Shown piece by piece: positions 1 through 64,000 of a DNA stretch of 64,000 nucleotides. How positions within the stretch are numbered: the stretch's first letter is position 1; the number at the start of each line of letters is the position of its first letter. The DNA comes from an uncultured Chloroflexia bacterium (GTDB taxonomy: Bacteria > Chloroflexota > Anaerolineae > CG2-30-64-16). The position numbers and the translations under genes were made by a program. The stretch lies in the NCBI GenBank assembly GCA_963774265.1, contig CAVZDU010000005.1, positions 32,001 through 96,000 on the forward strand, read 5' to 3'. The notes beneath the pieces are model-generated. The model searched no databases and was not told the DNA's origin. It saw nothing but the letters and a program-made list of their open reading frames with translations.

Positions 1-123
1 CTGGGTGATGCTGCTCCGACCAACACCGGTGCCGGCCCCGGCCGGTCGGTTGCGCTGTGGGGCGGGCTGGGCGCGCTGCTGGTCGCTATAGCCGTGGGCG
101 TGCTCATCAAAGTGCGCCACTGA
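1..123 (+). CDS. 3' end of a gene entering the window; C-terminal hydrophobic helix plus basic tail (membrane anchor)
   Basis: Frame 1 reads LGDAAPTNTGAGPGRSVALWGGLGALLVAIAVGVLIKVRH then TGA at 121-123. Confidence 0.55.
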   Translation: MGDAAPTNTGAGPGRSVALWGGLGALLVAIAVGVLIKVRH

Positions 124-197
124 GGGGTCTTCGACCCAAGGGCGAGACATGCGACCTACACATCATACCGCCCTCTCAGAGGCAAGGAGCAATCGAA

Positions 198-1784
198 ATG
201 ACTCACTGGAAAAGATCGCCGAGGGCCGGCCTGGGGGTGCTGGCCTTGGCATTGGCGCTCGCAATGATTGCGCCAGGGACGCAGTATTCCCTGGCGGCGG
301 GCACCACCATCTATGTCGATGCCGATGCAACCGGAACCCAAACCGGGATGTCGTGGGCGAATGCCTTCACTAACCTGCAAGATGGCCTGGATGCAGCCGC
401 AACCTCACCCGCTGAGATCTGGGTGGCGGAGGGAACCTACAAGCCAACAACTACATACGGCGGCACGGGCGACCGCTACAAGTCTTTCCAGCTGCGGAAC
501 GGCGTGGCCCTCTACGGCGGGTTCGACCCGAGCGTGGGCCACGACACCTTCCCGGAACGCAACTGGGTGGCTCACCCCACCATCCTCAGCGGCGACCTGG
601 GGACTCCCGCCGACAACGCTGATAACAGCTACCACGTCTTCTACCACCCGAGCGGCACGAATCTCGACAGCAGCGCCATCCTGGACGGCTTTACGATCAC
701 GGGCGGCAACGCAAACGGCAGCAGCGGCCCCGAGTCCTCGGGCGGTGGGATGTACAACACCGGCTCGCCGACGCTGACCCGCTGCATCTTCGTAGGCAAC
801 AACGCGGCAGCCAACGGCGGCGGGATTTACAACACCGGATCGCCGGTGCTGACTAACTGCGTTTTTGCCGGCAATTCAGCCGGCGCAAACGGGGACGGGG
901 GCGGGATGTCCAACCACAATTCCGCCGTGCCTCGACTTATCAACTCCATTTTCACGGGCAACTCGGCCAGAGACGGCGGCGGGATGTACAACGCCGGCTC
1001 CGCGCCTCAATTGGTTGGCTGCACCTTCTGGGGCAACTCGACCCCTGGACTTGGCACTGGGGGGATGATCAACTACGCCTCCCGACTTACAACACTGACT
1101 AACTGCATCCTGTGGGGCAACAAGAATAGCCAGATCCTCTCCAGCCCCAAGTTGGCGGATGGAGCCGTTCGATACAGCGATATTCAGGGCGGGTACGCGT
1201 CTCCAGGGTTCAACATCAACCAGGATCCGTTGTTTGTGGATCCGGACGGTGCGGATGGTGTTCTCGGCACCGCAGACGATGATGTGCGGCTGGGTGCGGG
1301 CTCGCCGGCCATGAACGCGGGCAGCAACAGCTTGCTGCCCGCCGATACGACCGATCTGGACAGAGACGGCAACGCGACAGAAGCGATCCCCCTGGACCTG
1401 GACAGCTACCCGCGTGTCGTCAACGGTGCGGTCGATATGGGCGCTTACGAGCGCCAGAATCCGCCGCCCGCGCTGAACGTGGGTTCGTCGAATAGCGGAA
1501 ACAACGTCCTCTTGACTTTCGCGCACGCGGGAGAAGGCGTCACCTATCAGGTCTGGCGCGGGGCACATCCTGATTTTGTCGTGTTGAGCGAGGGGACCAA
1601 CCTGGGGAACGTCTGCAAGATCTCCGGCGCCTCCGTCACGTGCACACTCGTGGACGCCATCACCAACCCGCCAATCACCTCTTTCTACGTGGTGCGCGCG
1701 TCCTACGCGGCACAAGGCGGCGCGTTCTCGGATTCCGATCGCACCGGGGTGATCGGTTTTATCCTGGCGCCGGGCAGTAGTTAG
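198..1784 (+). CDS. Secreted right-handed parallel beta-helix (choice-of-anchor Q-like) protein with C-terminal FN3-like domain
   Basis: AAGGAG RBS before ATG 198; signal peptide; IYVDADATG...SWANAFTNLQDGL, EIWVAEGTY, GGGMYN/FxGN repeats, DLDSYPRVVNGAVDMGAYE. Confidence 0.8.
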   Translation: MTHWKRSPRAGLGVLALALALAMIAPGTQYSLAAGTTIYVDADATGTQTGMSWANAFTNLQDGLDAAATSPAEIWVAEGTYKPTTTYGGTGDRYKSFQLRNGVALYGGFDPSVGHDTFPERNWVAHPTILSGDLGTPADNADNSYHVFYHPSGTNLDSSAILDGFTITGGNANGSSGPESSGGGMYNTGSPTLTRCIFVGNNAAANGGGIYNTGSPVLTNCVFAGNSAGANGDGGGMSNHNSAVPRLINSIFTGNSARDGGGMYNAGSAPQLVGCTFWGNSTPGLGTGGMINYASRLTTLTNCILWGNKNSQILSSPKLADGAVRYSDIQGGYASPGFNINQDPLFVDPDGADGVLGTADDDVRLGAGSPAMNAGSNSLLPADTTDLDRDGNATEAIPLDLDSYPRVVNGAVDMGAYERQNPPPALNVGSSNSGNNVLLTFAHAGEGVTYQVWRGAHPDFVVLSEGTNLGNVCKISGASVTCTLVDAITNPPITSFYVVRASYAAQGGAFSDSDRTGVIGFILAPGSS

Positions 1785-2073
1785 CCTGGGTCGATCTGCC
1801 GTCGTGGGCCGGCGAAGAGGGCCGTCCACGACGGCATTCAGCATGTAGCCAGGAATTCCAATCGCGGGGAAGGTGCCGAACACCAAGTGGGATGCGGCCA
1901 AACGTGTCATGGCGATCCGTGCGGGTCGATCGGGCGGAAAACGAAGAGCGGACCTGCCACACTACCGGCAGATCCGCTCCCTACCTGGAGAGGCCGAGCT
2001 AGTCTCTCGGCCCCCGCAACTCAACGCCCCGGCACTGCCCGCGCCGCCTGGCGCAGCAGACCCGTCCCAGGCA

Positions 2074-3764
2074 TCACGGCCTGAAGATCAGCGGCGCGAA
2101 GAGCTTCATCGAAACCACTGTGATCGTAAACTCCGTGCTGCCAATGCCCCCGTCACCGTCGCTGACGGTTACCTTCAGGACGTAGGTCCCCACCGCCAGC
2201 TTCGATCCCGGCAGGGTCGCCATCGTACAAGTGGTCTTGGCGCCACTCGGCGTGCAGGTGGGCAGGGGCGTTACCCCCAGCCCCGAAGGCAGCCCTGGCT
2301 GCGACGCGCCGCCATTCTTGGTCCAACTGGTCACCACGGAGAGCGGCATATCGACTGTCACATCCGTGGCCGACACCGTGACCACCGCGACCGCACCTGG
2401 ATACTGCACCGTCTGCGTCGGTCGATCATTGGTCACGACTGGGGCCACGTTGGCGATGGTGATCGTGGCAGTTGCCGTATCACACCCACCCCGGTCGTCA
2501 CACACCTGCAGCGTCACCGTCTGCGTGTCCGGCCCGTCGCGGATGAGCGCGGAGAAGACGGGGTTCTGGCCGGTCGTTTCGAAGGTGCCGTCGTTGTTCA
2601 GGTCCCAGACGTACGTCAACGGGTCCGCCTTCCGGGTCGGTGGCCGTGCCGGCCAGCGTGATCTGCTCGCCCTCGTTCACGACGTAGGGGCCGCCGGCGT
2701 CGGCCGTCGGCAATTCATTGGGGACGGTGATCTCGATGGCGGTCGAGCTCGACGCCGCCATCGTGATCGTCGAAGGAGATCGTCACGCGGTAGAGGCCGC
2801 GCCCCATCTGCGCCACGCCGCCCAGGAGCCAGGTGCACGTGGTCAACGGGTCGCCCGGAGTGCAGCTGCCCGCGGTCAGCGTCAGGCCGGCCGGCAGCCC
2901 GCTGTTGGCAGCGCCGCCATCTTTGGTCCACGTGGTCGAGACGCCGAAGGGTATATCGCCCGGCACATCGGCCGCGGAGATGGTGACCACCTGGAGCGCG
3001 GTGTAGCGCGGAACAAGCTGCGCCGGGCAGGTTGTTGGTCACCAGCGGCGCCACGTTGGTGATGGTGATCGTCGTCGTGTCTTCGTCACACTCGCCCAGG
3101 TCGTCACACACCTGCAGCACCACGACCCGCTCTGCAGGCCCATCGTCGCCGTAGAAGGTCACGTTCTGGCCGGCCGTCTCGAAGCTGCCGTTGTTGTCGA
3201 GGTCCCAGAAGTAGGTCAGCGTGTCGCCGTCCGGGTCGGTGCCCGTGCCGGTCAAGGTAATCTGATGGCCCTCGGCCACCGTGTAGGGGCCGCCGGCCTC
3301 AGCCGTGGGCGGGTAGTTCGGGTCGATGAACACGACCGTGATCGTGATGTCTGTGTACCCGACACCCTCCTGGGGGTCGGTGACCGTGACGCGCACGATG
3401 TACGTGCCCGGCGGCGACCGCCATCGTGCCGGACAGCATCCAGGTGCAGGTGGTCTCACCGCCGCTCGGCGTACAGCCGCTGGGCGCCAGGGCCAGCTCC
3501 GGTGGCAGCCCAACCTGCAGCGGCCCGCCGTTCGCCGACCAGGCGGTCGTGACGAAAGCGTGTTCCATGTCGGCCGTGACATCGGTGGCCCAAATCGTGA
3601 CCGGGGAAGATCGGCTTGAAGTACAGCACGACCTGCGCCGGTCGACTATTGGTCACGGCGATCGCTGATGCCGGCGATGCCGGCGCGGCGGTCAGTGGCA
3701 GGGGCACAAGCAGCCCCTGGGCCAGGAGGATCAGGGTCAGAGCGATGGCGAAAGTTCGTTTCAT
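2074..3764 (-). CDS. Secreted PKD/Ig-like repeat protein (frameshifted in this sequence), C-terminus KLFAPLIFRP
   Basis: Signal peptide MKRTFAIALTLILLAQG; repeated PTA(E/D)AGGPY.V.EG..ITL.GT.TDP.G...Y.WDL..(D/N)G.FET.GQN and VTN..P..TVQY modules spread over several frames. Confidence 0.7.
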
Positions 3765-3964
3765 GGGGTCTCCTTTGCTGGTTGGTGCGGCCGCCGGGAG
3801 CAGCCGCGAGAATAATGACTTGCGCAGGTGATCACACTTCATTTGTCAGCGGCCGCGAGATCGAGACAAGAAGACCTGCTGCTCTATCTACCGATCGATG
3901 AAGTCCGCCTGCAGGTGACGGATTACTCAGCGGGACAGGCGGTCACGTGGCCTTGACGCGGATA

Positions 3965-3993
3965 ATTATACCAGACTCTACAAAAAGCAACAA
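3965..3993 (-). promoter_or_regulatory. Candidate sigma70 promoter for the PKD gene
   Basis: Minus strand TTGTTG-17 nt-TATAAT with TGn extended -10. Confidence 0.4.
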
Positions 3994-4503
3994 GTCATCG
4001 AATTGACGCGCCAGGATTTCCAACTGCGAGTCCCCTATAAGAGAAGGGGGCCGAACTCGCGTTCTTAAGGAACTCGGTACAATCGTAGCTGTAAGCGTGC
4101 AGCAGTCGATCACGGGGTTGAAGTAGCCTGTATCGTGCGAACAGGCGGCATCTGCAACCGGCGCACATCAGCAATGTGAATGAGTTGCCCGAGAAGCGGC
4201 GGCAACGTCTCGAGACATCGTGGGCCGGGATGTTTCGGCGCGAGTTTCTCAGCCGGCTCAACCAAGACGCGTTTGAGAAGCCCTTCAGCGGCAGCTAAGC
4301 GAGGCGGATCGCCTGCAATATGCGGAGTTGGGCATGTATGTCGGCGAAACGGCACAACGCCATCGTCGCTGTTCACCCCGAGATGCAGTTGGTAGTTGTC
4401 CCTTCTTTTAGGAGACACACATGTGGACTTCCTGTCGCCAGTCCGTTTGGTTTGCGGCGCTTGATGTGATATTCTGAATCAACCACGGTCTGGAGTACGC
4501 CCG

Positions 4504-5592
4504 TTGAGTCATCGCCCCCTGGTTCGCTTGATCGCCGCGCTGGTGTTTTTGCTCGCCGGCGGCGCGCTTGGGGGCTGCCGGGGGGGAACCGATACGCCGC
4601 AGCCGGCGCCAACCGCGACTGCCACCTCTGAGGCTACTCACACCCCCTCTCCCATACCGACCGCGCAGCCGACCTCCACGCCTAGCCCGACCGCCTCGCC
4701 CGCGCCAGAGGCGACGGTCCCGCGGCCGTCGCGGCCGGCAACGCCGGACGTGGTGCGCCCGAAGATCGAGATCGTCTGGCCCCACGGCGGCGCGGCCGTC
4801 GAGGAGGCGGACCTCGCGAACATCACCGTTTACCTGTTGGCCGGGGACGGTACGGCTCCCACGCCCGCGCTGCTCGATTCGTCGCGGTGCGATTGGAGCC
4901 CGACCGTGCGCCTGTGGTCCGCGGTCAACAACCAGCCGATGCGGCAGGTAGGCATCGGGGAGAAGCGCATGGTGACCGCGTCAGGTCGTACGTTCCGCGC
5001 ATGGGACTTCAATGACGTCGACGTGAAGGCCGCGCGCGATCCGGCCAACAAGCTCGCATTCTATGTCACGGTGGATGGCGTGCGGACCCTATCCAATGTC
5101 TGGGCCCACGCGGCGGACGCGCGCACCCTCTTCCCCCAGCAGGACAATCCGACCAGCGTCCTGCGCGTCCGGCCCCCAGCCGTCGATGCCCGCATCCAGA
5201 TCGTGTGGCCTAAGGATGGCTTGCCCGTGCAGCAGGCGCAGGCGGCCAATATCACCGTCTATCTCTTCACCGTGGGCACGATGCAGGCTGTCGCCCCTGA
5301 CACCGGGTGGTCGCCGGGTGTGCGGCTGCACTGGAGCGTTGGCAACGAGGCGGAGGCCGCGCCGGGGCAGGGCGTGTTGGGCGCACCGCGCGTGGTGAGC
5401 GGCGCGAACGGTGTGAGCTTCCTTGCGTGGGACTTCAACGATGTGGATGTCAGCGCGGCGAACGATTCGCTGAACCGGCTTTTCTTCTGGGTGACGGTCG
5501 ACGGGGTGCCGACCTATAGCAATATCTGGGCGCACGCGGTCGATGCGCGCACCTTGTTCCCTCAGCCCGAAGTGCTCAACTCCTGCAAGTGA
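4504..5592 (+). CDS. Lipoprotein with Pro/Thr linker and two tandem copies of an unrecognised ~140-aa domain
   Basis: Lipobox ALGGC; duplicated I.IVWP..G.....A..ANITVYL...AWDFNDVDV.AA.D..N.L.F.VTVDGV...SN.WAHA.DARTLFPQ. Confidence 0.75.
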   Translation: MSHRPLVRLIAALVFLLAGGALGGCRGGTDTPQPAPTATATSEATHTPSPIPTAQPTSTPSPTASPAPEATVPRPSRPATPDVVRPKIEIVWPHGGAAVEEADLANITVYLLAGDGTAPTPALLDSSRCDWSPTVRLWSAVNNQPMRQVGIGEKRMVTASGRTFRAWDFNDVDVKAARDPANKLAFYVTVDGVRTLSNVWAHAADARTLFPQQDNPTSVLRVRPPAVDARIQIVWPKDGLPVQQAQAANITVYLFTVGTMQAVAPDTGWSPGVRLHWSVGNEAEAAPGQGVLGAPRVVSGANGVSFLAWDFNDVDVSAANDSLNRLFFWVTVDGVPTYSNIWAHAVDARTLFPQPEVLNSCK

Positions 5593-5605
5593 GGGGCGGC
5601 TGAGC

Positions 5606-7591
5606 TCAGCGCGCGAGTTTGAGTGACGGATCGCCCAACAGATTGAACGTCAGCAGGATGTCGCGCACGCCACCGGCCTGATCGGGCAGCGCCATTTGCG
5701 CGTCGAGCACGATATCGCCCAACGAGCGCGTGCCTGGCCTGGCCAGCGCATCGGCCAGCCCCAGCGCCAACAGCCGCTGATCAGTCAGCACCGCCGCACT
5801 GCTCGGCACCAGCGCTGCGACCGCGCCTCCGCCCGCGCGGCGTAGCAGCACCTCGCTCAACGAGACCGTGGTGGGGTGCTCGAAGAAGCCGCTCAGGCAG
5901 GTCACCGTGAAGACGATCGGCAGGCGCCCGGAATTGTCCAGTTTCGCCGCATCCTCTACGTCGAACACCTTTTCCTTGGCCCACAGCGTCACGCTGCCGT
6001 GTCCGAAGTAGCCGATCAATCCGGCGCCGTCCCGAAAGCTGGCCCCCAAAGCTGCGCGGGCGTTCGCGCCGTCGCCCTCGATGGTCACCTGCTGCGAGGT
6101 GTAGCCCAGGCGGTTGGCGAACGCGGCCGCTTCCTCGGCGAAGCCCGGCTCATCGTTGTCCGCGACCAGCAACACGTCCGATCGCCACCTCAGGTCGCCG
6201 GCCTGGCGCTCGTAGGCCAGCGTCTTCTGCACCATAATCGCCAACTGCTCGGCGGTCTGCGCCGGGAAGCGCCCCACGGCGAAAGCGGGTCTTGTTGTCG
6301 GCCCGTCGTCGGGCAGCGCGTACCACACATCCGAGCCGGTCCAGCCCGAGAAGGTCGTGTAGACGCTCCGGGTCGGCACGAGATCGCTTTCAGTCCCCTT
6401 CAGCCAGCCCATCGGATCGTAGCTCGCGTCGCCGGCCAACAACAGGTAGGCTGGGGCCGGCGCAGTCCACTTCTGCCGGGCGTGCCGCATGAGCGCCTGG
6501 AGGGCTGCGGGATCGATGCGCCCGTGGCTGAACGCGTCGTAGACCTGCTCGACATCGAGCACCGCGACGCGCAGCCCCTGCGCCGTGCGCGCTGCAACCA
6601 ATGGCTTGAGGGTATCGCGGAACTGGGGCACGGTGATGATGACGAGGTCCGCGCCGCCGGGCCAGTCGGGCAGCGGATTCTCTGTGGTGGCCGCGATGGC
6701 GACTGGGGTCAGCACCGCGGCCGCATTGGCGGCCGCATCATCCGGCGCGGGCGTGCGGGGGTAGGCTATTTCCACCCACCGCAGATGCAGCGAGTCCGCG
6801 GCCGCGCCGGTGTCGCCCGGTGCGTCGATGACCAATTGATTCTCGTCCGGCTTCAGCACGCCGGCCGGGATGAGGGCGGTGACAAGGTGCGGACGCGCGC
6901 CATCCCACGCAGCATCAGAAATAAGCGTTCCGTTGAGGCTGATGAGGAGCCGGTGATCCGGGTCAACAGGCGCAGACGACTTGCTGATGACGAAGACCCG
7001 CAGCTCGCCGGGTCCCGCAGTCATGCCCGGGGCAGCGAGTGTGATTTTCGCTTCGGCCGGGGCGAAGAGCGTCTGCCAGTACCAGCGATCGGAGATCGCT
7101 TCGGCCTGGCCATCGTAAGCCAGGTCTCGTTCAAGACGGACGGTGGCAGTGACGACGCCGGTCGTTGAAACCGGCGTTGGCGTCGCTTGCGGGCGAGGCG
7201 CGGTCTCTGCTGCGCCCTGGGTTGCCCCTGTGACGCGACGCAGCCAGTAGACGTTGCGGGGCGTATAGGAATCGGAAGAAAGCCGCAGGCCATGAAAACG
7301 CACGGCAGCGTCACGGCCCTGGCCCACCAACTCGAACGCGATGGGCTGCCCTCCGACCGATAGCGCGAGCTGATCGGCGGTGGCTGACGCCAGGTCGAAT
7401 CCAGCCCTGGCCAGCTCCGCGGCCGTCACCTGGTAAATGCCATCTTCCTCCAGGCTGATCTTGACCGCGGACACGCTCTCTGCCGGCGGCGCAACGCACC
7501 CCGAGAGGAGGGCGACAAGCGCCAGGCCAAGGAACGCAAGGCCGATCGGGATCGAGCGGGAGTAAGTTCGGACATTGACCATAGAACTCAA
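5606..7591 (-). CDS. C25 family (gingipain/PorU-like) cysteine peptidase, lipoprotein
   Basis: Lipobox LLSGC; G+Y.VT..EL N-terminal motif, YLLLAGDASYD, VGRFPA, GHGS and TVTC His/Cys dyad, FNLLGDP. Confidence 0.88.
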   Translation of the reverse strand: MSSMVNVRTYSRSIPIGLAFLGLALVALLSGCVAPPAESVSAVKISLEEDGIYQVTAAELARAGFDLASATADQLALSVGGQPIAFELVGQGRDAAVRFHGLRLSSDSYTPRNVYWLRRVTGATQGAAETAPRPQATPTPVSTTGVVTATVRLERDLAYDGQAEAISDRWYWQTLFAPAEAKITLAAPGMTAGPGELRVFVISKSSAPVDPDHRLLISLNGTLISDAAWDGARPHLVTALIPAGVLKPDENQLVIDAPGDTGAAADSLHLRWVEIAYPRTPAPDDAAANAAAVLTPVAIAATTENPLPDWPGGADLVIITVPQFRDTLKPLVAARTAQGLRVAVLDVEQVYDAFSHGRIDPAALQALMRHARQKWTAPAPAYLLLAGDASYDPMGWLKGTESDLVPTRSVYTTFSGWTGSDVWYALPDDGPTTRPAFAVGRFPAQTAEQLAIMVQKTLAYERQAGDLRWRSDVLLVADNDEPGFAEEAAAFANRLGYTSQQVTIEGDGANARAALGASFRDGAGLIGYFGHGSVTLWAKEKVFDVEDAAKLDNSGRLPIVFTVTCLSGFFEHPTTVSLSEVLLRRAGGGAVAALVPSSAAVLTDQRLLALGLADALARPGTRSLGDIVLDAQMALPDQAGGVRDILLTFNLLGDPSLKLAR

Positions 7592-8532
7592 GGTTGTCGG
7601 GAACGCATATACAGCAGCGCCGCAGCCAACAGCCCGGCCAGCCCGATGGCGCTGCCGCCGATCACCCAGGCAAGTGCTGTGTTCCTTCCACTCTGCGCCG
7701 CTGCCTGCGAGGCTGCGTCCGGCGACGGTGTGGCGCTCGGGCCCGAGGCCTCGAAGATGCTTGGCGTGCTTTCGCGTGGCGGCCGCGGCGTCGCGGTTTC
7801 CAGGCCTGCAGGCTGGACCTGGGGCGTTGGGGTCAGCGCCGGCAGTTGAGTGGGCGCCGGCTCAATTGGAGCGGGAACGACGCTGGCCGGCGCTTGTGGG
7901 GCTGTGCCGGTGGGCGTCTTCACCGACGCAGCCGGCAGGGACGTTGCCGTTCGCCGCACGACGGGGGGCGCGGTAGACTGAACGCCTGGAAGCGGCGTGC
8001 CGGATGGAACGGCCGGGGTGTTTGTGAACTGCCGTGTTGCCGTCGGCGGCGGCGTGTCAGTCAGAGGGATGCCAGTTATCGTAGGGCGCGAGGTCGCGGT
8101 CGGATTCCTGGTGACCGTGGCCGTGGCGGTAGATGTTGAGGTGTCGGCGGGCAGATCAATCCCGGCCCAGATTGGCCCGAATTGTGACGTGCCCGCGTTT
8201 GACAGTTCCTCCAGGAGGTAGAAGTACCTGACCCCACTCGTCACTGTCAGATCAGTGTACTCGTAGATTGCGCCGGTGACGACGTTGCCTTTTGGACCTT
8301 GAGCATCGATGGGCGTCCCCCAACTGGATGGCGAAGCGATCTGAGCGCGAAAGAGCCGAAAGCCAGAGGTATCCAGTTCGGTTGCAGTCTCCCACACGAC
8401 CAGGATGGAATTGCCTTGGTGCGCGCTTGCCTCAAAGCGCACCAGGGTTACGGCGGCCAGAACGGTGTGAACAGGCACGACCAGACACAACACAGCCATG
8501 ATCATGACGGCCAGTAGATGTTTACGGTGCAT
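7588..8532 (-). CDS. Membrane-anchored protein: signal peptide, AVTL/WET Ig-FN3-like domain, Pro/Thr-rich linker, C-terminal TM with basic tail
   Basis: MHRKHLLAV...VLA|AVTLVRFEA...VVWETATELDTSGFRLFRA...YEYTD......YFYLLEEL; ends LAWVIGGSAIGLAGLLAAALLYMRSRQP. Confidence 0.75.
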   Translation of the reverse strand: MHRKHLLAVMIMAVLCLVVPVHTVLAAVTLVRFEASAHQGNSILVVWETATELDTSGFRLFRAQIASPSSWGTPIDAQGPKGNVVTGAIYEYTDLTVTSGVRYFYLLEELSNAGTSQFGPIWAGIDLPADTSTSTATATVTRNPTATSRPTITGIPLTDTPPPTATRQFTNTPAVPSGTPLPGVQSTAPPVVRRTATSLPAASVKTPTGTAPQAPASVVPAPIEPAPTQLPALTPTPQVQPAGLETATPRPPRESTPSIFEASGPSATPSPDAASQAAAQSGRNTALAWVIGGSAIGLAGLLAAALLYMRSRQP

Positions 8533-8561
8533 GTCGATGTTTCTACTCCCGGGCGCGAACA

Positions 8562-10964
8562 TCACCGCGTGACCACCGGCAAGAACAGTCTCGTTGGCGA
8601 GGCCGGCAACCGCATGGCGGGATCGCCAAACAAGGTCATCGTGTCGATCAGGTAGTGCTTGCCATACACTTGGCTGAACTGCTGCTTTGCGATGGTCAAC
8701 GCAACACCAACCTCTCGTATGTTGTCTTTGAACATAACGTCGAGAAGGATCTTCCGGAATGCCAGCTGGTGCGACGTTGTGCCCAAGCCGGACGGCGAGA
8801 CGGCGGCAATGGAGCCGCCCCCGGCGTGGCGCTGCATCAGTTCCGCGATGCTGAACCTCGCAGGGTCCGGATGTGCGAAGTAGCCATCGAGACAGTTGAA
8901 GGTCATGATCAGGGGCAGCTTCTCGCCATTTACGAGGGCAGGGATGTGGGAGCTGCGCCAGATGCTTTCGTGAGTCCATCGCTCCGGCGCGCCGTGTCCG
9001 GTGAATTGAACCATGAAGGCGCCGGCCTGGAGCGCGTCCGCGAGGGTCGAGTGGGTTGCCGCGATCTGCTCGGGAGTGGCAGGTGTGACGGCATCGCCGG
9101 GCAGGTACGCACGCACCACCTGGAGATCCGTTGGGGTATAGCCGGCGATGATCTCGTCGGACACTGCGGGAAAGTCGCCGGAAGAGTCCGGATTGTCGGC
9201 CACGAATAGCGCGCGGCGCTGCCAGTCCGCAATGCGCAGGTTTTCGTCGTAAGAAACGATCTTGTCCACCACGGTTCGCGCCTCGGCCAGTGTATTCACG
9301 GCGAGCCGGCCCACCGCAATCTCAGGCACCCTGTCGTCATCGATATCACCGAACTGGGCATCTGCCGGCACCTCGCCCTGCCATGGGTCCACCCACGCTA
9401 AGAAGGGCGGAATGTGCTGGGGCTGCAGGGGGTAGACTGCTTGATTGTTACCCTTGAAGTTCCAATGGCCGTCGCCGACGAGGGTCAAGTAAGCCGGCGC
9501 AGGCGACTGCCAATTGGCCACGGCCCATTTCATCATCACCTGCACGGCCTTTGGATGGAAGATGCCGTCGTTAAACTCATCGTACGCGTCCTGGATATCG
9601 ACCACCAGGGCACGGCGGTCATGAGCGCGATGCCACCCTGCCAGTTGCTCTGCCGCGACCCTTAGTTCAGCCGAAGTAACGATAACTGCGTCGGCGCCTC
9701 CCGCGGGATTGCGTAACCCGGTGGGGGGCCGTATCCGGATCGAAGCTGGCGCCTCAGCGGTGGTTGCGGTTTGTATCCAATACCGGCTGCCGACGGTGGT
9801 ATTGACGCGGAACCGGACGGTCACATCGGGACCTGATGCGGGTGGAGCGGATAGACGTACAGGATGCTTTGTGTCGGTGATATCCCAAATGAGCGTCTCA
9901 GGGCTTGACCAGCCTGATGCGGCGTACTCCTGGATTCCTCCCTCCTCCGATCGGAAGTCTAGCCGGTCCCCCCACGCGCGGAAAAGGCGACGATAATCCA
10001 GCTCCCAATAGTTCACATAAATGTCGTCATTGGGGACGCCGGGAAGCAGCATGGCGCTCACTGTCAGCGTGTTGGTTCCATGTGTCAGACCTCCTGCGGG
10101 AACAGGAGCGTTGAACACCTTTCGTACGGAGAGGCCATCCCAATTCTCGTCGAGGATTGTCGCACCGTTTAGCGTCGCCACCGTGCGATGGTCGGGGTTC
10201 AGATTCCACACGTATGCGTTGCTGATTTCCTCCAGGCGCAGCGTGGCGGCCGCGGCCGCCGGATATGGCACCACGTAGGGCAAATCGGCGGTGGCCGTCT
10301 GAGCCAGGATCCCGTTCCAGATTTGATCGGGTTCGGATCGCCTCTCGACGGCCGGTGCTGCGGCCCCTGCAGATAATGCCACCGGGCTCAAGCGGCTCCA
10401 AAACCACGTGTCCTGTGTATCCAAGCCCAGGGTGTATAATGTCCACCAAACATTCGACTCCTCGGCTCGTAACGTGGTCGCAAAATCCGTAGGCGGGGTG
10501 CGATCGTATTGAGGTGTGGCATCCCGCACCTCGATGCGCGGCCCCGTGGCGCCCCCGATGTCCAGCCAATACACGCGTTCATCCGTGTACTTCTGGTCCA
10601 TTTCTGGCCCGCGGAACTTCTCGCCGAAGAAATAGAGCGCATCACCCCCGTCGAATATCCCGTTGCCATCATCCGTCACATGGATTGCGACAGGTTGCCC
10701 CAGGCTCGACAGGGCGAAAGTGTTTGGGTTGGCGCCCGCGAGATTTGGATCGGCGTTCGCCAGATCGGCCGGCGTGACCTTTGTGATGCCGTCTTTGACG
10801 ACGCCAATGCGGACGCGGACAGGCCCTGCGGCCTCGGTACGCCGCGCGGTTGCGGGCGGCAGCATGGCAGTCAGGGCCAGAAGCAGGGCCAGGACAAGGG
10901 ATGCGGACCGGGAAAAGCGAACGGCCGGCCGCACCTTGGAGTGCATGATCGGTGTTAGTTGCAT
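8562..10964 (-). CDS. C25 family (gingipain/PorU-like) cysteine peptidase, secreted; C-terminus RLFLPVVTR
   Basis: DGITKVT..DL, YFFGE...YTDERVYWL, YLTLVGDG, IAVGRL, FTGHG and TFNC dyad, LFGDP. Start codon approximate (ORF open to 11030). Confidence 0.88.
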   Translation of the reverse strand: MQLTPIMHSKVRPAVRFSRSASLVLALLLALTAMLPPATARRTEAAGPVRVRIGVVKDGITKVTPADLANADPNLAGANPNTFALSSLGQPVAIHVTDDGNGIFDGGDALYFFGEKFRGPEMDQKYTDERVYWLDIGGATGPRIEVRDATPQYDRTPPTDFATTLRAEESNVWWTLYTLGLDTQDTWFWSRLSPVALSAGAAAPAVERRSEPDQIWNGILAQTATADLPYVVPYPAAAAATLRLEEISNAYVWNLNPDHRTVATLNGATILDENWDGLSVRKVFNAPVPAGGLTHGTNTLTVSAMLLPGVPNDDIYVNYWELDYRRLFRAWGDRLDFRSEEGGIQEYAASGWSSPETLIWDITDTKHPVRLSAPPASGPDVTVRFRVNTTVGSRYWIQTATTAEAPASIRIRPPTGLRNPAGGADAVIVTSAELRVAAEQLAGWHRAHDRRALVVDIQDAYDEFNDGIFHPKAVQVMMKWAVANWQSPAPAYLTLVGDGHWNFKGNNQAVYPLQPQHIPPFLAWVDPWQGEVPADAQFGDIDDDRVPEIAVGRLAVNTLAEARTVVDKIVSYDENLRIADWQRRALFVADNPDSSGDFPAVSDEIIAGYTPTDLQVVRAYLPGDAVTPATPEQIAATHSTLADALQAGAFMVQFTGHGAPERWTHESIWRSSHIPALVNGEKLPLIMTFNCLDGYFAHPDPARFSIAELMQRHAGGGSIAAVSPSGLGTTSHQLAFRKILLDVMFKDNIREVGVALTIAKQQFSQVYGKHYLIDTMTLFGDPAMRLPASPTRLFLPVVTR

Positions 10965-11096
10965 CGTGAAACCTTCGAAGGAAAAATACGCCAGACGCAC
11001 GCCCGGATCAAGGCGAGGCGTCTGGCGCAACAGTGCGAACGTAGGGCTGGATCGTTAGCACAAGTATATCGGTCGCAGGGGGGGTTGTCAAATGAT

Positions 11097-13419
11097 TTAC
11101 GGGATGGCCTGGCCTCGCCACACGCCCTGGCCGGCCGCATAGTTGCTGGTCCAGGCATAGATGTCCCCCCCGAAGGCCGTGAGCTCTGCAGCATTGTTCG
11201 CCGGGCTACCGAAACCGGTCGGCCCCACCTGCTCCCAGGCTGAACCATCGCGCGTTCGCCACACGCTTGTGCCGAGCGTGCTGTCGAGCGCGGCCACGTA
11301 CAGCCCATCGCCAGTGGCGACAGCGGCATCGGAGATGAAGCGGCCCGTGCTGCGCGCACCGAAGCTGACGGGGCTGGACAGCTGCCAGGATCCGCGGTCG
11401 CCCGTGGTGCTGCGCCAGATCCTGCGCGCCCTTGCCGGGCAGCGAAAACCCAATGTAGAGCGCGCCATCGTAGCTGTCCAGTACATCCACGCGAGCGATG
11501 TCATTTCCCAGACCGGCGTCCACGGGAGAAAACACCTTTTCCCACGCGGCGGGGTCATCGACGTTGCGCGTGCGCCAGATGGATCCTGGCTTCGTCATCG
11601 CAGTGACCGGCTGGGCCTCCACGCCGAAATAGAGCGCGCCGTCGAACTCGGCCGACGACCAGATTTTGACGTTGTTCGGGTCCCCGAAACCGTCCGCGTT
11701 TCGCTGCCGCCACTGGAGGAGGGTCGGATCCTGCGGATCGCGCGTGACCCCGTCGGTGCACCACACCTGCGCGCCGGGCGCCTGGCCTGGCCCGCCCCAA
11801 TTGCTCGTGCCCCCGCACAGCCGGCTGCGGAAGACGATCATATCCTTGAAGTTTTCGTTGCTCTGTTGCCCGAATCCCGGTTGGTTCACGCGTTCCCAGC
11901 TTCGGGGATCGCCCGTTGCGCTGCGCCACACCTGCGACCCGCGCTTATCGCCCGTCTGCATGGCGGTGGACGCGTACAGGAAGCCGTCGAACGGCTCGAT
12001 GCTGTCAATGTGGTCGTTGTCGGTGGTGGGCGGCAGCACCGCACAGTCGGTGGACCCGTCGAAGCCGTCGGAGACAACCTGTTCCCAATCCTCCTGGCTT
12101 GCCGGCGCCAGGACGCCCGCCTTGCTGCGCCAGATTCGCGCGCACGCCCTGCCCTCCATGCCCAGGTAGAGCTGATCCCTGAACACGGTCAGCTCGAAAC
12201 CCTCCTGACCGGTGTATTCGTCCACGTGTTCGCCAAACCCGGGCCTGTTGACCTGCGTCCATGCCAACGCGCACTTATCCAACGTGACCGCGTCGAACGG
12301 CTCGCGCTGGTCGTCGATGGCGGTGAGGGTGAGACTGCAACCTCGCACATCGGCTGCAACGAAGCTGTACCTGGACGCACTGAAGGCTGTCCACGCGCTG
12401 TGGCCAACGCTGTCGAGGAGTGCACCGCCGCCGCCGGTTACGATGTAGGTGACGCCCGGTTGGTCGGGGGCCGCGGGCTGCTCCTGCCACAGCGGCACGG
12501 TGCGCTCGTAGTCGCGGTCGTGGCCCGCGAAGACGACGTCCACGCCGCCCTGCTCGAACAGGGGACCCAGCGCATGGCGCACCTCGAGATCGCTTCCCTG
12601 TGCCCCGGAACTGTACGGCGGCTCGTGCAGGGTGACGAACTTCCACGGCTGCCTGCTCGCGGCCAGGTCGGCGGCCAACCACGCGTGCTGCGGTGATCCC
12701 GCGCCGAACGGCGCAGACGTATCCAACGCGACAAAATGTGCTGCGCCCCAGTCGAAGGAGTATACACGCTCGGCCAAGCCGGCCGGCCCGTTTTGGGGAA
12801 GATAGAACGCTTGCAGATAGGCGGCGGGCGGATCGACCTTCAGATCCCCGTCGCCGGCCGCCGGATAGATGGGTGCAAATGACATCAGGTCACGATACAC
12901 GGCGAAGACATCCGTGTCATGCTCCGCGGTCGTGCCGCCCCTCGTGAGGTCGCCCGTGTGAAGGACGAACGCGGGCCGCCTGGCGGCCATGCCTGTCGCG
13001 ATGGCGACCGCGGCAGTGGATGCACCCTGGCTTTCACCCGTCACCGCAAAGGTGAACGTCCCTCCCAGGGTCGCGGTGGTGAACGTCTGCGGGGGTGCTG
13101 CGGGCTGGAATCCGCGCCATGCCTGGTAAGTGACCTGTTGCTCGGGTTCAAGACCGGTCAGGGTGGCGAAGTAGTCGGTCCGGCCATTTGCCGTATGTTC
13201 TTGGGCGGCCGCGCGGCGGGTCAGCGCACCATCCAAGCCATAGCGCACCTCAGCCGCCCCGCCCACGAGCGTCGCCCAGGCTACCACCGCCGAAGTCTGC
13301 GTCACGTCCTGCACGTAGGGCGCGGTCAGAAGGAACGGATCGGTGGCGGGCGGGCCGGCCATCACGATGGGCAGATAGATGCCGAGCCAAATTGCCAGGC
13401 AGAGGCGTAAGTAGAACAT
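11097..13419 (-). CDS. Purple-acid-phosphatase-like metallophosphoesterase fused to a beta-propeller-like repeat domain (frameshift near 11430)
   Basis: PYVQDVT...VAW FN3-like N-terminus; HTGDL, YSFDWGAAHFVALDT, HEPPY, VFAGHD; C-terminal W.QV...GFG repeats continue in ORF 11097-11558. Confidence 0.75.
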
Positions 13420-13535
13420 CGTCGCGCTCGATCATACCCTTGGTTGGCCGAACGGACAAAGTCCGGTCTGCCGCGCGATCCACACGCGGGGGCTGCATCG
13501 CGACCTACACGTGGGGGCCGTGGCGCAATCCACAC

Positions 13536-13809
13536 GTAGGGGCGAGTGTGGCGCCGGCGAGAAGACCGGCATCCAGGCGTCCCACATCGGACCACATACA
13601 TCCGCTACCACAAACCTTTCTACGCCGCACTCGCCCTGGTCGGTCGCCGCGAACAGTGCATGGACGGCGTGCGCGATACGTGGTTCGATGCGGCACGCGC
13701 CGCCAACAAGGGCGAGTGCGGCGCACAGATGTTTGTCGTGGCGCATGTTTGCGATCCCATCCACCACGCGCCGTATCGTGGGTCGCGCCGGCGCCACACT
13801 CGCCCCTAC
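13536..13809. repeat. REPIN-like unit: inverted GTAG-family REP pair
   Basis: GTAGGGGCGAGTGTGGCGCCGGCG at 13536 and its reverse complement ending 13809. Confidence 0.85.
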
Positions 13810-13813
13810 GCAA

Positions 13814-14338
13814 TTACGCACCGGGGATTTGGGGGTGGTGTTCGTCGTGCGGCCAGTTGAGGGGGTTGTCGTGGATGTATTTGCGAATCGCGTCCAGATT
13901 GGCGTCGGAGCGGATGATGCGTTCGTAGTAGTTTCTCTGCCAGACCTGGCGGCCGGTCACGCCTCGGATCCGGTTTATGCGTTGGGTCGTGGTTGATTTG
14001 TATGCGCCAATGATGGCGCCCAGGGAGCCGGTCGGCGCGCCGGCGGGAGGCGTGGACGGAAGGGATGGGGCGTGAACGGGGTTGAGCCTGGCTTGGTTGA
14101 TGATCAGGATGCCGTGCAAGTGATTGGGCATCACCACCCACGCATCGAGGGACACGTGCGAGAAGCGCTTTGGTAGTCGCAGCCAGAAGGATTCCGCGAT
14201 CCCCTGCAGGATGGCATCATCAAACAGGCATTCTCGCCCCTGTGTTACGATCGTCACGAAATAGGCGCCGCTCTGCGCATAATCATATCCTGGCAGCCGG
14301 ATCGAATGACGATCGTGTTTATCAGGATCGTACCTCAT
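13814..14338 (-). mobile_element. REP-associated tyrosine transposase (RAYT, Y1 HUH family)
   Basis: RHSIRLPGYDY...AYFVTIVT, VVMPNHLHGI (HUH), WQRNYYERIIR, YIHDNP; flanked by REPs. Confidence 0.92.
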
Positions 14339-14396
14339 TTCTGGCGCTCCTCCGGCAGGACCACAGCATCACATTTGGGGGCGGCGAGAACCACGC

Positions 14397-14730
14397 GTAG
14401 GGGCGAGTGTGGCGCCGGCGAGAAGGCCAACATCCCGGAGCCCTACATCGGACCACGCACATTCTCTACCACGAACCTTTTTGCGCCGCACGCGCCCTGG
14501 TCCGGTCACCGCGAACGATGCATCGGCGGCGTGCGCGATGCCTGGTTCGATGCGACATGCGTCTCGCCCTTGTGGCGTGACGTTCGGCGTGTGCGATGCG
14601 TGGTTCCATTCGACGCGCGCCGCAACGAGAGGGCGAGTGCAGCGTACGGACGTTCGCCGTCACACATGTGCGTGATCCCATGCACGGCGCGCCGCCGACA
14701 GAATCGCGCCGGCGCCACACTCGCCCCTAC
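14397..14730. repeat. Second REPIN-like unit, homologous to 13536-13809
   Basis: Same inverted REP ends and a recognisably related spacer (CACATCGGACCAC..., GCGCGAT..TGGTTCGATGCG). Confidence 0.85.
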
Positions 14731-14770
14731 ATGATGACGCGGCGCGGACGGTGTGCGTGGATGACGGAAC

Positions 14771-14811
14771 AAAAAACGCACGGTGGCTGCCTTGATGGCA
14801 ACGCACCGTGC
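14771..14811 (-). terminator. Intrinsic terminator after the 14837-15548 gene
   Basis: GCACGGTG...CACCGTGC stem with a 6-T run on the minus strand. Confidence 0.6.
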
Positions 14812-14836
14812 ACCGGTAATCAGGAGATGTTATACG

Positions 14837-15548
14837 TCAGGCCGTGCGGCGGCGGCTGATGGCCAGGCCGGCCACGACGAGCAACGCCACGGCGCCGAGG
14901 CCGGCATATAGCGGCCAGGTGGGGACGGGATCGCCGGCGGCGAAGGTGGAGAGTGTGACAGAGTTGGCATCGTACATGCTGAGATCGGCACTGCTGAACG
15001 TCGCATTCGCTCCGCCAAATGGGCAGCCCGTCATCATGACGAACAATGTCCCGCCCGAGCTGGCAGGTTTGGCATTCAAATAGTTGATCAAGCCCGGAGC
15101 ATTAGTACTGCTATCAAATACAAGTTGGCTACCGGAAATCGACGCGGTTCCAAGAGTCCCATTTGAAGCGATCGGGGGGAAAGTTGTACCACCATTCAAG
15201 CTGGCCTTGGCCCAATTCTCACCAGAATCGGCGATTCCATACAGCGTAAACGACACCCCCGCTCCAGGATCAACTCCTGCCAGAGCGAGTGTTAATTTGG
15301 TAGGCTTTGGGGTGCCGCTGATTGACCCGTTCGACATGCTCCATTGCATGTAGACCGCCGTCTTGGGGTTGCATGCAGAAAAAGAACCTGTCGCCGTCGC
15401 GCTCAGCACGTCGGGATAGGGAGTGGAGTCACCAGAGGCTGCAGTTGCAGCCTGATCAGGGCCACCAGAATTGAGCTGAGCCAGCACGTGTCCCCGCGGA
15501 GAGAACCAAGAGACTTATGATGGCGAAAAGAAGAATTCGTTTGTACAT
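14837..15548 (-). CDS. Surface protein with C-terminal 'NSVTLSTFAA' + TM + RRR anchor (1-nt frameshift after the signal peptide)
   Basis: AAGGAG RBS; MYKRILLFAIISLLVLSAG signal then a frame change into ORF 14837-15487; ends DANSVTLSTFAAGDPVPTWPLYAGLGAVALLVVAGLAISRRRTA. Confidence 0.7.
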
Positions 15549-15589
15549 GTTCGACTCCTTATCTAGTTCGCGTTAGAAGAAGCCTGGGT

Positions 15590-16306
15590 CTAGGGCCAGG
15601 AAGTGTTGGCTTTTAAACAGACCATGTAAGGATACCCGGGCTGTACTGCAAAATCCGTTCCATGCGGGATGACGTTCGGCAGCCAGTAGTCCGTAAAATC
15701 CTGGTCGGCGGCCTGCCACTGTAGCACTTGGTCCACCACAGAGGGCCCACCCATCGCAGTAACCAGATCCGATGCGTGACTGATACCAGCGTTCCATTGG
15801 TCCAGTGGAATGATGATGTTGTTGTAGGCACAATTCGGACTCGCGCCGACCAAATTATTGTACTTTACATCTCCAACCGGAGGAACGTCGCCAACAATCG
15901 AGAATACGGATGGTGCAGTCGAATCAAGCCGGATCCAGTATACGCCTCCTACCTCAAGCGAGAAGTTAGCTCCATGAGGAATAGTATTGGGTAAGTAGTA
16001 ATCGGTGAAGTCCTGAGCAGCAGCATTCCAATGCAGGACCTGATCCACTGTCTTGGGCTGTCCAACTGGCGCCTTGTTGAGGTAATCCACCAGCGCGACA
16101 GCATTCGGAATGGAACCTGTGGCATCCAGGGGAAGGGCAACAACGTTATATCTATACGTTACATCCGGCGCGTCCGGCGCAGCCGCCGCGGACACAACCG
16201 GCGCGGCCGCCAGGGGCGCACCCGCGTTGGGCAGCGCCAACACGGCCAGTGCGCCCAGCCCAAGGAGCAGGGCGACGGCGAGGACTGTGGTCAAAACTCG
16301 TTTCAT
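15590..16306 (-). CDS. Secreted protein with an internally duplicated ~90-aa domain
   Basis: AAGGAGG RBS; signal peptide; two copies of YN...PLD...VDQVL.W.AA.QDFTDY.LPN.IPHG..F....G..Y. Confidence 0.8.
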   Translation of the reverse strand: MKRVLTTVLAVALLLGLGALAVLALPNAGAPLAAAPVVSAAAAPDAPDVTYRYNVVALPLDATGSIPNAVALVDYLNKAPVGQPKTVDQVLHWNAAAQDFTDYYLPNTIPHGANFSLEVGGVYWIRLDSTAPSVFSIVGDVPPVGDVKYNNLVGASPNCAYNNIIIPLDQWNAGISHASDLVTAMGGPSVVDQVLQWQAADQDFTDYWLPNVIPHGTDFAVQPGYPYMVCLKANTSWP

Positions 16307-16387
16307 AAGAAGTTACCTCCTTGAGCCGGTCGATCGGCCATCGCAGGGCCGCGTAAAGTTGAGATGCGCCTAGGTGAGGTATGATAG

Positions 16388-16416
16388 ATTGTACATCCCC
16401 CCGCGGTGGTTGTCAA
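16388..16416 (-). promoter_or_regulatory. Sigma70-type promoter for the 16306 gene
   Basis: Minus strand TTGACA-17 nt-TACAAT. Confidence 0.7.
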
Positions 16417-16573
16417 TTGGCATTAAGTAGCATAAGTCGGGATGACTTCGGCATTCCTCGGAAGGGAACCAGCAAGGGCTACTGCTCGTGAATGCGGCCC
16501 AGTCCATGGGAGTGGCGCCGGCCTGGCAACCAGGGAATCCATCGTCCCGAAGGGGACGGTCACAATGTGGAAT

Positions 16574-16600
16574 AGGGCTGCACAATTGAGGTGCAGCCCT
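16574..16600. terminator. Perfect 10-bp hairpin, possible terminator
   Basis: AGGGCTGCAC-7 nt-GTGCAGCCCT. Confidence 0.5.
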
Positions 16601-16721
16601 TAACCTCTACCGGAAGTTGAGATCGCCCGCGACCACGGAGGCATATACGTCCCACCTGCGGGCTCTCTTGCCACCTCGAAAGGCGAGCGGAACAACGAGA
16701 AATTTCGCAGGTGATGGCGTC

Positions 16722-16850
16722 CTACTTGTTGGCGCCCGTCAGATCAAGCGGATCCTCGATGCCAAGGCGAGTACCCGCCCGGACTTCCAGCACTGACTCG
16801 TAGACCACCGCGGGCTCCTCGTATGGCTTGCGCTCCAGTTTCTGCTCCAT
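16722..16850 (-). CDS. 42-aa RiPP-like precursor peptide with lasso-type leader (not in the ORF track)
   Basis: AGGAGG RBS; MEQKLERKPYEEPAVVYESVLEVRAGTRLGIEDPLDLTGANK*; YxxP motif; directly downstream of the PqqD gene. Confidence 0.8.
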   Translation of the reverse strand: MEQKLERKPYEEPAVVYESVLEVRAGTRLGIEDPLDLTGANK

Positions 16851-16883
16851 AAATTCCTCCTAAAACTGATTGTGACACTACAA

Positions 16884-17210
16884 CTACAAAAGCGGTTCGT
16901 CGAGGCTCAGCAGCCCTCGTCCGGCCAGGTCACGGCAGAAAGCCAGGGCATCCGCCTCTGCCTTGTCCAGGCTGACCTCGTACTCGACGGCGATCACCCG
17001 GGCCATGCCGGTCACCGTGTGTTGGCCATCGGCCAGTTCCCACAGCCTGGCGCCGACTCCGTTCAACACGACAACTTTGCCCTGCACCGGATGAACCAGG
17101 ACCGCCTCACCGTCGAGCGTGCGGCTGGCAACGCCCGATACACGGCGGGGATGGTCGCTCAACACCATGCCTCTACCCATCTCGACGGTTCGTTCCGGCG
17201 TTGATGACAT
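16884..17210 (-). CDS. PqqD-family RiPP recognition element (RRE)
   Basis: R.LDGEAVLV......VLNGVGARLWELADG..TV..MA..IA.EYEV....AEAD...F...L...GLL. Confidence 0.9.
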   Translation of the reverse strand: MSSTPERTVEMGRGMVLSDHPRRVSGVASRTLDGEAVLVHPVQGKVVVLNGVGARLWELADGQHTVTGMARVIAVEYEVSLDKAEADALAFCRDLAGRGLLSLDEPLL

Positions 17211-18042
17211 CCCAAAACGAGTCGTCTTTGCGGAAGTGCAACCGCTCTACACCTACAGTTACGACAATGTCCCGGCATCGGTCGAGCAGGCCGGGCAACA
17301 GGGCTGGCTGACTGTTGATAATCGGGCAATTGGCCGTCAGCTCTGCTGTTGCCGCCCCGGCGCTCATCGGCGAAACAAAGACGTCCGGGTCCTGAGCTAG
17401 CTTGTAAATCGCGCGAATCGAACCGTTGTCAAGTTGCCCGTCGTGGTCCCCGGTCTCCAGGTTCCAAAAGGGCGTGCCGTATGCCCACCAGCCTTGAGCC
17501 TCTCGACGTAAGAGGATCAAGTCGTCCCCTAGCGCTGTCGCTCGCCGGCTTGCTCTTGAAAGCGAAACAACGGTTGACTTGCCGCTGCCGCTCTGTCCGA
17601 TGAACAGATAGATGCCTGCGCCTGCTTTGAGGGCCGCACAGTGAACCAACAGGCCGCCGGCATGATAGGCGAACAGCGCCAACGCGACACGCAGGAAATA
17701 CTCGATTTCACGCGTCAAAGCATCGGAGCGCACGCGCAACGATGCACGTGCTTCGAATGGGGCAATCATACCACAGAAATTGCTGCCGTCAAGTAGGAAT
17801 TTGTCCCCACTCGTCCTTAAGATGGCGTCCAGGAGACTGGCGCTCGCCTCGGTGCTCGCCTCAGCGCCCGCCTCAGCGGCGATCTCAACGATCAGGTCTG
17901 CCGCCTGGCCCTCATCCGGGCTGCAAAAAGGCGCATAGCGCGGCGCGATGGCTGCGCCAAGCGCCGGCGGATGAAGTTCCAGCCTGAGGCGCCAGCCGGC
18001 CAAATTCAAATACATCGTGTGGTGGTCCATCGCATCGCGCAA
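17173..18042 (-). CDS. HPr kinase-related P-loop protein (ScmC/PadeK-like)
   Basis: GGLLVHCAAL, Walker A GQSGSGKST, LGDD, YGTPFW, C-terminal LHFRKDDSFW. Confidence 0.78.
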   Translation of the reverse strand: MRDAMDHHTMYLNLAGWRLRLELHPPALGAAIAPRYAPFCSPDEGQAADLIVEIAAEAGAEASTEASASLLDAILRTSGDKFLLDGSNFCGMIAPFEARASLRVRSDALTREIEYFLRVALALFAYHAGGLLVHCAALKAGAGIYLFIGQSGSGKSTVVSLSRASRRATALGDDLILLRREAQGWWAYGTPFWNLETGDHDGQLDNGSIRAIYKLAQDPDVFVSPMSAGAATAELTANCPIINSQPALLPGLLDRCRDIVVTVGVERLHFRKDDSFWDVINAGTNRRDG

Positions 18043-18048
18043 ACGCGT

Positions 18049-18512
18049 TCAGCCGGTATGGGCGCGCGTCTTCTGCAGCAGCCGGCCACCGCGCCACCAG
18101 ACCACGAGCACGAGCAGCGCAAGTCCCCCCAGCACCAGGCCGTGGCGCCAGTCCAGCCCGCCGGCGCGCACGCTGATGGGGCCGAATTTGTTGATCGCGC
18201 CGTTGCGCTCGACCTCCTGCAATTCGTAATAGTAAGTCACACCCGCCTGGGCCGTGCGGTCGACGTAGCTGTACTCTCCGCCGGTCATCGGATCTGCTGA
18301 CGGCGGTATCAGCGCATCATTGATCTTGGCCTCGAACGGCCCATCGGGCGAGAGGCCGCGGTAGAGGTTGAAGCCGGCCGTGTTCATCTCGGTTTCGGTC
18401 TTCCAGGTGACGCGCACCGGCGCACTGCAGCCCCCGAGCACCAGGACGAAGATCAGCACGGCCAGTAGGGTGGAGGGTGAGCGGTGGGTGGCGAATGACC
18501 TATGGACACTCA
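18049..18512 (-). CDS. Lipoprotein-like protein with WxT-E-GF Ig/FN3-like module and C-terminal TM
   Basis: VLGGC lipobox, VRVTWKTETEMNTAGFNLYRG...YSYVD......TYYYELQEVE, hydrophobic tail then WWRGG. Start uncertain. Confidence 0.72.
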
Positions 18513-20392
18513 AAGCGAAAATCCCTTTCCAGTGTGGTTTCCTCACGGCATGCACCGGCTGCCACTGAAAGAGCGCTGCCCATGGCGCCGGCCTGTTTGC
18601 GCACGAAAAGGCGGTAGGGCCTGGCCGGCACGCCCGGCGGCAGGCGGTAATGAAGCGCCACCAGGTGCTGTTCGCCAGGTTTGAGCACGAAATCGCCCGT
18701 GAAAATGGTCGTGTCGCGCACGCCGGCCTCGGTTGCCGGGTCGTTGAGCCCTTCGATCGAAATCAACTCGCTGCCGCCCGGCGCGTAGATGCGCACGTAA
18801 CTCCAGTAGCAGCGCCGCGCCAGGTCATCATACGTCGCACCGTAGCGCGGGCGCGGTCGCAAATCGGCTCGGAACCGATGGGGGCCGTGTGGGTGTAGGT
18901 CAGCTTCAGCGAGGCCACCAGGCGGCCGTCCTGCTCCTCGACCGTGTAGTCGATCCGCTGCTGCACGAGCAGGTTTGCCTTGTTGAAGCCAACGTTGCTG
19001 TCGACCACAAGCAGAAAGTCGCTGTCATCCGGCGGACGCACACCGCCATCCCAGCGTCGCTCGGCCAGCAGCGCGGCCAGAGCCGGGTCGTCCACCGCCA
19101 CTTGCAGATTGCGCGCCTCGAGCGCGGTGTAGAGCGCCCGTGCGAGGGCCGCCATGTCTATATCCGCGCCGCTTTGCAGCGGTCCGCCTTGCACCCGGCC
19201 CAACGCGGCCTTGACCAGCTCGCCCATGAAGTCCTTGCGCTGCTCCCACCAGGCCGTGCCGCCGCCGGTCTCCGGCCCGGTTTCACTGCCCACGGGCGCC
19301 TGCCAGGCGGCTTTCATCCACTGAATGGCGTTATCGCCCGTCACGGGTTCATTGATGCCGGGCACCTGGAGAGGTCCCACTGCGCCCACGAGCAGGCGCA
19401 CCGCCTCGAGATCCAGCGCAACCGCACCATCGGTCTGTATGCCACGATCCTGCAAGTACAGCGCGCGCGCCACGTCGGCAGCTTCGGGGAAATCGGGCGA
19501 CCAGTTGCTGTCACGCAGCAGCCAGAGATCCGCGGCCATGTACTTGGCCAGCGGCGCTGGCGGCGCGGTGTGGGGCTGCTCGAAGTTATCGACCGCATAG
19601 CTGTCTGCCAGCGTCAGGTCGGTGATTTTCCCCCGGTCGAACGTCACGTGTCCGGCGCCGCTGATGAAGCCGCCTGTGCCGCGCAGCTCATCGTTATTCT
19701 GGGCGAGCACGAGGTAGGTGCGCGGGCCATCGACGCCGAGGAGCGCGGGCGATCTCCGCAAGCTCCAGCCCATCGATCGCCAGCGGCAACAGCGCGTCGA
19801 GTTTCGTGAGCTGATCCGCCAGCTTCGGTTCGGTCAGCGGCGGCAGCGCTGCGCGGAGTTCGGCTGCGCGGGCCATGCCCGCGCGTGCAGCCTGCAGTTG
19901 AGGCTGCGCGGCCTGGAGCGCGTCGACCGCCTGCGGCAGCGCGTCCAGCCCGCCGCCACCGGCCACCATTTCGCCGATCGGCGCGAGCGCGTCCACCGCG
20001 GTGCGGCCCGCCGTCGACAGCGCCCCCGCCATATCGAGCAGCTGGGGCGCGATGACGATGTCCGGGCCAAAGCGCGGCGCCCAGCCCAGGTGCGGCGCGA
20101 GGCGGAGGAACGGGCCGGCCGCGGCTTGAGCCTCTTTGAGATGGGTGTCCAGGCTGGCGATATCGGCCTGAACGTGGGACAGCGATTCGAGGGAAGGCTG
20201 CGCCATGGCGGCCTGCAGCCGATCAAGGTCGGCCAGCGCAGCGCGCGCGTAGATGCCGGCGCGCGCCGCGCGCCAGCCCAGCCATCCCACCAGCGCGAGC
20301 GTCGTGACGATGAGCGCTACGGCCAGCCATCGCCGGAGGGTTTGCTCTCGAGTTTGTTCCCCCTGTGCTTCGATCATCGAGCCATGTGTCAT
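18500..20392 (-). CDS. DUF4012-domain membrane-anchored protein (frameshifted, three ORF pieces)
   Basis: N-terminal TM, helical stalk, GPRTYLVLAQNNDELRGTGGFI, RDSNWSPDFP, DSNVGFNKAN, YRLFVRKQAG. Confidence 0.75.
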
Positions 20393-20403
20393 TCAGCGAT
20401 GTG

Positions 20404-21967
20404 TCATCGTATGACGGATAGGTCGTTGCGTGCAGGGCGCAGGCGCACCAGCACGCCGGTCTGTTCTTCGACGATGCCAGGCAGGGCTAATGCCAGGTCA
20501 TCGGCCCGATATACCGGTCGTTGAGCGGCCCATGCCGCTTGAAGTGATTCTTCCAGTGGCGCCTTCGATGGCAGCACACCCGGGTGCGTCTCGGCGAAGG
20601 TCGCGTCGTACCAGTCAAAGCCGTAGAGGTTCACGTTCAACACGGCCACATCATTCCGCTGGCGCAAACCATAGACGCCATACCACAGCGCAAATGTGGT
20701 CCGGTCGCCGGTTGTCAGGATGAGCGAGTCCGGCTCGGCCTCCGCCAGCGCAGCGGAGAGGAAATCACGTGCCTCACGGTCGCTTCGCAGATCATGGGCC
20801 GCCCAGTTGCGCACCAGCGACGCGGCCGGCAGTGCGGCCAGCAATACGATCACCGCAGCTGCACGCCATGCCGTCCCGCGCAGTCGTTCGATCGCCCAGT
20901 CGATGGCCAGGGCGGCCCACAATGCGACCGCGGCCCACGCCGGGATCAGATAGACGTTCGAATCGGTCGTATTATAGCCGATCCCGTAAATTGTGAAGGC
21001 CAGGAAGACGAGCAGCGTCGCGCGCCACCACGCGCGATCCCGCCACCGGAGCCGCCAGAGCCCGGCCAGCGCCAGCAGCAGTCCCCACGGTCCGCCGAAC
21101 TGCCACATGGCCTCGCTGATCCAGCCGAGTAGGCGTGCGGGTGCATCGACCAGGGGCAGCCCGAACGGCAGCCCTGCGTACAGCCGGCCTGAGACCGTCC
21201 ACAGGAAGCGCCCCGGCGTGACAGGATCGCCCCAGTTGATTGGCGGGCGACCTGCCGCGGCGAGGGGCAAGTAGCCGTACACGAACAGGCCGAGGAGGGT
21301 GCAAAGGCCCGCAACGGCCAGTATCCCGTCCGCCCCGAGGGATGCCCCGCCTATTCGCCCAAACCCAGGCCGCCAACCCGGGCAGGATCAGGGCCAGCGT
21401 CAGGTGGTTGCCCAGCCCCAGCCCAAGGACCAGGCCCGCGGCCTGCAGCGAACGGCCATCGGCGTCCTCAGCCCAGCGCCACATCAGCCATAATAGCGCC
21501 ACGGAGGCCAGCGCGTTGAGCGCATAGACCTCGGTGATGGTCGCCTGTCCCCACACGGCAGGTGCTGCAGCCCACGCGAGCGCGGCGACTGTACTGGCAA
21601 TCGCTGCCGGCCATGGGGCCTTCCCGATCTGGGTGACCTTCGAGGTCTCCGGCACCTCGATGGTGCCGGGAGCCGCGAGCATCCGCTGGGCCAGGTCAGC
21701 CAGAAGCGCGGCTGCCAACGCGGCGCAGATGGCCGAGAGCCAGGCCCCCGCGCGGGCGGGATCGCCGCCAAGGATAGCAATGGCCGCTCGGAGGGCAAGT
21801 TGATAGGTCGGATAGCCGGTGGGATGAGGTACACCGTGGGTTAGCGCTGCAGCGAGCAGATCGCCGCCGTCCGCGCCACCGTGCGCCCAGGTGAGCCCCG
21901 GCGCAAGCGTCAAGCCGTAAAGGGCGAACGCACCGAGGCCTGCAATGAGTGCGGGCCAGCGCCTCAC
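20404..21967 (-). CDS. DUF2723/TMEM260-like membrane glycosyltransferase (frameshifted near 21300)
   Basis: TLAPGLTW...DGGDL......GVPHPTGYPTY, ITEVYAL, GLGNH, YLPL...INWGDP. Confidence 0.8.
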
Positions 21968-21979
21968 GTCATCATCCCC

Positions 21980-22318
21980 TTACGGCTGGAGGCAGCCTCC
22001 TGTGGCCGGTAGCTCGACCGGTGCAGGGCCCAAGCCGCCGCGAACCACCGTCGCCACGACGATTCTCGTCACGCGGGGAACGACCGTCGGAACGGCCGTT
22101 GTCCCCGGCTGAGGCGAAACGGACGCGGCCGGGACCGGGGTGTCGGCCGGCGGGCGATCCGTCGGCTCGATCGGAGCCGGCACGGGGGTGCGAGTGGGCA
22201 CCGTTTGCGCGTGGTTGCTTTGGCCGGTCGTGGCCCAGACGCCCGGTGCGGCGATCAGCACAATCAACAGAGCAGCCCCCACCGCTCCATACACGGCAAG
22301 ATGTCCCTTTTGCTTCAT
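21980..22318 (-). CDS. Small secreted Pro/Thr-rich protein ending in LPATG
   Basis: Signal peptide; ends VELPATGGCLQP*; next to the sortase. Confidence 0.65.
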   Translation of the reverse strand: MKQKGHLAVYGAVGAALLIVLIAAPGVWATTGQSNHAQTVPTRTPVPAPIEPTDRPPADTPVPAASVSPQPGTTAVPTVVPRVTRIVVATVVRGGLGPAPVELPATGGCLQP

Positions 22319-22342
22319 CTCTTCATATCTCCCTGCCTACAC

Positions 22343-23284
22343 TCAATCCTTGGGTTCGGCGATGACAATCAGGCGGTGGGTATTGTTGGTCGGCGGCCAG
22401 CAGGTCACAATGGTAAGGCGCTCGTCCTCAGTAGGCAGTATGTACTTGCCGTTGGCGATGCGTTGCGCCTGCGAGACGCCAGTGTCCTTCAACCGGTAGA
22501 ACCCGGTGATGGTGTAGGAATACTGCTTCCCCTGCGCGTCGAACAGCTCGATGGTTCGCCCGTTCAGGATATCCGACTTGTCGGTGAAGTTGTCGACCTT
22601 GACGCGTGTGTCATTGTCCCACGCCAGGCTGATCGGCTTGAACACCTGGCCGTAAATGTTGTTGTGCCCCGAGATGACCAGGTTGCCGGGCTCGCCGATG
22701 CCTGCGCTGTTAATGTGGTGTCCGGCAGCAGCCTCTGGGATCATCCATTGCGTGACCGGGCCGCTCGGTGTCTGAACGACCTTCCAACCCATGGGCACAA
22801 CTGCGGCATCTATCTTCAGATCGGGAATCGTCATCCGCACCGGGTCGATCGACGAAGTGCCGGTCGGTGGAGGTGCGGCCGCTGAAGCGCCTGCGGCTGA
22901 GCTTTTCGGCGGTGCTGCCGTGGCGCTCGGCGCGAGAGTCGCCGTGGCAGGCCGGCGGGTGGCAGTGACCTGCACCGGTTTGCGCGTGGCAGTCCGCGTG
23001 GCCTCAGCGACCACCGCTGCCTGGGCTGATTTGGTTTGGGTCGCCTTGGGGGCGGCCTGAGTGGGCGCCGGCGCGGTGGATTCCGCTGCAGGATCGGCGG
23101 CGACCGCTGCCGCATGGACGGTCGCGCCGGACGCGGTTTTCCGCAGCTGCGCACGCACCTGTGCGCTCTGAATCTCGGACCAGGCAAAGTAGCCGGCCAC
23201 CACCAAAACCAGGATCAGGCCCAGGCCCAGCAGGGCGGTGCCGAAGCTGCGACGTGCGGTGTGTTGCCCCATTAGTGCCTCCAC
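22343..23284 (-). CDS. Sortase
   Basis: N-terminal TM, Ala/Thr linker, IPDLKIDA, GNLVISGHNN, LTIVTCWP....HRLIV (His/Cys/Arg triad). Confidence 0.9.
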   Translation of the reverse strand: MEALMGQHTARRSFGTALLGLGLILVLVVAGYFAWSEIQSAQVRAQLRKTASGATVHAAAVAADPAAESTAPAPTQAAPKATQTKSAQAAVVAEATRTATRKPVQVTATRRPATATLAPSATAAPPKSSAAGASAAAPPPTGTSSIDPVRMTIPDLKIDAAVVPMGWKVVQTPSGPVTQWMIPEAAAGHHINSAGIGEPGNLVISGHNNIYGQVFKPISLAWDNDTRVKVDNFTDKSDILNGRTIELFDAQGKQYSYTITGFYRLKDTGVSQAQRIANGKYILPTEDERLTIVTCWPPTNNTHRLIVIAEPKD

Positions 23285-23452
23285 TTGTCATTATAGCATG
23301 AATGCCGGGGTGCGCCGCAAGCGCGACCGAGATGCTCGCGACGCCGCCTTTCAGCGTGATCGCGAATTCCTCCGGATTTGACGATATGTTATCGATAAGT
23401 TGGGTTATGTTCTATTGCGGATGCCCTCGGAACGTGGTACGATTCCTGGTTG

Positions 23453-23466
23453 AGAACAGATGTACT
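23453..23466. promoter_or_regulatory. Candidate LexA (SOS) box
   Basis: AGAAC-AGAT-GTACT, one mismatch to AGAAC-N4-GTTCT, about 70 bp upstream of ATG 23538. Confidence 0.55.
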
Positions 23467-23537
23467 ATATCGCAGGATATCGCAGAGATATCGCAAGGCG
23501 AGCCAGGTGCTCGCTTTAGCCGTTTGGAGAGCTAGCG

Positions 23538-24614
23538 ATGGCCAATAAGTACGAGCTCCAGGCCGCTCGCATTGAGACGGTGCTCGGTGCGCACAAAGTT
23601 CCCGCACGAGTGTTGCAGGCGAACGTGACTCCCCGGTTCGTGCGCTTCGACATCATTACCGCGCTTGGAACGAAACTGACGAAAGTCAGCAACCTGGCCG
23701 AAGAGTTGGCCTTCTCACTGGGAGTGCGGTCCGCGCGGGTGTACCGTGAAGGTGGTGTGCTGCACGTCGAGGTGCCAAGGGAGGTCTCGCGCGCGGTGGA
23801 CCTGGCTGGGGTGTGCGGGGGACTCAACTCCGTGCCCGCGAACTGCGCGGTGCTGGGTGTGGACGAGGGGGGCGCGCCCTTGCTGCTCAGGCTGGACAGC
23901 CCCGATGTCGCCCATGTTCTTCTTGCCGGCACCACCGGCAGCGGCAAGACCGCGCTTCTGCGCACGCTGCTTGCATCACTGGCCATGCACAACCACGCCG
24001 GCATGTTGCAGATCGCCCTCATCGACCCCAAAGGCCGTGGTTTCGGTCCGCTCGGCGCGCTGCCTCACATCTGGGGCGGCCGGGGCGTGGTGCAGGAACC
24101 GGCCGCGGCAGCAAAACTGCTCGAGGCGCTGGTAATGGAGATGGAGCGTCGCGACCGGCTGAATCGAAGCCTGCCGCACATCGTGATCGCGATCGATGAG
24201 CTGGCTGACCTCCTGCAAAGCGGCGGCAAGACGGTGGGGGATGCCCTGCAGCGGCTGACGCAGCGCGGCCGGGAGGCAGGGCTGCACGTGATCGCCGCAA
24301 CCCAGCGCCCCGCCGCAACCCAGGTGGGCGGGATGGTGAAGGCGAACTTTCCGGTGCGCCTGGTGGGCAGCGTGGTCAGCGCCGAGGATGCGAAAGTGGC
24401 GTCGGGCCTCGCCGGCTCCAATGCCGAACGACTCCTGGGGCGAGGGGACTTCCTGCTGGTCGCAAAGGGCCAGGTGATCCGGTTCCAGGCCGCGTATGCG
24501 GACAACCGTGAGTTGGCGGGGCTGGTTGCGCAGGTGCGCGCCGGCGGACGCCGCAGGCGATCGTGGAGCGGACAGGGCACGCTCGCTCTGCCGGCACGCG
24601 GCGTGAGCGTTTAG
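23538..24614 (+). CDS. Short FtsK/SpoIIIE-family ATPase lacking TM and gamma domains
   Basis: FtsK alpha-like N-terminus, HVLLAGTTGSGKT, LIDPKG, IDELADL, GREAGLHVIAATQRP, AERLLGRGD. Confidence 0.85.
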   Translation: MANKYELQAARIETVLGAHKVPARVLQANVTPRFVRFDIITALGTKLTKVSNLAEELAFSLGVRSARVYREGGVLHVEVPREVSRAVDLAGVCGGLNSVPANCAVLGVDEGGAPLLLRLDSPDVAHVLLAGTTGSGKTALLRTLLASLAMHNHAGMLQIALIDPKGRGFGPLGALPHIWGGRGVVQEPAAAAKLLEALVMEMERRDRLNRSLPHIVIAIDELADLLQSGGKTVGDALQRLTQRGREAGLHVIAATQRPAATQVGGMVKANFPVRLVGSVVSAEDAKVASGLAGSNAERLLGRGDFLLVAKGQVIRFQAAYADNRELAGLVAQVRAGGRRRRSWSGQGTLALPARGVSV

Positions 24615-24656
24615 TCGCGGCGCGGCGTCGACACAAATGATATCGGAGAGAACACC

Positions 24657-25058
24657 GTGAAACGTCTCATACCACTGATCTTACTTGGTTTTGGGGTGGC
24701 GCTGGCCATCGTCATCGGGCAACGGATGAGCACCGACGCCATGGCCGTCGTCATCGGCGTGGCGGTGGGTGTGGCTGCGAGTGTGCCGACCAGCCTCTTG
24801 CTGGTGGCGCTCCTGCGAAAGGAGCGGACAAGCAACGACCACCGGGTGCAGGATATGCCGCGCGAGGCAAGCTGGAATCCCTATGGCGCCTTGCCGCAGC
24901 AGCCCAATGTCATCGTGTTGGACCCCTCGCAATTCGCTATGGGGCGCAACCCCCAGTTCCAGATGCCGTTGCCTCCGGCTGAGTACGCGGCTGATGCCGG
25001 GATGCGTCGTCTGCGGGTGGTTGGCTCCGACGACGAATGGAACGGACGCGATTGGTAG
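24657..25058 (+). CDS. Hypothetical membrane protein
   Basis: GGAGAG RBS, two hydrophobic helices, Pro/Gln-rich tail. Confidence 0.7.
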   Translation: MKRLIPLILLGFGVALAIVIGQRMSTDAMAVVIGVAVGVAASVPTSLLLVALLRKERTSNDHRVQDMPREASWNPYGALPQQPNVIVLDPSQFAMGRNPQFQMPLPPAEYAADAGMRRLRVVGSDDEWNGRDW

Positions 25059-25122
25059 GATGGCGCTGCCCGGAATGACTGCCCGGGCGGTTGCCTCAGG
25101 CGATTTTTCGGTGGAGGATCAA

Positions 25123-25503
25123 ATGGCAGATTCGGTTGATCAGGTGCGGGTGACGCTGGCTGGGGATGGTTTCTATCCGCAGGCATTCCGCTGGGCGGGG
25201 CGAGACTTACGCGTGCTGTACGTCGAAGGGTTGCGGACACGTGGTCCCGAGCGTTGGTTCCGCGTGCGCACGGTTGAAGGAGTTTATGAGCTGGCGCAGC
25301 AGACTCGCACCGGGTTATGGCAGATGCGGCGTAGCCCATCATGGTTTGGTCGCACGATGGCGCAGATGGCGCGCAGGCCGCGCTACTCGCTCCCTGCCAC
25401 GCTCCGGCGGGCTGGATGCACCCGGACGGCGCCGGAGGAGATCAAGAAGTCGCCGTCTTCACAGGGAGGTGGACATGCAAGCAGGCTTGCTCTGGTTCGA
25501 TAG
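25123..25503 (+). CDS. DUF6504-like small protein
   Basis: GGAGG RBS; PQAFRWAGR...V.....R.FRVRT..G.YEL......W pattern. Confidence 0.6.
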   Translation: MADSVDQVRVTLAGDGFYPQAFRWAGRDLRVLYVEGLRTRGPERWFRVRTVEGVYELAQQTRTGLWQMRRSPSWFGRTMAQMARRPRYSLPATLRRAGCTRTAPEEIKKSPSSQGGGHASRLALVR

Positions 25504-25714
25504 CGAACCTGGCCGCTCGACGATCATCAAGGCCACGGCCGCGGCGGAGCGCTTTGAGGAGAAGTACGGCATCACGCCCGATGTCTGCTATGTCAGCGAG
25601 CGGTCATTGAAAGATGGAGAGATGAGCATACCCTTTCATGAGGGTGAGTTGCGCCTCGTGCCGGCCAGCAACATGCTGGTCAACCATTTCTGGATCGGGC
25701 GAAACGACGGTTAG
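25475..25714 (+). CDS. 79-aa hypothetical protein (MQAGLLWFD...)
   Basis: GGAGGT RBS, overlaps the upstream gene, ends HFWIG. Confidence 0.7.
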   Translation: MQAGLLWFDSEPGRSTIIKATAAAERFEEKYGITPDVCYVSERSLKDGEMSIPFHEGELRLVPASNMLVNHFWIGRNDG

Positions 25715-26751
25715 GACGGCATAAGTTCGGCCAGCAACACGTCCATAGCTTCGCGATCGGTCATCTTGCCGGTCTTGATGGATTCATCCGCTGCCAGGAT
25801 GCGCTCCATCGCCTGCTCCAACCGGGCGAAGCTATGGCGGTTGGCCTGGTTGGCCAACCCCGTCATCTTCCACTCGAAGATCCCCAACGTGCGAGCGACC
25901 TCCGGCGCGCGCACCCCCTGGGCTTGCAGCGCCTTTAGCTGGATCAACTGCCGGTAGTGCCATGCGATCATGCCCAGCAGCCGCAAAGGCGGCTCGCCGT
26001 CGATGTCCAGCGCGTGTGTCATCAGCCGCGCCGCGACAGGCCCGTTGCCTCCTCCTAACGCGTCGACCAGTTCGAACACGCTCGCAGCGCGCGTTGCCGG
26101 CGTGAGTTTGCGCACGTCCTCGCGCGTCACCGTCCGGCCGCCCGCATAATCGCCGAGCTTGATGAGTTCCTGGTCGAGCTGGCGCAACTCATCGCCCACG
26201 AACTCGGCCAGATCCATCACCGCCCCGGCGTCCAGCTTCACCTTGCGCTGCTGTGTGCGCGCCCGAATCCAGTTCGGCAGGTCGTTGCGCTTGGGTTTTT
26301 CGCAGGTGATGACCTTCGCGCGGCCGTCACGGCTCATTTCCTGCAACTTGCGCAGCGCCTGGCCGCCGGCCGTGTCTTCTTCAATGAGCACCAGGAGGGT
26401 GGTGGAAGGTATATGATCCAGGTAAGCCAGGATCGCCCTGGCATGGCCCCTGGGCGCCTCGGCCGCAGGCCCGTCGCCAGGTTCGTCCGCAGGCGCCTCG
26501 CCGGCCCGCGCCTTCGCCTTCGAGGGAGCGGCGAGTCGCGCCAACAACCCGTCGACCACGACGAGCCGTCGCTCGGCCAGGAAAGGCAGCGTGCCGCACG
26601 CGTTCTCCAGCTCGGCTGGCGACACCGTGCGGCCGTCAAGCCGCGTCGTGTTCAGGTCGACCAGCTCCAGGTCGTCGCCACACGCGGCGGCCAGCTCGAC
26701 CAGCGCCTCTGCGCGCAACAGCTCCGCGGGGCCATGGATGAGGGTGATCAT
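25711..26751 (-). CDS. holA: DNA polymerase III delta subunit
   Basis: LIHG.....R, TLPFLAERRLVVV, QELIKL, VFELVDAL, D.SIKTG. Confidence 0.9.
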   Translation of the reverse strand: MITLIHGPAELLRAEALVELAAACGDDLELVDLNTTRLDGRTVSPAELENACGTLPFLAERRLVVVDGLLARLAAPSKAKARAGEAPADEPGDGPAAEAPRGHARAILAYLDHIPSTTLLVLIEEDTAGGQALRKLQEMSRDGRAKVITCEKPKRNDLPNWIRARTQQRKVKLDAGAVMDLAEFVGDELRQLDQELIKLGDYAGGRTVTREDVRKLTPATRAASVFELVDALGGGNGPVAARLMTHALDIDGEPPLRLLGMIAWHYRQLIQLKALQAQGVRAPEVARTLGIFEWKMTGLANQANRHSFARLEQAMERILAADESIKTGKMTDREAMDVLLAELMPS

Positions 26752-26761
26752 GGCCGCACCC

Positions 26762-27250
26762 TCATCCGATTGCGACCCGGTGCCGAGCGACCCGGTCGCC
26801 TTTGAGCTGGGTGACACCCTTGATGTGCAGCCCATGGACATGGGGACTGGTCGTGACGTTTTGCTGCATCCATCGCCCCGCGGGTACGGCGAAGATCAGC
26901 GCAAGCGTGGCGGCTAAAAGTGACGAAGGGATGCGATCCGCCCAGGAGCGTTTGCGGTCGTTGGCTACCAGCAGGACGGCCATGCCCGACAACATGCCCG
27001 AAGTGACAAGATTGGTGCCGCAGTTCGGGTGCACGGCCAGCCCGGCCTCGCCCGCCTGAAGCCGGCTGAGTGCCTCCAGGGCAACCTCCGCGACGAGATG
27101 GGTGTCCGCGTCGCCGAACAGGATGAACCCCTGCAGATCGCTGCGAGCCATGAGGGGCACGCCGGGCAGCCGCTGGCTCAAGAGCGTGACGGTCGCATGC
27201 TCGATCGCGTGGTGTTGGCGCAGCATCTGCGCAAAAGAACGCTTTGCCAT
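26762..27250 (-). CDS. DUF6391-like conserved membrane-associated protein
   Basis: RQHHAIEHAT, LAVHPNCGTN motifs. Confidence 0.65.
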   Translation of the reverse strand: MAKRSFAQMLRQHHAIEHATVTLLSQRLPGVPLMARSDLQGFILFGDADTHLVAEVALEALSRLQAGEAGLAVHPNCGTNLVTSGMLSGMAVLLVANDRKRSWADRIPSSLLAATLALIFAVPAGRWMQQNVTTSPHVHGLHIKGVTQLKGDRVARHRVAIG

Positions 27251-27325
27251 TTCACTTTCCTTCCACTACCAGGTCACGAGGACACAAAGGCTCATCGGGT
27301 TGAGGGAGTCCCGGAGCCTTTGTGG

Positions 27326-29806
27326 TTAGCGCTGCACTAACTTCGCGACGGTGACGCCTTCGCCGCCTTCGTTGTTTTCGCCTGCGCGGAACTCGCCGAC
27401 CAGGGGATGCCCCCGAAGTTCCTCGCGCACGGCCTGTCGCAGCGCCCCGGTGCCCTTGCCGTGGATGATCCGCACGAAGGGCAGGCCGGCCAGGTACGCC
27501 TGATCCAGGTAATGATCCAACTCGATGAGCATGTCGTCGACCGTCAGGCCTCGCAGATCCAACTCCATGCCCGGACTGGGCGGTCGGGGGGTCTTGCCGC
27601 TCGATTGGATCTGTACGGCCAGTTGCTCGCCGCGCTGCTGGAGCTCCACGCGGCTTTGGCCGAGCTTCATACGGAACCCCCCGACTCTCACCTCGACGTC
27701 ATGCGGCCCGACCGCGACCACCTCGCCGCTGGCCTGGAGCGAAGGCACCCATACCTTGTCGCCGGGTTGCAGTGGACCGTCTATCACGACGGGTTGGGGC
27801 GTCTCCATGCGAGGTGGCGCCTGGAACTGGGCGCTGCGCTGAGCCAATACGTCTTGGGCTTCCGCCATCCATTGTTCGTGCAGGCTCCTGGCCGCCTGGC
27901 CGCGTTCACGCGGCGCCAGCGCCAGTTGTCCCCGCACCCCCTCAATCTCCTCGCGGATGGCCGTCAATTCCGCTTCAGCAGCCTGGCGCGTTTCGGCGAG
28001 CACCTCGCGGCGTGCTTCTTCGACCTTCGACAGCCGGTAATTGAGGTCAGCCCTGAGCGCCTCGATTCGGCGCAGTGCGGTCTTCGCCTCCTGTTCGGCT
28101 GTCAGTGCGGCCTCGCGCGCCCGTTTGATCTCGGCCAACATCGCCTCGGCCTCCGCGGACTGGGGCGACACGAGCGCCTCAGCCTGGCCGACGATCTCCT
28201 GGGCAAGGCCGAGCCGGCGCGCGATCGCGAAGGCGTTCGAGCGGCCCGGCAGCCCGATGCTGAGATGATAGGTGGGACTGAGCGTTTCAATGTCGAACTC
28301 GACCGATGCGTTGGCGACGTAGGCCGTCGTGTGTGCGAACACCTTCAGCTCAGAGTAATGGGTCGTGGCCAGGGTTGTGATGCCGGCCTGCAACAGGGTC
28401 TTGAGGATGGCCTGTGCCAGCGCGGCGCCTTCCTCGGGATCCGTGCCCGCGCCGAGTTCATCCAGCAGCACCAGCGAGCGATTGTCTGCGCGTGCCAGGA
28501 TGTCGACGATGTGCGTCATGTGCGAAGAGAACGTCGACAGGCTCTGTTCGATGCTCTGCTCGTCACCGATGTCGGCGAACACCTGCTCGAAAACCGATGT
28601 CTTGGACCCCTCATCGGCCGGAATCGCCAGGCCGGCCTGTGCCATGAGGATCAGCAGGCCGGTTGTCTTAAGCGACACCGTCTTGCCCCCGGTGTTTGGG
28701 CCGGTGATCAGGATGATGAAGTAGTCGTCCTCAATATAGATGTCGACCGGGACTACGGTGAGCGGGTCGAGAAGCGGGTGACGCGCCTTGATGAAGGCGA
28801 GTGTCGAGCCGGGATGGGTGACGGTCGGCTCGGAACCCGCCGAGGTCACCGCCAGGTCCGCGCCTTCGACGGCGGCTTTGTGACGCGAAGCACGCCCGGA
28901 TGGTTTGGCCCCCGTCTTGAACGGGATCAGCTCCGGCTCGACCCCATTCAGTGCGTACGCATAGCGTGCTCTCGCAAAGATCAGGTCCAGGTCGCCCAGG
29001 GCATCCACAGTGCGGACGATGATGCCGCCCGCCGCGGCGATCAGCCCGGTGAGTGCAGCCAGGATGCGCTGGATCTCTTCCTGTTCCGCGAGTTGCGCCT
29101 GGCGCCAGCGGTTGTTCAGGTCTACGATGGCCAGGGGCTCGATGAATAAGGTGGCGCCCGAACCCGACTGGTCGTGGATAAGCCCGGGGATGCGCCCTTT
29201 GAACTCGGCGCGCAGCGGGATGACATAACGCCCCTGGCGCTGCGTGATGATGGCTTCCTGCAAGAATTGCGCATTGGTGGAGGTCCCGATGATCCGCTGA
29301 AGGCGCTCCATCAGGTGGGCGTGCGCCTCCCGCAACTCCCGGCGGATGCGCAGCAACGCGTCGCTGGCCGAGTCCAGCACCTCCCCGCGTTCGTCGATGC
29401 AGCGGCCGATCTCGTCCACCACGTCATTGGGGACGGCGATGCGCTGCGCCACGTCGGCGATGTTCGGGAACCCTTCGGACAGCCGGCCAAGCGTCCGGCT
29501 CAGCGTGCGCGCGCGGACCAGGGTCGAGCGGATTGTGAGCAGGTCCATGGGAGTGAGGGTGCTCCCGATGGTCGCCTGCTCCACGAACGGGCGCAGGTCG
29601 TGAACGCCGTCCAGGTGCACGTCGCTCTTCTCGTCGAGCAGCCGTCGGGCCTCGCGTGTTTCGGCCTGCCAGACGACGGCCTGGCGAATGTCGTCCGTGG
29701 GCGCCAGCGCGCGCGCGCGCTCCCGCCCGAGTGAAAAGGAGGTGTGCCCTGCGAGCCGGTCCCGGATCTTGTCGAACTCCAGCACGCGCAAAGTTCTTGC
29801 GTCCAT
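27326..29806 (-). CDS. mutS2: Endonuclease MutS2
   Basis: LEFDKI start, ITGPNTGGKT, DIGDEQSIEQSLSTFSSHM, DELGAGTDP, Smr domain IIHGKGTG. Confidence 0.95.
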   Translation of the reverse strand: MDARTLRVLEFDKIRDRLAGHTSFSLGRERARALAPTDDIRQAVVWQAETREARRLLDEKSDVHLDGVHDLRPFVEQATIGSTLTPMDLLTIRSTLVRARTLSRTLGRLSEGFPNIADVAQRIAVPNDVVDEIGRCIDERGEVLDSASDALLRIRRELREAHAHLMERLQRIIGTSTNAQFLQEAIITQRQGRYVIPLRAEFKGRIPGLIHDQSGSGATLFIEPLAIVDLNNRWRQAQLAEQEEIQRILAALTGLIAAAGGIIVRTVDALGDLDLIFARARYAYALNGVEPELIPFKTGAKPSGRASRHKAAVEGADLAVTSAGSEPTVTHPGSTLAFIKARHPLLDPLTVVPVDIYIEDDYFIILITGPNTGGKTVSLKTTGLLILMAQAGLAIPADEGSKTSVFEQVFADIGDEQSIEQSLSTFSSHMTHIVDILARADNRSLVLLDELGAGTDPEEGAALAQAILKTLLQAGITTLATTHYSELKVFAHTTAYVANASVEFDIETLSPTYHLSIGLPGRSNAFAIARRLGLAQEIVGQAEALVSPQSAEAEAMLAEIKRAREAALTAEQEAKTALRRIEALRADLNYRLSKVEEARREVLAETRQAAEAELTAIREEIEGVRGQLALAPRERGQAARSLHEQWMAEAQDVLAQRSAQFQAPPRMETPQPVVIDGPLQPGDKVWVPSLQASGEVVAVGPHDVEVRVGGFRMKLGQSRVELQQRGEQLAVQIQSSGKTPRPPSPGMELDLRGLTVDDMLIELDHYLDQAYLAGLPFVRIIHGKGTGALRQAVREELRGHPLVGEFRAGENNEGGEGVTVAKLVQR

Positions 29807-29921
29807 GCGGCCGAGTATAGCACAGCCGCGCGATCCGGCCAATGTTTTCGCCCTTTGGGGTCCTGTGATATCATGTCTAAAAGGCTCCATTTTCGCAGAC
29901 GTTAAATGTTGAGGTAGGCGG

Positions 29922-32480
29922 ATGAAAGCGGTTGTGATGGCCGGCGGAGAGGGCTCGCGTCTCCGCCCTCTGACGTTAACGCGTCCCAAACCGATGTTGC
30001 CGGTGGTCAATCGTCCGGTCCTCGGCCATATCCTCCACCTGCTCAAGCAACACAACATCACTGACGTGATCCTGACCGTCCAGTACCTGGCCGCGCAAAT
30101 CCAGGATTATTTCGGCGATGGACGGTCGTTCGGCATGAACATCGAGTATGTCGTGGAGGAGTCTCCTCTCGGCACAGCCGGCAGCGTGCGCAACGCGGCC
30201 GACCGCCTGTGCACAGATGAGTCGCTCCTGGTGATCAGCGGAGACGCCCTCACCGATTTCGACCTGACCCAGCTTGCTGTGATTCATCGACAGCGCGGGG
30301 CAGCTATGACGATGGCGTTGACGCACGTGCCCAACCCCCTCGAATACGGCGTGATCAACACCGAAGATGATGGACGCGTCCTCCAGTACCTGGAAAAGCC
30401 AAGCTGGGCCGAGGTGACCTCTGACACGGTCAACACCGGCATCTATGTGATTGAGCATGAGGCGTTGGAGGGCATTCCAGCGAATGTGCGATTGGACTGG
30501 AGCCAAGACGTGTTTCCCGGCATGCTCAGGACAGGCTCACCCTTGTACGGCCATGTAGCGGAGGGCTATTGGTGTGACATCGGCACGCTGTCGGAATATC
30601 AGAGGGCCAGCGCCGACCTGCTCAACGGCAGGTTGAATTTGGGTGACCTGGGGGAGCGGATCGGGCCGGATATCTGGGCCGGGGGGCCGGTGACCATCGA
30701 GCCGGACGCGCAACTCATCGGGCCGGTCTACCTTGGCGAAGAGGTAAAGATCATGCGCGGCGTCGTCGTGGCAGGCCCCTCGGTGGTTCGCGACTACACT
30801 ATCCTGGACAACCGGGCGCGCGTCCATCACAGCATTATCTGGCGCAACTGCTACATCGGCGAGGGAGTGACTTTGCACGGTGCGGTGATTGGCCGGCAGT
30901 GCAGCCTGAAGTCGCGTGCGACGGTGTTTGAAGGTGCGGTGGTGGGTGACGGCACAGTGGTCGGCGAAGATGCGATCATCCAGGCCGGCGTCAAGGTGTG
31001 GCCGAACAAGGAAGTCGAGAACGGGGCCAAGATCAATCACAGCGTGATCTGGGGATCGCAGGGCCGCAAGGTGCTGTTCGGCCGTTACGGCGTCACGGGT
31101 GTGGTAAACGTTGACCTGACCCCGGATTTTGTCGCGCGGCTGGGTGCGGCTTTCGGATCTGTGTTGCCCAAGGGGAGCACGGTGACTATTAATCGCGACC
31201 CTCACCGCAGCCCACGCATGATCAAGCGTGCGCTGATTTCAGGCCTTCCTTCCGCGGGCAACAATGTCATGGACCTGCGCAGCTTGCCGATCCCCGTAGC
31301 CCGGTACTACACCCGCAAGATTGGGGCGGCCGGCGGTGTCCATGTGCGCCTCTCGCCTTACGACCCCCGTGTTGTAGACATACGTTTCATGGGCACCGAC
31401 GGGCTGAACCTGACGCGCGAGCAGGAACGTGCCATCGAACGTGTTTTCTTTCGGGAAGACTACCGGCGAGTTTACCTGGATGATATCGGCAATATCGATT
31501 ATGCAGTCGATGCTGTGGATGTTTATGCGAAGGGCTATTTGCAGTCGTTGGACGTGGCAGCCATCCAGGGCGCCGGTTTCAAGATTGTGGTGGACTATGC
31601 CCATGCGCCAGCTGCCGAGGTATTGCCCGATCTGCTGAACCGGCTTTCGGTCGGCGTGACGCCTCTGAACGGGGTTGTCGATGCCGCCAGGCTTTCAGTA
31701 GCCCAGGACGAACTCCGTGCTGGCCGGGCGCAAATGGCGCGCATCGTGCAGGCATTGGACGCCGTTTCGCTCGGTGTACGGTTGGATGTAGGTGGCGAAA
31801 AGCTGTTTGTGGCCGACGACACCGGGGCCGACGTGCCGGATCGCGTGATGGCAGCCGCCATGGCCGCTCTGGTCTTTCGCGACTATCCGGGCTGCACCGT
31901 TGCTGTGACGGTCGATCAGCCCCAAGTGTATGAGCAGCTAGCCCAGCAGTATGGTGGGCAGATACACTGGACGCAGGTCGATCTACAGGCACTTATGTCC
32001 GCGGCCACTACGGCAAACGTCGTCATGGCCACCGACGGCAGCGGGAATTTCGCGTTCCCCAAGCTCTATCCCGGCATCGACGGCTTGTTTGCCGTGGGCA
32101 AACTTCTGGAATTGCTGGCCCATCAACACACCACCCTATCCAAGGTCATCGCAGCGCTGCCACCGTTTAACGTCGCTGCGGGCGTCGTCGAGGGCTCGTG
32201 GGAGAGCAAGGGCCGCGTGATGCGCTGCCTGATCGATCAGTTCTCCAAAATGCAGCACGAAACCGTGGATGGCATCAAGGTGCATCTTGGGGATCATGAG
32301 TGGGTGTTGATCCGGCCCGACAACGATACAACGGTATTCCATCTCACGGCTGAAGCGAAGTCTTTCCCTTCCGCACAAGAGCTGATCGCCGATTACGGCG
32401 GCTTAGTTCAGCGGTATATTCAAGATCCATGCGCTCCCCCCAAAGAACTACCGCACGGCAGAGACGGGCGCCAGAGCTGA
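29922..32480 (+). CDS. Mannose-1-phosphate guanylyltransferase fused to a phosphomannomutase-like domain
   Basis: [13 protein letters not shown]...[12 protein letters not shown], LbH repeats, PGM-like C-terminal half. Confidence 0.9.
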
Positions 32481-32514
32481 AATCATCACCCTGTTCCTAA
32501 GAGGTATTTAACCG

Positions 32515-33963
32515 ATGTCCATTACTTTTGGGACTGACGGCTGGCGTGCCGTCATCAGCGACGAATTTACGTTTGCCAATGTGCGACGCGTTGCGCAAGC
32601 CATTGCCGAGGTGCTGCTCGAAAATGCGGCCGGCCGCGATGCGGTGAATGAGCGGCCGTTGGCCGTGGTTGGTTTCGATACGCGTTTCCTCTCGGATCGC
32701 TACGCGCGCGCGGTGGCCGAGGTGCTGGCGGCAAACGGGCTGGATGTCGCTCTGGCAAAAGCCGATGCGCCAACGCCGGCTATCTCGTTCGCGGTTCCCA
32801 ACCTTGGCGCGATCGGTGGCGTCATGATCACTGCCAGTCACAATCCGCCGCGCTACAACGGCATTAAACTTAAGTCGGCTCACGGCGGCAGCGCGAGGGT
32901 GTCTGACACAAAGCGCGTGGAAGCCAAGATTGCCGAGGCGTTGGCCGAGGACCGCGAGCCGCAGCGGATGGAGATCGATGTCGCCTTGAGCGAGGGCCGC
33001 GTCACTCGTTTTGACCCGTTTGATGCATACGCCGACCACCTGCGCGGACTGATCGACTTTCGGACGATCCACCGGGCGAAGTTGCGCGTGGCGGTGGATG
33101 CCATGTACGGCGCTGGGCGCGGCTACCTCAAACGACTACTCGAAGAGGGCGGTTGCGACGTCATCGAGATCCGGGGGGAGATGAACCCCGGCTTCAACGG
33201 CATCCATCCGGAACCCATCGCAAAGCACCTGGGGCCGCTGATGGAACTCGTGCCGAATGGCGGTTTCGACCTGGGGCTGGCGACCGACGGAGATGCGGAC
33301 CGCATCGGCGCTGTTGGCCCGAGTGGTCGCTTCATCGACCCGCACTGCATCATGACGCTCGCCTTGCGCCATCTGGTCGAGACGCGCGAGTTGCGCGGTT
33401 CGGTGGTCAAGACGGTATCCACCACCCAGATGCTCAACCGGCTGGCCCGCCAATACAATCTACCGCTTCACGAAACACCGGTCGGCTTCAACTATATCGG
33501 CGATCTGATGATGGCCGAGGATGTCCTCATCGGTGGTGAGGAATCCGGCGGCATCAGTATCAAGGGCCATATTCCCGAGGGTGATGGTGTGCTAATGGGG
33601 CTGCTGCTGACTGAGTTGGTGGCCACCAACGGCAAGTCACCCGAGGCGCTGTTGGACGAGGTGATGGGCGAAATCGGCCACTTCGAGTATGCACGCAACG
33701 ATTTCAAGGTGAAGCCTTTTGAGAAGAAGGCATTGGTGTCGAGCCTGGTCGCAATGGCGCCGTCTTCGCTGGGCGGCATTGCGTTGGCATCCGTCAATAC
33801 GCGCGATGGTGTGAAGTACGTTCTGACCGATGATAGCTGGCTGCTCATCCGCCCCTCGGGCACCGAGCCGGTGCTGCGCGTCTACGCCGAGGCCCACACG
33901 CAGGACACTGTCCAGGCACTGCTCGCTGAGGGTCGTGCGCTCGCCGACGCAGCTGGGGCCTAA
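32515..33963 (+). CDS. Phosphoglucomutase/phosphomannomutase
   Basis: FGTDGWR, TASHNP, DGDADR, GEESG, RPSGTEP. Confidence 0.93.
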   Translation: MSITFGTDGWRAVISDEFTFANVRRVAQAIAEVLLENAAGRDAVNERPLAVVGFDTRFLSDRYARAVAEVLAANGLDVALAKADAPTPAISFAVPNLGAIGGVMITASHNPPRYNGIKLKSAHGGSARVSDTKRVEAKIAEALAEDREPQRMEIDVALSEGRVTRFDPFDAYADHLRGLIDFRTIHRAKLRVAVDAMYGAGRGYLKRLLEEGGCDVIEIRGEMNPGFNGIHPEPIAKHLGPLMELVPNGGFDLGLATDGDADRIGAVGPSGRFIDPHCIMTLALRHLVETRELRGSVVKTVSTTQMLNRLARQYNLPLHETPVGFNYIGDLMMAEDVLIGGEESGGISIKGHIPEGDGVLMGLLLTELVATNGKSPEALLDEVMGEIGHFEYARNDFKVKPFEKKALVSSLVAMAPSSLGGIALASVNTRDGVKYVLTDDSWLLIRPSGTEPVLRVYAEAHTQDTVQALLAEGRALADAAGA

Positions 33964-34006
33964 CCCTAGGTCGAGACGTTCGCCGAAGGTGTTTCACTTT
34001 CCCCCT

Positions 34007-34044
34007 CTAACGCAACACTAACAACCCGCTTACACTCATCTAAT
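34007..34044 (+). promoter_or_regulatory. Four direct repeats with 11-bp period upstream of dnaK
   Basis: CTAAC 34007, CTAAC 34018, CTTAC 34029, CTAAT 34040. Confidence 0.5.
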
Positions 34045-34093
34045 GCCCTCATCGTAACATGCAGTAGGTAATGCAGCGATGAGGAGTCAGACA

Positions 34094-35992
34094 ATGAGTA
34101 AAGTAGTGGGTATTGATTTGGGCACCACCAACAGTGTCGTAGCTGTGGTGGAAGGCGGGGATGCCGTCGTCATCCCGAGCGCGGAGGGTGGCCGGCTCGT
34201 GCCTTCAATCGTGGCTTTCACAAAAAACGGTGAGCGATTGGTCGGTCAGACCGCGAAGCGGCAGTCTGTCGTCAATCCTGAGAATACGGTGTTTTCGATC
34301 AAGCGCTTCATGGGGCGTCACTATAGCGAGACCGCAACTGAGCGCGGGACCATTCCCTATAAGGTCATCGAAGGCAAGTCGGGCGATGTGCGCGTGAAGA
34401 TTCCTGTGAATGGGAAGGAATATACCCCGCAGGAGATCTCAGGCATGATCCTGGGCAAGCTCAAGGCTGACGCCGAGGCATACCTGGGTGAGCCGGTCAC
34501 GCAGGCCGTGATTACGGTGCCGGCCTATTTCAATGACAGCCAGCGCCAGGCAACCAAGGACGCAGGCAAGATCGCGGGCCTGGATGTGCTGCGCATCATC
34601 AACGAACCGACCGCAGCTGCGTTGGCGTACGGGCTTGACAAGAAGGATAGCGAGACCATCCTCGTCTTTGACCTGGGCGGTGGCACCTTCGATGTCTCCA
34701 TCCTCGAGGTGGGCGACGGCGTGGTCGAGGTGAAGGCCACTAATGGCGATACGCACCTGGGCGGCGACGACTGGGACCAGCGGCTGGTGGACTTCATCGC
34801 CGATGAGTTCAAGAAGGAAAACGGCATCGATCTGCGGAACGACCGGCAGGCGCTGCAGCGGCTCAAGGAAGCGGCCGAGAAGGCTAAAATTGAGCTGTCA
34901 ACAGTGATGGAGACGGAAGTCAACCTGCCCTTCATCACGGCGGATGCCGGCGGTCCCAAGCATCTTCAGACAAAACTGGCGCGGTCCAAGTTCGAGCAAT
35001 TGACCGAAGATCTGTTGGGACGCTGCAAAATGCCGTTCGAGCAGGCGTTGCGCGATGCGAAGCTGAAGTCCAGCGACATCGATGAGGTTGTGCTGGTTGG
35101 TGGTTCCACCCGTATGCCGATGGTGCAGGAGCTGGTGCGCCGGCTGACGGGCAAGGAGCCTAATCGTGGCGTGAATCCCGATGAGGTGGTGGCACTCGGC
35201 GCGGCGCTGCAAGGCGGCGTGTTGAGCGGTGAGGTCAAGGATGTCTTGTTGCTGGACGTGACCCCGTTGACCCTGGGCGTCGAGACCCTGGGCAACGTGT
35301 TGACCCCGATCATCGAGCGCAACACGACCATCCCGGTGAAGAAGAGCCAGATCTTCAGCACGGCGGAAGACAACCAGGGCGCGGTGACTATCCACGTCCT
35401 GCAGGGCGAGCGACCGATGGCGGTGGATAACATGTCGCTGGGGCAGTTCAACCTGGAGGGTATTGCGCCGGCGCCACGGGGCCTGCCGCAAATCGAGGTG
35501 ACATTCGACATCGATGCGAACGGCATCCTGAACGTCAGCGCACAGGATAAGGCAACCGGCAAAGAGCAGAAGATCACCGTCACTGCGTCGACGAACCTTA
35601 ACAAGGAGGACGTCGATCGGATGGTGCGCCAGGCTGAGATCAACAAGGCGGCCGATCAGCGGCGCAAGGAATTGATTGAGGCGCGCAACCATGCTGACCA
35701 GATGGCTTACGTGACCGAACGCAGCCTGAAGGACCTGGATGGCAAGGTCGGCGGCGACGATCGGCGTGCGCTGGAGCAACTGATCGCAGAGGTGCGCCGC
35801 ACCGCCCAGGGCGAGGATGTGACGGCCATCCGGGACGCGATGCAGCGCCTGGAGCAGGCCGCGAGCCGCATTTCGCAAGGCGCGTACGATCAGGCCAGCG
35901 ACGGTGCCAGCGATGGCAATGGAAACGGTTCGTACGGTTCCCGGGAGCGCGGTTCTGACGATGTCGTCGAGGGCGAGTACCGGCAGGTCTGA
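34094..35992 (+). CDS. dnaK: Chaperone DnaK (Hsp70)
   Basis: [39 protein letters not shown]. Confidence 0.97.
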
Positions 35993-36010
35993 TAACGGGG
36001 TGCTACAGGT

Positions 36011-36059
36011 AAAAAGGCGACTGGCGCACACGGAACTTTTCCGTGGCGCCAGTCGTTTT
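36011..36059 (+). terminator. Intrinsic terminator after dnaK
   Basis: CGACTGGCGC...GCGCCAGTCG stem flanked by A and T runs. Confidence 0.75.
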
Positions 36060-36157
36060 GCCTTGTTATGTCGGCCAATTGTCGGCCGCGTAACAGGGTT
36101 GTCGATGGCTAGTTTGTTATAATCTGATTATCACGTGAGTCGCAGAGGAGAGATACT

Positions 36158-36842
36158 ATGTACTTTGATCCCATGTATTTGGTCTTCATGGCGCCGGCGC
36201 TGCTGCTGGCGTTTTTTGCCCAAATGAAGGTGCGCCGCGCGTACGCCACCTACACCAAGACACCCAACTCGCGCGGGCTAACCGGGCTAGATGCGGCGCG
36301 GCATGATCCTCGGCCCCGAGGGCCTTGGTGACGTGCAAGTCGAGGGTACGCCCGGCGAGTTGACCGACCACTACGACCCGCGATCCAAGAAGTTGGCCCT
36401 GTCCGCGGGCGTGGCCCAACAGCCGAGCGTTGCTTCGCTGGCAATCGTCGCACACGAAATCGGGCATGCGTTGCAGGACCACCAGGGCTATGCGCCGCTG
36501 AAGCTGCGCGGGGCCATCGTGCCGGCTGTGCAGGTCAGCGTGTGGGTCGCACCGTTGCTCTTCTTTGCCGGGCTCTTGTTAGGCATGACCCAGCTTGCGT
36601 GGGTGGGCGTGATCCTGTTCGGTGCGAGCGTGGTCTTCGCGTTGGTCACGCTGCCCGTCGAGTTTGACGCGAGCCGCCGGGCGCTGGGCCTGCTGCAGAG
36701 CTACAGCCTGGCCGATGGTCGGGAGCTCCAGGGCGCGAAGGCGGTGCTCGATGCAGCCGCCCTGACTTACGTGGCCGCCCTTGCGCAGACCTTGATGACG
36801 CTGCTATACTACGTTTCGATTTTGGGCCGCCGCCGCGACTGA
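36158..36842 (+). CDS. YugP-like membrane zinc metallopeptidase (1-nt frameshift near 36295)
   Basis: GAGGAG RBS, MYFDPMY start, LTDHYDP, AHEIGHA, TLPVEFDAS, AAALTYVAA. Confidence 0.85.
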
Positions 36843-36853
36843 GACGGAGGGCC

Positions 36854-38170
36854 ATGAGGAGGACTTTGATGAGGCGTTCCCGAACTCTGGCTCTGGTTGT
36901 GGCACTACTGGCGCTCAGTCTTGCCTTGACGGGCTGCGGCCTGATTACAACATCGGCTCGGTTGCTCTCTGACACAGCCGCAACGCCGACGCCGGTCGTG
37001 CGCCCGACGCGTTTGCCCCTGGCCACGCCCGTGCCCTTTGCGCAGGCCGAGGAGCCCGCGCAGCAGGCCCCTGCCCAACAGGCGCCGGCTCAACTGGCGG
37101 CGCCTGCGCCTGCCCCGATCACCATCGCGCCCGGCGCGGATACCGAGACTGATATCTACACAGCCGTGTATCGTAAAGTCAGCCCGTCGGTCGTGCGTAT
37201 CGACAACCTCACGACGATATCGCAAAATCTCAGTTCGGGTGACACACTGCCCGAGAGCCAGGGTTCCGGGTGGATATGGGACACAAATGGCTATATTGTT
37301 ACGAATCACCACGTGGTTGAGGGTGCGGATGCGTTGTCGGTGACTTTCGCAGACGGCGTCGAGATGCCGGCCGAACTGGTTGGTTCGAATGCCGACAGTG
37401 ACCTGGCCGTCATCCGGATCGATTCGACGCTGGTGCAGCTTGTCCCTGCTGAGCGCGGAAGGCTGGACGAGGTCGTGGTGGGGCAGCGTGCGATCGCTAT
37501 CGGCAATCCATTCGGTTATGACAACAGCATGACCACGGGCATTGTGAGTGCGTTGGGGCGCAGCATTGAGTCGCAGACCGGCTACAGCATCCCGCTCGCG
37601 ATTCAAACAGACGCGGCGATTAACCCGGGCAATTCGGGCGGTCCGTTGCTCAACGAGCGCGGCCAGGTGATCGGCGTCAACTTCCTCATCCGCTCAGCGG
37701 TAGCGAGCAGCTCAGGTGTTGGGTTTGCCATCCCGGTCAATATCGTGGAGCGCGTGGTCCCATCCCTGATCGAGACCGGTGAGTACCACCACGCGTGGCT
37801 CGGCGTCAGCGGCAGGACCTACAGCCCGGCGTGGGCAGGTGCGTTGGGGTTTCCCCAGGAGGCGCGCGGCGCTTACGTGATGGCCGTGATCCAGAATGGC
37901 CCATCGCAGCGAGCCGGCTTGCGCGGCGGCAGCCGAGACACCAATATTCCGTTGGCAGCCGGCACGGGCGGGGTGCTCTACCTGCAGCGTGGCGGTGACC
38001 TGATCGTCGGCATCGACGATCAGCCCGTCACCACATTTGACGACATCCTGATCTACCTGGAGAGCTACAAGTCGCCTGGCGACAAAGTGCAATTACGCTT
38101 TCTGCGGGCCGGCCAGGACGAGCAAACCCTGACCGTGACCCTTGGTGATCGGCCAGCAACCTCCCCGTGA
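36854..38170 (+). CDS. HtrA/DegP-like serine protease with PDZ domain, lipoprotein
   Basis: LTGC lipobox, TNHHV, DLAV, QTDAAINPGNSGG. Confidence 0.92.
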   Translation: MRRTLMRRSRTLALVVALLALSLALTGCGLITTSARLLSDTAATPTPVVRPTRLPLATPVPFAQAEEPAQQAPAQQAPAQLAAPAPAPITIAPGADTETDIYTAVYRKVSPSVVRIDNLTTISQNLSSGDTLPESQGSGWIWDTNGYIVTNHHVVEGADALSVTFADGVEMPAELVGSNADSDLAVIRIDSTLVQLVPAERGRLDEVVVGQRAIAIGNPFGYDNSMTTGIVSALGRSIESQTGYSIPLAIQTDAAINPGNSGGPLLNERGQVIGVNFLIRSAVASSSGVGFAIPVNIVERVVPSLIETGEYHHAWLGVSGRTYSPAWAGALGFPQEARGAYVMAVIQNGPSQRAGLRGGSRDTNIPLAAGTGGVLYLQRGGDLIVGIDDQPVTTFDDILIYLESYKSPGDKVQLRFLRAGQDEQTLTVTLGDRPATSP

Positions 38171-38233
38171 GGCTCGACGGATCGATCACGCGTTGCCTAA
38201 CCGCCCGGCGATAGGGTCGCCGGGCGGCTTAAT

Positions 38234-39463
38234 GTGGGAAACATGTTGATGATACGACGAAATGCCGGCTTCGTCACTGCCGTCTTCGCAAGCATCTTCG
38301 TGCTTGCCGGTTGCAGCGCGCTGCCGGGATTGCTTGAGCTAGGCCAGGCTGTCGCGACGCAAGCCCCTCCTACGCCACAAGTCGTCGTGGTCATTGCGAC
38401 GCCCACGCCTGTGCCACTGGCTCCGGTCTCGGAGGCGATTAGCAGCGCTGACACCGAAGAAGCGCGGCGCGTTGCCATCTATGAGCAAGTCGCGCCCGCG
38501 GTTGTCAATATCACGACCCAGGTCTTGCGCTCCGACTTCTTCTGGGGTGCAACGCCAGAAGAAGGCAGCGGCTCCGGCTTTCTGTGGGATCATGCGGGGC
38601 ACGTGGTGACCAATTACCACGTGATCGAGGATGCGCAGGAGATATCGGTTAGCTTCGGGGACGACGTGATCCTGACTGCGACTGTTGTCGGTGTGGATCC
38701 GCAGAATGACCTGGCGGTCCTGCGGGCCGATGGGACGATCCCAGCCGGCGTACAGCCCATCCCGGTCGGCGCTTCTAGCAGCCTCAAGGTGGGTCAATCG
38801 GCCATCGCGATCGGCAACCCGTTCGGCCAGTTCGAGCGCACGATGACCGAGGGCATCATCAGCGCGCTTAATCGGACCATCGAAACGGAAAGCACGGTGC
38901 TGCGCGGGGTGATCCAGACGGACGCGGCGATCAACCGCGGCAACTCCGGCGGGCCGCTCCTCGATTCGAGCGGCCGGCTGATCGGCGTCAATTCGGCCAT
39001 CTACTCGCCCACGGGGACATCGGCGGGGGTGGCGCTGGCGATTCCGGTAGACAAGGTGAGCCGCGTCGTTCCGGCCCTGATTGAGAACGGCCGCTACCCG
39101 CATCCGTGGCTGGGCTTGGAAGAGCTGGGCTATGAGATTTCGCCCGCGCTGGCGCGCGCGTTGCGTCTACCTGTGGAGCAGGGGCTGCTGATCGCCCGCA
39201 TCTACCGGGACAGCCCGGCGGATCAGGCCGGGGTGCGTAGCGCGCGGGAAGAAGTGATCTTCGGCAACCGGCGTTATCTGGTTGGGGGTGATGTGCTGAC
39301 CGCGATCGATGGCCGGCCGTTGACGACCTGGGAGCAGCTCAACGCGTACCTGGATGAGGGTGCGAGCGTCGGGCAGACGGTGACGCTCGATCTCCTGCGC
39401 GATGGGGAGGCGATACAGGTGCAGGCAACGCTGGAGGATACGCCGGAGTCGCTGCAGCAGTAG
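38234..39463 (+). CDS. Second HtrA/DegP-like serine protease with PDZ domain, lipoprotein
   Basis: LAGC lipobox, TNYHV, QTDAAINRGNSGG. Confidence 0.92.
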   Translation: MGNMLMIRRNAGFVTAVFASIFVLAGCSALPGLLELGQAVATQAPPTPQVVVVIATPTPVPLAPVSEAISSADTEEARRVAIYEQVAPAVVNITTQVLRSDFFWGATPEEGSGSGFLWDHAGHVVTNYHVIEDAQEISVSFGDDVILTATVVGVDPQNDLAVLRADGTIPAGVQPIPVGASSSLKVGQSAIAIGNPFGQFERTMTEGIISALNRTIETESTVLRGVIQTDAAINRGNSGGPLLDSSGRLIGVNSAIYSPTGTSAGVALAIPVDKVSRVVPALIENGRYPHPWLGLEELGYEISPALARALRLPVEQGLLIARIYRDSPADQAGVRSAREEVIFGNRRYLVGGDVLTAIDGRPLTTWEQLNAYLDEGASVGQTVTLDLLRDGEAIQVQATLEDTPESLQQ

Positions 39464-39479
39464 TAGCGCGAAGCATCTA

Positions 39480-39541
39480 AGGTGCCCGGCACTTCGAAAA
39501 GTGCCGGGCACCTCACCTAGCCCGAGAAGTGCCGGGCACCT
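39480..39541. repeat. Palindromic REP-like repeat (GTGCCCGGCAC family)
   Basis: AGGTGCCCGGCACTT-CGAA-AAGTGCCGGGCACCT plus an extra half copy. Confidence 0.8.
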
Positions 39542-39604
39542 TAGCCTCTGGAGATGCTGCAGCGCTGGACGCGCCGGGATCGCTTTCGCACCAACCCACA
39601 CACC

Positions 39605-40216
39605 TCAGGCTTGTATTCCCACCAACACCAGTGGGACGGCCGGCACCCCTCGTCCCTGCCGGATTACGTTGTACAGTTCCCCTTCATAGTAAGAAACACC
39701 GGAGCTCATTTGCTGCTGAAGCGTTTTCATCGGCAGTATCTCGATGCCGACATCGATCTGATCGCCCACGTAGAAGGCCAGGTGCTTGACGAACAAGTCA
39801 TAAGCTACGAACGAGTATTTGCCGAACTGCACCTCGATGGCGACGCGATCTTTGACGAAATCCGTCTGGTTGTAACTGTGAATTGGGATTTCGCCTGCAG
39901 CTTCAATCGCCGCCTTCTGTTCGGCCGCACTCATGGTCAGTGTCTTGCGGATAAGTTTTTCGCTGCGCGTCACCCAGTAGCTCACTCGACTTTCACTCCA
40001 TCCTCGGGCACGCAGCAGACGATTGAAGCTGGTGTTGAGATCGACCGGGCTGTAGAGCAGCTTGCCCAGGGTTCGGACCTCCTTTGAGACCTTTGTCCTA
40101 CACTGCTCTGCGTCGACGGCTTCTATAACGGTCTGGACTTCTTCCCAAAGGGCGGGCCGTCTGACGAGGAGGAATTCGAGCCCGTTCAGGTGCGAATAGG
40201 TCTCAGCTATCTTCAT
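39605..40216 (-). CDS. Type II restriction endonuclease, BstYI/BglII family (likely RGATCY)
   Basis: YSHLNGLE, SYNQTDFVKDRVAIEVQFGKYSFVAYDLFVKH, GRGVPAVPLVL closely match BstYI as recalled; specificity inferred. Confidence 0.9.
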   Translation of the reverse strand: MKIAETYSHLNGLEFLLVRRPALWEEVQTVIEAVDAEQCRTKVSKEVRTLGKLLYSPVDLNTSFNRLLRARGWSESRVSYWVTRSEKLIRKTLTMSAAEQKAAIEAAGEIPIHSYNQTDFVKDRVAIEVQFGKYSFVAYDLFVKHLAFYVGDQIDVGIEILPMKTLQQQMSSGVSYYEGELYNVIRQGRGVPAVPLVLVGIQA

Positions 40217-41159
40217 CTTCTTCGTAGCCCCCTTGTCGCTCCAGGAGCGTCAGTTGCGCCTCGGTCGGATTGGGCTCCCAGGGAACCGCGGTCAGGGGAT
40301 TGCCGGCTGACTTAGGATCGTAGACTGGCCGGTTCATCGGGCGAGTGCGCAGCGTGCCTGCCAGTCCGCGGCGGATACGATCTTTGGCGAGTTCGACGTA
40401 CTGGGGAAAGATCTCAGCGCCAGCGGCGCGGCGTCCGTGAAAAACGGCTGCAATCACCGATGTGCCTGTGCCAAGGAACGGATCAAGCACCCAGTCGTCC
40501 TCGTTGGTCATTGACAACACAAGCCGTTCGATGAGTTCAACCGGAAATTGGCAGGGGTGGTCGGTTTTCTCGACATGATTGCTTTTGACGTTTGGGATGA
40601 TCCATACATCGCCCGGGTTCTTGCCTAAAGGATTGCCAGAGTACTGCCCAGCATTGGGTCCCTTGAAGTGCTTCTTGCCAGGATACTTCTGTGGCACGCG
40701 GATCGGGTCGAGATTGAAGACATAATCGTCACTCTTAGTGAACCACATGATCGTCTCGTAGCGGCCCGAAAACCGATTGCTGCAGTGGAGCCCGTGTTCG
40801 AAATGCCAGACGATACGGTTGCGCATACGCAGCCCGAGGCGGCTAAAAAGGGGATAAAGGATTGTGTCGAGGGGGATGATCGAGCCGCGATCCACATAGT
40901 TGCCCACCTGCCAGCAGATGCTGCCAGCGGGCCGTAACACCCGCACACTCTCTTCAATGACGCGTGCCTGCTGCTCTACATAACGATCAAGATCCAGTCG
41001 TTTTTCGTACTCCTTGCCGATATTATAGGGCGGAGAGGTAACGACAAGCTGGACGGTGGCGCGAGGGATCGTGCGCAGGAAATCCAGGCAATCGCCGGGA
41101 TATACCACCACACGTGCTTGTTCTTCAAAAGCATCAGCGATGGGGACTGTCTCAAACAT
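40203..41159 (-). CDS. Cognate amino-methyltransferase (beta class, probably N4-C)
   Basis: TSPPY precedes HPCQFP and DPFLGTGT; overlaps the REase gene. Confidence 0.9.
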   Translation of the reverse strand: MFETVPIADAFEEQARVVVYPGDCLDFLRTIPRATVQLVVTSPPYNIGKEYEKRLDLDRYVEQQARVIEESVRVLRPAGSICWQVGNYVDRGSIIPLDTILYPLFSRLGLRMRNRIVWHFEHGLHCSNRFSGRYETIMWFTKSDDYVFNLDPIRVPQKYPGKKHFKGPNAGQYSGNPLGKNPGDVWIIPNVKSNHVEKTDHPCQFPVELIERLVLSMTNEDDWVLDPFLGTGTSVIAAVFHGRRAAGAEIFPQYVELAKDRIRRGLAGTLRTRPMNRPVYDPKSAGNPLTAVPWEPNPTEAQLTLLERQGGYEEDEDS

Positions 41160-41365
41160 GACGCCTCGTCAACCGGATCGCCTCCCGGAGGCGAGCACAG
41201 CATCGGGAATGGGTGACTATCTTAGGGCAAGTATACCCCCCAGAGATAGATCCTGCCAATGCTGCCGGCATCGCGCCACTTGTTGCTGGAGGTGATCTGG
41301 AGGGAAGGGTGTGGAATCAGGGGAGTTCCTGCTTGTGCGTATAGGTGCCCGGCACTCCGAAAAGT

Positions 41366-42861
41366 GAATGTCACTAAGAATTCTCGGCAAGTTGTTGTCG
41401 TAGCCGTTGACGCTCCTGGTTGCGTGGTTCGTTAAGAACTGGGTAGACCCGGGGTTTGTAATGACAGGCCCGTGGTTCTACCCGGCCGGGCGGGCGGTGC
41501 GGTATGCGGCGTGAGGCCAGGCGCAGCAACCAAGCGGTCAGCCACGGGCTGGACCCAGTCGGCGGCCGGGCGGCGCACCACAGCGCGGCAACGCTGCGCC
41601 AGCAGTCGGCGAAACTGAGTTGGCTGGGCGGCAGAGCGCTGGCCTGCGCCGCGTGCAACATGAGCCAACGCACTAAATTGTAGGCGAGCAAGGTGGCGCA
41701 GAGCTCCTTGCGGACCAGATCGACCGATTTACAGGTGAGCCGCTCCAGGCCCATTGTGCTCTTCAGACTGCGCAGACACAGTTCGGCTGTCCAGCGGCGG
41801 CCGTAGAGTTGGATGATGTCGGCTGCGGGGTAGTGGTCCGCGTCGGTCAGCGTCGTGAACAGGTACATGATGCGGGTCCGGCTCGTGCCGGTGCCGATGC
41901 GCACACAGAGCAACCGTCCGGGGATGGGGTCGTGCGGCAGCCCGGGATGATGCCGGCGGTCCTTAGCACTCGGCCGCCACAACAGCGGCACATCGCAACC
42001 GGGTAGCACATGTGCCAGACCGACCCGCTTGGCCAGCGCATGGGCGCGCTTGGCCTGGAGCCGCCAGACGGCGTGCGCTCGGCGCTGGACCAGGAGTTGG
42101 GTCAGGCTAAAGATGCCGAAATTCGCATCGCCGAGCCACACACTGTCTGGCGCGGCATTGCGCAGCAGCGTTTCGGTCAAGCACTGCTCACTCGTGGCAT
42201 AGGCGCCATCGGCTACCTGCAGCACGGCGCCGGTGTGCAGATCGAAGGCCGCCACCAGGCGTGGGATCAGCCAATACCCCGTGCCAAAGCGCGGTTGATG
42301 CCGCCCATAGTGCGCCACTAAGCTAGCATGCGGCCAGAGCAGCAAGGTGCTGCCATCCACCACGCAGACGGGGTGCCCCAACCAGTGCTGGTCGGCGGCC
42401 GCCTGGTGGCGGATCCACTCGGCACTGTGCGTCAGTAAGTCCGGCAAGAGCTCCCCCGGCAGCCGCTGCCGGGCCTGACAGTACGCCGAGGTGCTGAGCG
42501 AGGCGAGCCGCTGCGAGCGCGGGCGCGCATGCGTATCGGCCAACCCGTCGAGCCCGCCACTGGCCATGAAACTGACCACCGCACCACAGCTATGGTCGGC
42601 GTGCAGGCGTTGGTAGATCAAACACCAGACGACGATCCAGGGTGTGAACAAGCGCTCGTAAAAGCGCTGGGTGTGCGACGCCAGCAAGGCTCGGACGTGT
42701 TCGGCACACAGCAATTGCTGGAAGACGACCCAAATCTCTGCTATAGTGACGGGTGCTGTCGGCGTAAGTGGCATAGATCCTCCCCTTGGTGCTCAAGATG
42801 AGGTATCTTGATGCCACTTCGCCCTCAGCTGCAAACTTGATCTGAATTCTTAGTGCCATTC
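41366..42861 (-). mobile_element. IS4-family insertion sequence, about 1.5 kb
   Basis: 18-bp TIRs GAATG(T/G)CACTAAGAATTC; 12-bp direct repeat ACTCCGAAAAGT at 41354-41365 and 42862-42873. Confidence 0.9.
41374..42774 (-). CDS. IS4-family DDE transposase
   Basis: SAYCQARQRL, VDGS, GDANF, YGRRWTAELCLRSLK (Y-2-R-3-E-6-K). Confidence 0.92.
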   Translation of the reverse strand: MPLTPTAPVTIAEIWVVFQQLLCAEHVRALLASHTQRFYERLFTPWIVVWCLIYQRLHADHSCGAVVSFMASGGLDGLADTHARPRSQRLASLSTSAYCQARQRLPGELLPDLLTHSAEWIRHQAAADQHWLGHPVCVVDGSTLLLWPHASLVAHYGRHQPRFGTGYWLIPRLVAAFDLHTGAVLQVADGAYATSEQCLTETLLRNAAPDSVWLGDANFGIFSLTQLLVQRRAHAVWRLQAKRAHALAKRVGLAHVLPGCDVPLLWRPSAKDRRHHPGLPHDPIPGRLLCVRIGTGTSRTRIMYLFTTLTDADHYPAADIIQLYGRRWTAELCLRSLKSTMGLERLTCKSVDLVRKELCATLLAYNLVRWLMLHAAQASALPPSQLSFADCWRSVAALWCAARPPTGSSPWLTAWLLRLASRRIPHRPPGRVEPRACHYKPRVYPVLNEPRNQERQRLRQQLAENS

Positions 42862-42914
42862 ACTCCGAAAAGTACCGGGCACCTAGCCACCTAGCCGGGC
42901 GCCTGAAGTTAATC

Positions 42915-44866
42915 CTACTTCGCGATCAGCCACACGAACTGGTACGGCGCGAGGAGCAACTCGTCCTTCAACTCCACGTCCTCGCCGCTGACCAAATCCC
43001 GGAATGTATAGCTCAGGCCGTTCGCGCGGACGGTATTCGCAGTCACGCGCTGCTCGTGCTCGCTGAAGTTGCACAGGACGAGCACACGGCCTTCGCCGCC
43101 CTGACGCACGTACGCGAAGACGTGGCCGTTGCCGGGATCCACGACCTGCATGTTGACGCCTGCAAACGCAACACTTCCCTCGCGCACCTCGATCAGGCGG
43201 TGCAGTTGCCCGTAGATCCGACCTGCAGTGCTCCCGCCATCATGACGCTGACTGACCCGAGACCAATCCGTGAAGGGACGATGCACCCAGCGGCTGTCTG
43301 TGGCTTTGGCTGGATCATCCCGGTACGAATAGTCGTTCAGCGTGCCCACTTCATCGCCCAGGTAGAGCAACGGGATCCCGCCGATGGAGAGGATGACGCT
43401 GTGGATGAGCAAGACGCGCCGGACGGCCAGCTCGATCTCCCCATTGTCCCCCTCGCGCAACGCCTTCTCCAGCCCCGCCAAAGACGCGCACGTGCCTGAG
43501 ATGCGCGCATCGCCAGTGCGCGGGTTCTCCATGAAGGGCAGGCCGCGGCTGAAGCTGCCGGGGAAGCGGCCCGTGTAGAAGGCATTAAGGAACCTTCTGT
43601 GGTCGTAGCCGTTCATGCCAAGGCGGTTAGCGGCTGCGTCGTCGAACGTCCACCCGATGTCATCGTGCACGCGCACGTAGTTGACCCACGCGCAGCCCGG
43701 CGTGATGCGAAACCGTTCGGACATGGAGTGTTGGAGCAGCCTCACTTCACGCGTTGCGAGCGACTCCCACAGGAGCGCCATCAGCAATGGGTTGTACGAG
43801 AGCTGGCATTCCTGCGGCGAGATATAGCGCGCCACCTCATCCGGGTGGACGATGGCCTCGGATTTGAAGAGAAGCGCCGGGGCCGCAATGCGCGCCAGCG
43901 CGTTGTACGCCTGGATGATCATGTGCGCTTCGAGTAGGTTTTCGCAGTTCGTGCCCATCTGCTTCCAAATGAACGCGACCGCGTCCAGCCGCAACACCTC
44001 CACGCCGGCATTGGCCAAAGACAGCATTTCTTCGAGCATGGCGCGGAACACGGCGGGGTTGCCGTAGTTCAGATCCCACTGAAAGCTGTAGAAGGTGGTC
44101 CACACCCACTTGCCCATATCGGGGCGATAGGTGAAGCTGCCCGCCCGCGCCTCCGGGAAGATCTCGCGAAGGGTGCGCTCGTACGCATCGGGCATCGTGC
44201 GGTCAGGGAAGATGTGGTAGTAGTCCGCATATTCCTCATCGCCCGCCTGCGCGGCCCGCGCCCATTCGTGCTCGTCCGACGTGTGGTTGAACACGAAGTC
44301 GACCGTCAGGCTGATGCCTTCTCGCCGCAGCTCGCCGGCCACGTCCGACAACTCGGCCATCGTGCCCAGCTTCGGGTCCACCTCGCGGTAGGAGCTGACC
44401 GCGTAGCCGCCGTCGTTCTCGCCCTCCGGGGCTTTGAACAGGGGCATCAGGTGCAGGTAGGTGAGGCCCAGCTCCTTGAGGTAAGGCAGCTTGTCCCTGC
44501 AGTCCTCGCAGGTTCCCCGCAAACAAGTCGACATAACACACGCCACCCAGCATCTGCTGCGACTGGAACCACGTCGTGTCCGACTCGCGCGGCGTCCAAC
44601 GCCTTCAGGTCGGCCGGGCGGGCCAGGTACAGCCGGGCGGCGGTCTCCAGGATCTGTTCGAGATGGTAGAAGAAGTCATAACGGCCGCCGTACAGGTGAT
44701 GGAGGAGGCCGAAGAGATGCTCGAAATTATCCCGCAGCCTGGCTTCGAAGAGCTGCCATTCTGCCGCGGGGATATTGGCGAAGGTTGCGGCCAGGTGCGG
44801 CAGGACGCGGCCCAGTGTCAACTGAGCTTGCTGGCGCAGCCATTGCGGAGACACATTGCCGTCCAT
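42915..44866 (-). CDS. Amylosucrase-like GH13 glycoside hydrolase (frameshifted at the 5' end)
   Basis: [43 protein letters not shown]. Confidence 0.88.
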
Positions 44867-44890
44867 GCAGGCGCTCCTTGGGGTCAAATG

Positions 44891-44920
44891 CAAAGGGTGA
44901 GCCACTTAGCTCACCCTTTG
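44891..44920. other. Perfect 12-bp intercistronic hairpin
   Basis: CAAAGGGTGAGC-6 nt-GCTCACCCTTTG between the permease and hydrolase genes. Confidence 0.55.
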
Positions 44921-44941
44921 GTGCTGTTGCCAGTACGAGAT

Positions 44942-46057
44942 CTAGCCCTTCACCGACCCGGCCATCAGCCCGCGCACGAAGTAGCGCTGCAGGGCGAAGA
45001 ACACCGCCAGCGGCAGGATCATGCTGATGAACGCGCCGGCGGTGAGCAGGTGCCAGTCCTGGCCCTTTTCGCCGACGATGGCGGCCAGGGCGCTCGGTGA
45101 CCACCCGGTTCTGGTCGCCCAGGAAGACCAGGGCCACCAGGTAGTCATTCCAGACCCACAGGAACTGGAAGATGGCGAACGAAGCCAGCGCCGGCACCGA
45201 CAGCGGCAGGATCAGCTGGGTGAAGATGGTGAAGCTGCGACGCGCCGTCGATGAAGGCCGATTCGAGGATATCGCGCGGCAGGCTCGCTGATGTAGTTGA
45301 ACAGCAGGTAGATGGCCAGCGGCAGGCCAAAGCCGGTGTGCGCCAGCCAGATGGCCAGGAAGGTGCCGTTCAGGTTGAGCTTGGTGTAGTCCTGCAGGAT
45401 GGGCACCAGGGCGATCTGCAGCGGCACCACCAGCAGCGCCACCACCAGCGTGAAGAGGAACTTGCGGCCGGGGAAATTCATCCAGGCAAAGCCGTAGGCG
45501 GCAGAAGGCGGCGATCAGGATGGGGATGATCGTGGCGGGCACGGCCACCGCGATCGAGTTCAGGAACGCCGTGCCCAGGTTGTTGCCCTTGCGGATGATC
45601 TCCTGGCCGGACGCATCCTTGAACCTGATCTCTTTGCCGGTGAGAACATTCTTGTAGTTGTCCAGGGTCAGATTGGCGCCGAAGCCCACCCACTGCTGCT
45701 CGGAAACCTTGATCAGGCGGGTGCGCTTGTTGCCGAACCAGGTGCAGCTGGCGGCCGTCCGGCAGGGTGACGCCCTCGCGCAACTCCTCGAACGTGGTGG
45801 TGACGCCCTCGATCTCGAAGGACCCGTTGACGTCCACGGTGTCAGGGAGCTTGATCTCGCTCTTCTTCCACGTATCGCTGGTGTGGCAGGACCGTCCACC
45901 AGCCCGAGCTGAAGATGTCCTGGCTCTGGCGGAAGGAGGTGACGAAGACGCCCAGCGACGGGCACCAGCCAGAGCATGCAGATCAGGATCAGAATGCCGT
46001 TCACGAGCACACTGGCGTCATCCGCTGCTGCCTTTTGAGACCACCTGTTGCGCTCAT
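44942..46057 (-). CDS. Carbohydrate ABC permease (AglG-like), multiple frameshifts
   Basis: FLNSIAVAVPAT, LAHTGFGLPL, ASFAIFQFLWVWND, QRYFVRGL. Confidence 0.8.
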
Positions 46058-47184
46058 CAGAAGGCCTTCCTTTCGCCGAACTGCCGCAGGTTGTAGATCA
46101 TGACCGGGATGACTGCGAGCAGCAGGATGATGGCGATGGCCGAGGCACGGCCGGTGTGGCTGTAGGTGAAGCGCTGCAGGTAGAACTCGTTGGCGATGAC
46201 GTTGGTGCCGTTGTTGCCGCCGGTCATCACGCGCACGATATCGAACAGCTTCAGGCTGAAGATGACGATCGTGGTGGTGACGGTGATGAGGGTGCCCTTG
46301 ATGTAGGGGATGGTGATGCTGAAGAAGGCTCTGCATCTCGTTCGCGCCGTCCATCCGGGCCGCTTCCAGCAGCTCAGACGGGCATCCCCTTGATCGCGGA
46401 GGAGATGATCACCATGGCGTAGCCGGTCTGCAGCCAGACCATGATGATGATCAGGAAGAAGTTGTTCCAGGGCGGCAGCGACAGCCAGGGCTGCGACTGG
46501 CCGCCCAGGGCCAGTGACGATGGCGTTCATCAGGCCAATCTCCTGCGATGCCCTGGCCTTCGCCCTTGTAGGTGTAGATGAATTTCCAGATCACGCCCGC
46601 GCCGACGAAGGAGATGGCCATGGGCATGAAGATGATGGCCTTGTAGACAGACTCGAACCGGCTGCGGTCTGCCAGCACGGCGATCAGCAGTCCCAGGCCA
46701 ACGCAGAAGTCCGGTGCCGAAGATCATCCACAGCAGGTTGTTGCGGAAGCGCTTCCAGCATGATGCGGTCGGTGAAGGCGAAGATGTAGTTGGTCAGGCC
46801 CACGAAGGTCGAGCCGGTCTCGTCCTGGAAGCTGAGAATCAGCGTGCGAACGACCGGGATCGCCAGGAACCAGGCCAGGATGGCGAGAGCCGGGCCCACA
46901 AAGACGAACGGCTGGATCAAGCGGCGGGCGTCGTCCGGGAAGCTTCTCCACCAACCAGTTGGAGACCGCAGAACAGCAGGGCCACGCCGCCGACACCCCA
47001 CAGGATCGCCACGATGACCATGACGATCTGGGGGGCCTGGCTGTTGCGAAGAAAGATGAACCCCTGCCAGAGGACGAGGAACGTGATAAGCGGCACGAAT
47101 ATGGACACCAGGATTCGTCCCAGACCGGTCGCCAGCCAGGCCAGCGGACCGCCGGATTGCTTCGGTATCTCTGGAGCTAGTCAT
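46057..47184 (-). CDS. Carbohydrate ABC permease (AglF-like), multiple frameshifts
   Basis: FVFVGPAL, FVGLTNY, IFMPMAISFVGAGVIWKF, LKLFDIV. Confidence 0.8.
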
Positions 47185-47304
47185 GTCGCCTCCTCGTATC
47201 TGCTCGAGATGATGGGAGCAGTGGATCGGGCGCCCCGGCCTCGGAGTGCACCGTGTGCTCGTCGCCGAGCGAGGCCGTGGCAAGTCAGGTCCTACCTGGC
47301 CGGA

Positions 47305-50104
47305 TTACTTGGGCCAGGAGGCGTCGATCTCCTTGAGGGCGGTGTCCAGGCTGATGGAGCCGGAGACGAAGGCGGTCATTGACTTCCAGAAGGAGCCGGC
47401 GCCGACCGCGCCGGGCATCAGGTCAGAGCCGTCGAAGCGGAAGGTGGTGGCGTTCTGCAGGATCTCGGCGACCTTGCGGGTGACGGGGTCCTGGTACCAG
47501 TCGAGGCTGGCGTCCTTGTGCGGTGAGATGGCGCCGCCGGCCTCCACCCAGCCCTTGACCGAAGTCGCCGGTGGAGAAGTACTGGATGACGGCGCGGACT
47601 TCGGGCCGGTCGTTGAACATGGCGTAGATGTCGCCAGCGCACCAGGACGGGCTTGCCGTAGGCTGGATCGATGCGCGGGCAGGTAGAAGAAGTCGTAGTC
47701 TTCGCCGGCCACCAGGCCTTCGGGGAAGAAGGTGGTGATGAAGTTGCCCTGCTTGTGGAGCCAGCACTTGGGCGGCTTCTCGAACATGGGCTTGGGGGCA
47801 TCGCCGAAGGCGGTGGTGGCGATGGCCTTGCGGCCGCCGTAGACGTACTCGTCGTTGAACCAGATCTTGGTGACGACGTCGATGGCCTTGCGGACTTCGG
47901 GGGAATCGAACTTGAGCTGCCCGCGACCCACTTGTCGTAGTTCTCCAGGGTGGTGGTGCGCAGCATGATCTCTTCGATCCAGTCGGTCATCGGCCAGCCG
48001 GTGGCCGCGCCGGACTCGATGCCGATGCACCAGGGGGTGTCGCCGTCTCCGCGATCTGGTCGGTGAGGGCCATCAGCTCGTCCCAGGTGGTGGGGACTTT
48101 GTAGCCGGCGGCGTCGAACTCGGCCTTGGGGTACCAGACCAGCGACTTGCCGTTGACGCGGGCCCAGATGCCGGCCATGATCGGGCCATCCTGGGGCCCT
48201 GCATGGTGCCCATGTCGAGCCAGGACTGGATGTAGTTCTGCTTGAGCCAGTCGGGGTTGATGACCTTGTTCAGGTCGATGACTTTGCCCTTCTTGACCAT
48301 GGTTGGCCAGCAGGCCGGGCTGCGGGAAGTCGACGATGTCGGGCGGGTTGCCGCCGTCGACCTGGATCGAGATGGAGGCTTCGAATTCCTTCGAGCCGGT
48401 GTACTGGATGTCGATGCCGGTGCTGTCTTCGAAGTCCTTGACCGATTCGTCGAACTTGACGGCGTCGTTGTCGGTGAACGGGCCGTCCATGGTGACCTTG
48501 GTGCCCTTGTACTTGCCACCATAGGCATCGACCAGCTCGGTCAGGCCCTTGCTCTTGGCGCCCTCGGCGCTCGCGCCGACGCGGCAGCGGCAGCGAGCCG
48601 CTTAGCCGGCGTCGCACCGGTGCTGGCCGGCCAGGAGGCGTCGATTTCCTTGAGGGCGGTGTCTTCGTCGATGGAGCCGGAGACGAAGGAGGTCATGGAC
48701 TTCCAGAAGGAGCCGGAGCCGACTGCGCTCGGCATCAGGTCAGAGGCGTCGAAGCGGAAGGTAGTGGCATTCTGCAGGATCTCGGCGACCTTGCGGGTGA
48801 CGGGGTCCTGGTACCAGTCGAGGGCGGCGTCCTTGTGCGGTGAGATGGCGCCGCCGGCTTCGACCCAGCCCTTGACGAAGTCGCCGGTGGAGAAGTACTG
48901 GATGACCGCGCGGACTTCGGGCCGGTCGTTGAACATGGCGTAGATGTCGCCAGCGCACCAGGACGGGCTTGCCGTACGGCTGGATCGATGCGCGGGCAGG
49001 TAGAAGAAGTCGTAGTCTTCGCCGGCCTCCAGGCCTTCGGGGAAGAAGGTGGTGATGAAGTTGCCCTGCTTGTGGAGCCAGCACTTGGGCGGCTTCTCGA
49101 ACATGGGCTTGGGGGCATCGCCGAAGGCGGTGGTGGCGATGGCGCTTGCGGCCGCCGTAGACGTACTCGTCGTTGAACCAGATCTTGGTGACGGCGTCGA
49201 TGGCCTTGCGGACTTCAGGTGAATCGAACTTGAGCGTGCCGGCGACCCACTTGTCGTAGTTCTCCGGGGTGGTGGTGCGCAGCATCATCTCTTCGATCCA
49301 GTCGGTCATGGGCCAGCCGGTGGCCGCGCCGGACTCGATGCCGATGCACCAGGGGGCGTCGCCGTCGGCCTCGATCTGGTCGGAGAGGGCGATCAGCTCA
49401 TCCCAGGTGGTGGGGACTTTGTAGCCCGCGGCGTCGAACTCGGCCTTGGGGTACCAGACGAGCGACTTACCGTTGGCGCGGGCCCAGATGCCGGCGGTGA
49501 TGGGGCCATCCTTGCCCGTGCATCTGGCCCATGTTCGAGCCAGGCCTGGCTGTAGTTTTCCTTGAGCCAGTCGGTGTTGATGACCTTGCTCAGGTCGACG
49601 ACTTGGCCCTTCTTGGCCATGTTGGCCAGCAGGCCGGGCTGCGGGAAGTCGACGATGTCGGGCGGGTTGCCGCCGTCGACCTTGATCGCGATCGAGGCCT
49701 CGAATTCCTTCGAGCCGGTGTAGACGGATATCGATGCCGGTGGCCGCTTCGAAGGCCTTGACCGATTCATCGAACTTGACGGCGTCGTTGTCGGTGAACG
49801 GGCCGTCCATCGTGACCTTGGTGCCCTTGTACTTGCCACCATAGGCATCGACCAGCTCGGTCAGGCCCTTGCTCTTGGCGCCCTCGGCGCTCGCGCCGAC
49901 GCCTCCGGCTGCTGCCGGTGCGGGGGCCGCCGGCGCCTCAGTGGCAGCCGGCGCCGCAGCCGGCGCCTCGGTGGCCTTGGGGGCCTCTGTCGGCGCCGCG
50001 GCCGGTGCAGGCGCGGCTGTCGGCGCGGGCGTGGCCTTTGCGCCACACCCTGTCAGAACCAGCGCCATGATCATGATGATGGTCAGGATACTCCAACGCT
50101 TCAT
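47305..50104 (-). CDS. Sugar ABC substrate-binding lipoprotein (AglE-like) with two tandem near-identical binding domains; frameshifted
   Basis: LTGC lipobox; PPDIVDFPQPG, KSLVWY, GWPMTDWIE, FRFD.SDLMP each occur twice (about 48625-49900 and 47305-48580). Confidence 0.8.
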
Positions 50105-50228
50105 GTGCTTCTCCTTCTTGAGATATGCATTCGGTAGATATGCATGCGGACTGTCAGTTGTGATCCGGGCTCGTTTTTCTTGTCTGTCGTAGGATCGATA
50201 TGGGCCTCCTTTCGTTCTCAGCACGGGC

Positions 50229-51254
50229 TCAAGCGGTCTCCCGCTGCACGAGGCTGAGCGGTAACCAGACTTCCTGGGCGGCCCGCGAGGGGTCGGCCAG
50301 GCGCGACAAAAGCAAATCAACCGCCACCCGGCCCGACTCCTCGAGGTGCTGGCGGATGGTGGTCAGGCCGATGTAATCTGCCACGTCGATATCATCGAAG
50401 CCGATGACGGCCAGGTCCGCGGGCACGCGCACGCTGCGCTCGCGCGCGGCCTTGAGCACGCCCATGGCCTGGGTGTCACTGGCGGCGAAGATCGCCGTGG
50501 GGGGATGGGGAAGATCAAACAGGGCATGAGCGGACAGCCGAGCGGAATCCATGCCGTGAGGGGCACACGCGATATAGTCGACAGGCAGGTCGATGCCGGC
50601 TTCGGTCAGCGCCTGGCGATAGCCCGCCAGCCGCACCTCGCTGTTCCGCATAGCGTAATCGGGTACGTCCGAATCGCCGACGAAGCCGCAGCGCTGATGG
50701 CCGAGACTGAGAAGATGCTGAGCGGCCATGGCGCCACCGGCGACATCGTCGATGCGCACGCTGCTGAAGGGTGGTCGCGAGGTCTCGATGAGTACGGTCG
50801 GCAGATCGTGTGTGATCAGGCGTTCGCCGGCCTCGTCATTAAAGGGCAGGGCCATGATGATCAGCGCGTCGACGCGGCGCGTGACCGGCAGGCTGGCGAG
50901 CAGGCCAGCGCGGCGGGAAGAGGAATCGACGTTGTAGATCGTGAGATCGAAAGGCGCGTCACTCAGGGCGTTGGCAACGCCCCGGAGCCGGGCCACAAAT
51001 GATGGAAAGGTGAAGAATGGCGCCAGCACGCCGATCCGGGCATGGCTCTTGCGGGCCCGTGCGGTGGCTTCCGCCTTGGGCACGAAACCCAGTTCGTCGA
51101 TGGCGTGGTGGACGCGGGTGCGCGTGATCTCACCCACGCGCTCGGGAGTGTTGAGCACGCGGGAGACTGTGGCAATGCTGACCCCGGCCTTCCTGGCCAC
51201 TTCGTACACTGTCACCTGTGACATGTAGCTCCGGTCTCTGGTGGCTGGCGGCAT
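50229..51254 (-). CDS. LacI-family transcriptional regulator
   Basis: [20 protein letters not shown]; [21 protein letters not shown]. Confidence 0.95.
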
Positions 51255-51270
51255 GGATAAACAACTTCCA

Positions 51271-51284
51271 TGAAAGCACTTACA
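51271..51284. promoter_or_regulatory. Candidate LacI-family operator
   Basis: TGAAAGCACTTACA pseudo-palindrome just downstream of the promoter. Confidence 0.55.
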
Positions 51285-51293
51285 TGAGTAAGA

Positions 51294-51322
51294 GTTATAG
51301 CATGCTTTGAGAGGGCTGTCAA
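51294..51322 (-). promoter_or_regulatory. Sigma70 promoter of the lacI/sugar operon
   Basis: Minus strand TTGACA-17 nt-TATAAC with TGn. Confidence 0.7.
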
Positions 51323-51377
51323 ACAGATTGCGGCTTTGCAGCAGTGAAATTGAGGCGCCCGGCGCCTGGACGCAACT

Positions 51378-51842
51378 TCAACTCCCGTTCTGTGTATCAT
51401 CCAACCGGGCGCGGCGCGGGGCGAGATCTTCCTCTTCTTGCAGGGGCGGCAGATCGCGGACGGGGATGCCCGAGTCGGCGCCTGGTGTACGGGGCCCAAC
51501 GCGTGTGAACTCGACCGTCACGCCGAGCGAGGCGGCAAGGCGGGCCGCAACGGCCTCCAACTGCTCGACCTCGTCGGCATACTCCGCCAGGCGCACCCCG
51601 TCGTTTGAGGCCGTGAGGATAACCGTGTCATTGACCAGCAAGCGCGTCTCTTCGCGACCGTCCGGCGTACGGGCGGTGCGTACCAGCTTGACAGCCGCCC
51701 CGCTCGATGCCGAAAGGGACGGTTTGCCGAACACGCGCACCAGGACCGTAATCAGTAGCGTGCCGACAAGCAAAAGGGCGAGTAATTCGATGATAGCCAC
51801 GGCCAGCCTCCACCCAAGACGGGTTACGGCTCCAGTATACAC
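51378..51842 (-). CDS. Hypothetical protein with N-terminal TM
   Basis: 154-aa ORF, hydrophobic N-terminus. Confidence 0.55.
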   Translation of the reverse strand: MYTGAVTRLGWRLAVAIIELLALLLVGTLLITVLVRVFGKPSLSASSGAAVKLVRTARTPDGREETRLLVNDTVILTASNDGVRLAEYADEVEQLEAVAARLAASLGVTVEFTRVGPRTPGADSGIPVRDLPPLQEEEDLAPRRARLDDTQNGS

Positions 51843-51846
51843 CCGA

Positions 51847-53358
51847 TCAGGCTGTGGTCAGAAATGGTCGATCCTTGGCCTTGCAGATATCCTTGATGAC
51901 GTCGCGCCCTGAGCCGGCCGCGAGCTCAATGTTCCCGCCCGGCTCAACCCACTGACCGATCATGTAGAAGTTGTCCAGACCGGGAAGGACCCTCTTCATT
52001 CCCTGGCCCATCAGCATGCTCATCTTCCGCGTGGTCATGGCCCAGCCCGCGAACGCGCCGCGCCAGTTGGCCGTGTAGCGCTCGTAGGTCATGGGCGTGG
52101 CGACGTCGATCACCTCGACCTGCGCAGCGAGGCCGGGGTAGCGAGCGTCCAGGCCGCGGATTACTTGTTGGGCGACCGCATCCTTGACCTTAAGGTATCG
52201 GTCCGGCTCGTCGCGCAGCCCATGCCAGTAAGTGTAATCGGCCTCGCACCATACGCTGAGCACGGATTTGCCCGCCGGCGCCATCGATGGGTCGAAGCAG
52301 TAATGTTTCACCACCAGCCGGTCGTGCGCCAGGTTGCCCAACAAAACCGGCTCAGCCAGTGGAAAGCTGACCGATGGAGGCTCAGCCGAGAAGTCGCGGT
52401 CAACCCCGAGCGAGATCTGCAGCAGCGACCTCGTCGGGGGTAGGGTCGTGTAGTAGTCCCGCGTCTTGTCGTCGAGATAGCGTGCATCGAGCAAATCGAA
52501 CAAAGTCGTCCGGCCGTCGCATGCGGAGATCACCAGGTCGCCGCGGTGCTCAGCGCCATCATCCGTCCGGACGCCCACCGCGCGCCCGTTCTCTACGAGA
52601 ATCTGCTCGACGCGCGACTTATACTGGATCTGCCCGCCCAACCCCTCATAGCGTTTGGCCAGCGCCTCGGCAAACGCCAGTGAGCCACCCAGCGGGTAGC
52701 CGCCTTCGTGGTCGTGCATTCCGGCGATGGAGGAGAGCATCAGCATCATCGGGAAATCAGGCCGCGAGAACTGGAAGAATTGGGGCAGCGCCTCACGGAG
52801 CAGCGGGTCTTTGAAGCGCGCGGCGAACTCGGCAACCGTCACGCGCGCCCATTGCAGCGCGGGGACGAGCACGGGCAGCATCGCCTTGCCCATCTCCAGC
52901 GACTCCAACGGGTCAGCGGGTGTGATATCAACCGGCAGATTCATCTTGCGAAACGCGTGCAGCGCATCGATGAAGTCATCGATCACAGCCTCGTCATCAG
53001 GTGACAGCTCCAGCATGTGCCGATGCAGGCGATCGGTGTCCGTATACAAGATGAAGGTCCGTCCATCCGTCCCTTCGTAGCGGGTGAACTCTTCATAGAA
53101 GTGCATGGCGCGCCCTTCGAGCAGGCCGAGCTCCTTCCAGAGCGCACTGCCGGGGATGTCCGGGTTCACGCTGGTCAACAGGCGTACTCCGCCGTCAAAG
53201 GTGTAGTGTCCCCGGCGCCAGGAGGTGCACAGGCCGCCGGGCAGGAAGTGCAGCTCGAAAATGCGCGAGGAAAAGCCGTTCATTTGGGCGTAGCAGCCGG
53301 CCGACAGCCCTGCGATGCCGGCGCCGATGATCAAGACGGATTCTGGGGACATGGGCAC
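51847..53358 (-). CDS. FAD-dependent oxidoreductase (phytoene desaturase-like family)
   Basis: IIGAGIAGL, PGGLCTSW.R..Y.FDG, VATPMTYERYT, GQWVEPGG. Confidence 0.88.
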   Translation of the reverse strand: MPMSPESVLIIGAGIAGLSAGCYAQMNGFSSRIFELHFLPGGLCTSWRRGHYTFDGGVRLLTSVNPDIPGSALWKELGLLEGRAMHFYEEFTRYEGTDGRTFILYTDTDRLHRHMLELSPDDEAVIDDFIDALHAFRKMNLPVDITPADPLESLEMGKAMLPVLVPALQWARVTVAEFAARFKDPLLREALPQFFQFSRPDFPMMLMLSSIAGMHDHEGGYPLGGSLAFAEALAKRYEGLGGQIQYKSRVEQILVENGRAVGVRTDDGAEHRGDLVISACDGRTTLFDLLDARYLDDKTRDYYTTLPPTRSLLQISLGVDRDFSAEPPSVSFPLAEPVLLGNLAHDRLVVKHYCFDPSMAPAGKSVLSVWCEADYTYWHGLRDEPDRYLKVKDAVAQQVIRGLDARYPGLAAQVEVIDVATPMTYERYTANWRGAFAGWAMTTRKMSMLMGQGMKRVLPGLDNFYMIGQWVEPGGNIELAAGSGRDVIKDICKAKDRPFLTTA

Positions 53359-53420
53359 GCTCCTTGCATCCTCCTATACGTCCGGCTCGCCCTTAAGTCG
53401 CGCCGGCATCAAGTGCTATC

Positions 53421-53435
53421 AAGTGCCCGGCACTT
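53421..53435. repeat. Single copy of the GTGCCCGGCAC palindrome
   Basis: AAGTGCCCGGCACTT in the divergent intergenic region. Confidence 0.55.
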
Positions 53436-53558
53436 GGCATCTCGGCAGTTCCTGTCTTCTTCTTGACAGGGCATGTGGCCTCTGCTAAGGTGAACAACCA
53501 GGTCCGGCACGCGGCGCGCGGCCGCTCGCCGGAGTTATTCGGTATCGGGAGAAGTCTT

Positions 53559-54530
53559 GTGAAAGCCGCCATCGGCAGCACTCTTTTTGTCGCTCTGCGT
53601 TCTCTGTGGCTTAACCTGGTTTTGGGTGTTTGTCTCGCTGCGTGCGCCGCGCCCGTGGCCCAAACGCCACCTGAGGCGGCAGGCCAGCCAAAAGTGCTGG
53701 CAGCAGAGACCTTCCTGGCAGATATCGCGCAAAACGTGGCGGGAGACCGCCTGACCGTTGAGGCGTTGATCCCGTTCGGCGTCGATCCTCACAGCTTTGA
53801 GCCGACGCCAACCGACGTGCGCAAGGTGGCCGACAGCACTTTGCTGATCGTCAACGGCGCCGGATTCGAGGCTTTCCTGGAGCCGTTGCTGAAGAACGCG
53901 GGCGGCCAACGGACGGTCATCGAAGCCGCCGCGGGACTGACCCCTCGCCAGCCGCAACCCGGAGAGCACCCGGAAGGCGAAGTGGACCGTGCCCATGCGG
54001 AGGGCGATCCGCATTTCTGGCTCGACCCGAGCTCCACCGTCAGGTACGCGGAGAATATTCGCGACGGGTTGACCGCGGCAGACCCCTCTGGCAAGGACGC
54101 CTACGCCGCAAACGCCGAAGCGTACATTGCGAAGCTTAAGGAGTTGGATGCCTGGATCACAGAGCAGGCGGCCACGATTCCTGAGGCACGGCGCCTGCTC
54201 GTGACGAACCACGAGAGCTTCGGCTATTTTGCGGATCGTTACGGCTTCCGGGTGGTCGGCGCAGTTATCCCCAGCGTCAGCTCCGCCGCGTCTCCGTCGG
54301 CCCAGCAGTTGGCTCACCTGGCAGATCAGGTTAAGGCAGTGGGCGCGCCCGCGGTTTTCCTGGAGGCCGGCGCCACTACACAACTGGCCGACCAGCTGGC
54401 GCGGGAAACCGGCATCAAAGTTGTGACGGACCTGCTGACCCACTCGGTCACCGCCAAGGACGGGCCGGCGCCGGATTACCTGAGCATGATGCGCTATGAC
54501 GTGAAACTTATCGTCGACGCGCTGAGGTAG
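53559..54530 (+). CDS. Zn/Mn ABC transporter substrate-binding lipoprotein
   Basis: LAAC lipobox, DPHSFEPTP, DPHFWLDP, HESFGYF. Start approximate. Confidence 0.92.
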   Translation: MKAAIGSTLFVALRSLWLNLVLGVCLAACAAPVAQTPPEAAGQPKVLAAETFLADIAQNVAGDRLTVEALIPFGVDPHSFEPTPTDVRKVADSTLLIVNGAGFEAFLEPLLKNAGGQRTVIEAAAGLTPRQPQPGEHPEGEVDRAHAEGDPHFWLDPSSTVRYAENIRDGLTAADPSGKDAYAANAEAYIAKLKELDAWITEQAATIPEARRLLVTNHESFGYFADRYGFRVVGAVIPSVSSAASPSAQQLAHLADQVKAVGAPAVFLEAGATTQLADQLARETGIKVVTDLLTHSVTAKDGPAPDYLSMMRYDVKLIVDALR

Positions 54531-54532
54531 GA

Positions 54533-55366
54533 GTGAGCATGGCCCTGGCAACACTGCTGAAAAGACACGAAGCGCACCGCCAAGACGCCCCCGTCGTCTC
54601 GTTCGATCATGTGAGTGTTCGGTACGACAATGACTCACCCGCGCTGGATGACGTGTCCTTCGAATTATGGCCCGGCGAGCGGGTGGCCGTGGTCGGGCCC
54701 AATGGCGCGGGCAAGAGCACGCTGCTCAAGCTTGTCGCCGGCATCCTGACGCCCACCAGCGGAAAAGCGGATGTGTACGGGTACGGCGCGGGCGGCCACA
54801 TCTGCATCGGCTACGTGCCCCAGCGTTCGAACGTCGATTGGAAGTTCCCGGTCACAGTCTCTGAGGTGGTGATGATGGGCCGCGTGGCGCAGATCGGGTT
54901 GCTGCGCCAGGCAGGTCGCCGCGACTGGGAGCGCGTGCGAGAAAGCCTCAACCAGGTCGGCATGTCAAAATTTGCAGGCCGGCAAATCGGCGATCTGTCG
55001 GGTGGACAGCAGCAGCGGGTGTTCATCGCGCGTGCGTTGGCCCAAGAGGCCGAGTTGCTGCTCATGGATGAGCCGCTTACCGGACTGGATATCCCCTCGC
55101 AAGAAGCGATCTTCGAGATTCTCGACCTTCTCAGGCAGGCGCGCATGACCGTGCTGGTGTCCACGCATGATCTGCAGCTTGCGTCGGACAAGTTTGACCG
55201 GCTGATGCTGCTCAAACGCGGCCTCATTGGTTTCGGCCACCCCAATGAGGTGTTGACTGCGGCGAATTTGCAGCGTGCGTATGGCACGCACCTGACGGTG
55301 CTGCCCGGATCGGATGGCATGTTGGCGCTCAGTGACACCTGCTGCGAGGGGGATGATCATGCTTGA
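54533..55366 (+). CDS. Zn/Mn ABC transporter ATPase
   Basis: GPNGAGKST, YVPQR, LSGGQQQR, DEP. Confidence 0.93.
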   Translation: MSMALATLLKRHEAHRQDAPVVSFDHVSVRYDNDSPALDDVSFELWPGERVAVVGPNGAGKSTLLKLVAGILTPTSGKADVYGYGAGGHICIGYVPQRSNVDWKFPVTVSEVVMMGRVAQIGLLRQAGRRDWERVRESLNQVGMSKFAGRQIGDLSGGQQQRVFIARALAQEAELLLMDEPLTGLDIPSQEAIFEILDLLRQARMTVLVSTHDLQLASDKFDRLMLLKRGLIGFGHPNEVLTAANLQRAYGTHLTVLPGSDGMLALSDTCCEGDDHA

Positions 55367-56213
55367 GTTCCTGCTTTCACCCCTGCGGTATGAGTTCATG
55401 GTGCGCGGATTGGTGGCGGCCGTCACGGTCGGGGTGGTATGTGCGGTGCTGGGCTCCTATGTGGTGCTCCGGGGTATGACCTTCTTCGGCGACGCCCTGG
55501 CGCACGCCATTCTGCCCGGCGTCGCGGTTGCCTACCTGTTGGGAGGCGGCGCCCAGGGGCCGTTATTTTGGGGTGGGTTGGTCGCCGGCGTGGGCACTGC
55601 GCTGGGCATCGGCGCGCTCAGCAAGACCGGCCAGGTGCGCGAGGACACAGCCATCGGAGTCATCTTTGCAGGCATGTTCGCGCTTGGCGTGGCGTTGATC
55701 TCCACCGTGCGCAACTTCAGCATTGATCTGACACATTTCATGTTCGGCAACGTGCTCGGCGTGTCGCCGGCCAACCTGCTGCTGACCTTGATCTTCGGTG
55801 GGCTGGTGCTGCTGCTCGTGGTTGCCTTCTACAAGGAGTTCCTCGTCATTTCCTTTGATCCGGTGCTGGCGCAAATCTTGCGCATCCCCGACCAGGCCTT
55901 TCGCTACCTTCTGCTGGTTATGCTTGCAGTGACCGTGGTTATTGCGCTCCAGACGGTGGGTGTAGGGCTGATGGTCGCAATGTTGGTCACCCCGGCTGCA
56001 ACTGCGTCTTTGCTGACGCGAAGGCTGCCCGTCATGATGGTCGTCGCCGCATTGGCCGGCGCTGCGTCGGCTGTTATCGGTCTGTACCTGTCGTATTACG
56101 TCAACGTGGCATCCGGCGCCGCCATTGTTCTCGTGTGCACCGCGTTCTTCCTGTTGGCTCTCGTCTTTGCCCCTGGCCGCGGCCTGCTCGCGCGCAGGTT
56201 GCTTCGGTCCTAG
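55359..56213 (+). CDS. Zn/Mn ABC transporter permease
   Basis: [21 protein letters not shown]. Confidence 0.93.
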
Positions 56214-56428
56214 TCGAACCGATCGCGGGCGTGCTGGGCGCGGCAGCCGTGCTGCTTGTCCGGCCGCTGCTCCCGTATGCCCTTGCCTTCGCGGCCGGCG
56301 CGATGATCTACGTGGTCGTCGAAGAGCTGATTCCGGAATCACAACGCCATGACGACACGCACATGTCCACCTGGGGCGCCATGATGGGGTTCGCCCTCAT
56401 GATGCTGCTGGATGTAGCCCTGGGCTGA
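56214..56428 (+). pseudogene. C-terminal fragment of a ZIP (ZupT/GufA) metal transporter
   Basis: VEPIAGVLG...[23 protein letters not shown]...[13 protein letters not shown] with no N-terminal two-thirds. Confidence 0.75.
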
Positions 56429-56615
56429 CCTGCGGCCGGATCCGTTTTCCGTTCGTCACAAACCACAGCCTCCGATTGTCGTCGGTCTGCACCCACACCG
56501 CTGGGTGTTGCAGGCTGACGACGCGCCCCGCCCGCCACTCTTCCATCTCATCATTTGAAAAGAGCAGATCGACGCGGTCGCCGACCTGGTAACTCTCCAC
56601 CAGCCGTTTTGCCAT
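56397..56615 (-). CDS. Small hypothetical protein (SH3/Tudor-like)
   Basis: GAGGA RBS; YQVGDRV...W..G.V pattern. Confidence 0.55.
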
Positions 56616-56643
56616 CAGGTCCTCGTCGTGTAGATCAGCGGGA

Positions 56644-57276
56644 TCACCTCAGCAGCTCACGGACGCTGGCTGCCACTGCTACGGCCAACTTTGGTAGTTC
56701 GCCGGCGTCCAGGTGGATACCGTCGACCTTCGATGAGACGACGTAACGCCCGGCGTCCAGGAAGCCGCAGCCGGCCTCATCTGCGGCCAATTTATAGTAG
56801 TGAGCCAGCCGCTGCGATTTTTCATCGCCTCCCGCGAACGTTTCTTCAAAGCATGTGTCCGGCACGCAGGTGGGCGGCGGTGCAATTAACAGCACCTGGG
56901 GCGCGTGGCCGTCGGGCCCGAACGTGCTGTTCTGGATCATCTCAACGAGCGTCTGTGCTGAATTCGCAATATCCGAGGCCGAAAGGCCAAACCGGTGCTT
57001 CAAGTCGTTGGTTCCCAGCATCAGGACCACCAGATCGAGGGGATGGTGTGATTCCAAAATGGGGATAAGCGTGCTTTTCCCGCTCTTGTATTCGCCTTCA
57101 ACCGGATCGGGCCAGACGGTGGTGCGGCCGTTCAGTCCTTCGGGAATGACCAGGTAGTCGGGACCAAGTTCACGGGCCAGGAGGGTCACCCAGCGTTGCT
57201 CGAGCGGGTAGCGCGCCCCTGTTATGGCATTGTAGCCCCACGTATTCGAATCGCCGTAGCAAAGGATTGTCTTCAT
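56644..57276 (-). CDS. SGNH/GDSL hydrolase
   Basis: YGDSNTWG, EGLNGRTT, LGTND, DGIH. Confidence 0.9.
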   Translation of the reverse strand: MKTILCYGDSNTWGYNAITGARYPLEQRWVTLLARELGPDYLVIPEGLNGRTTVWPDPVEGEYKSGKSTLIPILESHHPLDLVVLMLGTNDLKHRFGLSASDIANSAQTLVEMIQNSTFGPDGHAPQVLLIAPPPTCVPDTCFEETFAGGDEKSQRLAHYYKLAADEAGCGFLDAGRYVVSSKVDGIHLDAGELPKLAVAVAASVRELLR

Positions 57277-57428
57277 CGCGTCTCCTTGTGCAGAGAGAGG
57301 ATACGCAGATTGTACACCAGGCAGGCAGATTTGCGATCCCATGCGGCAACGGCTTGACGATGCGCCTCGTTCCGGTTACAATTAGCGAACAAATGAGCGA
57401 TCATGCCTTTCACTGGAAGGGTCCTGCA

Positions 57429-58862
57429 ATGGCAAAGACCAAAACCCGTTACGTCTGCTCCAATTGCGGCAGTGCTCAGCCGAAATGGATGGGACGTTGC
57501 CCTGATTGCGGCGAGTGGAACACACTGGTGGAGACGATTGTGCAAGAAGCGGCCCCAGGGCGGCCGTCGGCCACGGCCATTGCGGGAGGTGGCGCTGGCC
57601 CACAGGCCTTGCCCGATATCCCTGCCGACGGCTATGAGCGCATCCCCGTGCCGATCGGTGAACTGAGCCGGGTGTTGGGCGGCGGCATCGTACCTGGGTC
57701 GGTGGTGCTCATCAGCGGCGATCCTGGGATCGGGAAGAGTACGCTGCTGATCCAGTTGTGCGACGCGCTGGCGCGACCGGGGGACGCCACCGCGGGCGAG
57801 GGTCCGGTGTTATACGTCTCGGGCGAAGAGTCTGCCGCGCAGATCAAGCTGCGCGCGGAGCGGCTGGGCATTGTCTCCCGCGACATCCAGGTGCTGGCCG
57901 AGACACACCTGGAAACGATCTCTAACACCATCCAACAACTTCAGCCGCGCATGGTCGTCGTCGACTCTGTGCAGAGCATTTACTCCGAGATGATCCAGTC
58001 GGGCGCGGGCAGCGTGACGCAGGTCCGCGATTGCTCCGCGCACCTGCTGAGGTTGGCCAAGTCACAGACGTTTCCGCTTTTCCTGGTGGGTCACGTGACA
58101 AAGGAAGGGTCTATCGCGGGCCCCCGCGTGCTGGAGCACATGGTCGACACCGTCCTGTACCTGGAGGGCGAGCGTTTCCACTCGTTCCGCCTCCTGCGCT
58201 CTGTTAAGAACCGTTTTGGGTCGACCAACGAGGTCGGCGTCTTTGAGATGGCCGAGAGCGGGCTGGTGGAGGTAAACAATCCGTCAGAGGCATTCCTGGC
58301 CGAGCGCATCCCCAACGCGCCCGGCTCGGCTATTGCGGTCACCATGGAGGGCACGCGACCGATCCTGGTGGAGGTGCAGGCGCTTTCCAGCGCGACGACC
58401 TTCGCACAGCCCCGACGCACGGCCAACGGCGTCGACTTCAACCGGCTGCTGCTGATCACCGCGGTGCTCGCCAAGCGGGCGCGGGTGCGGCTGGGGGACC
58501 AGGACATCTTCGTCAACGTGGTCGGCGGGCTGCAGGTGGATGAGCCCGCGGTGGACCTGGCCGTGGCCGTCGCGGTGGCCTCATCGGCTCGCAACCGCCC
58601 GGTCGCGGCCGACCTGGCGCTGGTGGGTGAGGTCGGGTTGAGCGGCGAGCTGCGCAGCGTGGGACAGCTCCCCCGGCGCCTTAACGAGGCTGCGAAGCTC
58701 GGGTTCACGCGCGTGCTGGTGCCGGCCACCGCGGCGCGGAAGCTCGAACATCCCCCGGCTGGGCTACAAGTGCTCGGCGCGCGCACGCTGCGCGAGGCGC
58801 TGGAGATGGCGCTGATGGGAGGGGATGATCGGGGCAGCGCGGAGCACGAAGACGCGAAGTGA
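57429..58862 (+). CDS. radA: DNA repair protein RadA/Sms
   Basis: C4 zinc finger, GDPGIGKST, KNRFG, Lon-like C-terminus. Confidence 0.96.
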   Translation: MAKTKTRYVCSNCGSAQPKWMGRCPDCGEWNTLVETIVQEAAPGRPSATAIAGGGAGPQALPDIPADGYERIPVPIGELSRVLGGGIVPGSVVLISGDPGIGKSTLLIQLCDALARPGDATAGEGPVLYVSGEESAAQIKLRAERLGIVSRDIQVLAETHLETISNTIQQLQPRMVVVDSVQSIYSEMIQSGAGSVTQVRDCSAHLLRLAKSQTFPLFLVGHVTKEGSIAGPRVLEHMVDTVLYLEGERFHSFRLLRSVKNRFGSTNEVGVFEMAESGLVEVNNPSEAFLAERIPNAPGSAIAVTMEGTRPILVEVQALSSATTFAQPRRTANGVDFNRLLLITAVLAKRARVRLGDQDIFVNVVGGLQVDEPAVDLAVAVAVASSARNRPVAADLALVGEVGLSGELRSVGQLPRRLNEAAKLGFTRVLVPATAARKLEHPPAGLQVLGARTLREALEMALMGGDDRGSAEHEDAK

Positions 58863-59130
58863 AGCGAGTGGAGATGAGCGGCGCCCCTTCTGAAGTCGTC
58901 GTCATCGGCAACGTGGGCATCGACACCAACATCTACCTCTGCGGCGCGGATGTCGACTGGAGTGTCGAGGCCAACTTCACGCAGAACCCGGACACTGGGC
59001 GCGCCAACTACTGACCCTGGTGCGAGTTGGGTGTCAAGATTGCCGTTGATCTGCAAGATGTCGTCACGCCCCACGATACTGCGCGTATCCCGCAGGTTCA
59101 CTTCTGCTCCGCTCCTGTCTGCATTAATGA
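58859..59130 (+). pseudogene. Remnant of a PfkB-family carbohydrate kinase
   Basis: VVVIGNVGIDTNIY N-terminus stops at about 59013; GVKIAVDLQD from mid-protein follows in another frame. Confidence 0.55.
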
Positions 59131-59303
59131 TCCGCGTGAGAATTCTGTCCCAGCAAGACGGCTTGTCACGCCCGCGTTGCGCACTGCCCCGGGAGAGAAA
59201 ACGCACGCGACTGTGAATCCGAGGGGAGTGTGAGTACTTCTGGCAAGGCCAGTACTCACTCATCACCGTATGTCGCCACAGAGCGTTGACTCCGATCTTC
59301 AGT

Positions 59304-59332
59304 TTGCCTGCGATCGGGACTCCTTGTATAAT
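59304..59332 (+). promoter_or_regulatory. Candidate sigma70 promoter
   Basis: TTGCCT-17 nt-TATAAT. Confidence 0.5.
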
Positions 59333-59403
59333 AGCCCTCAAAGCTCCTCTCCAGTTATCACCTCGTGTTTGACCGACGGCTTTTTCTGCATTGGAGGTCA
59401 ACG

Positions 59404-62400
59404 ATGACTAGGCGTCTTCTCAGCCTGCTGGTGCTTCTGGCTTTACTACCCCCTTCTGTCGCACTCTACTCGGCCGCTCAAGAGGCGCAGAACACCAATT
59501 CCAAGAACTCGGGTTCAAGCCCGGTCATGTTTATCGAAAATGTCGGCCAATGGGAGGCTGGCGCGCGTTTCCAGGTTTGGGGCGGCGGCACTATCCTTTG
59601 GCTGGCAGATGATGCACTTTGGCTCACGGTGGTCGAGCAGTCGACTGACGATGCGGCGAATTCTCGCGCTGATCCGCCGGCACGATTCGGGCCGAACCGC
59701 GTTAACGCTGAACGAGCCAACGAATCCCGACTGGCCTCCAATATCAAGATATCCTTCGCAGGGGCAAATCCGCACCCACCTGTCGAAACGTTCGACCGGC
59801 TGGATACTGTTGTCAGCTACTTCATCGGCAATGACCCGACTCAATGGCGGCCGGACGTGCCGGTATGGGGCGGCGTGCGTTACGTGGATCTGTACCCCGG
59901 CGTCGATTTGGAGATCACGAGCGAAGACGGGCAGTTGGTCCAAAGATTGGCGGCGCGCCCCGGCGCGGACCTGACGGTGGTGCAACTGCAGGTGGAGGGT
60001 GCGGATGCTGTGACGGCGGACGGGGACGCGCTGCACCTGAGCACCGATGCGGGCAACGTGATCCTGCCCATGTTGCGGGTGGACGGGCTGCAGGTTGCTG
60101 GCACGCAAGTACAGCCGCGCGGCACGCAGGCGTTCAGAATCGCCGCGCCCTTTGAGGTTTCAAATGCTAATTCCGCTTCCCGACCAGTCATGCCCGAAGG
60201 TGCTGGGTCGGCAACCACAAATCCCGCTCCGCGGGACGCAATCAGTCCACAATCCCTCGCCGACAACCCCGCTGACGTCCTCTACGCCACCTTCCTGGGC
60301 GGGAGTGGGGATGAATACGGCATGGGCATTGCCGTGGACGGAGCGGGCAGCGCCTACGTGACGGGCTACACTTCTTCCACTGATTTCCCAACCACGCCGG
60401 GCGCCTTCGACACGAGCTACAGCGGTGGTGCCGACGCCTTCGTGGTCAAGTTGAATGCGGCCGGCAGCCGGCTGACCTATGCCACCTTCCTGGGCGGCAG
60501 TGGGGATGACGGAAGCTTTGACATCGCCGTGGACGGAGCGGGCAGCGCCTACGTGACGGGCGTCACTTCTTCCACTGACTTTCCGACCACGGCGGGCGCC
60601 TTCGATACGAGCTACAACGGTGGTTCCTACGACGCCTTCGTGGTCAAGTTGAATGCGGCCGGCGGTGGGCTGACCTATGCCACCTTCCTGGGCGGCAGTG
60701 GGGATGAATACGGCATGGGCATTGCCGTGGACGGAGCGGGCAGCGCCTATGTGACGGGAATCACTTCTTCCACTGACTTTCCGACCACGGCGGGCGCCTT
60801 CGATACGAGCTACAGCGGTGGTTCCTACGATGCGTTTGTGGTCAAGTTGAATGCGGCCGGCAGTGGGCTGACCTATGCCACCTTCCTGGGCGGCAGTGGG
60901 GATGAATTCGGCATGGGCATGGGCATGGGCATTGCCGTGGACGGAGCGGGCAGCGCCTATGTGACGGGAATCACTTCTTCCACTGACTTTCCGACCACGG
61001 CGGGTGCCTTCGACACGAGCTACAGCGGTGGTTCCTACGACGCGTTCATGGTCAAGTTGGATGCGGCCGGCAGCCGGCTGACCTATGCCACCTTCCTGGG
61101 CGGCAGTGGGGATGACGAAAGCTCTGACATTGCCGTGGACGGAGCGGGCAGCGCCTACGTGACGGGCTACACTTCTTCCACTGACTTTCCGACCACGGCG
61201 GGCGCCTTCGACACGAGCTACAGCGGTGGCGCCGACGCGTTCGTGGTCAAGTTGGATGCGGCCGGCAGTGGGCTGACCTATGCCACCTTCCTGGGTGGGA
61301 GTGGGGATGAATTCGGCATGGGCATGGGCCTTGCCGTGGACGGAGCGGGCAGCGCCTACGTGACGGGCTACACTTCTTCCACTGACTTTCCGACCACGGC
61401 GGGCGCCTTCGATACGAGCTACAGCGGTGGTTCCTACGACGCGTTTATGGTCAAGTTGGATGCGGCCGGCGGTGGGCTGACCTATGCCACCTTCCTGGGC
61501 GGCAGTGGGGATGAATACGGCATGGGCATGGGCCTTGCCGTGGACGGAGCGGGCAGCGCCTATGTGACGGGAATCACTTCTTCCACTGACTTTCCGACCA
61601 CGGCGGGTGCCTTCGACACGAGCTACAGCGGTGGCGCCGACGCGTTCGTGGTGAAGTTCGCGGAAGGGCTTGAGAGCGATGATGTGGTGCAGGTCACCAA
61701 TACTAATGGCGACAACAATCCCGCGCTTGTCCAGGCTTCAGATGGCAAACTGTGGCTTTTCTTCAACTCTTATCGGGACAATGGCTGGGACTATCTGTGG
61801 TCCCAGACCAGCACCGACGGCGGCGCGACATGGTCGTCAGCCTCAGCGTTTACCCAGATCTTTGATGACGACTATGACCCGGCTGCTGCCAGCTCCGACG
61901 ACGGGGAGCTGTATGTTGTCTGGCGACGCACGGAGGGCGGCAACAATGTCTGGTTTAGATCAAGCACCGACAACGGCGCCATCTGGTCCACAGCCACGCG
62001 CCTGACGACCGATCCCGCCGGCGACTACTTTCCCGACATCATTCAGGCAACCGACGGCAAGCTGTGGGTCGTCTGGCAATCGGATCGCTCCGGCAACAAC
62101 GACATCTGGTACAAGACCAGCACCGATGCCGGCGCTACCTGGTCGTCCGACACCCAACTCACTGCCTCGACTGAGAGCGAGATCCTGCCGACCATCGCCC
62201 AAGCGGCCGACGGTAAGCTCTGGATCGTTTGGACGCGCAGCGGCCGGCTCTGGTATCAAACGAGCGACGACGGCGGCGCAACCTGGGCATCCGAAGCGGA
62301 GATTCCCGATACCTGCTGCTACGACCACTATGCCAATCTCGTTACAGCGCAGGATGGCACACTCTGGCTGGCCGATGAACGAGCTGGCGACATATGGTAT

Positions 62401-64000
62401 CAGACCAGCGCGGATAGTGGCGCAAGCTGGTCCACAGCGACGGACTTCACCCGCTACATAGGTTCTGATGGGATGCCGGAGGTCGTCGTGCTTGCAGATG
62501 GGCAAGTTGCGCTCGCCTGGCATTCCGACCGAGGCCAGCAGTGGTGGTCAAACATCTGGTACGGCGTGTTTGGCGTGCATGAGGATATCAATCCTCCGCC
62601 TTTCGTGGGGTGGATTTGGCCTGTGCCGAGCTTTCCCGACTCAACGAATACGGTGAATATCACCGTCAACGCCGTGGATGAGTCACCCGGGCTATCCATG
62701 GAAGTGATGTGGTGGAAGGACGACGTCTCGCAGAGCAATGTTCCGATGTATGACGACGGTTTCCATGGCGACGACTCGGCCGGTGACAACCGCTGGGGAG
62801 GCACGATTGGATCCTTCCCGGCCGGCACGGCCATCACCTACCAGGCACGCGCGACCGATAGCGACGGCAATATCATTGTGCATCCACCCAGCCGCTATTC
62901 CTTTACTGTGAACTCACCCTTCGTCAGAACCGCCGATATCTTACTCGTGCCCGACTCCGGCGGCGGCAACACTTCGGGATTCCGTTCGTTCTACATTAAT
63001 GCCCTGGACTCTTTGGGCTATACCTATGACACATGGGACACGGGCGTTCGCGGTTTCGTACCTGCCGATGTGCTGAACCAGTACACCGCTGGCCGGGTCA
63101 TCTGGGGCGTCCCTGATGGGGGCTACATCACCAACGATGGCAACCAGCGCACGGCAGTACAGGGGTACCTTGATGCCGGGGGCAAGTTGTTCATCAGCGG
63201 CCAAAACATCGCAGAAAGGCTCAACGGAAACAGCTTCTTGACGAACTACCTGCACGCCACGTATGTCCAAACGGATACCGGGCTGTATGCGCTGGCGGGC
63301 GCGGCCGGCGACCCCATCGGGGACGGGTTGACGCTCAGCCTCTCCGGCGGCGATGGGGCCAACAATCAGAGTTCCAAGGATGAAATCGACCTCATCACAC
63401 CAGCCCAAGCCGTCTTCACATACCAGGCGAGCAAGAGTTTGCTCGGCCCCGAACCCAAGCTGACCACGGAGCCCCCGCCCATACCGACTCAAACACCGAC
63501 TCCGACACCCACACCTCAGGCCGGCACAGATCGAGGCGCGCCGCTTCAAGTGCCCGGAGTCCTGCCTACGGCATTGCCCGGCCAGCTTCAGTCAAGATCA
63601 ACTCCCCAGGCGCCAGGGTCACAGGCCAACGACTCACTAACGCGCGCCGGAGCACCGGACCTGCCGACCAGGTTTGCGGCGCCGGCAGCCGCGCCGGAGG
63701 CTACTATCAGCTCGGGCACGGCCGGGCTGCGCGTCGATACCGGTGCCTATAAAGTAGTCTACTTAGCATTCGGCTTCGAGGGGATCAACGACGCCAGCCA
63801 GCGTGCCGCGGTGATGGAGCGCGCCCTGGCCTGGCTGAACGGGGTGCTGCCGCGGCCGGGCCTGCTGGCGCCCGCCGGCGGGCAGGCAGTCCCGACTGGT
63901 GACGTGGCGTTCAGTTGGATCAATGCACCCGGCGCCACGAGCTATCAGATCCAAATCGACACCGTGCCGACGTTCGATTCGGCCGGGTTGATCGACCAGA
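59404..64000 (+). CDS. Large secreted multidomain protein (SBBP beta-propeller, BNR/Asp-box propeller, choice-of-anchor X-like, FN3-like); runs off the window
   Basis: GGAGG RBS, ATG 59404, signal peptide, FIENVGQW, YFIGNDP, seven YATFLGGSGD...AVDGAGSAYVTG repeats, S.D.G.TW Asp-boxes, MYDDG..GD..AGD; no stop seen before 64000. Confidence 0.88.
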   Translation, partial: MTRRLLSLLVLLALLPPSVALYSAAQEAQNTNSKNSGSSPVMFIENVGQWEAGARFQVWGGGTILWLADDALWLTVVEQSTDDAANSRADPPARFGPNRVNAERANESRLASNIKISFAGANPHPPVETFDRLDTVVSYFIGNDPTQWRPDVPVWGGVRYVDLYPGVDLEITSEDGQLVQRLAARPGADLTVVQLQVEGADAVTADGDALHLSTDAGNVILPMLRVDGLQVAGTQVQPRGTQAFRIAAPFEVSNANSASRPVMPEGAGSATTNPAPRDAISPQSLADNPADVLYATFLGGSGDEYGMGIAVDGAGSAYVTGYTSSTDFPTTPGAFDTSYSGGADAFVVKLNAAGSRLTYATFLGGSGDDGSFDIAVDGAGSAYVTGVTSSTDFPTTAGAFDTSYNGGSYDAFVVKLNAAGGGLTYATFLGGSGDEYGMGIAVDGAGSAYVTGITSSTDFPTTAGAFDTSYSGGSYDAFVVKLNAAGSGLTYATFLGGSGDEFGMGMGMGIAVDGAGSAYVTGITSSTDFPTTAGAFDTSYSGGSYDAFMVKLDAAGSRLTYATFLGGSGDDESSDIAVDGAGSAYVTGYTSSTDFPTTAGAFDTSYSGGADAFVVKLDAAGSGLTYATFLGGSGDEFGMGMGLAVDGAGSAYVTGYTSSTDFPTTAGAFDTSYSGGSYDAFMVKLDAAGGGLTYATFLGGSGDEYGMGMGLAVDGAGSAYVTGITSSTDFPTTAGAFDTSYSGGADAFVVKFAEGLESDDVVQVTNTNGDNNPALVQASDGKLWLFFNSYRDNGWDYLWSQTSTDGGATWSSASAFTQIFDDDYDPAAASSDDGELYVVWRRTEGGNNVWFRSSTDNGAIWSTATRLTTDPAGDYFPDIIQATDGKLWVVWQSDRSGNNDIWYKTSTDAGATWSSDTQLTASTESEILPTIAQAADGKLWIVWTRSGRLWYQTSDDGGATWASEAEIPDTCCYDHYANLVTAQDGTLWLADERAGDIWYQTSADSGASWSTATDFTRYIGSDGMPEVVVLADGQVALAWHSDRGQQWWSNIWYGVFGVHEDINPPPFVGWIWPVPSFPDSTNTVNITVNAVDESPGLSMEVMWWKDDVSQSNVPMYDDGFHGDDSAGDNRWGGTIGSFPAGTAITYQARATDSDGNIIVHPPSRYSFTVNSPFVRTADILLVPDSGGGNTSGFRSFYINALDSLGYTYDTWDTGVRGFVPADVLNQYTAGRVIWGVPDGGYITNDGNQRTAVQGYLDAGGKLFISGQNIAERLNGNSFLTNYLHATYVQTDTGLYALAGAAGDPIGDGLTLSLSGGDGANNQSSKDEIDLITPAQAVFTYQASKSLLGPEPKLTTEPPPIPTQTPTPTPTPQAGTDRGAPLQVPGVLPTALPGQLQSRSTPQAPGSQANDSLTRAGAPDLPTRFAAPAAAPEATISSGTAGLRVDTGAYKVVYLAFGFEGINDASQRAAVMERALAWLNGVLPRPGLLAPAGGQAVPTGDVAFSWINAPGATSYQIQIDTVPTFDSAGLIDQ
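60280..61660 (+). repeat. Seven near-identical ~195-bp intragenic tandem repeats
   Basis: (ACC)TA(T/C)GCCACCTTCCTGGG...GCCGTGGACGGAGCGGGCAGCGCCTA recurs seven times. Confidence 0.9.

Follow-up and report, generated by a model that had tools for sequence, protein, structure and literature searches.

An undescribed membrane-anchoring tail on surface proteins of filamentous Chloroflexota and a strand-less FN3 membrane protein as its candidate partner

Four described sorting systems, LPXTG/sortase, PEP-CTERM/exosortase, GlyGly-CTERM/rhombosortase and MYXO-CTERM/myxosortase, share a C-terminal layout of signature motif, hydrophobic helix and basic cluster, the signature being a cleavage motif of 3-5 residues. 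In the T9SS of Bacteroidota, which includes PorU (a C25 sortase) and PorV, PorU cleaves and re-attaches cargo bearing a C-terminal domain (CTD). SpyTag/SpyCatcher is an engineered split domain that forms an isopeptide bond. Type V pili offer another precedent; PMC13655056 describes lipoprotein pilins that are cut after the N-terminal anchor strand by the Rgp gingipain, whereupon a C-terminal donor strand inserts in the neighbouring pilin.

The locus compared with these systems lies in a 64,000-nucleotide stretch of DNA, the whole of which is called the window (Table 1). It carries three minus-strand forms of a divergent FN3 domain that we label WET: a complete domain (WETfull), strand A alone in the tail of a cargo protein, and a strand-less form (WETlipo). 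All three had been reported in a preliminary description and are confirmed here, on the same strand. The fold of the domain is FN3 (Z 8.9), and it also occurs as tandem repeats, with as many as 26 matched stretches in an array. In WETfull the signal peptide ends in VLA and is followed by AVTLVRFEA...VVWETATELDTSGFRLFR. An AlphaFold model (pLDDT >90 across the WET domain) places the AVTL stretch in strand A (residues 29-38), forming a hairpin with strand B (42-51). WETfull sits between C25b and C25a, overlapping the start of the latter, and this triad also occurs at L010, L015, L016 and G250. In the ESM-Atlas the closest named cluster to the WET domain was Por_Secre_tail (0.84), which we treat as a lead only.

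Table 1. Coordinates of the features, numbered along the window.
Feature	Position	Strand	Details
C25a, PorU-like C25 cysteine peptidase	5606..7591	-	N-terminal lipobox LLSGC; PF01364 259.8 bits; NF033707 (T9SS_sortase PorU) 194.6 bits (cut-off 420)
WETfull	7588..8532	-	signal peptide; complete FN3-like WET from strand A (AVTLVRFEA); Pro/Thr linker; membrane helix at C-terminus
C25b, secreted PorU-like C25 peptidase	8562..11030	-	PF01364 262.7 bits; NF033707 232 bits (cut-off 420); C-terminus RLFLPVVTR, a YLP-type motif
CBM96/DNRLRE-type cargo with C-terminal tail	14837..15548	-	26 homologues; one frameshift within signal peptide
Tail	14840..14983	-	strand-A-like motif NSVTLSTFAA, short spacer, membrane helix WPLYAGLG..., RRRTA; alignments A1, A3
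Secreted 238-aa protein with internal duplication	15590..16306	-	conserved upstream neighbour of tail gene (8/20 loci)
Conserved 42-aa peptide ORF (..RKPYEEPAVVYES.LEVRAG..)	16722..16850	-	after PqqD in 11/20 loci
PqqD-like peptide-binding protein	16884..17210	-	PF05402 60.6 bits; TIGR04248 ScmD 43 bits (below cut-off)
ScmC/HprK-related P-loop protein	17173..18042	-	TIGR04249 23.9 bits, TIGR04355 19.4 bits (both below cut-off)
WETlipo	18049..18555	-	lipobox; FN3-like WET that lacks strand A and opens at strand B; membrane helix at C-terminus; strongly conserved, single copy in each genome
DUF4012 membrane protein	18500..20392	-	three ORFs through frameshifts; immediately upstream of WETlipo
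TMEM260-like (formerly DUF2723) protein O-mannosyltransferase-like membrane protein	20404..21967	-	two ORFs; 15/20 loci
Divergent sortase with N-terminal membrane helix	22343..23284	-	PF04203 64-65 bits; 14/20 loci

The start of the tail gene at 15548, as first proposed, is a true ATG followed by a signal peptide, with one frameshift between start and body; frameshifts of the same kind are numerous in this assembly. The protein read from 14837-15487 ends in ...ANSVTLSTFAAGDPVPTWPLYAGLGAVALLVVAGLAISRRRTA, and a homologue of this cargo (P0006) matches PF24517 (CBM96) and NF033679 (DNRLRE). The tail motif has the consensus P-[N/T]-A-V-x-L-x-x-F-x-A and is separated by 3-8 residues from a helix that starts WP-x-x-AG-L, in which Pro is invariant and Gly nearly so; an Arg cluster follows the helix. 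Between cargo proteins the bodies share a mean pairwise identity of 29%, the motif 49% and the helix with RRR 81%. An HMM was trained on the strand-A stretch of 97 WET domains and nothing else (consensus ..PTAVTLASFTA..). Searched against 24,188 C-termini at E<=10, it matched 14 of 44 tails, and of the remaining 24,143 six-frame C-termini in this genome it likewise matched 14. Judged on sequence, and as a class, the tail motifs resemble FN3 strand A beyond chance.

The preliminary description had named a non-recurrent tail as grounds against its own proposal. The tail does recur: in the genomes holding the strand-less protein, tail profile A3 (E<=1e-4) found it at 97 places, in 18 of 20 genomes and with a maximum of 22 in any one genome; the ORFs that carry it are 29-2533 aa long. 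The bodies that carry it are unrelated and comprise CBM96/DNRLRE, ExeM/NucH nuclease (L018 and L024), ice-binding-like (contig C3), GEVED-like and WET-bearing proteins, one nuclease (G000 C1) having both a WET domain and the tail. Since the combination of strand, helix and Arg cluster recurs on unrelated cargo, on up to 22 ORFs of a genome and in 18/20 genomes, it is not a product of chance. Moreover, none of the NCBIfam CTERM/sorting models reached its cut-off on the 9 tail-bearing proteins scanned. It is an undescribed membrane-anchoring tail of surface proteins in a group of filamentous Chloroflexota. The earlier claim of a new C-terminal sorting signal gains from this recurrence, from the sub-threshold CTERM scores and from the phyletic fit described below, and the tail is very probably a true sorting/anchor signal.

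WETlipo consists of an h-region, an LGGC lipobox, SAPVRVTWKTETEMNTAGFNLYR... and a C-terminal membrane helix, so that one membrane tether lies immediately ahead of strand B and a second after strand G; genes for Lgt and LspA are present. Its modelled strands (47-53, 59-67, 93-99, 107-116 and 121-130) include none ahead of B. The preliminary description had named, as a further ground against its proposal, complete folding of this domain by itself with no open groove. The domain modelled alone gave a high-confidence fold (pLDDT >94 across the domain), but an open edge would still be expected at B, because strand A, the partner of B in the full domain, is missing. Given this predicted fold, and because FN3 domains can tolerate losing strand A, a partner strand is not required. 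There are 207 homologues; identity among the 120 listed is 57-89%, and C43 and W51..R66 (the B-C region) are invariant. Four more distant members (G210, G250, G015 and G002) also have an N-terminal helix or lipobox, strand B directly after it and a C-terminal helix. The layout of anchor then strand B is conserved over identities between 89% and about 42%, with either lipobox or helix.

The DUF4012 gene adjoins WETlipo in 17/20 loci and is a single 622-aa frame in L009 (PF13196, 110 bits), and the TMEM260-like protein matches PF11028 at 86.7 bits here and at 92.4 bits in L009. Neither the secreted 238-aa protein, in a family search, nor the 42-aa peptide ORF matched a family; the latter probably supplies the PqqD/ScmC-like pair with a RiPP-type precursor. 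A partial copy of this ORF lies beside the ice-binding-like tail gene. WETlipo, the ScmC-like gene and a tail protein form a row in G210, and WETlipo adjoins the tail-bearing nuclease in L018. In some genomes the ScmC..tail..C25 group and WETlipo are on different contigs (for example, the G305 contig labelled C25 and the L012 contig), so that the gene order of the window does not hold everywhere.

In a phylum sample of 301 genomes, where the tail search scored 22 candidates per genome as against 150 per genome in the 20-genome WETlipo set, tails (E<=1e-4) were found in 4 genomes. WETlipo-like proteins, by a criterion chosen once scores were known (>=90 bits and full length), were found in 5, including all 4 tail genomes. 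C25 peptidases occurred in 42/301, ScmC-like genes in 7/301 (2/4 tail genomes) and DUF4012 in 104/301 (2/4 tail genomes). The tail distribution fits WETlipo better than it does C25, ScmC-like or DUF4012. Moreover, genomes of this sample that are positive for WET and C25 and lack WETlipo had no tails. Co-occurrence of tail and WETlipo spans about four lineages (families f1, f7, f8 and f11), and no tail was found in three WETlipo-positive genomes, G313 and G315 of the 20-genome set and G002 of the 301. Within the WETlipo clade co-occurrence cannot separate the candidates, as all 20 genomes hold C25 and ScmC-like genes too.

Tentatively, and at somewhat less than even confidence, we favour a lineage-specific tripartite C-terminal sorting/anchor domain of Anaerolineae-type Chloroflexota whose partner is the strand-less FN3 protein, the two acting as a split FN3. 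The helix of the cargo tail would pack alongside the membrane anchors of WETlipo, and its strand would occupy the vacant A position and pair with strand B, catching the cargo at the membrane surface. Captured cargo would then probably be passed to the PorU-like C25 peptidases, whose genes neighbour many of those for cargo; that these peptidases process cargo at all we regard as close to evenly balanced. WETlipo is the likeliest receptor that we can name, and its service as receptor by strand completion in trans is a rather doubtful proposal. The split is consistent with many cargo genes to one partner gene per genome, with an A-B hairpin in the full domain both ends of which run into the membrane in the split form, with the unrelated bodies, the phyletic fit and an architecture kept in distant lineages, and with gene adjacency and sequence constraint on both WETlipo and the tail helix. 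Against it stand the WETlipo-positive genomes without a tail, the few lineages, the non-universal adjacency and the ability of the WETlipo domain to fold alone. Moreover, the helix and not the strand is best conserved in the tail, a pattern that would also fit an intramembrane or juxtamembrane enzyme reading the signal. As a somewhat unlikely alternative, the tail may be such a substrate signal, its strand and/or P-x-x-AG marking a site for cleavage, and perhaps re-attachment, by the PorU-like C25 peptidases or the cluster sortase, with the strand-less protein accessory or unrelated. We retain this cleavage mark, which the preliminary description had also entertained, because tail genes cluster with C25 genes: 28/97 lie within 10 kb (about 2.4 expected) and 40/97 within 20 kb, in L010, L015 and L016 the triad C25b-WETfull-C25a comes after the CBM96 tail gene, and in G015 a tail ORF comes immediately after a C25 gene. 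All 19 strong-WET genomes of the sample are C25-positive, both C25 proteins retain GHG and C motifs (GHG and TC, of catalytic type, in C25a) and resemble PorU below cut-off, the tripartite layout recalls sortase and exosortase signals, and a sortase is present at most loci. However, at E<=1e-4 the tail is missing from 38 of the 42 genomes with C25, so that C25 alone does not predict it, and any cleavage is something that we infer. The tail lacks an LPXTG-like pentapeptide (TIGR01167 gives 13.8 bits, under its cut-off of 15.9, from the helix and Arg part alone), a canonical LPVTG protein is encoded separately in the same genome, and the sortase, whose best class model is class E (43 bits, cut-off 160), has its G210 orthologue 134 kb from the WETlipo gene.

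The tail might also be a plain anchor, a terminal WET repeat cut short past strand A and joined to a membrane helix, with WETlipo an FN3 domain minus a dispensable edge strand and co-occurrence the shared ancestry of one clade. In another 20 cargo proteins retrieved, the tail comes after a complete WET domain, at the expected start of the next tandem repeat, in 13 and after a GEVED-like motif in 5; as a complete domain already precedes the tail in most cargo, the strand may be an inherited linker. The tandem arrays, the predicted folding of the strand-less domain by itself and the few positive lineages agree with this. Nevertheless, we consider it unlikely, given that the motif is kept on WET-free cargo (CBM96, ice-binding-like, GEVED-like and some nucleases), that tails are conserved far above their bodies, that the strand-less layout persists to low identity, and that tails are missing where WET and C25 occur without WETlipo. 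Less probable still is protease-mediated strand exchange, whereby full WET domains, WETfull among them, would lose strand A to C25 and the additional C-terminal strand of a second molecule would fill the groove, giving chains or a surface layer with the natively strand-less lipoprotein as base or anchor. The ingredients match those in the type V pilus account (PMC13655056): lipoproteins, C25 peptidases flanking WETfull, whose strand A begins at the mature N-terminus, and cargo with an additional strand-A copy on the C-terminal side. Conversely, a membrane helix after the donor strand opposes fibre growth unless cut off, the fold is FN3 and not the two-domain transthyretin-like pilin of that account (PMC13655056), no conserved cleavage site was identified in the A-B loop, and polymers would have to be inferred.

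The tail and WETlipo share features with each of the systems above. Like the tripartite sorting domains, the tail has signature motif, helix and basic cluster, and a genome carries it on numerous unrelated secreted proteins, many-to-one with a single partner gene; ExeM/NucH nucleases, which are tail cargo here, bear other sorting signals elsewhere (the NF033680 'ExeM-GG' model). It differs in that its signature is a beta-strand motif of about 11 residues homologous to FN3 strand A, in that its best-matching partner gene encodes a non-enzymatic FN3 membrane protein, and in that it falls under no CTERM model at cut-off and the genome, 84% complete, yielded no exosortase. As in T9SS, a beta-sandwich lies near the cargo C-terminus and the cargo module is coupled in the genome to PorU-like C25 peptidases. 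These, unlike the PorU of T9SS, score far under the PorU model cut-off (194-232 bits against 420), and the module is FN3 plus membrane helix rather than a CTD that ends the protein and can be cleaved off. Type V pili and chaperone-usher donor-strand complementation likewise involve a beta-sandwich minus an edge strand and a matching strand on other proteins and, in type V pili as PMC13655056 describes them, lipoprotein anchoring and neighbouring C25-family peptidases. In that same account the strand is removed from the protein, whereas in WETlipo it is missing from the gene itself; the fold here is FN3, the donor strand is held by a membrane helix, and the WET system has no known polymer. Lastly, SpyTag/SpyCatcher differs in being man-made and isopeptide-bonded, and resembles the tail and WETlipo in placing one Ig-like strand on one polypeptide and the remaining domain on another.

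The preliminary description had reported one domain in three forms, and all three were recovered. In the whole form of this WET domain (WETfull) the mature protein opens with AVTLVRFEA, which in the model, a confident beta-sandwich, is strand A (29-38) and makes a hairpin with strand B (42-51). In the strand-less form (WETlipo), SAPVRVTWKTETE comes after an LGGC lipobox; this form begins with strand B, modelled at residues 47-53, and has a membrane helix at its C-terminus. The first strand alone is carried by a CBM96/DNRLRE-type protein, whose C-terminus consists of a strand-A look-alike, then a spacer, a helix and RRRTA, hereafter the tail. A strand-A-only HMM built from 97 WET domains matched 14/44 tails at E<=10 and 14/24,143 other C-termini, and therefore the likeness between tail motif and strand A is real.

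The WET domain is predicted to adopt the FN3 fold, a seven-strand beta-sandwich with A-B-E and C-C'-F-G sheets, and its predicted models are confident across the domain. Alignment with VIA-align gave Z 8.9 to the Ihog FN3 domain 2ic2_B (rmsd 2.9, 94 aligned) and Z 8.7 to the C. thermocellum Fn3-like domain 3mpc_B. A Foldseek search against the PDB returned nothing at E<=0.001, the best E-value being a marginal 1.4e-3. At E<=0.01 none of the three proteins matches a Pfam family; for the WET domain and the WETlipo protein there is none, fn3 included, at E<=1, and no NCBIfam model matches the WET domain. WET is a divergent family lacking a Pfam model. It is large (5039 representative clusters at E<=0.001, 187 at E<=1e-10), and the domain is placed singly behind a signal peptide, C-terminally in large proteins, or in arrays, the longest with 26 matched stretches.

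The proposal that the tail is a recurrent motif was borne out by a profile search and by the fetched ends of tail-bearing (cargo) proteins, which place a homologous C-terminal module on unrelated bodies. Among 26 homologues of the CBM96-type protein, found by a search seeded with shared words, which favours conserved tails, identity is ~29% in the body, 49% in the motif and 81% in the helix and RRR. Synteny alone yields six orthologues of this gene, all with the same tail. A near-identical tail was found on 0/580 candidate proteins of 379-2000 aa scored in the word-seeded search, and therefore the highly conserved WPLYAGLGAVAL form is restricted to the CBM96 family; only the profile recovered looser tails. 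The consensus of 18 profiled tails reads G-P-[N/T]-A-V-x-L-x-x-F-x-A, a spacer, W-P-L-x-A-G-L, further helix and R-R-R. Such looser tails end two ExeM/NucH nucleases at related loci L018 and L024 (NF033681, 589-613 bits) and, in the assembly itself (G000), the ice-binding-like protein of contig C3 (PF11999) and, on contig C1, a nuclease that bears a WET domain as well. Run against 20 WETlipo-bearing genomes, the profile found tails in 18/20, at 97 places (maximum 22 per genome) with open frames of 29-2533 aa. A complete WET domain stands just before the tail in 13 of 20 fetched cargo ends (12 by pattern, 1 by eye), the remainder having a GEVED-like motif (5/20) or something else (2/20).

Haft's operational definition of a sorting domain reportedly asks for a C-terminal tail that is homologous between otherwise non-homologous proteins, recurs several times per genome and co-occurs with one partner gene. 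Judged by sequence, the tail shows all of these features, one co-occurring partner gene included, and is best regarded as a probable new tripartite sorting/anchor domain at the C-terminus, with an FN3 strand for its signature.

WETlipo belongs to a single-copy family of 207 proteins at E<=0.001. Among the matches listed (120 of 207), identity is 57-89%, the lipobox Cys, the B-C region (W51..R66) and the C-terminal helix are invariant, and strand A is found in none. The layout is retained in distant proteins of the Chloroflexota genomes G210, G250, G015 and G002 (42-52% identity), where strand B comes immediately after a lipobox or an N-terminal helix that is not cleaved.

We sought the partner of the tail in a single sample of 301 Chloroflexota genomes. 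The tail occurs at E<=1e-4 in four of these, namely G000, G015, G210 and G250. WETlipo-like proteins (at least 90 bits, full length, a criterion chosen after the scores were seen) occur in 5 genomes and in 4/4 tail genomes, and C25 peptidases in 42 genomes and likewise 4/4. ScmC-like proteins, searched with a single-protein query, were found in 7 genomes (2/4 tail genomes), and DUF4012 in 104 (2/4), a tally that takes in two unpublished genomes. Strong WET matches are present in 19 genomes, 19/19 of them C25-positive, and therefore the WET domain tracks the C25 peptidases and the tail tracks WETlipo. On these distributions WETlipo, the best phyletic match of the tail, is its most specific candidate partner. 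DUF4012 and ScmC-like proteins were also considered, and their phyletic patterns match the tail less well; sortase orthologues of G210 and G250 (43-44% identity) are unlinked to WETlipo there, which is not decisive. Within the WETlipo clade everything co-occurs, with C25 in 20/20 genomes and ScmC-like proteins in 20/20.

Every gene of the cluster lies on the minus strand.

Features in the window and their occurrence in 20 genome loci around WETlipo from Anaerolineae and other Chloroflexota MAGs
Feature	Coordinates	Strand	Loci	Remarks
Divergent sortase	22343-23284	-	14/20	PF04203; no sortase class model passes
TMEM260-like O-mannosyltransferase-like protein	20404-21967	-	15/20	PF11028; two ORFs
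DUF4012 protein	18500-20392	-	17/20, immediately upstream of WETlipo	PF13196; three ORFs, single frame in related locus L009
WETlipo, strand-less FN3 lipoprotein	18049-18555	-		
ScmC/HprK-like protein	17173-18042	-	9/20	
PqqD-like protein	16884-17210	-	11/20	
Conserved 42-aa peptide ORF	16722-16850	-	11/20	
238-aa secreted protein	15590-16306	-	8/20	No family in Pfam, NCBIfam scans
Tail-bearing CBM96/DNRLRE-type protein	14837-15548	-	6/20	
Repeat-rich stretch and transposase-like ORF	13400-14800			Seen in ORF list
174-aa transposase-like ORF	13814-14338	-		
Metallophosphoesterase	11206-13419	-		
C25 peptidase C25b	8562-11030	-	3/20, as triad	
WETfull	7588-8532	-	3/20, as triad	
C25 peptidase C25a	5606-7591	-	3/20, as triad	
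PKD/Big_9 repeat protein	2074-2619	-		Frameshifted further upstream

Frameshifts are numerous in this assembly, and because of this several genes are split and the signal peptide of the tail-bearing gene is frameshifted. Single frameshifts interrupt the tail-bearing, DUF4012 and TMEM260-like genes, whose orthologues are unbroken; they are probably assembly indel errors and the genes not pseudogenes. Overlapping ORFs of the repeat-rich stretch share similar peptide strings across several frames. This stretch separates the tail gene from the C25b-WETfull-C25a triad, and the two are adjacent in related loci L010, L015 and L016.

Several of the 20 loci stop short of the triad. Elsewhere, the ScmC-to-tail genes with the C25 pair and WETlipo are found on separate contigs, and therefore the window unites two modules, one running from the sortase through the glycosyltransferase-DUF4012-WETlipo genes and the other comprising ScmC-PqqD-peptide-238aa-tail-C25b-WETfull-C25a. 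A C25 gene lies within 10 kb of a tail gene in 28/97 cases, with ~2.4 expected, these cases being partly non-independent because two of the genomes hold near-identical contigs. A second cluster of G000 (C1:1004861-1015138, minus strand), all members of which are frameshift-broken, has the order two secreted WET-ended proteins, PqqD, a radical SAM/SPASM protein, an ScmC-like protein and a C25 peptidase. Where present in the 20 loci, the TMEM260-like gene lies two genes from WETlipo. The human TMEM260 enzyme is reported to mannosylate Ig-like IPT domains, and a beta-sandwich substrate for the window's TMEM260-like enzyme is conceivable. At related locus L039 (G015:C515) a membrane ORF (11149-11832) two genes past the WETlipo-like gene has an EELFFRGF motif, a feature typical of CPBP/CAAX-type intramembrane proteases. 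Myxosortases belong to this family according to the abstract of a preprint. Among the neighbours of WETlipo in the window, no gene of the CPBP/CAAX type was seen.

Two further elements accompany the cluster. The 42-aa peptide (..RKPYEEPAVVYES.LEVRAG..PDPLD..), which like the 238-aa protein matched nothing in Pfam or NCBIfam, is conserved behind the PqqD-like gene, and a partial copy lies directly after the ice-binding-like tail gene of G000 (C3:52401-52454). From its sequence, the set of peptide, PqqD and ScmC/HprK-like genes looks like a RiPP-type cassette with an undescribed product. Moreover, C25b ends (window 8562-8590) in RLFLPVVTR, an instance of a YLP-type motif, [I/L/V][Y/F]LP[L/I/V/M][I/V]x[R/K], at or a few residues from the stop; the PKD/Big_9 repeat protein ends in the variant KLFAPLIFRP. 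In G000 the motif ends 36 of 24,144 ORFs (six frames, 100 aa or longer), compared with 12/14,014 internal control windows; on visual inspection ~20 of the 36 look convincing, and these belong to large secreted proteins. It also terminates 24 of the best 150 WET-domain representatives, and looks like a second, commoner sorting tag of this organism.

How might tail and WETlipo be related? In the models their geometry seems to fit, in that a membrane helix follows the strand-A copy and a membrane anchor precedes strand B, as if a membrane hairpin had entered the A-B turn of the whole domain, which would then have split into two proteins. On one tentative reading, the juxtamembrane strand of the cargo would complete a dedicated FN3 'acceptor' that is tethered to the membrane and lacks its first strand; the pair would form a natural split FN3, and the acceptor would act jointly with the PorU-like C25 peptidases. 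That WETlipo is without exactly what the tail adds, at an equal membrane distance, would most simply be explained by docking through strand completion. However, the strand-less domain is predicted by its model to fold well unaided, the helix of the tail is better conserved than the strand, three WETlipo-positive genomes yielded no tail, and the lineages are few. A complex prediction of the WETlipo ectodomain (44-135 in its alignment) with the helix-free tail stretch (160-192 in the alignment of the CBM96-type family) scored 0.06 against a mark of 0.32; run with no controls, it speaks neither for nor against binding. By neighbourhood and by analogy with PorU and type V pili, the enzymes most likely to act on the cargo would be the C25 peptidases.

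Sludge, sediments and hot springs harbour abundant filamentous Chloroflexota, and these findings bear on how such bacteria display and retain surface proteins. The tail profile gives an inventory of surface cargo, up to 22 per genome, which so far holds nucleases and carbohydrate-binding, ice-binding-like and giant adhesin-like proteins. The pairing of a strand-only tail with a strand-less domain offers a concrete, cheaply testable new recognition principle for sorting signals, and a first functional handle on PorU-like C25 peptidases, which are common across Chloroflexota. The WET domain, the tail and WETlipo all fall outside the curated families of Pfam and NCBIfam, and in the literature searched, mostly listings and the starts of abstracts, nothing was found on these or on PorU-like peptidases of Chloroflexota.

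Lastly, we compared the tail with known sorting signals. No NCBIfam sorting-domain model reached its cut-off on any of 9 scanned tail-bearing proteins, and sub-threshold matches (GVDTG, LPXTG_anchor, VPLPA, CoaP, GG_III) cover the helix and Arg part only. The tail shares with LPXTG/sortase substrates a C-terminal hydrophobic stretch and basic cluster, and a sortase gene is present, one in the window; none of the 18 profiled tails has an LPXTG-like pentapeptide directly before the hydrophobic stretch, and TIGR01167 gave 13.8 bits (cut-off 15.9) on the helix and Arg part of L018 alone. The PEP motif of PEP-CTERM/exosortase systems was not found in these tails, nor the exosortase EpsH (PF09721) in G000 (84% complete), and VPLPA-CTERM gave 12 bits (cut-off 25.35). 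Chloroflexota are not known to have a type IX secretion system. No Por_Secre_tail/CTD model matched the tail proteins, and C25a and C25b score 194.6 and 232 bits against the NF033707 cut-off of 420, below the level of PorU equivalogs. Type V pilins start as lipoprotein precursors, lose their anchor strand to an Arg-gingipain and carry a C-terminal donor strand, so that gingipain drives strand exchange (PMC13655056). The window has a lipobox and neighbouring C25 genes; a cleavage site was not identified, and the WETlipo family is natively without the strand. The pilins have two transthyretin-like beta-sandwich domains; the WET model is single-domain, with FN3 domains best among the matches listed. 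That sorting by fold completion, with a split FN3 acceptor and C25 peptidases, brings a T9SS-like or type-V-pilus-like logic to Chloroflexota, outside Bacteroidota, is a tentative idea that we consider rather unlikely as it stands. The finding belongs with C-terminal sorting signals; should strand completion be confirmed, it would add a new principle of recognition to them.

Follow-up and report, generated by a model that had tools for sequence, protein, structure and literature searches.

The stretch of DNA analysed here (the window, 64,000 nucleotides from a member of the Chloroflexota) carries on its minus strand a compact group of three genes, set among genes for peptidases, glycosylation and surface sorting. 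These genes encode a 42-residue peptide (A), a PqqD-type RRE (B) and an HPr-kinase-like enzyme (K). The features of the locus are as follows.

5609..7591, minus: PorU-like C25 cysteine peptidase 2 (PF01364, E=6.1e-77)
7588..8979, minus: ORF at the place of a c1-like gene between the C25 genes, assigned by position (no Pfam match)
8565..11030, minus: PorU-like C25 cysteine peptidase 1 (PF01364, E=7.8e-78), carrying a signal or anchor at its N-terminus
14837..15487, minus: c5, secreted 216-aa protein with a C-terminal TM segment and RRR anchor
15590..16306, minus: c2, secreted 238-aa protein with no family match, conserved downstream of the cassette
16574..16600, minus: 10-bp GC-rich hairpin, without a U-tract, 3' of the peptide stop codon
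16722..16850, minus: candidate precursor peptide A, 42 aa, reading MEQKLERKPYEEPAVVYESVLEVRAGTRLGIEDPLDLTGANK; putative leader approximately residues 1-25, with Y10-x-x-P13-x-V15; predicted cleavage site Ala25|Gly26; conserved hydroxyl residue Thr27; acidic, Pro/Asp/Leu-rich tail
16884..17210, minus: discrete PqqD-type RRE, B (PF05402)
17173..18042, minus: P-loop kinase-like enzyme of HprK/PEPCK fold, K (assigned by motifs and modelled fold)
18049..18555, minus: c1, 168-aa membrane protein, ending 6 nt before K
18763..20392, minus: DUF4012 protein, in two overlapping ORFs (18763-19773 and 19694-20392)
20404..21967, minus: TMEM260/PMT_2-like glycosyltransferase, in two overlapping ORFs
22343..23284, minus: sortase (PF04203, E=1.2e-17)

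The initial annotation of this DNA had drawn attention to an ORF with a strong RBS directly downstream of the PqqD gene, and this ORF is present, with AGGAGG lying 6-7 nt 5' of its ATG; most homologs also begin with ATG and have an AGGAGG-type RBS upstream. It is a real gene, far beyond chance, because pS exceeds pN in all 21 ortholog pairs compared (pS 0.37-0.79 against pN 0.08-0.24), indicating purifying selection, and because 27 of the 41 related genomes contain matches at E<=1. At E<=0.001 the family matches 971 unnamed database clusters, which are concentrated in one Anaerolineae family, and a single genome can contain as many as six peptide matches. Pfam and NCBIfam returned no match to the peptide, and its profile produced 0 matches at E<=10 among PDB chains. 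The 42-aa product of the window is also present in the protein collection, as P0048.

An alignment of 39 family members has the consensus Y-E-x-P-A-V-[VI]-Y-E-x-x-L-E-V-R-A-G-[ST]-P. Conservation is strongest in the leader columns, where P13 is invariant (39/39) and Y10, E18 and E22 are found in 37, 38 and 38 sequences respectively, and it extends across the predicted cleavage site (A25 37/39, G26 34/39, Ser or Thr at position 27 34/39). Residue 27 is Thr in the window copy and Ser in 24 of the 39 members; five peptides have neither. Position -2 relative to the predicted cleavage is Arg in 33/39. The C-terminal tails are variable, ending in K, Q, E, D, G or other residues, with partial conservation at Asp33 (29/39), L35 (26/39), D36 (29/39) and G39 (25/39).

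The adjoining pair, proposed earlier as a PqqD gene overlapping an HPr-kinase-like gene, is likewise present. B is a PF05402 match (E=1.9e-16; 60.6 bits, with the cut-off at 23.4), and with its longest start it overlaps the kinase ORF by 38 nt. Internal starts at Met11 and Met15, which would leave an 8-nt overlap or a 4-nt gap respectively, are available, and one of these is probably the true start. The best NCBIfam name for B is ScmD, at 43 bits against a cut-off of 100. When its profile was compared with the PDB, the lasso protein TbiB1 was the best match (3.1e-13), and LppB (9x8z_B) matched at 2.1e-9. Asn50 is invariant in the RRE alignment and Asp87 is kept in at least 90% of rows; these residues align with N33 and D70 of LppB.

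Co-folding of B with A, which the initial annotation had proposed, gave an ipSAE of 0.54, a range (<=0.60) in which 18 of 157 solved complexes pass together with both of the mismatched pairs that pass, whereas the best of three controls scored 0.00. Between runs at least 87% of contacts agreed and the partner pLDDT was at least 56; the pass mark itself is reached by 116/157 solved complexes and by 2/215 mismatched pairs. The modelled complex thus lends weak support to an RRE-leader pairing, although solved RRE-leader complexes exist and the pass may reflect memory of them.

K (17173-18042, minus) is weakly recognised by sequence and more clearly by fold. NCBIfam gave ScmC (E=2.3e-5, 23.9 bits against a cut-off of 125) and HprK_rel_B (E=4.5e-4), and the protein falls far below every curated family cut-off; Pfam Hpr_kinase does not match, generic AAA appears below cut-off only, and a kinase profile against PDB chain sequences retrieved generic P-loop matches only, with PEPCK at about 1e-3. 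In Foldseek, an AlphaFold2 model with pLDDT 92 matched PEPCK best over the whole protein (E=9e-9) and HprK/P 1knx at E=1e-5. All 17 aligned sequences retain H134, the Walker A motif G149-x-S-G-x-G-K155-x-T157 and D173, and D174 is kept in at least 90%. We therefore assign K, from its modelled structure, to the HprK/PEPCK fold, with catalytic-type motifs present. A bona fide HprK/P was considered and rejected, the family models being unmatched and the likeness confined to the level of fold.

A conserved family of small ORFs beside PqqD genes had been predicted, and was found. The order K-B-A was present in 18 of 36 peptide-anchored sources, with three partial and 15 orphan loci; the orphan peptide copies have the same leader and different tails. 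Anchoring on the kinase instead gave 36 loci, approximately one third of them duplicating the peptide-anchored set, among which PqqD occurs in 28 and the peptide in 23. PorU-like C25 peptidases, the FN3-like membrane protein c1, DUF4012 and sortase all share synteny with the cassette; its placement in a surface and glycosylation locus, suggested earlier from the window, is conserved in relatives. Its tightest syntenic partner is c1, directly upstream of K in 15/36 kinase-anchored loci. A c7-c1-c7 pattern, in which a c1-like gene stands between two C25 genes, recurs in orthologous loci; in distant loci the peptide gene directly precedes a C25 gene. Synteny with sortase is limited to the closest relatives.

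These neighbours are themselves poorly covered by family models. c1 begins with a signal or lipobox-like segment, continues with a domain resembling FN3 and closes with a C-terminal TM segment and a basic tail; it has no Pfam or NCBIfam match, and its counterparts in the atlas are hypothetical clusters of Chloroflexota, fn3 being no more than a lead that scores 0.76. No match to c2 was obtained from Pfam or NCBIfam, while c5 matches GVDTG_CTERM weakly and an ortholog of c5 matches CBM96 weakly. The T9SS_sortase PorU model gives C25 peptidase 1 a score of 232 bits, below its cut-off of 420, and His679 and Cys713 are invariant in 8/8 sequences. The start of the ORF at 7588..8979 overlaps this peptidase, and its start codon or frame is uncertain. 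The DUF4012 and TMEM260/PMT_2-like genes are split in the window copy, their orthologs being single ORFs of 527-838 aa in the former case and reaching approximately 632 aa in the latter. Class E is the best match for the sortase, at a sub-threshold score (NF033747, 43 bits against a cut-off of 160).

The closest known system to this cassette is the family of linear polyphosphorylated peptides (LPP) of the Bacillota, LppA/B/K/S/D/N, described by Popov et al. (Nat Commun 2026; PMC13381572). There, the LppA leader is given as Y(-16)xxP(-13)xV(-11)L(-10)..I(-5)xF(-3)ET(-1), and Ser(+3) of LppA is phosphorylated by the HprK-like LppK, which is reported not to have accepted a Ser-to-Thr variant; the family is reported as restricted to Bacillota and its biological role as not known. 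Judged by motif, both precursors are short and pair a conserved YxxPxV leader at the N-terminus with a C-terminus that varies. Both systems also have a discrete PqqD-type RRE with an HprK-like kinase and no macrolactam cyclase, a hydroxyl residue two to three positions beyond the predicted cleavage site, and a surface or polysaccharide locus with one to several precursor genes (PMC13381572). The cassette had been called undescribed, a description that we withdraw, since LPP has the same logic of precursor, RRE and HprK-like kinase.

At LPP spacing, Y10, P13, V15, V/I16, L21, V23 and A25 fall on LppA leader positions and Ser/Thr lies at +2 (PMC13381572). In this motif-only comparison the consensus agrees with LppA at Y, P, V, [VL], the hydrophobic residues at -5 and -3 and the small residue at -1, and leaves H(-8), Q(-7) and E(-2) unmatched. 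The spacing from Tyr to cleavage, judged from the alignment, appears to follow LPP and not the Thr(-2) rule of lasso precursors; an alternative register, setting [LI]-E-[VT] on F-E-T, moves the cleavage two residues earlier. The family differs from LPP (PMC13381572) as follows. Leader positions -8/-7 are Glu-[Ala/Ser] here and His-Gln in LPP, the hydroxyl residue is at +2 and not +3, and the core is about 15-27 residues long compared to 45. The cassette lacks in cis the SpI-like peptidase (archaeal-type, LppS), the MsbA-like exporter (LppD) and the PF14907 transferase (LppN) of LPP, and the RRE profile scores TbiB1 above LppB. The host belongs to the Chloroflexota where the paper says Bacillota only, and the cassette, unlike LPP, is syntenic with PorU-like C25 peptidases and c1.

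Among the window ORFs scanned there was no S24/S26 peptidase, exporter or PF14907 gene, and the ABC genes of the window are a ZnuABC-type set at 53463-56210 only. A search for partners elsewhere in the genome (84% complete), also proposed at the outset, recovered an S24-like peptidase, a PF14907 NTase and a radical SAM homolog; for the lasso enzymes it gave no B2 and a single weak match to the cyclase family. The NTase, the S24-like peptidase (PF00717, E=6e-4) and a kinase paralog form a trio on contig C7 (454090-456466), whereas LPP has its peptidase and transferase within the cluster (PMC13381572). PF14907 has three matches in the genome, all outside the window, and TIGR02228 reaches 17.5 bits only, on contig C1. 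Of 24 genomes from the same family, 19 have an S24-like peptidase; it adjoins an NTase in 9/12 loci inspected, and lies in cis in nine distant-cassette loci. Maturation in trans by the C7 trio is possible. Within approximately 5 kb of the trio a motif scan revealed no convincing small ORF with YxxP, a genome-wide PF05402 search had no match at it, and the trio may serve another substrate.

Taken by analogy with LPP, the three genes would constitute a minimal LPP-like RiPP cassette of precursor A, discrete RRE B and HprK/PEPCK-fold kinase K, a reading to which we give slightly better than even credence. In the mechanism that we infer, B would bind the leader Y10-x-x-P13-x-V15 as an added beta-strand, and K with ATP would phosphorylate, possibly repeatedly, Ser/Thr27 of A25-G26-[S/T]27-P28. 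Cutting of the leader at about Ala25|Gly26 would then release an acidic phosphopeptide of 15-27 residues, rich in Pro, Asp, Leu and Gly, by a peptidase encoded outside the cassette for which the S24/S26-like enzyme of the C7 trio is the best candidate. Because the orphan copies differ in their tails but not in their leader, each genome probably uses a single enzyme set for several precursor genes; and, given the conserved neighbourhood of PorU-like C25 peptidases, c1, DUF4012 and sortase, the cell envelope is probably where the product acts. The chemistry with the best support is phosphorylation by the HprK-like enzyme, with Ser/Thr27 the presumed site and the cleavage position predicted by the same analogy. 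Thr27 of the window copy would count against phosphorylation of the LPP kind, LppK being reported to refuse Thr (PMC13381572). The earlier proposal of an RRE-dependent system making a phosphorylated peptide, or matured in trans, is thereby supported as to the RRE, stands by analogy as to phosphorylation, and is possible as to maturation in trans.

The peptide could instead govern the P-loop enzyme as a small cytoplasmic regulator or adaptor, in partnership with the PqqD-like protein; the enzyme would then phosphorylate some other target, such as a sugar, a lipid or a surface-locus protein. The cassette is without exporter or protease, its tightest syntenic partner is the membrane protein c1, and K matches peptide-kinase families weakly by sequence and has as its best whole-protein fold match PEPCK, a small-molecule kinase. 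We nevertheless consider this unlikely: a conserved leader with a variable tail, in several orphan copies and up to six matches per genome, is precursor-like; in distant relatives the cassette is extended by a peptidase and a radical SAM maturase; and the RRE residues that grip the leader Tyr and Pro are conserved.

Another reading attributes maturation to radical SAM chemistry. The SynChlorMet cassette contains ScmC and ScmD with two radical SAM/SPASM maturases, ScmE and ScmF, and so has an HprK-like and PqqD-like pair like that seen here; a literature search on SynChlorMet found no paper. On this reading a SPASM maturase acting in trans from a second cassette (contig C1, approximately 1,007,300-1,010,400) would cross-link the peptide and the HprK-like protein would be an accessory. 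In the genome a radical SAM homolog (E=4.3e-27) adjoins an HprK paralog, ScmC and ScmD are the best NCBIfam names for K and B, and two distant cassettes (L067 and L070) add a radical SAM/SPASM gene between PqqD and peptide. However, K and B fall far short of the ScmC and ScmD cut-offs, the window ORFs scanned and most triad loci have no radical SAM gene, and all other triad loci examined keep the triad without one. The radical-SAM-linked peptides have Cys in the core (two in L067, one in one L070 copy) where radical-SAM-free triads mostly have none, and at the C1 locus there is already a different YxxP peptide-like frame. We regard such a pathway as improbable.

Equally doubtful is a part for the peptide as substrate in surface anchoring, in which sortase or the C25 peptidases would read its C-terminal L-D-[L/P]-[T/A]-G and the peptide would be ligated to the envelope, K and B serving only to prepare it. 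The setting is suggestive: synteny places the cassette with a sortase, with a pair of C25 peptidases whose His and Cys are intact and with several proteins that have C-terminal TM and basic anchors, the peptide gene stands directly before a C25 gene in distant loci, and the tail columns L35, D36 and G39 are partly conserved. Against this, the peptide lacks a signal peptide, no TM segment with basic tail follows the motif, the motif is neither LPxTG nor LAxTG and is lost in many family members, sortase is syntenic in the closest relatives only, and no export route was identified. A variant combining this with the LPP-like cassette is a long shot: in a split, exporter-less LPP-type pathway the phosphopeptide, perhaps extended by the NTase, would not be a free product but would be handed to the C25 transpeptidases, c1 and sortase as a covalent envelope block or anchor. 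If true, a RiPP pathway would here supply a machine that sorts proteins or polymers.

The lasso-type label applied initially is not sustained, and the cassette is not a lasso system. A canonical lasso precursor, with Gly26 as residue 1, Asp33 as residue 8 and the cyclase and B2 encoded elsewhere, would accord with the YxxP leader, with TbiB1 as the best PDB match of the RRE and with the 1-8 spacing held family-wide by Gly26 and Asp33, but is very hard to credit given that the -2 residue is Arg and not Thr in 33/39, that ring positions 3 and 7 often hold Pro, and that the genome, at its stated completeness, has 0 matches to PF13471 (B2) and a single PF00733 match, of 24.2 bits, whose 276-aa frame lies on a different contig. 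PF13471 is found in three of the 41 relatives and in 0/20 genomes with peptide matches at E<=1e-3. Canonical lasso maturation in trans was rejected on the same grounds, there being no PF13471, only a weak PF00733 and no co-distribution in relatives. As the initial annotation had said, the window ORFs scanned include neither an Asn-synthetase-like cyclase nor a B2 peptidase or radical SAM gene. Phosphorylated lasso peptides of the paeninodin type share with the cassette an RRE with an HprK-like kinase, a [Y/W]xxP leader and a linear precursor, the HPr-kinase homolog of paeninodin phosphorylating the C-terminal Ser of the linear precursor, according to a review (PMC8498205). They differ in that no cyclase or B2 was found here and there is no conserved C-terminal Ser. 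A literature search on HPr kinase, PqqD and precursor peptide returned lasso-peptide papers only.

The LPP-like reading remains our preferred one, and our analysis adds a large unnamed precursor family, its 971 clusters centred on one Anaerolineae family, that has the same precursor/RRE/HprK-kinase logic as LPP (PMC13381572) in a pared-down and apparently split architecture. By that analogy it indicates that RRE-guided peptide kinases may reach well beyond the Bacillota; a search for literature joining HprK, RiPP and Chloroflex found no paper. The tight synteny with C25, surface-sorting and glycosylation genes offers a testable lead on the role of such a phosphopeptide, in the envelope or in biofilm.

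No role in the model accounts for the co-conserved C25 peptidases. As regards the co-transcription with surface-sorting and glycosylation genes suggested initially, a promoter-like site and a stable hairpin lie between the peptide gene and the next gene downstream, and the RNA of 16540-16725 is unusually structured (MFE -76.6 kcal/mol, z=-3.43); no canonical intrinsic terminator was found 3' of the peptide gene. The sequencing-run matches listed included no RNA run, and one DNA run, labelled as soil metagenome, contained 0.13 of the sampled words.

The cassette is a real, conserved, RRE-dependent unit of precursor and kinase, and is best read as a pared-down, possibly split pathway in Anaerolineae resembling that of the linear polyphosphorylated peptides (LPP). 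Its three genes are as follows.

17173-18042, minus strand: HprK-like ORF of 289 aa, with weak matches to ScmC and HprK_rel_B
16884-17210, minus strand: PqqD gene upstream of the peptide gene (PF05402, E=1.9e-16)
16722-16850, minus strand: 42-aa peptide ORF, reading MEQKLERKPYEEPAVVYESVLEVRAGTRLGIEDPLDLTGANK

The initial annotation described these genes accurately, both in the peptide ORF with its ribosome-binding site (AGGAGG, 6-7 nt upstream of the ATG) and in the PqqD gene, which overlaps the 289-aa ORF when taken from its longest start. The 16722-16850 ORF is a real gene. The conserved small ORF that the annotation proposed to look for does exist: when 41 related genomes, the window's own among them, were searched in six frames, 27 gave matches at E<=1 and 20 at E<=1e-3, frequently more than one each, and the cassette order recurs. 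Among seven gap-free 42-codon orthologs substitutions fall mostly at third codon positions, pS (0.37-0.79) exceeding pN (0.08-0.24) in 21/21 pairs, and an AGGAGG-type site precedes the ATG in most homologs. A 39-member profile matched 971 clusters at E<=0.001 in a collection of 5.8 billion proteins; none of these carries a Pfam domain and the names listed are 'hypothetical protein' throughout. The peptide was found in 6 of 401 genomes evenly sampled across the phylum, compared with 20 of 24 in the window's own taxonomic family; hence the peptide family is abundant yet phylogenetically concentrated. By record title, related loci come from Anaerolineae, Anaerolineales or Chloroflexota MAGs.

The family consensus is RKPYExPAV[VI]YE..LEVRAG[ST]P. 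Conservation across 39 sequences is strong in the N-terminal half (P13 39/39, Y10 37/39, E18 38/39, L21 34/39, E22 38/39) and around the predicted cleavage site (A25 37/39, G26 34/39, S/T27 34/39), while the tails differ in length and sequence but keep a high content of Pro, Asp, Leu and Gly. The window's genome has one more copy, an orphan on another contig (C3), that combines the same leader with a different tail:

C3:52359-52496 (L002 1489-1653), minus strand: orphan 54-aa peptide paralog, tail GSLLGLPDPLDLLETK

A constant leader, variable cores and multiple copies per genome are the usual signature of RiPP precursors sharing one enzyme set. The C3 copy directly follows the gene of a secreted protein (294 aa) whose C-terminus bears a TM segment and RRR anchor.

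The closest known system is LPP, described in 2026 in a paper that regards it as restricted to Bacillota (PMC13381572); the paper's supplements may bear on taxonomic range, and our literature search found no paper joining HprK, RiPP and Chloroflex. As described there, LPP precursors have C-termini that vary behind a YxxPxVLxHQxIxFETxxS leader, the RRE is a separate protein (LppB), the HprK-like kinase LppK puts several phosphates onto core Ser3, and LppS is an RRE-dependent, signal-peptidase-I-like leader peptidase; an exporter and a PF14907-type transferase are also encoded, and the clusters reside in capsule loci (PMC13381572). With Tyr numbered -16 after LppA, Pro, Val, Val/Ile, Leu and Val of the present leader occupy -13, -11, -10, -5 and -3; near-invariant Ala25 then takes -1, and the conserved Ser/Thr +2. 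By this analogy the leader would be cleaved near the Ala25/Gly26 boundary and the peptide phosphorylated at Ser/Thr27, although another register (L-E-[VT] on F-E-T) is possible and leaves the exact cleavage site uncertain. HprK homologs that phosphorylate linear lasso precursors provide a precedent (PMC8498205).

Searched against PDB chains, the PqqD profile matched the lasso RRE TbiB1 (3.1e-13) and LppB (9x8z_B, 2.1e-9), followed in order by TfuB1, PbaB1 and PqqD. LppB N33 and D70 fix the leader's Pro and Tyr (PMC13381572), and the PqqD proteins compared here keep the aligned residues (N50 in all 11, D87 in 90% or more). Co-folding of peptide and RRE, a check put forward in the initial annotation, weakly favoured a complex (ipSAE 0.54; best of three controls 0.00), with at least 87% contact agreement between runs and partner pLDDT of at least 56. 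Of 157 solved complexes 116 pass the mark applied, as do 2 of 215 mismatched pairs; both of these mismatches, but only 18 of the 157, pass with an ipSAE of 0.60 or under. The co-fold weakly suggests that PqqD binds the peptide, and since similar complexes are already solved the pass may reflect memory.

Model matches of the 289-aa ORF are weak: for ScmC E=2.3e-5 and 23.9 bits, where the cut-off is 125, and for HprK_rel_B E=4.5e-4. Its structure model (pLDDT 92) retrieved ATP-dependent PEPCK (E=9e-9, TM 0.5-0.58) and HprK/P 1knx (E=1e-5) with Foldseek; the two enzymes have one P-loop kinase fold in common. Invariant across 17 homologs are H134, G149-x-S-G-x-G-K155-x-T157 and D173, with D174 nearly so, an arrangement we take to be that of HprK/P.

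A lasso system, as the initial label 'lasso-type' implied, was rejected because the cyclase and B2 families were not found in the window's genome (84% complete) and position -2 is Arg instead of Thr. In that genome PF13471 has no match and PF00733 a single 24-bit match on another contig; PF13471 occurs in 3 of the 41 relatives and in 0/20 with strong peptide matches. The family does keep a lasso-like 1-8 spacing of Gly26 (34/39) and Asp33 (29/39), which we do not take as evidence of a lariat. The annotation was correct that the window lacks a cyclase, B2 peptidase and radical SAM gene: Pfam and NCBIfam scans of its larger ORFs revealed no Asn-synthetase-like cyclase, transglutaminase-like B2 peptidase or radical SAM enzyme, nor any S24/S26 peptidase, PF14907 transferase or MsbA-like exporter.

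Synteny indicates that the LPP-like cassette is best read as coupled to a surface-sorting locus with PorU-like C25 peptidases, and the product may act at the envelope. In close relatives the order is sortase, DUF11, TMEM260-like glycosyltransferase, DUF4012, c1 (an FN3-like membrane protein), kinase-like gene, PqqD, peptide, c2 and c5 (secreted proteins), C25 peptidase, c1-like gene and C25 peptidase; the entire set is present in the window, from 23284 down to 5609. The C25 proteins reach 232 of the 420 bits that the PorU sortase model sets as cut-off, carry N-terminal signal or anchor segments, and have an invariant His/Cys pair in 8/8 sequences. Among 36 peptide-anchored sources the kinase-like/PqqD/peptide order is complete in 18 and partial in three; the other 15 are orphan peptides, often adjoining large SdrD_B/GEVED adhesin-like proteins or Tad-pilus genes. 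Kinase-anchored loci, of which roughly one in three is also in the peptide-anchored set, include PqqD in 28/36 and the peptide in 23/36. Among cassettes that are more distant, the peptide gene can immediately precede a C25 gene, nine loci carry an S24/S26-like peptidase in cis, and two have a radical SAM/SPASM gene between PqqD and a Cys-bearing peptide.

A search of the window's genome for partners, also proposed initially, yielded nucleotidyltransferases (C7, C1) and a radical SAM gene (C1) but no PF13471. Two more HprK-like paralogs lie at these loci.

C7:454090-457828 (L036, L117, L118): PF14907 nucleotidyltransferase, S24-like peptidase and HprK paralog
C1:1,007,300-1,016,900 (L037, L072, L114, L115): radical-SAM-type second cassette

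On C7 the HprK paralog follows the transferase and the peptidase (GNSMxPT motif; PF00717, E=6e-4), and next to this conserved trio are genes for a Wzz/GNVR tyrosine kinase and a Big_5 protein. Scanning about 5 kb around the trio by motif gave no small ORF of the YxxP type, and none of the PF05402 matches from a genome-wide search fell there. The peptidase occurs in 19/24 genomes of the window's family, and in 16/20 strong-peptide genomes against 5/21 others, counts that are not independent among related genomes; of 12 loci inspected, nine have the transferase beside it and seven the kinase paralog. The C1 cassette comprises a PqqD-like frame, a radical SAM/SPASM gene (E=4.3e-27 to the maturase of L070, another locus compared), a 'KRYEAPKL' peptide-like frame (MNKKRYEAPKLKKVRLV...) reading through into the HprK paralog, and C25 peptidase genes, with a PF14907 gene nearby and several apparent frameshifts. 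Given these genes, we infer that the triad may borrow a peptidase and transferase encoded elsewhere.

Between the peptide gene and c2 lies a promoter-like site (TTGACA-17-TACAAT, 11/12 matches, 16388-16416, minus strand), which suggests that c2 and c5 may form their own transcription unit. The DUF4012 (18763-20392) and TMEM260-like (20404-21967) genes are each two overlapping ORFs in different frames, their orthologs being single ORFs of about 630 aa; these are either assembly frameshifts or pseudogenes, and comparable splits occur on C1 (~1,009,000-1,010,400) and in a same-genus genome (the L038 kinase). A 737-aa secreted purple-acid-phosphatase-like protein (Metallophos and Pur_ac_phosph_N; 11206-13419) lies inside the locus, and alkaline-phosphatase-family proteins lie near the cassette in three others (L049, L059, L062); secreted phosphatases next to a putative phosphopeptide system may be no coincidence. 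An FtsK/SpoIIIE-family ATPase (23538-24614), divergent from the sortase and kept at this locus edge in four genomes (cluster c11), could relate to export. Within 13433-14750 the conserved locus has received a REP-associated tyrosine transposase (13814-14338, NF047646, E=2.4e-20), which separates c5 from the genes downstream; the clustered repeats that flank it, both direct and inverted, are 30-120 nt long and 73-93% identical. Elsewhere in the window, 39608-42774 encodes a BglII-like restriction endonuclease paired with an N6/N4 DNA methylase, after which comes a DDE transposase.
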